A DNA stretch of 59,651 bases, filler included, from Sphacelaria rigidula (lineage: Eukaryota), in NCBI GenBank assembly GCA_964200075.2. It is 3 parts of 3 records of this genome, joined end to end, with 100 filler letters (N's around TTAATTAATTAA, not from the genome) between each part and the next. Parts side by side here need not be neighbours in the genome. Positions count along the whole stretch, not along the records: positions 19,922 to 39,741 come from CAXNAA020000608.1; 2 more parts are not named here. One strand, given 5' to 3'. A program made the translations under genes and the position numbers. Position 1 is the first letter of the stretch, and each line of letters begins with the position of its first letter. Shown piece after piece: positions 1-59,651 of the stretch. The notes under the pieces were generated by a model. It saw nothing but the letters and a program-made list of their open reading frames with translations, ran no database searches and had not been told where the DNA came from.

Positions 1-672
1 CGTCCCGGCTTTGTAGGGATGCGAGGTCAATGGTCTTATGACTGTGGCATGCATGATCATGAGTACACCCCCCCACGTCATTGGTGTGCTGGTCCGGCGA
101 AAACCCGGCGTGCTCCGTCCCAGCTTTGTAGGAATGGAACCCGTACGAGGTTGGCGTCGCTTGGCAATGACGCTGTGAAACACGCCATTCACTGCCTAAG
201 CTAGGCTACCAGGTTACCGATTTCGTTTTGCGCGCACTTGCGCTTTTTTGCGGTAACCATGATGGTGGTCGAGCTAGATTATACTGTGCGAGGTGGAAGA
301 ACCTCAATTTCGCGCAAAGGGGATGGTCATAAAAGTAGTTTTCAAATGTTGAGACACCCATGAGGCAGTGTGTAAGCCATGGCTTTCTTTGGAAGTGACG
401 ATACCAGAAATGAAGCAACTCATTGGAGGCTGTCATCCGAATGCATGATGGTCAGGACGCTTCAAACCGAACAATCTTACCAGAATGCAGCTCGCCCTTC
501 ATGCGACTCGCCGAATACATCTCGGCGCTTCGCGCTTGGTGATTGATTACGAGACTGGTCCGGCGAAAACCCGGCATGCTCCGTCCCGACTTTGTAGGGG
601 TGCGAGGTCAATGGTCTTATGACTATGGCATGCAACATCATGAGAACCCCCCCTCCCCCTCCCCCTCTCCCC
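1..672 (+). repeat. Three partial direct copies of a related LINE-like 3' end with C-rich tails
   Basis: 1-74 is nearly identical to 582-650, and 88-136 to 555-601. The core ggatgcgaggtcaatggtc..atgagtac resembles the LINE end at 17700-17757. Confidence 0.6.
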
Positions 673-2160
673 TGTGATATCAGTTGGAATATTTTGATTT
701 AGACCACCGGGGCGCGGCGGCAGTGTACGAAGGAACTAAATGTGGGCATTTTGGCCATCTTCCTTCCCCTTTTGTTCCCTTGAAACGATACGCGACACCC
801 AATACACGATACAGAGCCAGATTCGGGCTTTGAACTCCTGTCAATGCCCCCGAACGTGAACTTCAGCGAGGGTCTCACACCTGACAAGGTTACTCAAGGC
901 CCGCCGCGCTGGGCAGGACAAGTGCATCCTTCCTGCGGCATCAGCTCTAGTCATGGCACGAATGAGATTCACGTGTCCGATAGTGAGAATAAGGGCGAGG
1001 GAAAAAATACACTGGTCTCCCCTCGGACGGGAGAGGCACAGACAACGGCACGCAGAAGCAAAGTGCCAGACCCCGAGCCGCAGAGGATGCAGGTGCAGTA
1101 CAGTATTACAGTACATACCTCTGTGTGTTCGGTTGATGGGTTGATTGATTCATTACCGCACATTAAGAACCCGAGGGGCGTATTTAACCTCGAGATGGAC
1201 GTACCGTTTTACCCGATGTACACAAAACGGAAGGAAGTACTTGTTGAAGGAGACTCGTTCAACGGGAAGTATAAAGCAAGTGCAGAGTAATATGTAAACA
1301 AACACATGAAAACAAAGTAAGGAACTTGAAGTACAAGTGGACAACAAGGGAAGGTGCCAGTGTATGATTCCTTGTCTTTTGGCGAAGTGACGTGACGTTT
1401 TGGTCGCGGTGTTGAATCGAGGAAGTAGCTTACTGCCTTGACGATCCGATTATACTGTGAGTCATTTCACGATACAATTCACAATACCACGCCATGGTAC
1501 CCATGTGTTCATATTCATCGCATGTGTTGTTTGATCCAAAGTCATGTATGTCCTGTCAACCTTCAACCCTGTCTGCCGACGTCCCTCAGTCCATCCCTCG
1601 ATCCCAAGTGTGGACATGAAGCCCTTGGCTCTTCCTTTGAATTTCCTTGTGGCACACGCAATTGGACCCACGTGCTCAAGCCGTTGTAAACACCGCCGGT
1701 TTGCGCGAGACGGGCTGATTGTGTTCCTTGTAGCTACACAATATTTAGTAACCCAAGATTGCAGATGGCAAATACTGCTGTCGGCCGCCATCACGATATG
1801 GCCATGATACATGCTACAGTTCAGTAGCTTTGACCGTGCGAGGTGGTCGACGTTCAGTGGAAACGATCCAACATTTGCCTTGCGGGTATGTCGCTTGCAG
1901 TCACGACCGCTATGAATGGGGAATGCGGTATGCGATATCACTGAACCCTTGCAGCCACCACCGCTTGTCTTGGTGCGTGTTATACCCCACCCGTGGCTCC
2001 CGTTTTGCACTCATCGCTGCATCTCTCATATGGCTGCAAACTATAAGTATGGTGTTTCTTTTCCACCATCGTTTTCTGTTGCCCCTGTCGTGGTTAGGCC
2101 CCGAAAGCACGGCCTGGGGAAGGAGGCAGTACAATCAACTTCAGCACGCTGTTCGCCGAC

Positions 2161-2694
2161 TTGGACAGTGAGCTTGACAGCAGCTCCAGTGACGAAGAAG
2201 AAGGCAGTCAGCACCAACTGGAGGACGCTAACGAGAACACAAAGGGTTACTCTGCTGCCGACCATTCCTTCGCAGGGTGGGTGGGGATCCGGAATGCCTG
2301 CTTCATGTATTTGATTTTTTCGAGAAAAAAGTGGAAGAATAGCATCATTCGGCGCACCTCTGGGCAGCACCAGACTTACCAAATCATGTACACATATCAC
2401 GGTTCTGCCATTGGACACCGATCCGTGGGGTGAAGCGTCGGGTCTTTCCTCTCAGAACGTTTGCGTGCGGTCGACAACAGACTGGCTAAAGACGATTGGC
2501 GTTGGAAACTACTCATCAGGACTTCGTCTACAACCTGCAACACCAAAGTATGCACGGTCCCGACAATAAGTACATGGAAGATGACGCTAGAGAGCAAGAA
2601 AAAAACAAGAAGAAAAACAGCTCTTGATTACTATGCCACTGGGCACTCCTACAAAGTCATCACGATTGTTTTTTCGGAATTCAAGATCATTTGA
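2161..2694 (+). mobile_element. Possible decayed PIF/Harbinger transposase N-terminal remnant
   Basis: An acidic start (MDSELDSSSSDEEE) and TALDYYATGHSYKVITIVF resemble the Harbinger L.yLatG.sy...F motif. The frame is interrupted by a stop, and no catalytic motif follows. Confidence 0.3.
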
Positions 2695-4328
2695 TGGATG
2701 ACACGCATGCATAGGGCATGGTCATATCGGAGCAATGTTGTACAAGTATCTGCGAGCGACGTCACCCGTCGCGTCAACGTTAGACAAAAGTCATAATGCC
2801 GCCCTCCCCCGGTAATAAGGTTGGTACTGGTTCTGGTACGGTACGGTGCGGTGCGGTACAGTACAGTGCGGTACAGCAATGGTACACCAAGTGGAAGCTA
2901 GGGCGATATGTTGCGAGGTTCAATTTCGACAGATGTGGTCTTTTTGAGCAGGATGTATCTGGTCACCGCCGTCAGCGTTGACGTTGAAAACATAAGAACA
3001 CGACTATAATAGCAAAACAAATCGAGAGTGGAAGCGGTGCGGGAGCGTGGACGCAATCCGCAAGACCACAACGTGAGGCAGGTGAATTCCCGGGAGAGAA
3101 ATGAGGAGAAATGAGGTGGTTGATGCCTTGAGACCAAGGGTAAGTGGCCAGGAAGGGGGGGGGGGGTTCAAAAGTGAGACGAAGTACACACCCAATCCCG
3201 GTGCTGGCGGGAACCAGTGATTGTCGAACTAACACCCGCTCGATCCTTTTTCAAAATCGATTTTTTTCTAAAGCTCCTGACTGCGGTTGGGAGTGATTTG
3301 AAACACAGTGGCAAGATTTGAAACACGAATACTGTAGTAAGCCGAGCGAACGCAGTGGATTTGGCTTAGATGGAGGACGCAAACGAGATGAGAGGTTGCA
3401 GTACTCCTATTTCTCGATATTCGTGCCCAGGGTGTTCACACGACTGTATGTGTTTGGTAAACTGCAGTACTACGGAAATTTTATTGGGACGACTTATCGT
3501 CATAAGTAGTAGGAGTAACACTGGCAATTGGGTAAGCAATCATTGATGATTTTTGCCAGGTATTGTAGAGATACCAAGCGTCGTGCCGTCGCGTAACCCT
3601 CTGGTTTCCCGCTGAACTGGTGGTGGACCATGATGACTTTATGTGAAACAACCCACCAACCAATCAGTATAGAGAGTGGGACGACGTCCTCCCCAAGCAC
3701 CCTTTCATTCGGGCGAATCGTACACATTCTGACGGTGCGAGACTTGCAAACTCTACCCCAGTTGAGTCAGTAGTTCAAATGGTTCTATGTAGCTATTCAT
3801 TCCAAACTACTTAGCTGACCTACTTTCGGTGGGAAGCCCGTAGGGTTTTTATTTGAAATTTTATGGCAGACAATTCAGACGTGATCTGATTTGCTCCCCA
3901 AGATACCAGCATACGTTTTCACTTTATTCTAACTCTTGGGCGTTGTAGACTGACTGCGTACGCACTCTTTATTTTTGCATTCATAATGATGGTCTGGTGT
4001 AATGACATGTGTCGAATTGAGCAATTTTGATGTCATCGTCCAACTCTCGACAAGAAGATGAACACCATACCGTACTGAATCATAGTATTCAGCAGGTAGC
4101 TCATGTTTTGTGTACTGTACTGTGAAGTTCCATGGTACTGTAATACATGCCACTCGCGAGAAGTCACCTCTTGTATTAATACGTAGTCGAAACAATCAAT
4201 TGGATACTGAATCACTATCGACGGATGAACATTTGTAGGGGTTGAATTATCGGGTGTTTGTCTCAGGACCCTTTTGTTTTGGAGAGAACTGTAGATGAGC
4301 AAGGAAATTGACTGCATCCTTGAAACAG

Positions 4329-4494
4329 GCAACCACCTGAGGAGAGACTTTCATCGGAACTTGAGGCACTCACGACGGTTGACACGGAGACAGCTGCGGG
4401 TGGGGGGGGGCAGGAGGCACCGCTGGACTCCCTTCTGGCAACTGCATCGACAGTACCACCGCTCGGCGCTGGTGGGCGCTCAAACGCACAGCAG
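4329..4494 (+). CDS. Candidate upstream exon of the SKI2 gene (low-complexity N-terminal region)
   Basis: aacag| acceptor and CAG|gttaga donor enclose an open frame QPPEERLSSELEALTT...APLDSLLATAS...NAQQ. It ends in phase 0, compatible with the exon at 7712. It has no diagnostic motif. Confidence 0.3.
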
Positions 4495-5849
4495 GTTAGA
4501 GGTGTTGGAATCGGGTACTATGCATTTAGTGAAAACTATCACCGCTATTATTTTTGACGTTGGTTGTGATGGTGATGGCAATGACATGTAACACGGAGGC
4601 CTAATGTACGGTGCGGAAGCGCCTTGATGATCTGAGGAAAACTTGAAATAATCCGTATCATTTTTCCTCTAATGCGATATTCCCTCGTGCCCAACTCGGA
4701 GGGGAAGACCTGCTCTGACTATTACTATTAATAGCTTCGAAATCCATTATCTGCACATTAGAAAGGCAATTTTGAGGCGCGGTGTCTCTCTACAGGGGGC
4801 ATGCAGTGCATCGCAGCTTTTCACGAACACCTTTTCAAGCTCGAGAGTCTGGTTCACGGCGAGGAAGTTTTGAGAAAATGTCATTTTACACTTGTCCCAG
4901 TAAGTAATATTCTGGCCCCCGTTCGAACCTGCTCCGCGAGAACAACCAGCAGGTCATGCCGTCGCCAGAAGCAGATCCACGTCGACACGGAGTGCGAATT
5001 AGCTGTTCAAAACTCGCAGCGGTTACCAAGGAAGCCTACCTCAGAAGGGGCAGCTTTGCTCAGGGTACATTGAGAATTGGGTTGGGTTTAGAATCGGCTG
5101 AGATGTGCTGTTCTAAAGCTGAACTGACCTACTGGCGGTTGTTGACGTGTGGAAAAGGTGCAAAGTAGGGGCCCGAAAGATACCGCTTTTGTGATGAGTT
5201 TCGTCCAGCAAACAGAGCGCACACGTTAGTAGTGAGTGCATGCAGCGACACAAATGCGCCCCCAGAACTAACTACAATATGAAACACTATTGTGAAACAT
5301 CGCAGTTGTTGTGATGTACGGTGTATGAGTGTATGTACCCTATATATACGATCAGACGGGAGGGAGATTTCGAACGGGCCGCAACGGCAAGTGGGTGTCC
5401 GCCATTCTTCGAACCACAGCGCTAGCTAGCCCTTTGAAGGTGCTCCCAGGTCCTGACCGCCGATGCCGGCATTCCACCTCCGCAGGTGCCACTGTGCTAT
5501 CACGAGTTGTACCTGTCTCCTACAGGGTCGTGTAGGGGGGGGAATGATTTGTCCATGAGAGGACGATGATGACAAAACGTTTTGCTACACACAATACACA
5601 CACAGTTATGCCCGTGAGTGAAGGCCTTACCGACTAAAAATCCGTTGCCCACAAAAAAATGAGTGCGGGCGGATATTGAAGACGTATTGAAGACGTCATA
5701 GACTGATCGGGCCTCTGCTGAACCTCTGCCGAACATAAAACACGCTCCATCCTAAGTTACCTAGGTTTAGTATGCGACAGCTGTAAATTTTTCATCGCTT
5801 CAGGCTGGGCCACCGAAGATTCGAACAGGAATGTTGACACGCGAGTCTT

Positions 5850-6470
5850 GAGCTCAATTTTGGATCGTTTTCGATGCAATTTCGACACGATGTACAGAGC
5901 GTACATGCAAAGACGCCGAACCCTTCCCCCCCCCCCCCCGGGTTTTTTCCTTTTTCTCCGTGAGTTATTGGCGATTTAGTTCCGAAAAACTGCTCTGAAA
6001 TGTTCCGTCGCTGATAACTCACGAAGAAGGGAAAAAAACATAGGGGGGATTTTCGGGGTCTTTGCGTGTACGTCCTGTATATCGTGTCAATATTTTATCG
6101 AAACCGATTCAAAATTGAGCGAAGAATACGCGTCATTCCGTCGACAACCGGTTACTTTAGTATATGGAGGTGGACCAGTTACGAATGATTCAAACGCATT
6201 TATGCTGTTCGATTTCGAGCTGTTTTCGATGAAATTTTGATGCGATGTACAGGACTTATGTGTGAATACCGAACCTTTCCTCCTAATTTGTTTTTCTTCT
6301 TTCGTGAGTTGTTGGCAATTATGTTCCGGAAAACTGTTCTGAAATATTCCGTCGCCAATAACTCACAGAGAAAAAAAACACATACACACACCGGAGGAAC
6401 GAAGGGTGTTTGCACATACGTCCTGTACATTATGTATGAAATTCATCGAAAACGACTGAATATTGAGCTC
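5850..6470. repeat. Two tandem diverged copies of one palindromic MITE (~5850-6120 and ~6215-6470)
   Basis: Each copy has gttttcgatg..cgatgtacag..cgtgagtt...aactcac..tacgtcctgta..atcgaaa..attgagc with internal dyad symmetry. Confidence 0.7.
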
Positions 6471-7711
6471 GGGAATTGTGCTACAGCTTGTGCGACACCA
6501 CGCGGTACAAAACTGACTGTAATCAAAAATACGATCTCAGCCGATTCCTTTTGGCTAATTCCGCCGCATATAGTACCCTCAACTCTATACACTTTCGCAC
6601 TTAACAGTTTGGTATTTCGTTTGATGAGACCTTGTCGGACCGCAGTGCTACATGGATTTGAAGGCGCGCGCTGATTTGTCGATTACCACGATGTTTCATA
6701 GTAGGCACAACCCGCGATACATCGTCAGTTAGAACGGGCTGAGGGAAAGTGAGCCTCTTGGGCGGCCCAGCCTGTACCATCTCGAGACAGGAAGCAAACC
6801 GGCGTCTGGAATTTCACAGCCCCCCGCGCACACACTAGACGCAGTGAGTTTGTCGGCGGATTTGCTCAACTCGCCACTGCGTTCTTTAGTACATTTTGTG
6901 TTTGGTGCAGCGGTTTGCGAAGTGCTGCGTCCTCCGCGGCACACGGACGGAAACCTCTTGCCAAATTCACTACTTCTAGTTTGTGGGAAGTGCACGCATC
7001 AAACCGCAGTCCAATCCTCTGCGTCGTTGCCGAGAAAGTAGCGCTGAAAGATGAGCACGACAACATACTGCAACAAGAAGGGCACAACAACTACACGAGC
7101 AGCAGGTTCTATCCTCCTGTTGTTATACTCCTGTGTACAGGTGTACAGCAACGCCAGTCACAGGTGTGTTGTAGAATGTACTAAAGCAATAGTACACTTT
7201 GTTTGAGCGCCGTCGTAATTCCGAGTGATGCGTGTACTTATGATTGATACTGATTGGCTCATTTCTTCTGCATTCAATTGACTGTGGAGTTGGTCGGTCC
7301 ATTTTTCCTGGTATATGGTGCTCAAAATCGGGCCCCATGCACGGGCATTACGGTACAGTATTAGCACTTGTCTTGTGTTTCTCCGCTGTTGTGTACGATG
7401 CTGTGGTGGCTGTTTTCCAAGCGAGGAAAAGGTGTCAAAGAGTCGATAGTGAAGGGAAAAAAACATGAAACATGTATTTGCTTCCTGAAACTTGCGTTCT
7501 CTCCCCTCCTCGTATTGCCCATGCACCCCACCACCACACATGAGGTCTATCAAACAGCCTGTGGTAAGCGATGGTTTGGGCATGACTTGCGCGTTCAGTA
7601 TTATTATCCGTAAGTACTTCCCCATGGGTTTTCATCTCTGAGCGCCCGTTGTAGCACTGATCCTTGCCGCGCACCCCGCCGCCATCTACCAACCTTTGTG
7701 CCACAAAACAG

Positions 7712-10700
7712 TCGATGACGAAGCATCTACTCAAGACCCCACACGAGCGCAAGCAGCCATCCATATCCACAGGGTTCGCGGGCAGGCAAGTGTCTTCGGG
7801 CAACTCCTTATTGGGGAGAGCGAGCAGCTCGGCAAGGGCAGCCGCGTCAACCAAAGATAAGGGAGGCGGTGCGGTGAAGTGGGCCGTTACGGAGTTGCTG
7901 GATGTTTCGGACTTCGATGCACTCGTGCCACGCCCGGCGCATCGGTTTCCCTTCACTCTGGACGGTTTTCAAAAGCAGGCGGTGGCGAGATTAGAGGTGA
8001 AAAGAAACGAAATAATTAATCAAAAGCTTTCCGAAGGTTGCGTGGTTGTTCCCTGCGGAGATGAAAGGATGTTAGCAGCGGGTGTAATTTGTAAAACCCG
8101 GATGCTCGGTAAGTGTTGCAGGTTAACCGTTAGCTGGAGTTCGTGACTTGATCCATTGCACAACACATATTTCTGTTGGGGATAAATGATATGGTCATGC
8201 CATAATAATAGGCGCTCCACTGATTTTGCAATTATTTGTGTTTCATCAGAGAGTGATGTCGTATCCATCCTCTGATGTCGTTGAGGACATGATGGGTGTC
8301 TTTCGTGTCTGCCTTGTTCCCTTGATTCCAAGGTGCTTTGTGCTTGCATTTCTGGCTGCATTTCTCGCCATGCCATGGTCGTCGGAAGCAGGGCACACAA
8401 GTACCTTTTAATTGACGGCTTCATGGAGATACTTTCGTCGTCGACGGCTTGGTGCATGTCTTGACTGCGTCATGTCTTCCGTCAGCGCGACGTGCCCGAC
8501 CTTCGAAGAGATTATCCTACGTACCATACACCACACGCGTACCCAGGGACAAGGTATTCGATTCTCCTGTGGACGTTCCATGGATATCTAGGCTGCTCCC
8601 TCCGTCTATCACAGGTCGTCCATTTCCATCTGTATTTATGGACATCTATTTTCCACCCCTCACTCATCTCCATCTTACTCCCTGCCTCGCAATCTCTTGC
8701 CTGTATGTGTATGTGTGTTTTTGTTCCCTTGTCCATGCGTTCTTCATCAAATTTGTTCCAGCGTGCGGAGTGCGTGTTTGTGTCAGCGCACACCTCTGCC
8801 GGCAAGACCGTGGTAGCGGAATACGCTATAGCTATGGCTGCGCAGCACATGACCCGTGCCATCTACACCAGCCCCATCAAGGCTCTGTCCAACCAAAAGT
8901 TCAGGGATTTCAAGGTACGTATTAGAACGAAAAATGGTAATTAATCATGCCGGTAAAAATTGACGGGCTGCGGAATTGCTTACCCAAGCTCATACCCCTA
9001 TGCCCAAACCCCTATGCCCAAACCCCAAACCTCGATAGAAAATGTGCAAGGTATGAACCGAGGGAGATACGGCTTCATTGATCCCTAGTAGTAGAAGTAG
9101 TAGTAGTAGTAGTAGTTTGAGGACACGTGGCGACGCGCGGACAAACGAGAATCAGACCGCCGCCGCAAACGAGAGGCTGCTGCGTCGAGGGTTGCCAATT
9201 AAAGAATCCTGTCTACTCATATCGGTTGTTGATCGTGTCCTGTCCTTAGTCGGTGGCTCTACGGTGCCCACTGGTGTGTGTCTGTATCTACTCTGCTGCC
9301 CTGAATCCCTTGGGTTTTTCCTCTCTTTTTTCCCCCTCTTATTTTTTTTTTTATATATTCAAGTTATGTTATTTATTGCTCTTTTCTTTCCTCTTATTCT
9401 TGATTTTTTTTGTCTTAGATCGGTCATTTCTTCCTGTGCTTTGCTTTGATTATTTTTTATTTCTTATTTTTTACGTCTTTGTCTCCCTTGTCGTTCTGTT
9501 CAACTTTTTTCTGCTCCTTCTTTTTCTCCAGCGAGTGTTTCAGTTTTTGTTTTATCTTGGGTACGTCTATCATGTGACCACGGCTGGATCATGACCCCTG
9601 GGGGAGTCAGTTAAAGTGTGATAACCAATAAAAAATCAATCAAATAGGTATTACTATATTTATTTACCATTATTACTACTTTATTATTATTATCATTATT
9701 ACATACTTATTATTACGATATTATTGCCATTATTATTTCCGCACATTAGCCCGATCTCTCGAACCCGTGGTCCCTAGAAGACTACGGCTTCATGCCGGGT
9801 TAAAAAAGAGGGTGAAATTCCGACGAATAATTAATACAGTAAAACCAGTGCCCTCGCCTGAAATGCCATGTACCGCGCGTGGCCTCTTGTCTGATGAGTC
9901 GCTGTAGACTAGTTTTTGAGGTTGGTTGGTGGTTTTTCGATTTTTGGTCATTTGGTGGGAATTCATGGCAACTGAAGAGCGGAAGGTATTTCGTTCGAAG
10001 GGGTGGATACGGATTTTCGCGTGAGCTACCATAGTGGAAAATGACGGCGATTCAGCAAGACGACAAGAGGATGAAGATCTTCCACCAATGACGCGTAGAG
10101 TTCAAGCTGTGTATGGTACCTACCTGACTTGCAATATCTCATGTGCTGCAAAATATGGGACACCTACCTGCCAGCACCGTGTGCATACGCTTCACGAATG
10201 ACTTAGGAGTAGTGTACAACACTGTACCGTAGTGCCTTGTTTCGTACCACAATATCAAAATATCGATATGCTGCAATATGCTACATACTGGTCACGTCTA
10301 TGGCGCATCACTGCGTGCTGTGCTGTACGACATGGTGGACAGTATCGCGTTCGTGTACGATATATCGTACGATGTTATAGTTGAAGTTGGACTGAGTAGA
10401 GGCAGGAGTGCGCACGATTGGCACCTTCGCTGTTGTTGCATATCTTTTGTTCGTGTTTGTTCGTGTTTGTTCGACGGCCGAGAAGATGGTATTTGTTTTG
10501 CCTGTTTGTATCTTGTTTTTTTCCACTGTTATTGTTTGTTTTGTTTGTTTGGTTCCCTCTGGAGTGGCGAACCTTGCCTGTACTCGTGTCATTTTATTGT
10601 GTGATGAATATATTGTGGTCGAAGTGGGGGCTAGCGTTCACTCAACCAGCCTCGGCAAATGTAGATCGTAGCACAGTTCCCATGTCGTTCCTGAAAGTTG

Positions 10701-13700
10701 TTATGGTTAATATCCTTCCGGGACGTGCTTACATTCCACAAAATGTTCAGGACAGACCATCAGTTTCAAAATCCTCTATAGCCAGTCGTGACGTATTGAT
10801 TTTTACTGCTGCACAAGTGTTCTGATAGCTAAGATAGTTGCGAGATGCGTGCACCATTACGTACCGCCCTCCCAATATCTGCATGGCCCACACTTGCATC
10901 ACTTTTCGCTGCACGATCCGAGGGCTCTTCACGCATGGCAGGCACACGAATTTCGTGACGGCAACGTGCTACTTTTTGTACCTCAGCGCTCGTCGGGCCT
11001 TGCTTTGCCTTGCCTTGCCTTGCCTTGCCTTGCCTTGCTGGATGACATTCAGTACACGCACTTTGAAAGCTTGGAAACGGCCTTGGAAGGTCTGTCGTAC
11101 TACTGTAGCAAAACTAATTGTAGGTTGACTGACACTTTCTGCATGAGTCAGATCATACCATACTAAATACTATACTAATGTTTTTACAAAAATGACTTCT
11201 CCGTGATGCAATGCAGGTATCCAAAAATAATACCCCGGAGTAGTTAGTTGTCTGTACTGTAGTGCACGTGTCCAATCGAGGTAGCTCCTCTGTTGTAGCC
11301 TGCACAAATCACTCTGCGCGATTTTGTCGTTTATACTACTGTCCTACTTGTCTCCTTTACGGATTGCGTTTTTTTCTTGTATTCGTCCAGACTCGGTTCG
11401 GAGATGTCGGCCTCATCACGGGAGATGTGTCCATCAACCCCGAAGCGTCTTGCCTTATTATGACTACGGAGATCCTAAGGTCCATGCTCTACAGGGGAGC
11501 GGATCTAATTCGCGACATTGAGTGGGTGATATTTGACGAGGTTTGTCAGGCCTGCTGTGAGTCGTTGGCTGTCGTCGCTTACTACAGTACATGAGTGAAA
11601 GCGAATGTGAAGGTTCGACGAAAGTGAAGTGACCCCTGTAGTATTATACAGTACCCAGGTATAGTAGCACAGTACCCCCCCCAGGCGACAAAAAAAAACA
11701 CTTTCAGTTATCTCCACAATCCTGTTGTGTGTGGAGACCCTGCGATTCCGATGAAATCTACTTCGGTAGTATCTAGATCGAATCTTCATAACAAGTCTTG
11801 GTGGTGCGGCAAGATACAAATTCCGGGAAGTCGTAGAGTAGAGTACATAAAACACCCATCACGCGGGGTGATTACTCTGAAATGCTGATGACATCCTAAC
11901 AATTATTGGTACCTTGGTGACTCAGTGACAGCAGTAGCAGTAACAATTTGATTCGACGTCAGGATTAAAGCCTGGGGATCTTTAACCAAGACCTAACAGA
12001 CGTACTGCCAAATAGATAAAACACGGTAGGTACCTTTCCCGAAACGTGTAACTTGCGCAAAACTTGCAGGCCTTCTTCTTGTTATGCAGTACGATTGTTT
12101 GTTTTTTCACAAGAGAGTGTTTATACTCTCAAAATGGTACTGCTTTGGTGACATTGTCAACACACCGTGGGTGTACGTATGCATGTATGTAGGTATATAC
12201 CTGCGAAGACAGGAGGTGCATGAGATGTGTGCCACTGACTTGAATTCGCTGGAAAATGGGCTGTAGACTCGGCAGTCGAAGGGCTTGAACTCATTCAATC
12301 GACCTTATTGTTCTTGGACTAAGGTGGCTTTCGGAATTGTAATTTTCTCATGACTGACGGGAGGTTAGTTGCACGTTTCACAGCGAAGCGTGCTTCGGTC
12401 TGTTATTGCTGGATGTTGCTTCCAAGACTGTATTTGTTTGTTTCATCTTGAGCAATCATCATAATCATCGTACGTACCTTAGTTATCCCGCACAAAGGCA
12501 GGAAAAGAAAACAGTCGAGGGGTCAACTGTTGGAGGCTTTGACAATTCTCACCACTCAGCAGTCGTCTGGGAACGATGGTACCTACTGCCTGTTGCCTGT
12601 TACCCACTGGCTTTTGTAGTTACACTATATTGCAACTGTTGATGTTTTAGGTGCCCAAATCGCTGGTCCTCATGTCACTCACAGCTCGAAGGTCATCTTG
12701 AAGCGCCGCTTTCGATTTTTCTTGTTGGTTCTCAGGTGCACTATGTCAACGACTCTGAGAGGGGCGTGGTCTGGGAGGAGGTGATCATCATGCTGCCAGA
12801 CCACGCGAATATGATATTCCTGTCCGCCACTACTCCTAACACCGTAGAGTTCTGCGACTGGATAGGCCGCACCAAGAGGAAGCCTGTAAGTACTACACTA
12901 CTGTAATGTATTGTTAACAAAAATAGTTGGAATGGAAGCTGTTTGCATTTCGGAACGGCTCAAGTATGTGTATCGAGTAGGTTACGTCAATTTGGTAAGC
13001 ACAGACAAGATGTAGATCAACCAACGCAACAGAAACAGTGGGTATCGGGAACCCACCTGCTGAGGTGAAGCGCGCCGCAGGGTCATAGCTCGTTGTCTGC
13101 TACACTGCCATACTGTTACGAAAACAATGCTAAAGATGTAGAAAACGGAAACGCAAGACGAACGCTAACGCCTGACTGGCGAGTTTTTACGCCTAGCCGA
13201 ACCTGATCTAATATTCAGTATTGGGTGCTGGTAGGGTTGAAGATTGTTGAAGATTGGAGGTGGTCGTGCTCTGCACACCGGTGCATGGCTTCCAAGCGTT
13301 TTACGTACATGAAGGTTGTTGTTATCCTCGTGCTTACTTTTTTCGAGCGACCATATTATATTAGTATGTTCTTGCAGTTGAAGTGTAGAAGCGGATGTGA
13401 ACGCGTCATGGACGTAGCGCTATCCGCATGCCGTCGTCCTTACGTGGTTTACATATCAGCGTCCAGGCCCGGAGTTGCTTCATGTGCTTTTTGTTTTTTG
13501 AAAGGCCCATGGGCTTGATGCTTCAAAATATGTCAACAAGCGATTGTTTGGCGCTTTCGCCGCGAATGGTGTCATGTTGCTTTTCTTGAGCGGAATGAGT
13601 ACTGTATTTCATGAATGCATCAGCTGTCATGATCGATTGTGGTTGTGGTTGTGTTCCAAGGATGACAACCCACTTTTCGCGAAGGCGTGAGTAGTTCAAA

Positions 13701-16672
13701 GTGTCGTGTGTTGACTCTTCCTTCGAGCGATTTCGATTTCGCGGGGTATGTATATGTGTATGTGCATGTGTCTATGTATCCTGTACATATATATCTTGCC
13801 AGACCGCGACCGCGTAAATCGTCATGTTCCAACAAGTCAATGGTGTGTGGGCTTACGGTGGTTGACGAGTTGCATGTCATCGCATTCATGTATCGTCTCT
13901 GCCAATCGCAGTGGTATGTAGGGTACAAGACATAATATGACATCATGTTTGGTGGGGCACATATCGTCTCAACTATCAATTTCGATTGGTGTGCGAATTG
14001 TTCCGGCCAGGTGCATGTCATCACAACCACGTATCGACCGGTTCCTCTGGAACATCACCTCTTTGCCAACAACGAGCTGTTCGCGGTGAGTGTCAACTGC
14101 CGTGGAGATTGGTCGTAAGTATGCGAACGCTTGTACCGCAGGTGCCGGAGGATAACACCCCCTATCTCCTCCTAACATGTTTTCGATAATTATTCTGTCA
14201 AATATTGCTACGACCACGCTGACGAAATTCGGTTGCTGAGAAAGATATCGTCACATTTAGATGGCTGGGATATGTAGGGAGTTAAGCATGTTGCTTGTCG
14301 AGAGAGCCGAGATAAAAAATCGTCTCACCCAGGCAAACCATTGTGTTGTTCTCCATTACCTCCAGTACTGGAGTTCCCGAGTGTTTCTTTCCCTTCGACT
14401 CTGCCACTGGTTGTCTCTGCGTATGCCATGTATTTATACTAGTGGATATGTATCATGACTTTCTCCTGGTGTTTCTTTTCGACTTACTGGCGTGCTGTTT
14501 TTTTTTTTTCGTATTCGAGTTTTTTCAAATTGATTGATATTTCCTTCGGATCAAGAGAGGACTACCAACCATTGGCCAATGCAGCGACGTGCCCCCTGTC
14601 TACACTATTTTACATTATTCTACATATTTTTGGTCTCCGGGAGATCTTTCATCTTTCGACCGCGGGTGTGAACAAAACGATCAAGCTGTTAGTAGAAACG
14701 AAATAAGAACATGATAGAGGACGGCAGGACATCCTTGACCCTTACATTTATGGACTCGGCAACTAGGCCTACTGTTGTGTGTAATACGTGATACCTATGG
14801 TAATGCGGTCATTAACGCCATCCACAAACATCGCACGTGGTAGTACCTCACACTTTCAGTGAAGAGTGAAGAGATATGCTACTGCTCAAATACTGTCACT
14901 GCAGCGCGGGACATGCGATGTCAGACAGGTGAGGTGATTGGGGTGATGAGTCATATTGCCATTGGTTGACAAAGTGATTGAGGTTAAGCCACCAAATCAC
15001 ACCATGACAGAATTTCGGTGTCAGCTTACGCGGTTCTCTGGAAAAATCTGCACAGCGGTAGATGTCGTGCAATATGGCTAGGTCGTCGTTGCTTCAAATG
15101 GTGCGGCAGCTATTTTGTGCAGTAGGCGTGCAGCCTCTATCGAGCATCTTCGCAAAATCGGCCAAGGATGATTGACTTTGGTGCTAGGTTTTTTTTATGA
15201 ACGGTTTTGCGGAATGCAGTATCATTGAGGGCATTGGAGGGCACGGTGAAGCTCATGTGTACCCTCGATGTGCCTCGATATGTCACGTGGATGCCTTGAA
15301 GTTTTCTCTCGCTACCACGGGTAAATGTTGAAGGCATTTTTGATGTGATACCACATCCGAGCTTGTATGTGCATGCTTTTGGGGAGGGTATCTATTGCGA
15401 TCCCCACATATCCACCCCTGCGACTGCAGGTACGAGAAATCGGGCTATCACGTTATCATTACTTATAACTGTATCAGGGGTAGTGATGATGCTGTCGTAA
15501 AGACAACATTGATGGCGATAATAGCATGGCGAATAACGTACACCACGTGTTGATGAAAAACTCGTGGGGGCTGTATTTTGCTTCAGCCGTCGTACATGCT
15601 CGTTCGGCCTTCTCGGTAAGCTGGTAGGGCGTTGTCGGCTACATATGTGTCGGTACTACACGTAACGTGATTCCGAAACGAAGCTGGAAAGCGGCCTCCT
15701 CGTTGGGGAGTGGAGTAGCACATATCACTCTCATGGTTGGTTTGTTTCCCTTGGCTCCAAAGTTGCGGTTTCGAGCCTCTTGGCACCGCTCAATTCAATA
15801 CACTCATGGTAGTTGCGTACTTGAAAATGGATGTATGCTACTTGCACCGATTACTGATTCACAATGCCGCCGCGCCCTGGTGGTGTAATGGCCCGACTGT
15901 CGCCATTAGGGTAGAGAAAACGACGGAATGATTCCCGATGCGTTGGGTCTTTCCTTCGTATTATCTGATTTCCATCGTGGAAAGCATGAGAACGTGGGTA
16001 GACAAAGTAGTCGACTGAGTTTGTTTGACGTGAGTTGACGCGGTGAGGGAGTGGTGATAGTCATGACCCAGTCCGCGAGACTAGAATGCAAGGCGTGTAC
16101 CAAGTAGAGATGGGTTCATCCTTTGAGACCACGGACTCATCCCGTGGAAGGGGAGGGGTTCAAAGTGCAACAAACGAACAAAAAAACAGCATTTCGGCTG
16201 CGTGGATTTGCGTTCTGGTTCTGCACGCATTCATGGGTTATGGGTTGGCTTTGATTGCGTCAATACTGATTGCGTCAATACTTGCATGGGATTGTATTCT
16301 CATGCGCGCTCCGAAGACATCTTGTGGGGATACACCATATATAATTGGTAAATTTGGTTGCTTTCATTAAATATGCCTTTGACCGCGCTCGACATATCGT
16401 GTACTTGGCCATCTGCATGAATACACACACACAAACACACACAGACTGATGACCTTAACGCGATCCGTATCTGTTTCGTAGATCATGGACAATTTCGGGA
16501 AGTTCGACTCTAGCGGGTACAGTGCAGCCGCGGCGAAGCTTCAAAGCAAGGACGACAAGAAAAGCCAGAAAGACAAGAACAGCGGGAGTAGGGGGGGTCG
16601 TGGGGGGCGGGGAAGCACCAGCGGAGGGGGAGGCAGGGGTGGACGGGGAGGGCGAGATAGCCAAGGCAGCAA
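7712..16672 (+). CDS. SKI2: SKI2-like DExH-box RNA helicase (exosome cofactor), partial, 6 exons
   Basis: Phase-compatible AG/GT exons: 7712-7996, 8762-8914, 11391-11540, 12736-12885, 14011-14085, 16482-16672. The spliced product contains [23 protein letters not shown] (motif I), [49 protein letters not shown] (DEVH), LSAT, RPVPLEH and an RGG-rich insert. The YVND..RGVVWEE wording and the RG insert favour Ski2 over Mtr4. No further exons were found before the spacer at 19822. Confidence 0.93.
9120..9645 (+). repeat. Probable retroelement 3' end with a pyrimidine-rich tract and a tcaa-type tail; related copy at ~49540-49625
   Basis: tctatcatgtgaccacggctggatc (9566-9590) is nearly identical to tctatcgtgtgaccacgactggatc (49562-49586). 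Both follow T-rich tracts. The segment is flanked by (AGT)n and (TTA)n microsatellites. Confidence 0.5.
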
Positions 16673-16719
16673 GTGAGTATATTTCCCCCCTCCCCTCTCC
16701 GCAGGCTCCTATCTCCTTC

Positions 16720-17780
16720 GAAGTCGAGAAAATATGGAATAATATAGGGGGAAACCTCGACGAAATACTGTTCATAGGTGAAGGTGCGGGGTACAAGACA
16801 AAAGTAAGAGACGTAATAGAAATAAGGGCAAAAGAAACGCTCAGATGCAAAGAGACGAGAAAAAACACCTGAATATATACGAGGGCGCGAGAGAGGGAAT
16901 AGGAGTGAAAACATATCTGCATGGTCCAATGGACGCGGCGAAACATTCGAAACTGCGATTTCGGGTGGGGGACCTGGACCTGCCAGAAAGAAGAAAGATA
17001 TACACCAGTAGTCGAGAGGAGGAGGACGTGAATGCACAGAATTACCCGTGGAAAGCTTTAGAGAGCAGAACTTACGCACTATATGAACCATGCAGGGAGG
17101 AACGGGACGTGCTAAAGGGGGAAATGCGGGGCGTTAACGGAAGTCGCATGAGATCATTTGATGTAACAGACAATAGGGAGAAAACGATGGTCAAACTAGG
17201 AGATAAATGGTGGCCACAGACTGCGAAACAGGACGGGCAAAATATATTTAAAATGTTTTATGTAATGTACGAGCCGCACGGGACTCGGGGCTGCGCCCGG
17301 GTCCCGTCCGTCTTTTTCGAGGGTCTCGGTATTCTTGCCTTGCCAAGCCCTCTTGAGAACAGATCCTCTCTCGAAATGTTCATGCCCGCCGGAAACATTA
17401 CAAGACCACCGCGATCGCGCGTCCGTTCGAGCGGTCCCGAACGCATGTGTACCCCCGCACAAAGTAAAGCACGAATCCGCCAACCGGGCCCCTAACATTG
17501 GCATTGGCCCGAACAGTCATCTCCTGGGGCGGGTGCGAAGAAACTTGCACACTAAAAATAGCAATAAATCTCGTGGGCGCCTCGTTTTAAAGGGTGATTT
17601 ACCCTCGTGAGTTCGAAAAATTCTATATACTATGGAAGAAACGTAATGAGCACCGAAATGTTGGACGCGTCTCTATTAGGAGTAGGAACAGTGCTCCGTC
17701 TCGAAAGGGATTCGTGGTGAATGATCACACGACTTAAGCAAGCAACGAACAAGTACCCCCGCCCCCCTCCCCCTCCCCCG
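16720..17780 (+). mobile_element. 5'-truncated LINE 3' end in SKI2 intron, interrupted by an ~360-bp insertion (~17270-17628)
   Basis: The translation KHLNIYEGAREGIGVKTYLHGPMDAAKHSKLRFRVGDLDLPERRK...LGDKWWPQTAKQ continues after the insert as WKKRN..RSRNSAPSRKGFVVN. This matches my recollection of the C-terminus of an abundant brown-algal LINE ORF. The expected C-terminal Cys/His knuckle is missing in this copy. Confidence 0.7.
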
Positions 17781-19057
17781 GCGATGGCTCAGTCCTCCTT
17801 GATTTTCCTTGATTTTTCTCCTCAGGAAGACCCTGCACTTGTAGAAGAGCCTGTGTGTAGACATATCCCAACGGGAGTTTCTACGGAAAATTTCCGACAA
17901 GGTGACTCTGGGTGCCTTAAGTCTGTACCTTAGTCCGTCTAGGAGAAAGATGTGGTTGAAGGACTCACCATCTGGAGGCTGTTATCCTTCATTGCCCACG
18001 GCGCCTTGTACGGTACCGTACCGGTAGAATTACATGTGTCAAGGGAATGAATGAAGTAGGGCAAGGCCTTACGCGTGAGTGCCCCTTTGTAGGTACATGT
18101 TGCGAGGTCTTGCGAGAGGATATGCCATGTTGTTCTCTTCTGTACGTCGAACGCTTGTTGTTGTTGTTGTCGTCACATCAGTGACTCTAACACTCCAGTT
18201 GTTCAGTCACTCTGAGTTGCGGTCGGACAACAGCACCCTGTGAAGGCAATGCTCGCTATGGATAAACCAGAGGTGTCCTTATGTCCTCAGGCCCTTAGTC
18301 TGTGGACAGGGTCACGATGGAATAAAACTCGAGTACAGCTCTCCCCACGAGCTGGGCCGGCCTCGACGCAAATTTGAGCTCTCAAAGCAACATATCATCG
18401 ACACAGACGAGTTGGGCCGTGATCCGCATATCGTATTAATTGTCTCATCAAAGGGAAGGTGCCTGTGTGCTCAAAAGCCTGAGCCAATTTTTCTCGTTGA
18501 TCAAATCCCATGTCTGGTAATTCCCATACCGTACGGAGATAGCGCCCATACTAAAGTCTTATTGAAACCCCGAACGATACATTCAGCGGATGATGACGAT
18601 TTCGGTGTGGACCCTCCCTGGAGTACGGGGAGACGATCGACACTCTCACTTCCGCCTAATTCGTAATCTATCTCGAGATATGGCGCACATAAGGTTCGAT
18701 CCCAAAATCAACATATTTCGAGCGGAGACACTAAATGCACTAAATATGGATATTGCGTCTCAGTTTCTGGAAGTTGTGCTTTAAAATTTCGTATGGAGAA
18801 TCGCTAGTGCACAATGATGAAAAAATCAGCGTATTTTGTTTTCTTCGTATTTCTAGGGAATTTTTAAGGGAAAATAGACAATGCTTTCCGACCTCATCTC
18901 AGTTTTTCAGCTCAAATTTTTAAAATTGAGATTTGAAACTTATTATCGAGAATCGCAAAGGCATGTCGAAGAAAAAAAATGGGCTTTCATGCTTTTTCTG
19001 AAGAGGTATGGGCGTTCTCGTGAAAATATGATATTTACTATACTAATACGTCCTTAA

Positions 19058-19159
19058 CCCTTTGACCGCGAGGGTAGGTCACCTGCTGAATGGGCATCAA
19101 TATTCACTTGAAAAAAGTATGCATGATCCAGATGGACTACCCCCACCGCGATCTAAGGG
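19058..19159. mobile_element. Minimal piggyBac-like MITE (102 bp)
   Basis: Perfect TTAA on both sides, CCCT/AGGG termini, and imperfect TIRs (ccctttgaccgcg vs cccttagatcgcg). Confidence 0.7.
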
Positions 19160-19332
19160 TTAACAAGGGGGTGAAAAGTAATAAAAATCAATCGATCCCA
19201 CTGTTTTTGGTTCGTTATGGCCTAGCGACATCCCACACAAGTATTAAAAACACGATCCAAGTATCAAACCTTCGCCGACAAACGGCCAAAATAAATTGTT
19301 CCGAATTTCGCCCGGCCCGTCTTGTAAATCGC

Positions 19333-19591
19333 CCCGTCTTACCTCAATATTGCGAGTTGGACTTTGACATTTGGTACGGAGGAATAATAGGGCATGCTAA
19401 AAAGCTGTCGATCGGGACTGACATTTTTTCTTTTTCGTGAGTTACCGGTATCTTCCTCATATCTAGGTACTGATTATTGCCATTAACTCACGAACAAAAA
19501 AAATGATCCCGATCGACAGCTTTTCAGCATGACGTATTCTTCCTCCGTACTAAATTTCAAAGTCCAACTCGTAAAATTGAGGTGAGACGGG
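19333..19591. repeat. Inverted-repeat element (MITE-like)
   Basis: Arms of ~110 bp: ccgtcttacctcaat..gagttggactttga..aaaagctgtcgatcggga and its reverse complement at 19484-19591. Confidence 0.75.
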
Positions 19592-19821
19592 TTCTGGGTC
19601 TGGACACCATAACTTCGCGTCCAGGTTGGCCCCGCTCCTAGGCGCGAATTTTTCAGACCTACTTTGCTATTGTTATACATCAACGTTTTGCCTTGTGCAT
19701 TTCATTGTGGCGTTTTGCTGTTGCGGGTGCCTTCATGTTTGTGTTTGCTTTGCTTTATAGCAGTCAGCGTCAGAAGTTTTCAAAATTCGTAGTCGTCCTT
19801 TTTTCTGAGTTTTTCTGGAGT

Positions 19822-19921
19822 NNNNNNNNNNNNNNNNNNNNNNNNNNNNNNNNNNNNNNNNNNNNTTAATTAATTAANNNNNNNNNNNNNNNNNNNNNNN
19901 NNNNNNNNNNNNNNNNNNNNN
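19822..19921. other. Artificial contig spacer (44 N + TTAATTAATTAA + 44 N)
   Basis: Exact 100-nt linker with stops in all six frames. Confidence 0.97.
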
Positions 19922-21689
19922 GACTCATCATACTAAACCTAAGTAATTTCCAGACGAATTATTGTTCATCCGACCCTTGAAAAAGTGCGGTCGTTTTTTT
20001 TGCCGATCTGATAGGTCCACCGCATTGATGTTCATTGATGGCTTCAACTCAAAATGATGATTCGCGGTGCGCGGAGAAGAATGCAAGGAGGTGAAAAACA
20101 ATCATTTTCGATCGAAGACATGCGATCGAAAGGCACGAAGCGGCACTTGATTCCTACTATCGTACAGACCACCACGCCAATAACACCTGTTCACACGACC
20201 ATGCAAACTCCATCCAACTCATTAAAGATTGTACTCGTAGCCAAGCGAGAAGTTCTACGAGTAGGGCGCCTGGACGCTAAAAATGATTTCTTCTTTTTTT
20301 TTCACCAACAGACGCAGGCTAACATGCTTGAGCGGTCGACTTGGGCTCCATGTAGGCGGTGCCTGCCTTAGGCTCAGCAGCAATCAGCCGCGGATTGAAG
20401 CTGGGGTTTGCGCGAACAAGCTCACCATGCGTAATCTACGGCACTGCGCTGTACCGGGCCGTCCGCATAGATATGTGGGTATGCTGTACACTCACGCTAC
20501 AAGCGCCTTCCATCGATGATTTTACATCGGTACTAAGATTCTAGCAGTCAGTGCTATTTTACGGTCCAAATCTCCGCCTCGATGGGTTGCAGTCGGCCGT
20601 GGGATTTTTGCATGCACGGCCCTTTCAGGGCATCGGCGTGCATGATTCTTTGCTGGCACTCGATACCCACCGTGGGTTTGTTCATATATCGGGGTCATCT
20701 TTCACGGGCTCACTCGCGGGCTGAACCTCCACGCGCAAGAGTTGGACTTCGGTCGAAAATCGAAACACAGGCCGTCTTCTTGAGCGGGTGCACCCCGTTG
20801 GAAGAGCTCGAACGTATACGGCTCTTGTTATTTTACCACTGTTGGAGGGGCTGAAGCACAACATTTCATATCCTTGGGATACGCCGCACTCAGGTATGAT
20901 ATCCGCCACATTCAGGTAGTCTTTGAAATTCAGGTATAGGTTTGGGAGCGAAAACGGAAGACTCGGGTTGTTGTTTCTCACGTTAGCCCTTTTCCAGAAA
21001 TCTAGCGCCCATGGTCACAAAGCTATGGCACAGGCAGGTAGAAAACAAGGAAGTATAAACAATACACCAATGAACAGGAAACACGGCGCCCCGTAGAGCG
21101 GGATTCTTCACGTCACTGAAAAAAGGAAATATACACAAACAAACGCACAGCTCGCAGGAACAAACTAAAAATAAGGAGAATATCGTCGGCTACATGGTAC
21201 GCGGGCCAGTGAAGCCAAAAAAAGCCTCAGTAGGGAAACGACATCGTGCGACACAGCAGACAAGTCAGGATAGGGCAAGGCAAGGCAGAGTAAGACCACG
21301 TGACAAGGTCCAAAGGAGGGTAGGACAAAAAAAGTGAACCCACAAAAAGGGAAATGGAACGAACAAAACAGGCGAGAACAGGATAAGACAGAACAAAATA
21401 AAAACCACACAAACTAATGCAAACCTAACCAAAAACAAAACTAATGACGGGTCAAGGTGGAAGGAAAAAGGAAAAGGAGGGCGGTGACATCAGTCGGCCA
21501 CGAATCTCGCCACGCGCTTTGCCCACTCCATCTTCGTTTCTTCTCTGGCAGTGGTGTAGGGGGGCTCCCCGCCGCATTTCTATTTGATGTTGTGTCTCCT
21601 CCCGTCCCCGTTGCAGGTTCGTTTTTTCTCGGCCCGTCCGCAGCCCCGCTTTCCCTCATTCGGCCACTTGTGTCGTTTTCCGCTCTCTC

Positions 21690-22030
21690 CACATGGCGCT
21701 TCGCCGATGCTCCCTGTTCTTGTCGGTGTCACTTTGCCATTAACCATCCCACCCTCTCTTGCACCTTGCACTACCATTCTTCTGGTTCCTTGGCGCTCGT
21801 TTTCCACCTCCTCTCCTCTTTCTCTTCTCCCATATCGAAGAACATGAAGTCCTGCTCTAAGCATTGCATCCAGTCAAGCTCCTGCCGCCCTCTGTATCCC
21901 TCTCTCTTCTCCGGTCGTTCATCGATTGTCCATTCTACCTGTAGCACCCCCATGCTCGGTCCAGGCGATTTTCTAGCTCCGTCTCAATATTTCCGTCCTT
22001 GGAAATAGTCGTCCCGAGGTTAGCAAATTT
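21690..22030 (-). mobile_element. RTE-like non-LTR retrotransposon ORF remnant, internally deleted
   Basis: KFANLGTTISKDGNIETELENRLDRAW resembles the post-RT F.YLG...EI..RI..AW motif. It is joined directly to RGRQELDWMQCLEQD...WKTSAKEPEEW, a typical RTE C-terminus. Confidence 0.65.
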
Positions 22031-23973
22031 GCTGGTCGGTGTTATATCTGGCCGCCGACGTTCAGGTATACCTCGCGTTTTCCCCGCCAGAGACTGGCAT
22101 ACAGCGATTTCCGCCAATCCTGTGGCTGGAAGTATGACCGGCTTGTGGTACACATTGGGCCAGCAGTAAAATGTGCATGCCCCGGGTACACAACATTTTT
22201 TTTCAGTTCCCCGAATCAGCCCGATGTAAGTATATCGCTGTGAACCGCGACCAATCTGGTCATGCACAGCTCGACCATTGGTCGATTGGCATAGTTTTGG
22301 CAATGACACTCTTGTACTGCATTGCGTACCGGGTGGGTCTCACTTCGAGTATTTTTCTTATTTTAAAACGCTGCGGAATTGCAGACTATTTCGCCGCACC
22401 GGGCATATGAAAACTTCGATACGCAGAGTCAGGAGTGCATTGGTAATGCTGCGAGATGGTATCAAGCTCGTCAGCAGCTCCATCATGGGAGAGGACTTCC
22501 TAGCCGATTGTCGTCTACAACGAGCGAGCACGGAAAAGAGTATCCAAGTGGGACGGGGCTGCAACGCTTTGCCTCTATCAAATAACGATGGTGATTGTCG
22601 CAGTTGGAAGAAAAGGTGCTGACGGTGATTTTCTGCAACTGGGCCTCCAGAGGATCGAGAAAGTGCTCCAGATAGGCCTGGGAAAAAAGCCCAACCCATA
22701 CTGAGGCGAGAAAGACCAGTTTTCCGCATTTTTGGGGCAGATGCTCGTGTGAAAGTGCTGAAAACACTTGCAACTGAAACAAGAATGTTCTGTACAAAAA
22801 TTTCGTCAACGGCTGGAACCAGATTCTGCAAAAAAGTCGTGTTGACTGAAGTCTAACTCATGACCTCCATAACTGGAGTCTTCTCTATCATTGAGACTAA
22901 TGTGGCACAGCGGTGTCACTCAAAAAGTTGCACGCGGAGCCCAATTTTGAGTAGTTTTTAGCCGAAGTTATACAAGAATCTTCTGCACGCAATTTAAAAA
23001 TTCATGGCGGGATCAGCAACATTTTTTTTCAAATGGAGGTGTGACGTCATCTATCTTTCGCTAAAAATTCCAAATCGCTTCAACTTTTTTTTTTCCTTCT
23101 GTTTCGGAAATTTTCCGCCCATTAATAACTACAATCTCGCGTCAAAAGTTCAGCGCCCAATTCGTAAAGTTAGTCTTTTCGTCACCTGTCAACCGCGGAA
23201 AGGAAGTCTAGGGTGGCTCAGCTCGTTCCCGTCCACTGTATACTTGAATCTGGCGGAAATACGTTCAGGTATACCTGAATCTGTCGTTTGCCCTGAATAA
23301 CCGATAATATGTTGACCCTTCCCTACCACGGCGCAAATAACCTTGTGCCGGGGATCGCGACTATCCTATGATGTATGCCCCCGCGTTCCACCGAGGGGGG
23401 CTGCACTGGTGACGAATGAAGCACAAAAGACATCCCCAAGAAGTACAGTATAGTTGCGCACAGTAGTGTCTTCGCGTCGATATTGTACAGGTGGTAGCAG
23501 ATGATTTTTAGTGCGACACACTAGAAGTGGTATCCCTAAATGTTCCCATGAAGGGTTATTAATTTATTTCATGAAAAAAAATAATCTGCGCTGGTCAGTG
23601 ATTTTTTCGATGCGTATTAGCAAGGGATATTTGTCTCCCGCTCTCTAATTCTTAGTCAAGATCGGGTGAAGAACCGTGCGGTTTCCGACACCCAACAACA
23701 TACTAGCACCCGCTCAACTTCCAAGTCGAGGTCGGGCTAAAAATGGAGCGTTTACGGAGACCCACTATCATTTTAAAAAAGGTTCTTATCTTACGTACTA
23801 TGAGCCTATCTTAACGGAACCAAACAAAAAGCAAAGGAATAACAAAATGCCTCAAATCAGAATGTCATTTGGTCCAATACTGAACCCCTTCTGAGAGGCA
23901 TTGTGGCCACTTTTTACTCCGGGATCATGCGTCAATCTATGATGTTTTTTTCCATACGTATTGATCTTTTCAG

Positions 23974-26900
23974 GTGTGGCTCAACCCACGCGATTTGCCA
24001 TCACCGGAAAAAATGCGCTGCGGAGACTGCAAGCACCCGCTTTCATTTCTGGTCCAGGTGAGTCATGAGTGAGCTTCAGGGTTGCCCCCGCACGACTTCA
24101 ATCAAAAGGCATCCGAATGTTACCGAAGCGGTCCCAGGCATGCCAGGGGGAACGCCGGAGGGCTGCAGGTAGCGTTGTACATACATGCACCGGAGAAGGG
24201 ATAGGCACGGTACGCAATTTTACATTTTCTCGACTGACCAATACGTATAAGTATGGCGGGTCGTTTTTGTCATCGGCTGTGTGCAAATGCAGAGAAAAAA
24301 CTACGTACCCTCCCATATTCGATGTCTAAATAAAATATTGTAGCGCGCGTTGCTTCCACTAGTACTTCGCTCACCCATGGTTCTGCTGCGTCCAAACACC
24401 CCCCTCGAACGTCGTACTCCCTTCTCCTTGATGCCCAGCTGTACTGCCCTCTGGACCACGAGGACGACGCATTCCATCGCTGCCTTTACGTCTTCTGCTG
24501 CCCTCAGGTAAGGGCACAAACAATCGCGCGTGTAAATGCTCCGTCCAGGTCTTTACCGCGTTGCTCCTAACGTCATAATGCGGGCTGTAGCGGCTACGCT
24601 ATACCCTATGAGTGTGTTACAGATGAAGTGCTGTGATCTGTGTTAACCTGTGCGCGCGACTTTGAATGGACTCTAATCATATCTCAGTGGCTTTTGCTTG
24701 CCCTCTGTCTAGCAGGCTTCTTGCTCCACCAACTCAAGCGTGAAGGCCTTTCGCTGCCAACTTCCACGCTCCAACGATTTCTATCCCTACAAACCTGAAG
24801 ACAAAGAGATCCCGAAGGATGCCAGTAACGCTCAGGTGTGAGGTGGTCCGATGCCGTAAGTGTCTTCATGTCGTCGAGAATGTTTCCCGGTACTGCAAAA
24901 TGCACTCTATCTAGCGCAAATACTGCACTACTGCACGCACACCCATTGTCACGAAAGATTCATGCCTGTCGGAAACGCTGACGAGCAACCCTTAGATTGT
25001 GCTCTGAAATTTCCACCAGTGCTAGTGACAATTTTTTCTTTCCCCGTGTGAGAAGCTGTCGGTCTGATGATTGCTACTAACAGTCCTACCCGACCCTACC
25101 TCAGGGAACGCCTAGCACCGAGCGACGAGCAGGCGCCGACCCAGCCGCGTGGGGGGTAAAGCTCTGCTGCGTATGCGGCCAGCTCGCGAAAAGCGCGTGT
25201 TCCAAGTGCAAGCAAGCGCGCTACTGCGGACGAGAGCACCAGGCTGAGCACTGGAAAATGGGGGGGCACAAAGAGGTGTGCAGGCGTACTATTGTCATCG
25301 TTGTTCGCCGGATCAATACTTTGGCTTCTGGTACAGGCGTTCTCCCATGGTTTGCTGCCGCCGAATTGGGTTTGCTCAGTAACCTTCTAGTCCAGGGAGG
25401 GTTCCCCGCTTCTAGCCAGACTGTATGCTTGACACCATTTCTTGTCGCTCTTGAGTGAAATACTCTTGACATACCATTTGATTTCGGTACCCTGCTGCAG
25501 TCTTGCAACCGGCGTGAGGCGACGGACAAGGGTTCTGCTGTGGATGGCACGAGCAAAGCACCACGGACCCACGCGATGGCATCCGTATTTCGAGAGTTGG
25601 AGGTGGAAATCAGGCCGGAGCCGCCGCCGCCACCGGTGGCACCAGATGGACGAACCGCGGAGGATGACCTCGCCAGCAAGCTCGACTTGGGAAAAGCAGG
25701 TGCGTGATGCGAAACGGCGCCCATACCAGGAGTTACGTGCGGGCTATGTATTGGTCCGCTTCAATAATCCAATGCATTGTGGAGATTCGTTTCAACACTA
25801 CGTCTCTTAGCCAGAAAAAATGTTCGCGTGCTGTGATGTACTGTTGCTGCGGCGGCGCAGCCGCCACGCAAGGGCGTAGCCCGACGCAAAGCGCACCCCC
25901 CTGCTCCCTAGCTAGAAAAGGGGGCCCGCTGGAGGCAAAAAATGCGTATTCTGCTTTGCTTCTCCGTAATACCAAGCCTTCTGCTGACCGCCCAAGGGTA
26001 CAGGCGTTCTACGGGTACGAATATATTTTTTGCCAACAAAACGGAACGAAAATAGCGGATATTGAAGAAGATTTTCTGCTGAGTGCCGCCCGCTGAGATA
26101 TGCTGTATACCTTGTACCCTGAGAAATGAAATGCTGCTGGAGTGTCGTTTCATACGTGTGGTCTGCCGCTGGGGGTCGGGCTCTTGCAGCAAGCTAGACG
26201 ATCATTGGGAAAAGACGTTAACCCTTTTGGAACGGTTGGTGAAAAAGTGACGATTTACAAAGACCCATATGCGAGCTTTCGTCAGCGGGAAAACATCACT
26301 TGGAGTTCGGTGCACGAATCTGTCACATTAGTTTACTTGAACTTGAAGTGGTGCACCGGTTTGGTGGGTTGCATCAACAGTTGGAGAAAAACAACCATAT
26401 GTGGCCCAAGAAAACATCGATTGTAAATCGTCACTTTTCCATCAACGGTTCCATAAGGGTCAACACGCACACGATATGTGGATGGTGATGTGTGGTATAG
26501 CATGCGTACTGTAGCAACACATGGGTACATCGTTGCCGCTGATATTTAATGCCGATACATTCCAATGCATGATGTTGGTGTAATACTTTGTCCTTGAAGA
26601 TCGCCCAAAGTTTTTCCAAAATTTGGAGTGTTTTTTCTGTACACTTTATTGCAACGTCAAGCGTGTGCAATCTCTGCCCAGATTTTTGACACTTTTCGCT
26701 TGTACCTTGGTGCAGATATCAGCGACGGTGTCGATGAAGACGCCAAGCTGTCGCAGGCGGAGCTTGACAAGATTGCGGTGAGTCTTGCACCCTGTTTGGT
26801 TCGGACTTCTTTTGATCACGTTTTCTCACTCGACCAGTGGCGGTATGCACCCTGAGGAAGAGCCTTGCGAGTACCACAATTGCGAGAAGCCGTGGTCTCG

Positions 26901-29085
26901 CTGGAAGCCATCATCATCATCTGGCGGGCACGAATGGACGTCTGTGCTACGATTTTCAAGTCTTGAGACCCACCTTGGTTTTGTATTTTCACGAAATATT
27001 TGTGCCTCGAACCCCCCTGAGATCATTCACCATTTGTCATACCATGTTCCTCATCTCTCCACCGTGGTTTTTTTAGTCCTAATTCCCCTCCCCCTTGTCT
27101 CATGTCCCTGGCGAATGATTCAACGTTACCACAGGGAGTCCACGGTGTCAAGGACAAAGTCACGCTGACTTTTTTGACGCGTACTCAGGCCAATCCGCAG
27201 GTACGATCGGTGCGATCGTGGGGCTATTCGAGTACGTTGATTTTGTTGGGAGTTCTACGCTGTTAGTGTACGTATATGTCTAACTAAGATTACGTGCGAA
27301 CTCTCCCGTGCAAGCGGGACAATTAGACCTACTCTTAAAACAGTACACTTCACAATTCCCTTCAGCTCCACGTCACCCTGCGACATTTTTCATTCTTGAA
27401 AGCTTGATGAGATAGTGCAATGTTTTTCCATAACCGTTCACCTTCGACGAGGGCGAGATTCGACCTTCGACCCAAGTTGTCAGTGCCCGAAAGTATGCGC
27501 GTAATAGGCAATACGCGGAGCCCTGATGGTGGATCTGACACTTTGATTCTGAATAACGGGACTTTCTTAGGGTACACGATGAACACAGGAAACACCAGAA
27601 CGCAAGAAGGGCGTCTCTGTTTCCTTCGGGCTAGAGTTTTATTTAGACCACGTTACTGTTTATGTGGCTGTATTGCGCTTAACACATGATAACGTAAGGT
27701 TGATCAGGTAGTGCAATAATTTTTCATCACCGTTCACCTGCTTGTTGTCATCTGTTTTCTGCGTTCCGCATGGCGCTTTTTTCGTCGGCCTTTCTGTGTT
27801 CCTTAGATTCGATTTCCCGCGGTTCGAGGTTCCGGGAATTCAACAGCCGATCCGCCGCGATTTCATGAATTTTGAAGCCGATTTTTTTTTGTCTGTCCGA
27901 TCAACAATATTCAGTGTGTTTCATCCACCATTCCGCGCTCTCAACGTTCGCGTTCTTGAATACAAATCATGCCACACACATGCCAGACCTTCCTCTCCTA
28001 CTCATCACATATAACACAGTTTCATAGCCGATACACACATCAAATTCCTGGCTCAACCTCTTGGGAGGAGTCACTACCTTTACCATATCCCAAATTGAAT
28101 TGATTCCTTTCCACGCCTTTCGCGGAGGACGGGGATCCTTGTATTATATATAAATATGTTTCACACCCCCGGCAATATATGGTCAAAAGATGCAATCGAC
28201 CAAAGATGTACTGAGTTAGGTATACGAGGTTTCAGATTAGGTCCTCGTTCCATTGAGTTGCTGGCTCTTGGCACTTGCTGTGAGCAGTCGAGACAGTGGG
28301 CTCCCGTTCAACCCCTGCAAACGGATGTTTTCATGTACACCCGTATCGCGACTGAACGTGAATAGGTCGTGCGCTATGATGCCGTGGGAGCAGGGCCGTT
28401 GTGGTCCTCGAGCAAGGGCATGCCAGGGGAAGCAGATGTGCCTCCTTGTTCGCGCTGCGGCCGCGCCCGGAAATTTGAATTTCAGGTAACGGTGGCTATG
28501 TTTGAATCACTGATGGTCATTTTTTTGGGTCGCATGTTTTCATGAAGGCCGACACGAAGTGTTGAAAGCACGGTCGTGAGCTATTGCGCTACCTCATCCT
28601 CAAAGACCGCTGCGGATGGCTCAGTTGAACGTACCACCCATGTGCAGAATGATCTCGAGCACGTCTCTCTTCGTGGTCTTTCGTCCATGAATCGCTCTCG
28701 CCCTCAGCACATTCTGTAAACAAGTGGACTTGGCACGCACGACATTTTGACTTTGTTTTCCCCTCTCTCAAAAATCACATATTTATCTCAGGTCATGCCG
28801 CACCTCCTTTACTTTCTGGGCGTGGAAGCGAATGCTACCGTATTGAATCCCCAAACCGCAGGGCCGGGGCCATGCCCACGCCCGTTCGCACCCAGCACAG
28901 GGAAGTGTATGGATTGGGGCACGTTGGCCGTGTACACGTGTCCTGCTAGTTGCAGTACTGGCGCCGGTCGTGGTACGGATGCCGGTAGTGAAGAGGACGG
29001 GGCGATTGCAAGCGGCAAAGATGGCGGCGGCACGATCGTCGAGGCGTACGTCGAGGAGTTCGTTTGGCGGCAGCCGCCACCGTAA
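23974..29085 (+). CDS. PDCD2: PDCD2 / Zfrp8-family protein with MYND zinc finger and PDCD2_C domain, 5'-partial, 9 exons
   Basis: Exons 23974-24057, 24439-24507, 24716-24835, 25105-25275, 25501-25699, 26716-26777, 27135-27200, 28366-28485, 28792-29085 splice in frame to TAA. Motifs: WLNPRDLP..CGDCKHPLSFLVQLYCP..FHRCLYVFCC, RCQLPRSNDFY, MYND CCVCG..CSKCKQARYCGREHQAEHWKMGGHKESC, QVVRY..PLW..CSRCGRARKFEFQVMPHLL, DWGTLAVYTC..YVEEFVW. The first exon was not identified. Confidence 0.93.
26222..26459. mobile_element. piggyBac-like MITE (238 bp) in a PDCD2 intron
   Basis: TTAA|CCCT...AGGG|TCAA ends with imperfect ~40-bp TIRs (cccttttggaacggttggtgaaaaagtgacgatttacaa vs cccttatggaaccgttgatggaaaagtgacgatttacaa). 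Confidence 0.8.
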
Positions 29086-29745
29086 TGCGTGCTCGCGTCG
29101 TTTGGTGTGCCCTTGACTTTGTGTAGCCCCTATCGTAGCGTGTCCTAGATGTAAAGTGAATGAACCCGTACTTTTCAGTAGTCGAAGCCAGTTTAAAAAA
29201 TGCTGGAGTATATCAAACTCCGCGGTTGTGAGGAGAGCCGGTTCGGAGTGTCTTGGTGGTGGTGTGGCCGAGTTGGCACTGGTCGAGGTGCCGATGAAGG
29301 ACTGTTGGTAGCTGTAACGACGTAAATTCAATCAATGACGACACTTACAGGGAGGCAACAAGGGAAAGACGATTAGCAAGGTAGTTACGAGCCAGCTGTG
29401 AAACCGCGTGATAGGGTTTTGTCTGCTCAACGATGGCGGGAGTTTCACGCCACCTATTTACGCGTACACTGTCACTGGCTCGTTCGCACACTGTAGAGCT
29501 CTGTAGCTGCAGAGCTGGAGGAGCAAGTGCTGCTATGAAATCCATCACGTTTGGCAAAAACTACATGTACGTCAAGAAAGGTAAATCCAACTTGTCCAGA
29601 TTGAACACAACGAACTAAGCATACTAACTATTTCGTTTCGTATAGCACATACCGCATACTTTGGCGCACTAGCGCACCTACAACTGTACACATCAAAATC
29701 TATCACTGCTGGAGCCATACGCACGAAACACACCTCAAGCAATCT

Positions 29746-32700
29746 TCACTCTTCATCTAAGTCGACCTCGATCCTTAACGTCGCATCGGCCGACAATGCA
29801 CCTCCCTTCCCAGTGAACCCATTGTCATCCACTGACACCAGGATTTCATGCGTTCCCACATCACACCCACTCGTCGCGGAGCATCGATAACTTAATGACT
29901 CCAGTGCCTTGTTGACGTCGTCGATGCCCCCGCTGAAACGTAACGTGGGATCAGAGATCCCTTCCCCCAATGAGAAAGATAAGCCCGCCCTTGCTCCTAG
30001 GCTCAGACGCCCGCTTGCAGCAATAACATTAACTGTAACGGGACCCTCAATCTTCAATCCACCGGCGCTGTAGTAGGCCGTCTCTCGAACGTCCGGATCT
30101 TTCACCGTCAGTAACCCCCCCGCACCAATCCCGACCGAATATTCAAGCGTTGTCCTCATCCTATCCCATTTGAAGTTGACCGACGGTGGACTATTAACGG
30201 GGGACAAAAACACATGAATAGCAGCTTCTGTCGTTCGCGGACCACCAAGTGCACATGGCGCCGTTGTGATTGCCGCCGTGGCGTTAAATTCAGACCTAAT
30301 TGATGAATTGAAACCCTCATCACCGATGCATGGAGTAGGGTCATCTGTGACCGTAACCCGGATGGCGTCTTCGCCAACCATGCCCTGCAAACCCCGGTAT
30401 CGTAAATCTCGCATAGCACGATTGATTTCTCCTACTGTGCCCTTGAATCGAAGGGTGGGTGACGGCGATAGAGCTGGAGATTCTATTGACGTCGATGTGT
30501 TAGTACTGTTGCGGTAGGTTTCGCCGAAGCCACCAAGTGTGAGACCGAAGATGCTACCGAGAATGAGTTCGCCCTTGTCACACTCAAGAGTGACCGTCAG
30601 CTGGTCATCGGGGCCACCGTCGACGTCGTAAACGACGAGAGCCTGTGTCCATCACAAGCAAAGGGCACCAAAATGGAAATTTAATTTGACGGCAGTTAAT
30701 CTAGTAGCAATCGCTGCAGGGCAGGTGGGGAGGGTAGAGATGCATCGAAAAGGGGGCGTCGAACACCAGCAAATTTCATCACACACGGGCGCTGTGAACA
30801 AGAGGAGCCAACAAAGCGAATTGAATGCGTTCGGTCGAAAGGTATACTTACAACAAAATAAACTGTGGTCAGCTCTTATCCAATTCTTGAACGCTCTGAC
30901 CTGAGAAATGCCTTCCCTTGTCGTGTCATTTATCCCCATCATGTGCTCCACCGCCACCAGCGGATCCTGAGTAGCGGGGAGATATAACGCCCCGTCGAAC
31001 ACGGCCATGCGAGCCGGCCTCCCCGCCAGGAGCGATTCCCGATCGGGGGAAATGTCGCCAGCTGTTCTCTGCTCAAAGGCACGCCGAGTTCCATCCCTAG
31101 TACCGTCTGATAGCCACAGTTGCGCACCACCCCAACCCTGAGCCACTCCAGATGGATACGCTGCATCGTACCCCCCTCCGTTTGCTAAAAAGAATAACCT
31201 CTCACCGCCACTGGTAGAAGGTGAGTTAAGTGGCGTGAAGAACGATGGGAATCCTCCTGGTGATCCCGGCCGAACGTCAGCCACGAGGACCGTGCCAGCG
31301 GTTGTCCCGTCTGTCACCCACATTTCCGGCCCGGTGGTACAGTCATCCGCTTGGAAGAACACCTTGCCCTCCCACGCAGTGAGGTGCGACGGCATAGAAC
31401 TCCTTGTCCCCGGACATATATCTGCCACAATGGAAGTCCCAGAAGTTGTACCATCGCTCGACCACAATTCGTGTCCAGACGACCCGTCATTTGCTGACAG
31501 GAATAGTAGTCCAAGGGTCGCCTCCCAGGTCAAGTACAACGGGTCCGAGCCGTGCGCCCCGAGACGTGCGTCTTTCACGAGATAGGTACCGGCCCCACCC
31601 GAGACGGGAAACCCTAAGTCCGGCCGCGGGTCGAGATACCCTAGGGCACCATCGCTGCGCCATAGCTCGCGGCCATTGATGCCATCGTCTGCCGTGAAGA
31701 AGAGGATCGTTTCGCTCGCCGCGACAAAATCCCTGGGCTTGGAGCCAACGTGCCCACGAATGATATCCTTCCAAAGTGAGAAAAGAAGAGAGCAAAAACG
31801 AAGACTCGTTCAGATTTAGATGAAGAAAATGAACGATTAGTGTACCATTCAAGAGTGGCTTGCAATGTATGAGATTTCTTCAAGAGTAAAGCGATGGTGG
31901 ATGGCCGTGTTCCTGCCACGGGAGCCCTGAGCCAGCACGCGAGCTCCATCTGGGGTATGGATTCCGATCTATGACGGAAGTGTGGGATCTACGATTATGT
32001 GGAATGTTGGAATTTTCTACATGAGCACCCAGCTGTGATTGAGGTTCGTCTAAGGTATTAATTGAGTGTACGGCTATATATATATATATATATATGTATA
32101 CATACTCGAGACATGAGCCCCCATGAGCCCCCATCTGGAAGATAAATGTCTATCCAAGATATCCATCTGGAAGGTGGATGCTCATCTGGGAGATGGATAT
32201 CCATATTGGAACCCATCTCGGACATCGTATTTGAGACCTAGACATCCATCTGGGATGATAATCTGGATATGGGATGTCCACGTGAGACGAACCTCAATCA
32301 CAGCTGGGTGGTTTTTGTTCCGGATGCAGATCCCTCTAGCCACTCAACCCTAACCCTAACCCTAACCCTAACCCTAACCCTAATCCGTATCCAACTTGTG
32401 CGCTGGTCGTCGTTCACTAGAGTAGCGTCCGCTCTCAGAACGTCCTGTGTGCTAGTAGGGAGTACGTTTATTTTTGCTAGCATGCGCTTGAAGAGCACAG
32501 TGCAGAGTACGATTGCACGGCATAAATTTTGGCGGCGTGAGCTGAAAGGACGTCGAGCAGCGCTCGCAGATACAGACGTCCCAGATGGAATTGGGTCATA
32601 GGTGGATGTCCCAGAGAGATGTGAAGTTCAAGATGGATACCCCCGGCGAATATCTAGATGGACTTGAAATCGCAGATGGACGTCCTGAGTAGGTCCTCAC

Positions 32701-35700
32701 GTCTCAGGTGGGCATCCCAGTCGCAGTGGGGTATCCATGTTCCAGATGGAGTTTGCACGATAGTGCAAGTGCGTGCCTGTGACCTAACATTATTCAATTC
32801 GGTCTACGTGTATCGTCGGTGGCTTTACCTGCCAAGCTCATGTAATATATACACATTCATTTGTACCCACCTCGACGAGGTCTGCGCTGCCCGAGTTTTC
32901 ATTCCACCGGAACACTTCTATCCCTGTCAGGTCTGTATGCGCAGCGAAGAACAGTGCTCCGTCGAAAACAGTAAGGAAACTAGGAGAGGATCCCGAGATT
33001 CCAGCACGCAGATCGTCCACCCTGCGTGTGCCCCTGCCAGTGCCATCTGTGCGCCAGAGTTCTGCTCCCGCACGGCTGTAACAACCACTGTCCTCTCGCT
33101 CGCCCCACCGGCAGGGGCCAGTCGCTGCTAACCCCGTGATCGTTGTGAACTTCAACGGCCCTTGTTCGCCCGCAACGCACACGATACCGGCGAAACTCGA
33201 AATCTCTTCGTCGTGATCGATTTCCGGGCGGTGGGAATCCCTGCGTCCGGCATGTTTATATGCTCCGGTGCTGTGTGGGCATGTTTTGCGTAGACAGGGC
33301 ACGTCGAGGCGCGGCGACGAAAAGTAAATGGCACGGCCTACAGTACCTAGTGCTGCTCTGCCAAAAGTGCATTCGGTGCATATTTAGTTTCATACGTTCG
33401 TGGTCTCGAGGGGTCAAGTCATATTTCCGGTATTTGCCTACCAACGAGCATTAGATCATCCTAACATGTGAAATCAAACGCGGGAAAAAATATTCTCCAA
33501 GCCAAACCCTGATAGAATGCTTACCGTTGACTGTCAGAAAAGCGGAACCGTACGCGAGAACGCCCTCCCCATGAGTAGCCGCTCCAGCCACACTGTCCGA
33601 AGTAGGCCATGGGCTCAGCCGAGGCTTCTTCGCGATCATCTCCGTGAGATCCCGGGAACAGCAAGAACCCCTGTTCATGTGAATCGAGCAAACGAACGTA
33701 GTGTGAAGGTATTCAAGACAGCGTAATGACATCTGTTTCTCACTGGTGGGCTTGCATGTTTCGAACCATCACCGGATCGTATCCCTGATAAAAGCCGTGG
33801 GTACTGCCTGCCGTGTGTCTAGCTCCCATGTGTCTAGCTCGAGATGTACTGAAAGCTCTAGTATTCACGCACGGTGTTTCATTGTCAACAGGTGGTAACT
33901 GTTTAGGTCGAACATTCGCAGCGCGTGCTGATACCTTACATGGCATCTTCATGGGTCTACACATCTTCCAGTGACCAGAGTATACGCTATACCTGCTTTG
34001 TGTTGGCATGATGGAAACCGTCCGGACAGTCATATCTAGCACCTGGATCCCACTCATCCTGAATGCAAGATACGGGAAAACGGCGCAGTCAACAACGAAA
34101 ACGGCAACCAAAGTGTTCATCGAATAGTCAAAACTTCATGTGCCTATGGCTTCGGGGAGTACTTCGCTACCAACCTGGTCAGTCATACACAAGTCGCAAG
34201 GACACTTGACCGCTACATCTTGTACTTTCCGTGCTATTTGCGCGCTTTAACATGATTTTATCTTGGTTTTAGTACGGCCGCGTTTGCTCAGATTTTAGTG
34301 CACAAGGCTCAGAAACCTGAGAAAATGTGACATTCTATGTCACCGGACACGTCTCGTTTGTGGCTGACCTACCGCGGAGGTTGATGAAGCCTTCCTCAAC
34401 TCACCTCCGACACGGCGAAATACACTCTTGGGTCAAACGAGCTCTGTCTGAAGCCCCCACAATGATCTTGGTGCTCAAGCGGCAACATCCATCCCGTGTC
34501 GACACCGTTCGCCTGTTGTGCCGGCACCGATTGCGATGTCAATGAGGTAGCGAGTGCACGAAGCGTGGCGCAGATGAAGAAAAAAAGCTTTCATTCGTTT
34601 TTCTTCCTGGAAGTGATGCCAACTACCACCATTAGCTTGCCTTTACCCTGTCGAATATAAAAAATTCACGCTGTCACGCGCCAACGTATCAAAATTACAC
34701 CAATTTAGTTGGTTCCACGTGTGACAATACCATCGCTATTTCGACACACCATCCTTCGGTAGGCCCTCCCCCGAGTAACTTACCTGGAAATACAAGTAGT
34801 CCCCAAACGGTGTCAGGTTGATAGGAGCTCCACTCTGTTCCCCAGGGAAAATATCTTTCACCAATACTGTTCCACTCGTGGTTCCATCGGTTCTCCAAAG
34901 CTCGGCTCCGTGATCAGCATCCGTTGCCTGCCGATATCGCACAGATTTGGGTGTGCCACCGGTTGAGGGCGACGGTGGTGTTTCCACCCTCGGCATGATT
35001 GGTGATCTGATGAAAGGGGAGTCTAGTAGCTTGAAACAAGATTACTCATAGGTGTCAATCTGCATATATGCGCTGCCGCAGGTGAGAAAACCAGTACTGG
35101 ATCAGTGCAACACTACGTTAGCACCCGCCACAATTCGAGCCGTACCTGGAAATACAGACTTCCCGCCCAAACGGCAAAGTGCCGAGGGGATGCATCTCCT
35201 ACCCCTTTGTTCAAGTCAGCAACAAGCGTTTCCTTCCACTGCATCTCAGATGTTTTCCCCCAGCTTCCGGCATCTTTTCCGGGAAAGACGCCCTGACTTC
35301 GCCAGAGTTCGATCCCCGTCCTCAACGGAAGATATGCCGATGCTTCCACCGCCGCGACGAAGGATCCCCGCCACTCTGCCCCCGTGAGACGCCTCTCCTC
35401 CCCTTCGTCCAGCTGCACTATATCGTGTCCACCATCAGCAAAGGGCAGCAGAATGGTTGGCGCATCGTTCACCGGGAGGACAGAGATGGGAACCGTAGCT
35501 ATACCTTGCGCCGAACTACCGGTGTCGATGCCCGCCACTTGAGATCCCAAACCTTGCACGGGGTCCGTCGCCGACCCTGAAAACCCCCCGTCAAACGTCT
35601 CCACTTGTACTAATGCACCGGTGCCGTAGAAATTCTTGTCCGGAGTAAACTTCAACGATTGCAAAGCGGCATTGGCATCGGAGAGTGACGCGCTGAAGGT

Positions 35701-38700
35701 GATTGTGCGCGCGGCATCCAAGAAACTCGCGCTCCACGGAGCCCAATCTCCCGTGATATCATCACGGAATAGTAGACCAGTGAGATCAGGTCCCAGAGAG
35801 CTCGGCTTCCATGGATGGCGACTATTTCCCGGCTCTACCCCGGCCCGTGTACCATGCCAGGCGAGCGAAACGGTACCATGCAGTGCCGTCAATGTAATGG
35901 TGACAACTGCCAGTTCGCCCCCAGCTTCTGCGAGATCAACGTCACGAATTGCGAAGCCCGGTAGCAATAGTTGGGCGTCCTCAGTAACGAACTCGCGCTT
36001 GCCGTACCTTGCACTAGGAGAAAGCAAGTCCCCTGTACGGAGCATAGCGTGGAAGCGTGGAGATGGCGGCGTGACTACCGGTGGATCGTTCACCGCAGCA
36101 ACGCGGACGTGCATGGTCGTTTCTGCGACCAAGGGTGGCAAAATTGACTCAGCTTCCGCACCATTCGCAGCGTCGTCGACTCGTGATTCCTCCACGTGAA
36201 TGTGCACGACGTCAACACCGTTCCAGTTGATATCCGGCCAGTACGTCATAGCCTCCAACGCGCGGTTGCAGTCGTCTAGTCGCCCTGTGAATCTTGCCTC
36301 ACGCCACCACGGTACCGCTGGAGCTCCAGGATAAACACTCGGCTTCGGGATAAGCATGCTGTTGTCAGCGCTCACAGCAGAAAATCGGGCTCCTTGGGTG
36401 AGGGACACCATTGTCTTCCCCTCGACCGACGTTTCATTTGCAGGCGCAGCTGCAATCTCAAAAGCTAGGCCCGCTGTTTTAGGGAAGAAGATTCTTCCGT
36501 TGCCGACATCAACGGTAACTTGAAATTGTTGACCGCCGACACCAACGGGGTAGTCGTCGTAAGAAGTGCCCGAGGAAATACCGAGGATCTGACTGTGTAA
36601 CTGGCGTGGGTTGACGTCTGCATCGTACAGAGTAACGTTGTACAAGTCCATGCGACCGTCTTCCAACATCTCCAACGGCGGGGCCGGCGCCGTCATCCCG
36701 ACACCAGTGACTCCCGACGTGGACACAAGTAGAAGCGGAGCATCGTCAATAGGACGTATCTCAACAGGTATCCCCCTGGCATCTTTCCCGGGTCCGCCGC
36801 TACCCGTGAAGCCCCGGTCATCTACCGATATAATCACATCATCGAAGCCACTCCAGTCAGGATCAGGGCTATAAGTTATGAGGGCTAGAGCGGCGTTGAT
36901 GAGGTGCAATCCACCGCGCATGTCTAACTGATGTGCCGTTCCGTCGGGATCTGTTCCTTGAAGAAATAAGATGCCGGGAGGTGCGGTGGTGCCCGTGGAA
37001 AACCCCAGAGAGCCATGCTGCGCCTCCACTTTAACATCAATTTGAGCCCCCGGTCCTGCCTCTTTTACATCGAAATCTTCAACATAAATACCTTCCAGGG
37101 TCATTGGTGTGTCTTCGGACCCAATAACGCGGTCAACGGTGGTGATCCGACGACACTGACGAACAACAGGAGCGGGGTGTTGCGGGTGAGGATTTCCTAT
37201 TTTGCCCCCCCGGGAATCGCAGGGCTCGTGCACATAAGTTGCCCCGGGTACGTGCACCTGTGGGGGGTCGTTTCTCCCCGCGGCCACCACCACAACCACG
37301 CGGGCATGAGAGGAGAGCCCTAAGGGGTCTTCGGCGGAGAGATGAATACCGTCTGCCTGCTCGGAATGGTGCACGGAGCAGGTGATGGGAAAAACTCGGA
37401 TTGCTCATCAATGGTTAGCTCATTTGTGTTGCGAGGTGGGAGACAATTGACTATAGGAGACTCATTAGGCTTAATTGCATGTTGCAATAGCGAACGTCAC
37501 AAGTGGGAATCACATAATAAATCCACTCCCTTTTGCTCCCAAGCGCGAATAGTAGGATGTGAAGAAAAGTTGTTTGACCTACTTATGACAAGGTTTCGCT
37601 CTCTTTGGAAACATTCTCGCCTGCTCAGACGATGTCCAATCCTGTGGCGGATAGTAAACGAGGCCTGATAGTGCGTCGTTCAGCGCGATCTCCGTGCCTA
37701 CCACAACCAAACTCCCGTCTACATATCCGTCCTCGTCAGTCCCAGTTTCGATGTCCACACGGGCTTGCGAAGCATCGAGCAATGACAAGTTTCCTTTCTC
37801 AGCCCATATCTCCAGCCGAAGGTATTCTTCGTTGTCGGGATCGCTTACAGAAACCTCGTGAACGACCATTGCTTCGTCCTCGGCAGCCATAAGCGGGTAC
37901 TGCGGGGCCGACCACCAAGGGCGGTCTGGTATGGAGCTGACCACCACTGTGACAGACTGTTGGTCGATCAGCCCGGGCCCATCTCCTCCGCGAACCTAGC
38001 GCCCAGTACGCAGAGGAGGTGTAGGAAATGAGGGATCACTCTCGCACTTCATGCATCGAAGCATAGACTACTCGTTTAGTACTCGTTTAGTAAATTGCGC
38101 AGTGTGTTAGTTGCCGACTTTACGTGTACAAGGGCCGTCGATCGAAAATAGCCACGATGGATATCAAATATCCACGACACGCGTTCGAGATCCAAGAATG
38201 TAGACAGGTATTAGCTGCGGTTAGATTCCATACGACCGTGATCGACGGCTCCAGATGACAGCAAACATGGCACAAATAGCATAATGGGTAAATCCCTGAT
38301 AACTGGTATTGTGCATGCCACCAGATAGACCTATATGGCGGGTCGATTGTCTTACCTCGCTTGACCAACCTCGGTCATCGGCCGTCACCACGATTGTGTC
38401 GTTCCCGCTCCACTGCTCGTGCGGTCGGTACTTCAATCCGACCAACGCCGTGTTAGCGTCGTCAAGGCCGGCATAGAAGGCGGCGAATCCGTCGAAAGAC
38501 AATTCTCCAGACCACATGCTTGGTTCCCCAGAAACAAAACGTAGGCCTTCTACTGTTGAAAGCGACAACGTGCCGTTTCCACAGCCGAGTGTAACCAAAA
38601 TAAATGACCCGGAGAACTCTGCAAGATCTACATCTGTGTAGAAAAAAGCACGGGGTACGAAGGTTTTGAGGGCAATAAACGCGACGCATGCGTCAGTCCA

Positions 38701-39617
38701 AATGCTATAACAGTACACGAGAAGGCCATCGCCATGAGATCATATGAGGCGACCAAGCAAGTTACCGAGTAACGAAGGCATTGTAAAAGTGACGATGATC
38801 GTTCGATTCTTATGTCTAGCACATCACTCAACGATACTGCCGAGGAAGCCTCGAAGCATGTTGCCAACACACTTCACCATGATGTTGTCGACGATTACCA
38901 CTAAGCCTTACCGTGCGCTGCAACAAATCATCAGTGGCTATCAAAATATTCTTATGGCACTTTTTCGATCGTGCGCGACACCTAACCTTCCTGTTTCACC
39001 TGATACAGACACTTCCGAAACATCGAGCGAGCCGTCTTCATCCACGTAGAGCGGGGTTGCTGTGGCCAATTCTAAGTCTTCCGCCTCGGGCCAGCGGACA
39101 GATGACGGACGACGGAACGCTAGGCCTGGCAACCGCACCCTAGGAGGGTCGTTTACCGCCACGATTTGAACCCTGCATGCCGTCAGAGTAACGGATAAAT
39201 GTCGGGTTATGCAAAGGGTTGAAACCCTCAAACACGGATTCGCCGCAGAGCTAGGAAGAACGCTGGAAAAAAAGGCGATTTTCTCAATTAAAATAAGCAA
39301 CGTCGTCAGAATATTGCTCGACCACTCATGAGCACCCACCAAAACTTGTTCTCAGCTTCCACGGCCACGGGTTCCAGTCCGCCCAGTCCCACATGGCTGT
39401 TGCTCGAGCGGACGATTATCGCGTTGGGAATGCTTCCGAGGGTATTCCATTCAGGGTCCCCGCGGTATACCGCGTTCCGAAGGGCCATGTTGACGTCACC
39501 AGTGTGCCCGATGAACACTATATACTCGTTCGCGACCCCGTTGCCAGCGACGAACTCAAGGCCAGCTCTGCTCGCTAGGGTGACCAGACCGTGAGGAGCG
39601 GAGATCTCCACACGCAC
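29746..39617 (-). CDS. Large probable extracellular protein: cadherin-like repeats plus ELWxxDGT beta-propeller, 5'-partial, 12 exons, >=1980 aa
   Basis: Exons in transcript order: 39617-39340, 39172-39000, 38633-38356, 37995-37621, 37356-35146, 34927-34784, 34512-34405, 34058-33993, 33670-33525, 33270-32871, 31767-30901, 30642-29746. All are phase-compatible, total 5943 nt, ending in TGA. Repeated VNDPP / ED / DxD / Y.P..dW.G.D motifs occur with about 8 ELW-type repeats (ELWRSQG, ELWRTDGT x2, EVFRWN, ELWRSDG, ELWSSDGT, EMWVTDGT, QLWLSDGT). Confidence 0.88.
31939..32756. mobile_element. Non-autonomous TIR element in an intron of the ELWxxDGT gene
   Basis: Imperfect TIRs (gcgagctccatctggggtatggattcc vs gcaaactccatctggaacatggatacc). 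CCATCTGG-like motifs cluster on the left and CCAGATGG-like motifs on the right. Confidence 0.6.
32346..32381 (+). repeat. Interstitial telomere-type repeat (AACCCT)6
   Basis: Six perfect units read directly; this is TTAGGG on the minus strand. Confidence 0.9.
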
Positions 39618-39741
39618 CTTGTGAAGGGCGAGAGAGAGGAAGGGGCAAACGCAACGTGTGATGCACTAGTGAACAACAAATTGTGAGAATTGAGGTTTAA
39701 CTTCGAGATGAGGCTCAAGCCTAAAACAGTGCTTTCCCCAC

Positions 39742-39841
39742 NNNNNNNNNNNNNNNNNNNNNNNNNNNNNNNNNNNNNNNNNNNNTTAATTAATTAANNN
39801 NNNNNNNNNNNNNNNNNNNNNNNNNNNNNNNNNNNNNNNNN
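39742..39841. other. Artificial contig spacer (44 N + TTAATTAATTAA + 44 N)
   Basis: Identical to the first linker. Confidence 0.97.
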
Positions 39842-42659
39842 AAGATGCCCAGTACCAATGTACCGCGCAGATATCGGAACGGCTTTTAATGTGAAGACAA
39901 CAACATGCGAGCATGCTGCTAGAACGGGCGTCGTGAAGTATACTCAGTAGCTGATGGTATATAACACCCCCATGCACCCAAAGTTACAGGCATCTACTTT
40001 TGTTTAGCCATACGTGGCGCATATTCCGCGCTAAACCTGCAGTACATTGCTCTGCACGTACATAAGCACGATATGGTACTGTCCTGCACGGCGTTGTACA
40101 GTTCAGTACAGCACCAAACCGTGCTTAGTGTTGTGGTCGTCATATCGTCATCAAAGTACGCAGCATGTACAATCATCGTCATCGAAGTTTTCCGCGTGTT
40201 CAACCGAAAAAATGCTTGTGTACTATTGAAATGGTAAACACGGGACTCCGGGGTATTCAAAACCTGTATGTTGGGATATATGAGGTTCATTCCGGACAAG
40301 CAGCATAAACATAAGCTAAATCTAGATAGCATGGCTGTGTGTACATACACTCGCAATTAGTGTATGGGAACTGTAACCAGCGGAAGCTGTCGAAGACTTC
40401 GATCCTCTTGCCGAATTGATATATTAATTGGGGGGCAGGAGGATACGTTTTCAACACGTTCTGCTGCATCTCGAATCTCATCCAGTGATACGGTGCAGTA
40501 TGTGGGACTTGAACGACAAAAGCTTCTCGCAAATAAGTTTTTTTTTGCCCAATTTCAAGGATATTGGCGGGCAAAATGGAGATGTATTTCGAACAGCTTT
40601 TAGTGTACAAATTTCATTCCCGAGTGTAAATGGGATTTGTACACTCTCTGCTGTCCAAAATGAACATCCTTTTTGCCCGATTCTGATTTTGGAAGCAGGT
40701 ATTATTTCGAACAGCAGAGGCTGTACGAGTTCCAGATTCTCACATCACCCATTCCTTAAAAAATCCAGGGGATTTCAATAGTGACACAGACCTCCGAGGC
40801 CCCATAATCACAATCCTCTAGAGGATTGTGAATACCCAAAATCCTCTAGCGGGGATTTCAAAACGGACGGAGCCGAGGATGACATTTGAAAAATCCTCTA
40901 CAAGGTAGCCGAATGGCCGCATGTGTAGACCCAGGTTTGCCACAAAGACGCAGTGTGGCGTACACGACGTTGTTACCTGAGTCCAATGAGCTAGGAGGTT
41001 GCAGATGACAGTGGTACGCAGTTGGAAAGGGAAATTATATACAGTTCCGCATATCCTACGTAGTTTAGCAGTAATGCTAGGTACGGCTGATCTGGGAAGC
41101 AACGAAGTAGGGATGATCGCAGTAATGAACAGACATCATCATAATATAGGGTCAAGAGACAAATGGGTCAAGAGCAATAGCCCAAGTACTGTACAGAAGT
41201 GTCAGAATCACGAAGAATTTGGTACGTGGAGTCAATCCTAGTCTATCGTATCGAGCGTTTTGATGTTTAGTTTTATAGTACGAAGGGTTTGTCAAGAGAG
41301 ACTATAGCTTGCGATAAGCCCACGTGTTCACTGTCCTACTCGATATATTTCCACAACAGGCTTAGTAGCTTGTTAGTCGTTCTCTCTATCGCGAAGAACC
41401 TGGGTGTTTTACTCTGTGTTGGCCACATAAGCGCCTTTGAAAACCACCAACCTCTTTCTTTTATTGCACATCCATAGTAAGTTGGTGGTCACTACTCACC
41501 GCTTACGGAGTTCACTGTTGCCAACACTGAAGCCTAGCTCCCTCTTTCAATTGACAAAGGTTAAGCGAACTGCTGTCTGTCGAACAGCTAAACCGTTATC
41601 TCTGCATATCTCGCATGCAGATATAGCCACATAGTATCAAATGTATTTCGAACTAGTCGACGGTGGGTCTGCCGCGAGTGTGATAGGTGCCGATGTTTCG
41701 CAAGAAAGAGATCTCATCTCCGTAGGGCGCTAAACAAGGTTTTCGTGAGATTGAGAGTTGGGTGCGGATTGAGAGTGGCTTTGATCATTTGCTTTAACTT
41801 AGCCAATTTTGCATTCCGTGTGTGCTTTTCGTCGTCTCATCATTGCCATGTGCTTACAGCTACACGTTGATATCCTACTCAGGGGTATCGAGGGCCTCAG
41901 TGGCCAGCTACTACAGAGAGAATATTGGGCCTGGTGGAGGTGCAGTTCGGAACTGAAACGGCTTATTCACTCACTGATAGCTTCTCACACTCAATCGTAC
42001 CTTCAACTCTCGATTTCACGAAAACGTTGTTGCTAGCTGATTATAACCTGCGCCCATGCAGCGTTACTGATAATCGACTCTCTGGCCACTATCCCAGTTC
42101 CATGTTGTCCATCGGCTCGTTCACCCCGCTGCGGAGGACGCATCATCCCACCCTTCCGAACGCAGCTCTGCCTGATCGACATCGCCCTTGCAGTCCGATG
42201 ACTTCACAATCTCTCTCTTTTCTCTCTTGCAAAACTATACCAACGTGGTCTACCGCATTCTATCCCCTAAGGAACAATGTATCAAGGTCGTAGATGGCTA
42301 CTGTGAGCGTTCTGATACCTGAGCTCTTACAAAATCTACAGGTACACGCTCAACTCTCTGCTCTGTACTCCATCCTTCTCATGCCATCCTCCTAATCTTG
42401 AGCACGATAGATTAAGTTGGTGTTTTGATATCTACCCAACGCTTCAATATGCACTTTGTTTTTGTCGCACATTGAAGCTCTTCCCGGGGACGAGTCTGTG
42501 GTCTCAGGGGATCAACCCATCTCTCCCCGGTACACGCGTTTCATTTTGGTATCTCGGATTGAGTCAGCACTCGCGCACCGTGTCAAGTCTCGTCGAACAA
42601 ACTTTTCCATCTGTTTTTTGTTCACTTATGTACTTCCGCTTTCGACAATGGAAATTAGA

Positions 42660-42737
42660 ACCTTCGGAGCATTGGTGATCGAACCCGCGTCCTCTCGACC
42701 CCAATGTTGATAGTCGAACCATTCGATCACCGGGGTG
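42660..42737 (-). mobile_element. Possible tRNA-derived SINE head
   Basis: The minus strand reads caccccggtgatcgaatggtt...ggggtcgagaggacgcgggttcgatcacc, with A-box-like and B-box-like motifs at tRNA spacing but no clean cloverleaf. A similar start (gccccggtggtctaa) occurs at 699-714. Confidence 0.4.
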
Positions 42738-43744
42738 CGGCGTTGTGGGTTGGGTGGTTACTCAGGACTGAGGACTTGTCCCTGGGAGGGCGGTGGCGAG
42801 TGATTAAAGGTACCAGAAGACAGTAGTACGAGGCATGTAACCTCTCACCCTCATATGCATTATTTGTGGAGTATTTTTGCCCTCCTTGCGTGTTGCAGTG
42901 GGTAGTGTCGGGTGATGCGACCCTTCCCACCGGTGCTTTTTAAACGTGCTGTGTGCGCGAAATCTCGACATATGATCGGAGAGAAGAGCAAACATTATGG
43001 TACCTCAAAATTGTTATACTACACCGAGCGCGATGTGTACGGTCTGTTCGATATATCCCTCGCGATACGTGAGCACTACATGTTCTGACGACAGCATTTT
43101 GTCTCATTCTCAATATGGTTGCATATTTGTTGGACATAATACCCGTCCGGGGCGTGTCATAGACAACCAATTACGACTACATACGTAGCTGTCATATGTA
43201 CTCAAAGTCACTCACCGACTGGCCCATCGCTTGGTGTCGGAGCAGGTGCAGGTGAACTCGGCTGCGTGTATACGTCAACCAACAGCCAGAGGGGAGAAGT
43301 CATGGAAAACTCAGGCAATGAATAGAGTATTCTTCATGAATTTTCGCAGAGTCGAGGAAATGACGTGAGGGGAGCAAAACATGTAATGTCAACAACTAAC
43401 TTAAGAAGAGCTTGCGGCACAACGTCAGCTTAGAGCAGTGCACAATTGCCCGCTAGCCTCCGAGGAACATTTTTGTCACCGGTAAGCGAATGGTTTTGCT
43501 TCCGAAATTACCGATATGATCGAGTGCTTGGCCGATGGAGTGTTTCTGCGCAGAAATTATGTAAGGTATGTTTGTCCTGTCGACGAATCTGCAAGCGAAA
43601 AAGAAGTTGAAATGAACAAATGCTAAGCCACAAATCTATAACGCCTGATTCCTGCATTGAAAAGCTTCTGAGATGTTTTGTTCCGCCCGGTTTCTTGATT
43701 CGCTCGACTTGCGTGGGTACAAAATGTTGTGTTCTTGATGTTTC

Positions 43745-44165
43745 TACATAACAGAGGATTCTATGAAATGAGGTTCATCAATGAAATGAGGTTCGAGCCC
43801 AAAACAGTACTTTCTCCACNNNNNNNNNNGCCCAATGACTTTTTTGTCGGCCTAATGTCCCTCGATTGCGTAGATACTTTTTCAGCGCATTTTACCGACT
43901 CTGTGAGCTTACAGCGCTGACCGAAACTGCTGTTTTCCCTGATATCACCCCCCTAACAAATGAGTAGAAATAGCGGTTTCGGACAGCGCTGTAAGCTCAC
44001 AGAGTCCATAAAATACGCTGAAGAAGTATCTACGCAATCGAGGAGCATTAGGCCTGCGAGAAAGGTATTGGGCACCATCGCTAAAAGCGTGGAGAAAGTA
44101 CTGTTTTGAGCTCGAACCTCATTTCATTGAGGAACCTCATTTTATAGAATCCTCTGTTACATGTA
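43745..44165. mobile_element. Long palindromic (foldback) MITE
   Basis: Inverted arms of ~190 bp (taacagaggattctatgaaatgaggttc... / ...gaacctcattttatagaatcctctgtta) with TA ends. It contains the 10-N gap at 43820-43829. Confidence 0.8.
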
Positions 44166-44199
44166 TATCATGAGACCACAAACACACGAAGAGGAAAGG

Positions 44200-45502
44200 A
44201 GGAATATCGACAAATTCTACTGAAACGCCACACAACAGCACGGTCGCATTTGCAACAAGCAGCGACGTTGGTTTCATGAGACAGGACGGCGCGGAAATCG
44301 ACGTTGACAATAGCTTGGCCACACTCAGCGAATATGATTCCGCTACAGTGGGTTCTATGAGTGATGATCCCACGGGGGTGAACATCACTCGGCTGGCAGC
44401 GACGGGGTCGAAGTGGTTTACGAGCCGACTCTATCACTGCCATTGGTCTTGACTTGACTGCAGAAGAGGCTGACGACGTTGTGGGAGAAGACGATGATGA
44501 TATTTTTAGGGGTACGGATGAGGAGGAAGGCATGTTCCATCGTTTTGCCGGGGGCCGCCGTTGTGATAGCAGGGATCCGAGTTGGTGTTTCGCTGACGGC
44601 GACATAGTAGGGTTCATTTAAACATACGGAGTCGGAACCGTTGTTGACCTTGCCGCTTGTACTGATGATGGTGTTGAAACATACATGGAGGTGTCAGCGG
44701 AGGGTGATGCTGCAAGTGGTACAAGAGTTTACGCAGCTGCAAAGGGAGGTGTGGGCGATGGTGTGAAAGCAAGTGGATAGGTACCAAACGTCGGCACTAG
44801 AACAGGCTGTGCCGTCAACTTTAGAACTAAAGAGAAACGTATGCGGGGCGCACATTGGGATCGCAGTAGTGTCTCTAGTGGGATCCAGGATGGCCCAGTC
44901 ACCCGTAAACTCGTGGTTTGGTCACGCCTCGGGAAGGGGAAACCCCCGCTGTCGATGCCGCACATCATGGAATTACCACAGGCACCTCAAGGATGGAGCG
45001 GGGTGTCAACTGTTGAGGGATGACGGTGATTTGCGCGGAAGAGTAGTCACCGAGGGGTATGGTCCAGCCGCAGCAAAGGGGGTCTGAAAAGATGATAGGG
45101 ATGTTGTGTATCAGGACTTCTGGTTTATCTACCGGCCTAGATGTTACTGCCAGTGTGGTGGTCGCCCTAACAGCTACGGGTGCCGACGACCGCGCTGCAC
45201 TGGGTACCGCACTTGAAATAATAGATCAATACTGTTGCTCCTCGAGCTGAAGTGTAGCTGGTGACCCCATTGGAACGTACGGTGTCACACTACTGGATTG
45301 TTTGACAGCCGGGGAGGCGTGTGTTTCATCAAAGGATTGAAAGTGGGACTCGAGAAGGTTCAAATGTTGCTTGGGTCACTGGGGAGCTCGATTCCGTCAC
45401 ACAGGGGCTCGAGGTTTCTGAAGCTGGGGGCTTGAATGGTTTGACAGTGGCGAGATTGACTGTTCCGTCACCAAGGGTGCCGTTTGTTGAGACACAGGGA
45501 CC
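44200..45502 (-). pseudogene. Decayed Ser/Thr/Pro-rich mucin-like coding segment
   Basis: After a tag| acceptor near 45503 the minus strand reads GPCVSTNGTLGDGTVNLATVKPFKPPASETSSPCVTESSSPVTQATFEPS...TPSPTPP...SSSSPTTSSASS, with several stops and frameshifts. It lies on the same strand and downstream of the DDSTT exon. Confidence 0.35.
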
Positions 45503-48413
45503 CTACCCGGTGTCTCAATAAAAGGTGTGGTTGCTTATTATTCGGTCAAGGGGGTGGCTTGTAGGTGATTTGAACGGTAATAAGCTGGGTCAGAATAAAC
45601 AAATATATTGAATTTTCACCAAGACGCGCAGATGACCCAACAGCCGAGAGCTAGCTTCGTGTCAACACCGCAGATGAACTGGGCGTCAAAATAGGCGTCG
45701 GGCTCGGTAATAGCTGGAGGGTACTCGTTAAGGACCACTTGACACGATTGGACTACCAGTCGCGAGTCGTAGACGTGAACAACTCTAGGAATGCACATCT
45801 GACATGTTCAGCGTGGGTGGCAGCATTGCCATTGGCAAGGTGGCGGTAGACAGCACCAGACGACGTTCATTTGTTCCTGTATTTGGTTGGGCAGCTGCCT
45901 TCAATTTGTTGCTATCTGCTCCTAGTGCAAGGAAATATGGTAATACGATGTTGTAGTATCCGCTCCAGTTTGTTCGTTTCGTTTTTAACACTGCGAGGAG
46001 TTACACCTGTCCATTGTCAGCTATATAGTGAAATGTCTCGGGTCGTGAATCTTCTTGAGTTTGCCTAAGCCAATACCCGACAATACTTCGAAGGGTGATC
46101 CATGCGGAATGAAATGGACATACGTCTCCCATCTCTCATTTCTACGGCACCAAACCTATACGTTTTCCGGCGTGCGGCTCGGGCTGCGTTACAATTCCGT
46201 ACATTTCTCCAAGTCAACAATCACACGGGACCACCGGTACAGTCTGATACGAACAGCATATGGACCCTCGATAGTATTTTGGTCATCGGTGACACGGGTA
46301 AAATCATCGCCACATACTCCAAACGAGGTGTTTCAAAAAGAAACACCCTTTAAAACGAAAATATAAGCTACTAGCAGCTATGGATGCAAAGTGAGCTGCG
46401 TCACGCACAAAACCCCGGTGCAGCGCTGGAACTACAAATATACAACCAAAACGTGTGGCGTTTCGGTCCCTTGCTCGTTAGTATATGCACTAGCTCTTGT
46501 CCTCCTGCTTGACAAAAGCGAAATCAAATGGTACAGGTGCCACCTTGCAGCGATTACACTAGAGACAGCCTCGGAATGAAACACCCCCCTTTTCGATTCT
46601 GTACGCGAGACCATTTACCTCGAGCGACGTGGATGTGTCCGAGACGTCTGATTATGACTGTTTTCGGGATTTTCAAATACCGTGTAGCAGAGCGGCGACC
46701 AAACGTTCGTGCCTTATCGGAGGGTATGGGTTAGCGCGATTGGCATGCCCGCGTAAGCGCAGGACAGCTTGGCAAAATCTGCGATTTCCGAAAGATATCA
46801 AAATTGGTAGAGGGTGTCTCGTGCAGCGAGGTGTTTAGTCTGCTCTTACTACGTACGTGTAGGGTGCTACTGCGCTGATATTTCGCCTTCATGTCAGTCG
46901 GATGTATGCCCAGCATGTACATTTCGTGCAGGTGCGACTCCGCAGCCATTAAACTGGAGGTAACTTCGGCATGGAACACCCGGTCGGTCGTTTTCAGGCT
47001 GTTCTCAGTTACAAGTTCAGGACGCGACAGGACACTTCATTTTCACGGTATGACTTTACCACATTCTATGCCGCGGTTCTGCTCAAGTGCGATGTAGTAG
47101 AGGATAGTCTTGCATTGCTTTGATTTCGCGCGGAACATAGTATATATGGTTATCAAAAAGTGTGGTACGGCACGGCACGATGCGGCGTCGGACGACCATA
47201 GTACTCACTGCGTATGATGACTCCGTTAACATAAAATACTTCTCTTACCGCACAAATCGGGAACCTCGAGACCCTAAGGTAGAATCGCACTTTTCTGTGC
47301 GCCACACGTACAAATGTGCTGCATAGATTTGTGTCGCATTGCACAATAAATGTGAGATTTGTTTACATATTTCACCCCGCTAAGTATCGCATGCGTGATC
47401 TCAGGAACAAACATCTCTGGAACGAAAACACGGTAAGACTCACAGCTCGACTGGGTCGCCACCTCCGGACCGAGTCCTGACTCTACCGTAGCCAGTATGT
47501 GAGTGTTGTCCTTTTCAACTTGAAATAACTAAAAACGAAACACGCCTCCCAAACGAAACTGCAGGGCTCACCGTACACAAACGTTGCAAATGTCCTTTAC
47601 GATTGTTCGTCACCCCGAACAACAGAGACAGAACAAGGCAGAAGTAGCTTCACTGATGACGTCAGCCTCCCCCCCCCCCCCCCCCCTGCCCCTACCTCGC
47701 CCGTTGACGGAAAAACGAAAATGAAAATAGATATTTTTTGCTTTCTCAGACAGATGTGGCTTCGTGCGTCTCAGAAAAGGTGCAGGAGTGTCGAAAAAAA
47801 TCAATCCAACACGTAGGGACCGCGTGCGTTTCTTCCGGCCACAGGTCAGTAAATGCAGAGTACTGTTGCGTGGTACATGTTTGTACGCTACCGCACGGGT
47901 GTTCTGCGGCATCTGCGCCGGGCAGTTTCTCTCATTCACGGTAAAACATTGTAGAGATACTCTGTAGTACGCTGTGTGATGAAACCTTGCCGCTATGGCT
48001 TGCACGATAAACGGAAAATACGATCTTGCGCGGTACCGCTGTTGATGGGTGCCGACGTTGGGAACTTTGCGCCGTACCGCAAGTAGTGATGAAATACCAT
48101 GATGAACAGATATTATTTAGCTGCTGAAGACAGTCCTTCTCGTCGCTATATTTTCGTAGGAGGACCATTCATCCGCAATGACGTGGAAGTCCCTCAACCA
48201 TGAAGAGGGGTTTAAAATCACTATATCTTTACCGTACGTGGGACAGGACGCGAGGAACTAGGGCCCACTGTGGACAAGGCAAAACACACGACGTGTCGTC
48301 TGAGACAGCATTTCACCCCGCCATCCGCCTAGCCACATCTCGAAACTTCGTGCGTACTCCTTTCAAGCAACAACCACGACTAAGACAATAAGAGAGCGAT
48401 GCTACGATGGGAC

Positions 48414-48520
48414 GGGGGGTGTGGGGGCGGGCGGGGAACGTACTCATTCGTTGCCTGCCTTAGTCATTTTACCATTGACAACGCATTCCTTTCGAGACGA
48501 AGCACAGGGGGGGGCGGGGG
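48414..48520 (-). repeat. Short copy of the LINE 3' terminus
   Basis: The reverse complement gtgcttcgtctcgaaaggaatgcgttgtcaatggtaaaatgactaaggcaggcaacgaatgagtac matches 17691-17755. It is flanked by G/C tracts. Confidence 0.7.
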
Positions 48521-51500
48521 GATATCTGGGGCATTTCTTCCACGTAATTCCACATCGAATCGATTCTGAACGCAGCAGCGTTTGCTCGAATACGCTTGCT
48601 ACCAATAAGGTGTTTATACCACTTGACACTAGTTTCACCCAACTTCAAAGTTAGGTCGCGTTGGACACCTGTGAGCCCTTGCTTCTCGTCGAATCGCCAC
48701 CTCCCCCCCTATCGTAGCATCACTCAAAATAGGTGACAAGGGCCCGGGGAGGGTAGTGGTGTAACACGCCCCTCCCCCCCCTTCTTTGTCACTGAACAAG
48801 TCGTCGACGTTTGCTAGTCGTCGATTGATGATTCAGGATTGCCAAATACCGTGCGGCGGCGTGGGGGACGAGACTTCATGCGTGGTAGAGTAAGGGCTAG
48901 CGCGAATGGCGGGTCCGACGTGAGTGGAGTAGTACGGCAATGATTCGTGCTGTTATGTCATGGTGCATCTGCTTCCGTGTCGACCAGAGAAACATTTACT
49001 ATGTTGTCTCGCTTAATAGAAGCAACACAACTTTGTAAAAGTAGCACCTCGGAACTATTTCAGGGAAGGACGGTTTGTAAACGTGCAACCTCACAACGAC
49101 TCCGCCACAGAACATCTTGGCATGAAACTATGAATGCTCGGTCTTTCCATATCTTGGTATGTAAAATCATGACTGGCGGGGCGGCGCAGAGGACAGGGGT
49201 TCGTGCCGTGGTGGTGCTTACAGGTTAATGTCGTAGACAGGGCCGTCGTGAACTGACTAGAAGCTGACAGATACTGTACCTTGCAAAGGAAAGAGAGGTG
49301 AAGGGAGGGCTTCTCGAGCCGCGAGGTTTCAGGTACTTCGACGTCTATAATGTTTTTTGATGATACGTACGCAAGGTCATTTCCACCGAAGCCGTGTCGC
49401 GGAGGCCGGTCCTTCCTAGTATTTTGATATATTTGCTTTGTTTTGTCTAATACTTTCTCTGCCTCACCTCATTATTTTTCTGTCCTGGTTGTCTCTCCTC
49501 CCTTTCTACTTCCTTTACATTTCGTCAACTTGTGTTTACATTTTGGTTCACCTCGGGGATATCTATCGTGTGACCACGACTGGATCCCTTGGGGATCAAA
49601 TAATGTGCAAGAGCCAATGAATGAAAAAGCGAGTGAAGCGTCCGCGTTGGTCAGATATATGTTCAACATGCGCATGTCATCTCGCTTGCCAGATGCTATC
49701 TCATTTCGTGCTGGCACCATTTCGTAACGACTACACCGAAGAAAAACTCGGCATGAAACACTCCGCTACTGTTTTCCTGTATTTGTATGTACCAAGAATC
49801 TCTCACCCTGGGTGACGTGGATGTGCTCGAGTCGTCTACGGTAGAATCGCCCATGGTGGAGACGTCTGTGACCGAGTCGTCTGTGGTGGCCTCGTTTGTG
49901 GTCGAGGCGTCTGTAGCCGAATCGTCCGGAGTCACGAGTTCTGTGCTTGAGCCGTCCGTAGTCACGTCGTCTGTAATCGAGGACGTGTACGTGGTCGTGT
50001 CGTCCATCGTCATGACACTCGTGACTGAGTCGGAATTGAACGAGTCGTCTGTGGTCGACCCGTCTGTGGTCGACTCGTCTCTAGTGGAGTCATCTATGGT
50101 GGAGTCGTCCATGGTCAAGGGGTCCGTGGTCGAGTTGTCCGTGGTCGAGTCGTCTGTACGTGATGTTCCCGCAGTCGAGTCATCCGTGGTGGAGTCGCCT
50201 ATGAGGGAGCTGTCTGTGGTGGAGTCGTCCGTGGTGGAGCCGTCCGTGGTCGCATTGTCAGCGAACGAATCGTCCGTCCTCGCGTCATCTGTAGCCAAGT
50301 CATCGGTGGTCGTGTCGTAAGTGGTGGTGTCGTCCGTCGTCAAGTCATCGGTGAATACGTCGTCTGTAGTTAAGCCATCACTGTTGGAATTGTCAGTGGT
50401 CGAGTCGTCCGTGAATGTGTCGTCCGCGGTCGAGTCGTTCGTGAGCGAGTCGTCTGTGGTCGAATCGTCAGTGAACGATTCATTCATAGTCGAGTCGTCA
50501 GTGAACGAGTCAGCTGTAGTCGAGTCGTCTGTAGTCCGGTCATGTGTCATCGCGTCGTCCGTAATCGAGACGTCGGTGAACGAATAGGCCGTGGTCGAGT
50601 CGTCCGTGGTCGAGTCATCAGTGATAGAGTCGTCCGTTTTCGAATCATCTGTGATCAAGTCATCTGTGAACGAGTTGTCCGCGGTCGGGTCGTTTGTAAC
50701 CGAGTTGTCTGTGACAGAGGCATCGGTGAGTAAGTCCTCTGTGGTCGAGTCGTCCGTGGTCGAGTCTGACGAGGAGTCCGTGGTCGAGTCGTCCGTAAAC
50801 GCGTTGTTCGTGGTAGTGTCGTCGGTGAAGAATTCGTCCGTACTCGAATCTTCAGTAAAAGAGTCGTCTATGGTCGAAGCGTCTGTAGTCGAGTCGTCCG
50901 TGAATGGGTCGTCTGTGGCCGAGTCGTCAGTGAAGACGTCGTCTGCAGTCGGGTCGTCCGGGAACGAGTCGTCTGTGGCCACGTCGTCTGTCGTCGAATA
51001 GATAGCTAACGAATCGTTCGTGGCCGAGTCGTCAGTGAAAGATTTGTTTGTAGTCGAATCGTCAGTAGTCGAATCATCTGTGGTAAATCCGTCAGTGGAC
51101 GAGTCGTCTGTGGTCGTATTGTCAGTGAACGACGCGTATGTAGTCGAGCCGTGAGTGGTCGAGCCGTGCGCGGTAAAGTAGTCTGTGAATGATTCGTGCG
51201 TGGTCGAGTCCTCTCTAATCAAATCATCCGTGGTCGAGTCGTCCGTGGCGGAGTTTTTCGTGAACGAATCGTCTGTAGTCGAGTCGCCTATAGTCGAATC
51301 GTCCGTGGTGGAGTCGTTCGTGGTAGAGCCGTCCGTGTTTGAGTCGTCTGTAGTCGAGTCGGCTGTCGTCGAATCGCCAGTTAACGAATCGCCGGTGGTT
51401 GCGTCGTCAGTGAACGGGTCGCCTGTAATCGTGTCGACAGTAAACGAGTTGTCTGTCGTCGTGTCTTTCGTGAACGAATCAGCTGTGGTCAAATCGTCGG

Positions 51501-51714
51501 TGAACGAGTCCTCCGTGGTCGAATCATCAGTAAACGACGCTCATGTAGTCGAGTCGTCAGTGGTCGAGTCGTCTTTGAATGATTCATCTATGATCGAGTC
51601 GTCTGTAATCAAATTATCCGTGGTGGAGTCGTCCGTGGTGGAGTCCCTAAACGAATCGTCTGTAGCCAAGTCATGCGTAGTCGAAGCGTTCGTGATGGAG
51701 TCGTTTCACAAGCG

Positions 51715-52029
51715 GGCATTTGGCTGCCTCCAAACTTTCTCCAGGTGGGTACACGTTTCGAGCCTCAAGAGGAATTAAACGCCTCCGGAGGGGTGCGCGG
51801 CCCTCCAGAGGAGATTATTTGGTTCTCTCCAGGGGTTGAACTCCCCCGCAGGCTTATTCTTGTCTCCGAAGGGCCGCGCATACCGCCAAATTCCTCCGGA
51901 GGGGTGCGTGGCCCTCCGTGTCGGTAGAGTTTGGTCTCCTCTAGGGGGGTGGAAGGCCTCCGGAGGCTTGACTTCCCCCTGGAGGGCCGCGCATCCCTCC
52001 GGAGGCATTTTGGGGTATAGCTAAATGGC
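51715..52029. mobile_element. GC-rich foldback MITE inserted in the DDSTT repeat
   Basis: It interrupts the 15-nt repeat abruptly. It has imperfect terminal inverted repeats (ggcatttggct / agctaaatggc) and multiple internal cctccggagg palindromes. Confidence 0.65.
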
Positions 52030-53477
52030 TGCGTGTGCTGTGGTATAGCCGTTTGTGAATGAGTCGTCTGTGTTTGAGTCGTCTGCAGTTGGGCCGTCCA
52101 TGGTACACTCGTCAATGAACGCGTCATCTGCGAACGAGTTCTCTGTAGTCGAGTCGTCTGTCGTCGAATCGCCAGTGAACGAATCGCCGGTGGTTGCGTC
52201 GTCAGTGAACGAGCCGTCTGTCGTCGTGTCGTCAGTGGACGAGATATCTGCGGTGAAATCGTCAGTGAACGAGTCATCCGTGGTAGAATCGTCAGTGAAC
52301 GAGTCGTCCGTGGTCGAATTGTCAGTAAGCGACCCGTATATAGTCGAGTCGTCTGTTGGCGAGTCGTCGGTGAATGAGTCGTCTGTAGTCAAGTTGTTGG
52401 TGGTCGAGTCATCAATGAACGAGTCGTCTGTAGTCGAGTCGTCCATGGTCGAGTCGTCTGTAGTCGAGTCGTCTGTGAATGAGTTGTCTGTGGTTGAATC
52501 GCCGGTGATGGAGTCGTCAGTGAGCGAGTCGTCAGTAGTGGAGTCGCCCGTGCATGAGTCGTCTGTAGTCGGGCCGTCGGTGGGTAAGTCGTCAGTGGTC
52601 AAGTCGTACGTTGTCGAATGGTCAGCGGTCGAGTCGTCGGTGAACCCGTTACCTGTAGCTGAGTTGTCTGTAGTTGATTCATCAGTAGTCGAGGAGTCGG
52701 TCGTTGAGTCATCAGTGAACAATTCGTCGATTCCCAACCGGCGGTGAACGAATCGTTCGTTTTCACATCGTCAGCAAATGAGTCATTGGTAGCTGAGTCA
52801 TCCGTGGTCTAGTTATCAGTAACAGAGTCGTCGGTTGACGTGTCATCTGTGATCGAGTCATCTCGCGACGAGTTGTCAGTGAGGGGCGTTTCGATTATGG
52901 AGTCGTCGTTGATCTCGTTTTGGCTATCGCGTAATCGGTTGTCGAGTCGTCTGTGAATGTAGTGTCTACGCCCGAATCTGCTGCGTCGGGTCGTTCGTGG
53001 TCGAGTCATAGGGTTTCCATTTCTCAGTGAATGAGTTGTACCTGGCCGATTCGTCTGTCGTCACCTCGTTAACTGTTGAATCTTCCGTGATCGACATTTT
53101 CATGGTCGAGTCATCAGTGATGATATCGTCTGTGGTGAAAATATCTATGGTCAAGTCGTTCGTGGTAAAGTCGGCCGTCGAGTCGTCAATGAATGAGTCT
53201 TCGGTGCACGAGTGGTCTGCGGTGGAGCTGCCTGCGGTCGGGTCGTCTAGCATGGAGTCGTCCGTGGCCGAATCGTCAGTGATTGAGTGGTGTTTGACAG
53301 AATCTCTTATGGTTATATCATCTGTGACCAACTCACCTGTGGTGGAATCGTCTGTGGTCGAGCGTCCCGTAAATGAGTCGTCGCTGGTGGGGTCGTCAGT
53401 GAAGGAGTCGCGAGTGGGCAAGTCATCTGTGGTTGAGTCCCCAACGAAGGAGTCGTCAGTAGGAAAAAGGTCGACTT

Positions 53478-54900
53478 GAGTTCGGTGCACGAATATGCCA
53501 CATCAGTATACTTGAACTTAGGCAGGTGCACCGTTTTGGTGGGCTGCATCATCAAGAAGAGTTGGCAAGCGTAGGAACCCACACTATACGGCGACAATGA
53601 TATGGTCGAGCAAGTGGAAACCCCATCACTACATGTGAAAGCACTGAAGAGCAACCCATATGCAATTAACGTTGAGATGGAAGAAGTGGCTGAGAAGCAT
53701 GGCCAGGACGCTGCTAGACATTTTGCAGAAGAAGCTGCAAAAGCGGTTGGGGCAGACCACTGCCCTTCGGCGCACACGCCCCCCCCACTCGCCTACCTAA
53801 CGTCCACTCAGTAAGCGCACTAAGAGAAAACACTGCAAGACACGCAGGGTTATGTATAAGAAACCCGGCGGACGTAATTGCAAGCATTCAGACAGGCGAT
53901 ATACTAGCAAACGGTCGGCAATCGACTGGGACAGCCTCTCGGAACCAGCCCAGCCCAAGTACAAATACAGTCAGTGAACATACTTCACTACAGTCCAGTG
54001 TAACTGAATAACGTTGTTAGGTTCTCCCATGCGAGAAGACAGGAGGTATATAATTCCATTGCATGGAACCCCAACGCCGCCCGCAAGGACAGGCGGTCCG
54101 AACGCGATAGCACCAGCCGGTGTCATAAACCTCACGCAGCACAAAGGACGGCTGTGCAACGTTCAGGCATGATTAACCTACGGTATAGAGGTGGTGTCGT
54201 GGAAACGTACAGCACATGGCGCAGGATGAGATATGAACCTAACATCGCAGCCTGCGAAGGGATAGCCTGTATCGGGTATGCCAACCTGACGGCCTCTGCC
54301 TACGGTGCACCAGGGGTATGGATAACGACAGGGTACATGAGATTCGCGTCGCCGTTATGGAATGATTAAACCGCAGTATGGTGTGGTATAAACGCGCACG
54401 ACAAAGTACAGTAACGTGCATGGCATGAGTTTATACTTGAAAGAAGCTGAAAACATCATGATCATACACAGTACAGAGAAGTCGGTGAACACATTCCCAC
54501 AGGGCCTGACGGTGACTGCTTCCAAATACAGACAGTAGACGGGGGCATAAGTGAGGTGAATGTGCCGTCGGCGACACCTTTATTATTGCAACTTAGGCGC
54601 AAGCTTGCTATGATGCGGCATAGATGATCAACTGCAAGAGGACGGGCGGGCAGGTGTGGCGTGAAGATTGCTTCACGGACGCCCGCCGTGTACTCTTTCC
54701 TAAGTTAGAAAACATCGACGGATCGAAAACAGTCCTCATACACGTGAAATAAGAAACTTTGTTTCCTTCCGCGTTCCATGCGCACGGGTCTGAAACGTTT
54801 GGCGTATCATTTACTCAAAGTATGTAGAAATTAACCAATTCTTGCCCGAACAAACGTCAAATGTAGATCGTCGTTTTTCCATCAAGTGGTTCCAAAAAGG
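53478..54900. mobile_element. Longer, left-truncated relative of the 26222 piggyBac-like MITE, inserted in the DDSTT gene
   Basis: 53478-53565 matches 26303-26385 (gagttcggtgcacgaat..acttgaactt..ggtgcacc..ttggtggg). 54852-54904 matches the right TIR and tcaa at 26412-26463. Confidence 0.7.
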
Positions 54901-57900
54901 TCAAGCGAGTCGTCGGTATCGGTGTTCGAGTCGACTGTGAACAGGTAATCAGCGGTTGAACCGTCAGTGAATGGGTTGTCGGTGGTCAACGTGTCTGTCG
55001 TCTAATCGTTGACGGTCGAGTCGTCCGCGCTCGAATCGTCGACACTCGCGTCATCGACGATGCAGTTATCAGTGATCGAGTGGTCTGCGGTCAAGTCGTC
55101 CACGGTTGTATCATCTGTAGTCGAATGTTCAGTGTTCAGATCGCACATGGCCAAGTGGTCTGGCACGGCGTCATCCGTCGTCGGTGGTTGAGCTGTCTGT
55201 GGTCGACTCACCTGTGGTCGAGCCGTCTGTGGTCGAGTCGTCAGTGGACGAGTTGTCAGTGGTCAAGCCGTGAAGAAACGAGTCATCTATGCTCGAGTCG
55301 TCAGTAAGAGAGTTGTCTGTGGTCGAGTCGTCCGTAGTCGAGTCGTTGGTGGTCGAATCGTCCGTGGTCCAATCGTCCGTGGTCGAGTCATCCGCAAATA
55401 TGTCGTTCGCGGTCGAATCATTATTGAATGAATCGTCAGTGATCGAGGTCTTCCCGAATATGTCGTTCGCGGTCGAATCATCATTGAACGAATCGTCAAT
55501 AGTCGAGCTATTGGTGGTTGAGCCGTCCGCGGATGTGTAGTTCACGGCCGAGTCGTCAATGAACGAACGTATTGTCGGTGGTCGAGTCGTCCGTAAACGA
55601 GTCGTTTGTACTTGCGTCGTCTGTACTCGAGTCGTCTGTGGTCGAGTCGTCCGTGAATGTGTCATCGGTGGTTGAGTCGTCAATGAACAAGCCGACAATC
55701 GTCGAGTTCTCAGTGATCGAATCGTCGGTCGTCACGTCGTCAGTGACTGAATCGTATGTAGTTGAGTCGTCCGTAGTTGTGTCGTCTTTTCCCGAATAAT
55801 CGGTGGTCGAATCGTTCGTAGTTGAATCGTAAAGTAACGAGTCGTCTGTGGCTGAGTCATCAGCGAACGAATCGTCTGCAGTCGAGTTGCCTATGGTCGA
55901 ATCGTCGATGGTCGAATCATTACTGGACGCATCATCTGTTGTCGAGTCGGCAGTGAATGAGTCGTCGTTTGTCGAGTCGTCGTTTGTCGAGTCGTCGATC
56001 ATCGAGTTGTCAGTGGTCGAGTCGTCGGTAATCAAATAGTCTGCAGTCGCGTCGACATTGGTGGAGTCGTCAGTGAACTCGCTTTTCGCGTTCGAGTCGT
56101 CAATGAACGAGTCATCAGTAGCTGAATCGTCAGTGGTCGAGTCATCCATGGAAAGTTTATCAGTGGATGAGTCGTCCGTGGAAACGTCGTCAGTGGTCGA
56201 GTCGTGGGTACACGAGTTGTCTGTGGTCTGGTAGTCTGTACCGGAACTGTCTATGGTCGAGTCATCAGTGGCTGTATCGTCCGTCAATCTGTTGTCCGTT
56301 GTTGGGTTGTCCGTGGTCGAGTCATCGATGGTCGAGTCGTCCGTGATCGGTTCGCCGGTGGTTGAGTCGTCTGTAGTGAAGTCGTCCGTGACGTGGGTTC
56401 AGTAATCTGGTCCTCGATTGTCGAATAGTCTGTAAATGTGGTGAGTGGCCGCATCCACTGCGGTCAGTCGCGGTTTTTCGAGGTGACGGTGGTCGAGCCT
56501 TCGGTGGTCGAGTAGTTCATGATCTATTCGTCAGTGCATGAGCCGTGTCTGGCGGAGTCGTCTGTGATCGGTTCGTTCACTGTGGAGTCCTTCGTGATCA
56601 CGATTTCCGTGAGCGAGTGACCAAGCCGTCTGTGGTGAAATTGTCTGTGGTAGGGTATGCGTTCGCCGAATAGTCTATGGTCGAGTCGTTCATGGTCAAG
56701 CCGGCGGTCGAATCGTCGGCGATGAGGTCTCCGGTGGTCGAGTCGTCTGCGGTAAAGCTGTCTGCCGTTGAGTCGTAGCGTCGAGTCATCTGTGGTCGAA
56801 TCGCCACTTGCCTGTTACCAACTCACCTGTGGTGGAGTCGTCAGTGGTGGAGTCATCGATGATCGAGGCGTACGCAGTCGAGTCGTCTGCAGTCGAGTCC
56901 GTAGTGGTTGAGTCGTCGGTAAGTGTCGTCCGCAGCCGAGTCGTTAGGGAATGAGTCATCAGTGGTTGAATCGTCAGTGGTTCAGTCGTCGGTGAATGAG
57001 TCATCATTGACCGTGTTGCCAGTGGTCGAATCGTCAGCGGTCGAGTCATGAGTAGTGGGATCGTCAGTGGTGGGGCCGTCCGTGGTCGAGTCGTCCGTGG
57101 TTGAGTCGTCCGTGGTCGAGTCGTCCGTGGTCGAGTCGTCCGTGGTCGAGTTGTCAGTGAACGAGTAATCATCGGTCGAGTCGTCTGTGGTTGAATTGTC
57201 TTCGGCCGGACTGCCTTTGGTCGCTTCGTTCACGGTTGATTCGTCTTTGATAAGATTTCCGTGAGCATGTGATCAAGTCTTCAGCGGTCGAGCCGTCAGT
57301 AGTCGAGTCGTCAGTGGTTGAGTTGTTTACAGTCGAGTCGTCAGCGGGTAAGTCGCCAGCCAACGAGTCATCATTGATCGAGTCCTTTTTGGTCGAGAGC
57401 TCTTTCGTCGTTTCATCCACGGTTTACTCGTCAGTGATCAAGATTTCTGTGATCCACTGATCAAGTCGTCCGTGATCAAGTCGAGCACACTCTCGCTAAA
57501 TCATCCGTGGTGAAGTTATTCGCTGTCAACTCTGTGGTCGAGTCGTCAGTGAATGAGTCTCCGGTGGGAGATTCGTCCCCGGTAAAGCTGTCTGCCGTTG
57601 AATCGTAGCCAAACGTTATCCGTGTTCAAATCGTGAGTTGTTGGAGGATACGTGACGGAGACATTAATGGTGAGGTCGTCTGTCACCAACTCACCTATAG
57701 TGGAGTCGTCGGTGGAGGAGTCATCCATGATGGGGTCGTCAGTGATGGAGTCATCAGTGGTGGAGTCGTCAGTGGTTAAGTTTTCAGTAGTGGAGATGTC
57801 TGCGGTTGAGTCCGCAGTGGTCAAGTGGTCCGTGAGTGTGTCGTTCTTAGCCGAGTCATCGGTGCAGGAGTCATCAGTGATCGAATCGTCAGTGGTCGAG

Positions 57901-58395
57901 TTGTCCGCGGTCGAGTCGTCAGTGAAGACTAATCATTGGTTGAGTCGTCTCGAGTCGTCTACGGCTGGAATGTCTTCGGTCGCTTCGTCCACGATCAAGA
58001 TTTCCGTGAGGTAGTGATCAAGTCATCCGTGATCAAGTCGTCTGGGATCGAGTATACTTCCGTTAAATCATCTGTGATTGAGTTATTCGCGGTCAGCTGG
58101 GTTGTCGAAGCGTCGGTGAAGAAATCTCCGGCGGTCAACTCGTCACTAGAGGTGAGCACCTTCAAAACAAGATGCGGCTATAACCGGTTATTGAAAAGTC
58201 TAGTAGGTATTTACCGGTTTCTGTTTCGAGGAAAAAAAAAGAGAGCTATGTAGGCTGGTTAAAACGGTTCACCGGTAAAACCGGCTTAAATTGGAAGACA
58301 TTATTATGGCCGTTGAGCAGCGAAAGTGTGATAGGGTCATCCTCCGATAGGGGGGAAGCATGGGATCTTACAAATTAGGGATAGATCTTTTATTA

Positions 58396-58761
58396 GGGAT
58401 GAGAACCCCGGAGAATCAAAGTCTTTGTATCCACACCAAATCTTCGAAATATGGTTCCATTTCTTCACCTAGTGATAGCTATTGACAACTACTACACGCC
58501 ATAGAAATATGGATTTCGATCACCCAAATGTTCGGGTCCTAGATGAAAAAACAATTTGAGAACCATTTCGGCGTCCGTTCGGACACCCGGAATTCACCAA
58601 GAATTGTTTTTCCCTTAGGACCCCAACATTTCGGTGATCGAAGTCCATATTACTATGGCGTGTAGCAGTTGTCCATAACTACCAATAGGTGAAGAAATGG
58701 AACCACATTTCGAAGGTTTGGTGTGGATACGAAGATTTTAGTTCTCCGGGTTTCCCATCCC
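58396..58761. mobile_element. Long palindromic MITE
   Basis: Inverted arms of ~160 bp (gtatccacaccaaatcttcgaaatatggttccatttcttcaccta / taggtgaagaaatggaaccacatttcgaaggtttggtgtggatac). Confidence 0.8.
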
Positions 58762-58770
58762 GTGTTGGGC

Positions 58771-58836
58771 GTACTCATTTGTTGCTTGCCTCAGTCGGTT
58801 GACCATTAACCACGCATCCCTTTCGAGACGGAGCAC
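58771..58836 (-). repeat. Short copy of the LINE 3' terminus
   Basis: The reverse complement gtgctccgtctcgaaagggatgcgtggttaatggtcaaccgactgaggcaagcaacaaatgagtac matches 17691-17755. Confidence 0.7.
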
Positions 58837-59651
58837 CCGTGTTGGGGAGTATTTGATTGCACGAAAAAAAGATTGCGAGCCTGTGTCAGTTGACCTGCCG
58901 CACTCGTAGTGCCCTTGTATTTGGTGATAAACGGTATCAAGCAGTATCAATTGGCTTTACCTAGCTGTAACAAGCTCATTTGAACAACCGCTGCTGTCAA
59001 TGACAATTCGCCTTGGAATTTCGTGCTAGAAGTGGCCCAAATTCCCCCCCCCCCTCCTATCGTAGGATTACTCGACCTACGACACGTCACACGTCACACG
59101 TCACACATCACACGTCACCCCTCTCCTGGCGTGACCTAATCCTATCCCCAATGGCTACAGTCGACTGATTTTCAGAGATGATCTCCTCGATGTTGCTGGT
59201 TTCTTTACAGATGAGCACCAGCGCGATTACTTACCATACAAATTTTACCGTCAATCGCCGTGATGACTTGTTACCATAAAAAACGTTGAAAACTTTACAA
59301 AGCCATGCCGAAGTGAGCCTTGGTATCTGTTTTGTTAATTCATTATGTATTTACTTTTTCTGTTTCAATCATTCTTGTTCTCTTTTACTTTTTTTTTGTC
59401 ATACTATTTTCTTGGGAAAACGTCACAGTAGGGTATACCAAGGTGCATTAGCGACAAACCTGGGTACCCTCTTTGTTTGGAGGGAAAATGAGCGCAGCTG
59501 ATTGGCCAACGACCATTTTCACCCGGCGGCGGCGGTAGACGGCCACGGTGTACCTTGCTGTGATTACGTTTCTCCCAAATGTACCCATGTTTTTGGAAAT
59601 TGTACCCACATGTGACGGGAAATCAGTCTCGTCCATCGGCCATCTTCGACG

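Follow-up and report, generated by a model that had tools for sequence, protein, structure and literature searches.

A cadherin-like repeat, an ELWxxDGT propeller and a four-cysteine module appear to be nested in a giant stalk protein encoded by a conserved gene of stramenopiles

Does a brown alga encode a giant stalk protein in which one domain is set inside another, and what might such a protein present at its tip? This question is raised by a locus of Sphacelaria rigidula within a window of 59,651 nucleotides (the whole stretch of DNA analysed), for which an initial annotation had proposed a spliced adhesin-like gene with an ELWxxDGT propeller inserted in its penultimate cadherin-like repeat. 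We find that a real gene of the brown alga lies here, represented by its 3′ two-thirds, and that its product is a giant stalk protein predicted to be secreted.

Coding blocks were set by minus-strand stop-to-stop ORFs and by tblastn of the best homologue, P0001, and splice sites were picked for best fit to P0001, with the 5′ junctions read directly. Spliced together, 12 minus-strand exons (39617 to 29746) give an open frame of 1980 codons plus stop (5943 nt) without an internal stop, in agreement with the exon number, minimum length of 1980 aa and ends (39617 and 29746) proposed initially. Of the 11 introns, ten have GT-AG borders; the remaining one is of the GC-AG type, with its donor (GCGAGA) at 37620. 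All exons lie within one contig (19922–39741), which also carries an adjoining PDCD2-like eukaryotic gene. The first exon of the part present (exon 1, 39340–39617, minus strand as are all exons and domains below; aa 1–92) opens directly at an acceptor AG (39619–39618), so further exons must lie upstream, past the contig end; and because the contig stops at 39741, followed by an artificial join (39742–39841, N44-TTAATTAATTAA-N44), the window does not include the gene's 5′ part. A search for further exons found none elsewhere in the window, with 0 of 125 HSPs falling outside 29700–39741.

The stalk comprises one partial (R0), six intact (R1–R5 and R7) and one split (R6) long-form cadherin-like repeat. 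A hidden Markov model (HMM) of the intact repeats yields nine domain matches on the gene model, namely partial R0, R1–R5, the two pieces of R6 (R6N and R6C) and R7. The units span 130–220 aa; each opens with a VNDPP motif, continues with ED..L and DxD motifs and closes with ...LxYxP...DxGxxGxGG. Their NDxP/DxD motifs may bind Ca2+ and stiffen the stalk. Exon 1 encodes the C-terminal part of R0, exon 2 (39000–39172) the N part of R1 (VNDPP...EDGSLDVSEVSVS), with the next intron just 5′ of the DVD motif, and exon 3 (38356–38633) the remainder of R1 (DVDLAEF...TADDRGWSSE), while exon 4 (37621–37995), which carries the GC donor, holds the R1 end and most of R2. The 737-aa exon 5 (35146–37356) encodes the R2 end, R3 (37296–36772), R4 (36771–36109), R5 (36108–35488), R6N and the first ELW repeat, and exon 12 (30642–29746) encodes R6C and R7 (29746–30216, including the stop codon at 29748–29746). 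The protein ends in DLDEE*, as first proposed, and no 19-residue window reaches a mean hydropathy of 1.8, which bears out the claim that a C-terminal transmembrane segment is lacking.

The initial count of about eight cadherin-like repeats holds. The label itself comes, within the window, from matches to Pfam and NCBIfam models that stay below the curated thresholds: exon 5 scores 21.2 bits against Big_9 (PF17963; cut-off 23.6) and 17.2 against Cadherin_4 (PF17803; cut-off 25.1). Above the cut-offs are the orthologue P0001 (Big_9, 31.9 against 23.6) and a bacterial copy of the repeat unit (Cadherin_4, 36.5/25.1; Cadherin_5, PF17892, 29.4/26.5; Big_9, 27.5/23.6). The tandem-95 model (NF012211, a ~95-aa unit with a cut-off of 90 bits) scores 31.6 on exon 5 and 41.3 on P0001, so that the alga's repeats are only remotely related to this family and the protein is not a member of it. 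The classical cadherin model (PF00028) matches none of the exons at E<=1, and P0001 shows no match to it at E<=0.1. Sequence searches of the PDB returned no related solved structure: exon 5 and a profile of the non-ELW insert described below had 0 matches each, and a profile of four repeats had three at chance level (E 0.32–0.92).

Eight motif-bearing ELWxxDGT repeats are readable in the translation, the motif of the fourth being degenerate (IEVFRWNE). The first closes exon 5, the second occupies exon 6 (34784–34927), the third and fourth lie in exon 10 (33270–32871) at 33071–32871, and the fifth to eighth, with the propeller tail, make up exon 11 (30901–31767), which ends in phase 0 exactly at the junction between propeller and repeat. 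The NCBIfam model TIGR04534 (a ~47-aa repeat, cut-off 65 bits) recognizes 5+1+1 stretches and, weakly, a further one where exon 5 ends: the exon-11 ORF (198.2 bits, five stretches) and the exon-6 ORF (69.5) exceed the cut-off, and the exon-10 ORF (57.8) by itself falls under it; the orthologue P0001 scores 340.1 bits over six stretches. In an AF2 model of P0001 860–1730 (11-row alignment, mean pLDDT 62.7), the ELW parts show a confident four-strand periodicity (pLDDT 70–92). The top Foldseek matches are all beta-propellers with probability 1.0, but with TM of 0.13–0.32 (sortilin Vps10p, E 7.5e-8; LRP YWTD; prolyl-oligopeptidase type). The ELW repeats probably build a beta-propeller, which would have eight blades.

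The eight repeats are not, however, all that interrupts R6: the insert of ~660 aa also contains a non-ELW module of ~150–180 aa, encoded by exons 7–10. By sequence, the propeller is itself split between its second and third repeats by this 4-Cys module, a third nesting level that was absent from the initial annotation. The module (~150 aa) and its linker (33072–34512) are encoded by exons 7 (34512–34405), 8 (34058–33993) and 9 (33670–33525) and by the first part of exon 10 (33270–33072). No Pfam family matches it at E<=1, and the insert has no usable match in a protein atlas; modelled alone, it folds confidently (pLDDT 82.4, pTM 0.75). Moreover, 13 signal-peptide-bearing proteins of ~1400 aa without ELW motifs (P0241–P0253, two of them named ‘hypothetical protein [Myxococcales bacterium]’ and derived from MAGs) carry it as tandem arrays of five to six near-full copies plus a split last copy. 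Because it forms such ELW-free arrays in proteins of secreted type, the module is an autonomous domain, which folds independently of the propeller. In a tree, the bacterial and the nested copies fall on opposite sides of one branch, and the tree gives no direction. Foldseek returned no match at E<=0.001 (best E 1.4, TM 0.19–0.36); 14 of the first 20 chains listed, judged by reading, are Link modules of CD44, LYVE-1 and TSG-6, snake C-type lectin-like proteins, EgtB and pertussis toxin subunits, all at non-significant values (E 1.4–3.5, TM 0.13–0.36). We take these proteins to share the CTLD superfold, and the 4-Cys module possibly has a C-type-lectin/Link-like fold.

That the gene is real, as proposed, is supported by the annotated Ectocarpus fasciculatus protein P0001, which is collinear with the spliced product and 65% identical over 1820 aligned residues. 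The three-level nest is kept in at least 19 proteins, one of them from a filamentous oomycete (P0065). The order R6N, ELW 1–2, 4-Cys, ELW 3–8, R6C is collinear, at 32–36% identity, in P0040, P0045, P0048, P0053 and P0150; since the first four are single uninterrupted proteins, the arrangement is not a splicing artefact. HMMs spanning the junctions gave 11 (N side) and 13 (C side) matches, which among the 261 proteins fetched all fall in members of the family. The head, formed by the propeller and the 4-Cys module, is the best-conserved part (0.48–0.49 identity, against 0.24–0.35 for ordinary repeats). Full-length relatives reach 2,700–8,000 aa, and the 7982-aa P0150 begins with the signal-peptide-like sequence MMMVQLLLLLVLSSS; the algal protein is accordingly predicted to be secreted. 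As regards the bacterial origin first suggested, all three module types have bacterial relatives, but the assembled nest was found in its own family only. When genomes of bacteria and archaea were scanned with P0045, three loci (in Planctomycetota, Saprospiraceae and Bdellovibrionales MAGs) matched, in the ELW repeats only (25–36% identity), none with the insert. Literature searches on ELWxxDGT found nothing, and those on horizontal transfer of cadherin-like genes in brown algae found nothing relevant. In the excerpt available of a preprint on brown-alga comparative genomics (10.1101/2024.02.19.579948), cadherin appears only as a domain of FG-GAP proteins and propellers only in connection with receptor kinases.

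Taken together, we consider it fairly probable that this conserved stramenopile gene encodes a giant extracellular stalk-and-head protein in which a split repeat carries a propeller, which in turn carries the 4-Cys module, as a ligand-binding head. The stalk would consist of long-form, bacterial-type cadherin-like beta-sandwich repeats; in the penultimate one the chain would exit after the first strand or strands, build the propeller, which is interrupted by the compact 4-Cys module, and return to complete the sandwich. Propeller and module would form the ligand-binding end, displaced from the stalk axis in the manner of the RTX adhesins of bacteria, and would likely bind a glycan of the cell wall or matrix, or else a foreign surface. 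Ligand binding by the head is suggested by analogy, and a part in adhesion is a further inference. With the same architecture, the protein might instead be a structural or organizing component of the matrix, or a secreted sensor or scaffold, whose head binds the alga's own wall polymers (alginate, fucans) and does not serve to attach it to substrates or other organisms. We regard this as a serious though somewhat unlikely alternative, which gains from the absence of a membrane anchor or C-terminal transmembrane segment in the protein and its relatives, from the occurrence of the family in a filamentous oomycete, and from the glycosaminoglycan-binding Link modules that head the non-significant fold matches of the 4-Cys module. 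The closest analogues of known function, the RTX adhesins, are adhesins according to the excerpted source cited below; the present results do not separate a matrix role from adhesion. A bolder version of the stalk-and-head reading would make this the first eukaryotic split-domain adhesin, extended to a three-level nest. The family would have arisen by a single joining of three module types from bacteria, before brown algae and oomycetes diverged; the 4-Cys module, shared with secreted proteins of Myxococcales, would be an undescribed glycan-binding domain distantly akin to Link and C-type-lectin domains; and the protein would tether cells to anionic wall polysaccharides or substrates. We hold this to be speculative and, as a whole, unlikely.

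In the stalk-and-head reading, R6 is one domain that has been split. Its N-terminal piece, R6N (35389–35487; aa 992–1024, ...VLPVNDAPTILLPFADGGHDIVQLDEGEERR), covers repeat HMM positions 1–17, and its motif stretch (VLPVNDAPTILLP...QLDEGEE) lies at 35481–35398. After these first ~30 residues (NDAP...DEGEE) come the ~660 inserted ones, and the repeat resumes at 30642 (ALVVYDVD...) with R6C (30217–30642; ALVVYDVDGGPDDQLTVTLECDKGEL...INRAMRDLRY...; HMM positions ~60–162, i-E 4e-12). The interruption thus sits where it was first placed, with the N piece at 35481–35398 and the C piece starting exactly at 30642. When the two pieces are joined, the composite matches HMM positions 1–162 with 39.5–43.0 bits; R6C by itself reaches 35.4, so that joining gains only 4–8 bits. 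Against Pfam Cadherin_4, R6N aligns to profile positions 1–16, below the cut-off. In the bacterial protein P0003, however, Cadherin_4 (36.5 bits, cut-off 25.1) matches one repeat unit from profile position 2 to 71, crossing the site of the alga's interruption, and because it spans both sides of that site the insertion falls, by homology, inside one domain. On this comparison, the two halves of R6 would form a single domain.

A quite unlikely reading is that the propeller merely lies between two repeats, with R6N as a conserved linker or terminal strand of R5 and R6C as a shortened but self-sufficient repeat, so that there is no first-level insertion. The AF2 model lends it some weight: R6N has pLDDT 44–55, R6C begins with values below 50, and the AMVIYDID segment has no assigned strand, although one is expected before its DID motif. 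Likewise, R6N by itself is a marginal HMM match (0.0 bits, i-E 0.058), and the HMM alignment can be extended to take in part of the propeller tail (INDTTREGISQ...), though at low posterior probabilities. Yet in every intact repeat, of the alga and of its bacterial relatives, the NDxP...ED..L and DxD segments belong to one unit; Cadherin_4 covers both segments; R6C lacks an NDxP...ED segment of normal length; R6N is, at 0.44 identity to distant homologues, conserved above whole ordinary repeats (0.24–0.35); and the split-domain solution is documented in the excerpted account of RTX adhesins. A complex prediction of R6C (residues 700–865) with R6N (16–52), run without controls or alignment, scored 0.22 and 0.25, where the mark is 0.34, and speaks for neither reading. 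Finally, although the window consists of contigs concatenated with artificial linkers and all three module types are mostly bacterial, an artefact, whether bacterial contamination, a pseudogene or a mis-assembly chimera, is extremely improbable and is rejected, given a single contig with all 12 exons, 11 spliceosomal-type introns in an otherwise open 1980-codon frame, a eukaryotic PDCD2-like neighbour, and collinearity with the Ectocarpus protein and with uninterrupted homologues.

Brown algae and oomycetes have complex walls and attach to surfaces, but how their extracellular proteins serve adhesion or the matrix is understood in few cases. The family described here is a conserved candidate with a clearly bounded head (propeller plus 4-Cys module), suitable for expression and for binding assays with glycans such as alginate and fucans. 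Its 4-Cys module is a new, confidently folding domain of ~130–150 aa without a Pfam family, found both in the giant proteins of stramenopiles and, as tandem arrays, in Myxococcales. The locus also illustrates, for genome annotation, how ORF tracks and domain scanners fragment such genes and overlook nested domains.

In the excerpted account of RTX adhesins (PMC12077191), ligand-binding domains bud from split Ig-like domains near the C-terminal tip, and a second level of nesting occurs where a vWFA domain leaves the beta-roll and bears an insert of its own; adhesins with split domains include Aeromonas hydrophila AhLap, Vibrio cholerae FrhA and Marinomonas MpIBP. As far as that excerpt goes, the algal protein shares with them a long stalk of Ig/cadherin-like extender repeats and would also share, near the C-terminal tip, a beta-sandwich broken after its first strand by a ligand domain with adjacent termini, a split that in the alga is seen at the sequence level, from the HMM and Cadherin_4 matches. 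It differs in that the gene is eukaryotic and has introns, that there are three nesting levels, and that a cadherin-like repeat with DLDEE as its last residues forms the C terminus; no RTX nonapeptide beta-roll (PF00353 or other RTX) or type I secretion signal was found in the alga's exons or in P0001. The RTX retention module is N-terminal; none matched in the part present, and the N terminus of the gene lies outside the window. What would be projected in the alga is an ELWxxDGT propeller, a type of domain missing from the ligand binders that the excerpt names for RTX adhesins, and the likeness shown between the alga's repeats and RTX extenders consists of cadherin-like motifs. The split-domain design is known from bacterial adhesins and not described in algae; the principle is less novel because it is already described, in the excerpt cited, for RTX adhesins, and its apparent presence here suggests that split-domain presentation on a repeat stalk is used in eukaryotes too.

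With bacterial ELWxxDGT proteins (for example P0015 and P0019; Planctomycetota, Myxococcota, Bacteroidota) the algal family shares its ELW repeats, which match at 198–340 bits, and many of these bacterial proteins also bear cadherin-like, Big_9 or tandem-95 repeats. In P0015, unlike the alga, the ELW array sits between DUF4347 and the cadherin-like repeats, and within the set of 261 fetched proteins no bacterial one with ELW repeats has a junction-spanning match or the 4-Cys module. The alga's repeat unit itself recurs in the bacterial giants P0003 (‘VCBS repeat-containing protein’, DUF4347), P0002 and P0004 (‘tandem-95 repeat protein’) as a unit of ~135 aa (NDAP...ED...DxD...GxLxL...INAALxxLxYxP...DxGxxGxGG), with nine (of 13 domains in all), eight and nine near-full matches to the algal repeat HMM, respectively, and E of 1e-74 to 1e-78 with exon 5. 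Identity to these giants is ~25%; they lack the inserted propeller, and the algal units are longer and more variable (130–220 aa). The Myxococcales-type 4-Cys modules are 37–47% identical to the algal insert and share with it the motifs YDCP, QCGW, FRFxDS and FAGIVC, but stand in free arrays, without ELW motifs or cadherin-like repeats. Among stramenopiles, a parallel may be sought in the ‘true cadherins’ of oomycetes described in the Pythium ultimum genome paper (PMC2926784), which, in the excerpt available, are likewise extracellular, with cadherin-type repeats and no catenin-binding domain. According to the same excerpt, those proteins match the metazoan Cadherin EC model, whereas the algal protein, without PF00028, groups with the bacterial cadherin-like families.

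The spliced giant gene with nested domains that the initial annotation had described on the minus strand (39617..29746) was confirmed, and its nest proved to be one level deeper: a cadherin-like repeat is interrupted by an ELWxxDGT region, a likely propeller, which itself contains a module with four conserved cysteines (the 4-Cys module). On this strand, nine stop-to-stop ORF pieces with recognisable repeat protein sequence lie between 29746 and 39665. The top database relative, P0001 ('unnamed protein product, partial', 1874 aa), comes from Ectocarpus fasciculatus and is 61% identical to the 763-aa ORF holding exon 5. A tblastn search of the window with P0001 returned ten collinear blocks; at the junctions between them, every frame-keeping GT/GC...AG intron was tried and scored against P0001, yielding a clear best intron at each, and the three 5′ junctions outside P0001 coverage were taken directly from the sequence. 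The resulting model joins 12 exons into 5943 nt, an uninterrupted reading frame of 1980 codons and a stop codon. This matches exactly the 12 exons and at least 1980 aa proposed initially, and across 1820 aligned residues the model shares 65% identity with P0001. Ten introns are GT-AG and one is GC-AG (donor GCGAGA, 37620). Exons 10 and 11 are separated by an intron of 1,103 bp, in which a perfect (AACCCT)x6.3 array (32346-32383), complementary to the telomere-type TTAGGG repeat, occurs interstitially.

The assembly cuts the gene short. Exon 1 opens at an acceptor AG (39619-39618), and about 120 nt further upstream the sequence meets a linker, N44-TTAATTAATTAA-N44 (39742-39841). An identical linker of 44 N, TTAATTAATTAA and 44 N occupies 19822-19921; because both are artificial six-frame-stop joins between concatenated contigs, the contig of the gene spans 19922-39741 and the sequence beyond is unrelated. 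As the window thus concatenates at least three contigs, adjacency across the linkers carries no meaning. Apart from the linkers, positions 43820-43829 form a gap of 10 N. No other exon of the gene was found in the window, with none of the 125 tblastn HSPs obtained with family queries falling outside 29700-39741. Since residues 1-1869 of P0001 align to 1066-2843 of the homologue P0045 (2858 aa), and other relatives measure 2719, 4872, 5656 and 7982 aa, the model lacks at least about 900 residues at its N-terminal end. Downstream on the gene's contig follows a convergent PDCD2-like eukaryotic gene (25081-29085, plus strand), its 3′ end facing that of the giant gene; it comprises a MYND zinc finger (zf-MYND) exon (25081-25458, plus strand, E 8e-8) and a PDCD2_C exon (28720-29085, plus strand, E 1e-9). 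The next contig carries, on the minus strand, a 614-codon open frame (49696-51702) with about 107 copies of a 15-nt unit; it encodes a Thr/Asp/Ser-rich 5-aa repeat (...TTDDS...) that matches nothing in Pfam, and may represent a coding array of mucin-like or low-complexity type.

The intact repeat units align well with each other and with those of P0001. Their common pattern reads, in order, V.V..VNDPP, a variable segment, ..ED..L.L..V.V.DxD, h.V.h....G.L.L, ..GL.F..G.. and L.F.G....N.AL..L.Y.P...W.G.D.h.h.V.D.G..G.GG. An HMM built from the intact units matches the model nine times, as a partial R0, R1-R5, two pieces of R6 and R7 (numbered from the N-terminal end). The domain library gave no classical Cadherin match in the window, and the window's own matches stayed below cut-off (Big_9, 21.2 bits against 23.6; Cadherin_4, 17.2 against 25.1; tandem-95, 31.6 against 90); P0001 passes Big_9 with 31.9 bits (cut-off 23.6). 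The same HMM shows that the ~135-aa unit is abundant in bacterial giant proteins, with 13 matches (9 near-full) in P0003, 18 (8) in P0002 and 10 (9) in P0004, and one P0003 unit exceeds the cut-offs of Cadherin_4, Cadherin_5 and Big_9 alike. These matches justify the earlier label 'cadherin-like' in the sense of the long bacterial form, but not as true cadherin. In cadherin-type domains, NDxP/DxD motifs bind Ca2+, and we infer the same for those of the giant protein.

The penultimate repeat, R6, was initially thought to be interrupted by the ELW region and to resume at 30642, and the two HMM pieces bear this out. R6N (35487-35389, minus strand; aa 992-1024, VLPVNDAPTILLPFADGGHDIVQLDEGEERR) is a normal repeat start covering HMM positions 1-17; R6C (ALVVYDVDGGPDDQLTVTLECDKGEL...INRAMRDLRY..., from 30642, minus strand) covers positions ~60 to 162 (i-E 4e-12), and 658 residues separate the two. 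When joined, they give one end-to-end alignment over positions 1-162 with a modest gain in score (39.5-43.0 bits versus 35.4 for R6C alone). On the P0003 unit, Cadherin_4 matches over profile positions 2-71 of 71, starting ahead of NDAP, running across EDTALVF and ISVSDLD and reaching the following strands, and hence spans the exact site interrupted in the alga. R6N is also better conserved than whole ordinary repeats (identity to four distant homologues 0.44 versus 0.24-0.35). Both junctions are kept in all collinear homologues, and the matches of junction-spanning HMMs (11 at the N-side junction, 13 at the C-side one) were confined to the family among the 261 proteins examined, about 220 of which have ELW arrays. 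The Cadherin_4 span and the conservation of R6N and of the junctions argue that R6N and R6C belong to one domain. Exons 11 and 12 are parted by a phase-0 intron (30901/30642) that coincides exactly with the propeller-to-repeat junction (ISQ|ALVVYDVD); an intron in R1 (39000/38633) occupies the homologous spot just before the DVD motif, in phase 1. The N-side junction is intron-free.

Within the insert, eight motif-bearing ELW repeats are legible in the translation (aa 1049, 1113, 1329, 1375, which is degenerate, 1426, 1492, 1541 and 1608), in agreement with the roughly eight counted earlier. NCBIfam TIGR04534 matches the window with 198 bits (five stretches), 69.5 and 57.8, and weakly at the end of exon 5. 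In an AF2 model of P0001 860-1730 (11-row alignment; mean pLDDT 62.7), the ELW parts are the confident ones (pLDDT 70-92, with four-strand periodicity), R6N scoring 44-55 and the start of R6C <50. All best Foldseek matches of the model in the PDB are beta-propellers, among them sortilin Vps10p, LRP2/LRP6 YWTD and prolyl-oligopeptidase types (probability 1.0, with low TM of 0.13-0.32), and the modelled ELW region is likely an eight-bladed propeller. ELW proteins are very common, with 38,236 representatives at E<=0.001.

ELW repeats 2 and 3 are separated by a stretch of about 180 residues that does not resemble ELW sequence; exons 7-10 encode it, and its four conserved cysteines fall in the motifs D.C.G.R.S, YDCP.G.HWATT.E, QCGW.GY.WGG..R..FRF.DS..TGA.KHAG.RDS and DFAGIVCV. 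Searches with this 4-Cys module found no Pfam family at E<=1 (18 aligned members) and no PDB sequence. Modelled alone from the 18-row alignment, it reached pLDDT 82.4 (core 92-97) and pTM 0.75. Foldseek gave no match at E<=0.001; among the best 20 of the non-significant hits, 14 are Link modules (CD44, LYVE-1, TSG-6), snake C-type lectin-like proteins, EgtB and pertussis toxin subunits, all of which we take to share the C-type-lectin-like superfold, so that such a fold for the module is a lead only. A search limited to this segment returned 24 proteins, 13 of which (P0241-P0253, two of them named as Myxococcales MAG proteins) are ~1400 aa long, have bacterial-type signal peptides, lack the ELW motif and carry 5-6 near-full tandem copies plus a split last one. 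From this it follows that the module is an autonomous domain, housed within the propeller in the alga. In all 13, the last copy is parted by about 100 residues (HMM ~18-98 and ~84-146), and nesting thus recurs there too. In a quick maximum-likelihood tree built from 87 near-full copies, a single branch (SH-aLRT 90) separates the 21 nested from the 66 bacterial-type copies; the tree indicates no direction of transfer.

Nest and module occur together in P0001, in P0065 from the oomycete Nothophytophthora sp., and in P0040, P0045, P0048, P0053, P0059, P0150, P0151, P0168, P0204 and P0254-P0261. Five members (P0059, P0065, P0151, P0168 and P0204) have two propeller-plus-module units, and the upstream modules of these five group in a well-supported clade of their own (SH-aLRT 98), suggestive of an ancient duplication of the complete head. 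The 7982-aa P0150 starts N-terminally with MMMVQLLLLLVLSSS. Most members end with the same last repeat, and none has a C-terminal hydrophobic segment. With P0045 as query, 185,579 species genomes of bacteria and archaea yielded only three loci, with ELW repeats.

The giant protein is distinct from the 'true cadherin' reported for the oomycete Pythium, and RTX adhesin identity is ruled out by domain searches, the RTX beta-roll being absent from both the protein and P0001. The available text of the literature on 'ELWxxDGT' and of a brown-alga genomics preprint contains no description of this family that we could find. According to one study, bacterial RTX adhesins have, close to their C-terminal tip, Ig-like 'split domains' in which the chain exits after the first strand and forms a ligand-binding domain before the split domain completes its fold, and show a second nesting level where a vWFA domain with its own insert comes out of a beta-roll (PMC12077191). 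Judged against that account, the protein of the alga follows the same split-domain logic, though its parts are others and it adds a level, and because of this shared logic, propeller and 4-Cys module may be read as a ligand-binding head on the repeat stalk. The initial interpretation, a secreted, Ca2+-stiffened stalk displaying a propeller head, is thus partly supported: the nesting stands at the level of sequence, and the single-domain fold of R6 and the ligand-binding function are predicted only. Bacteria, on the published account, already use the nesting principle; what is new, as far as checked, is that a stramenopile gene family has it too, with a triple nest and a 4-Cys module not described before.
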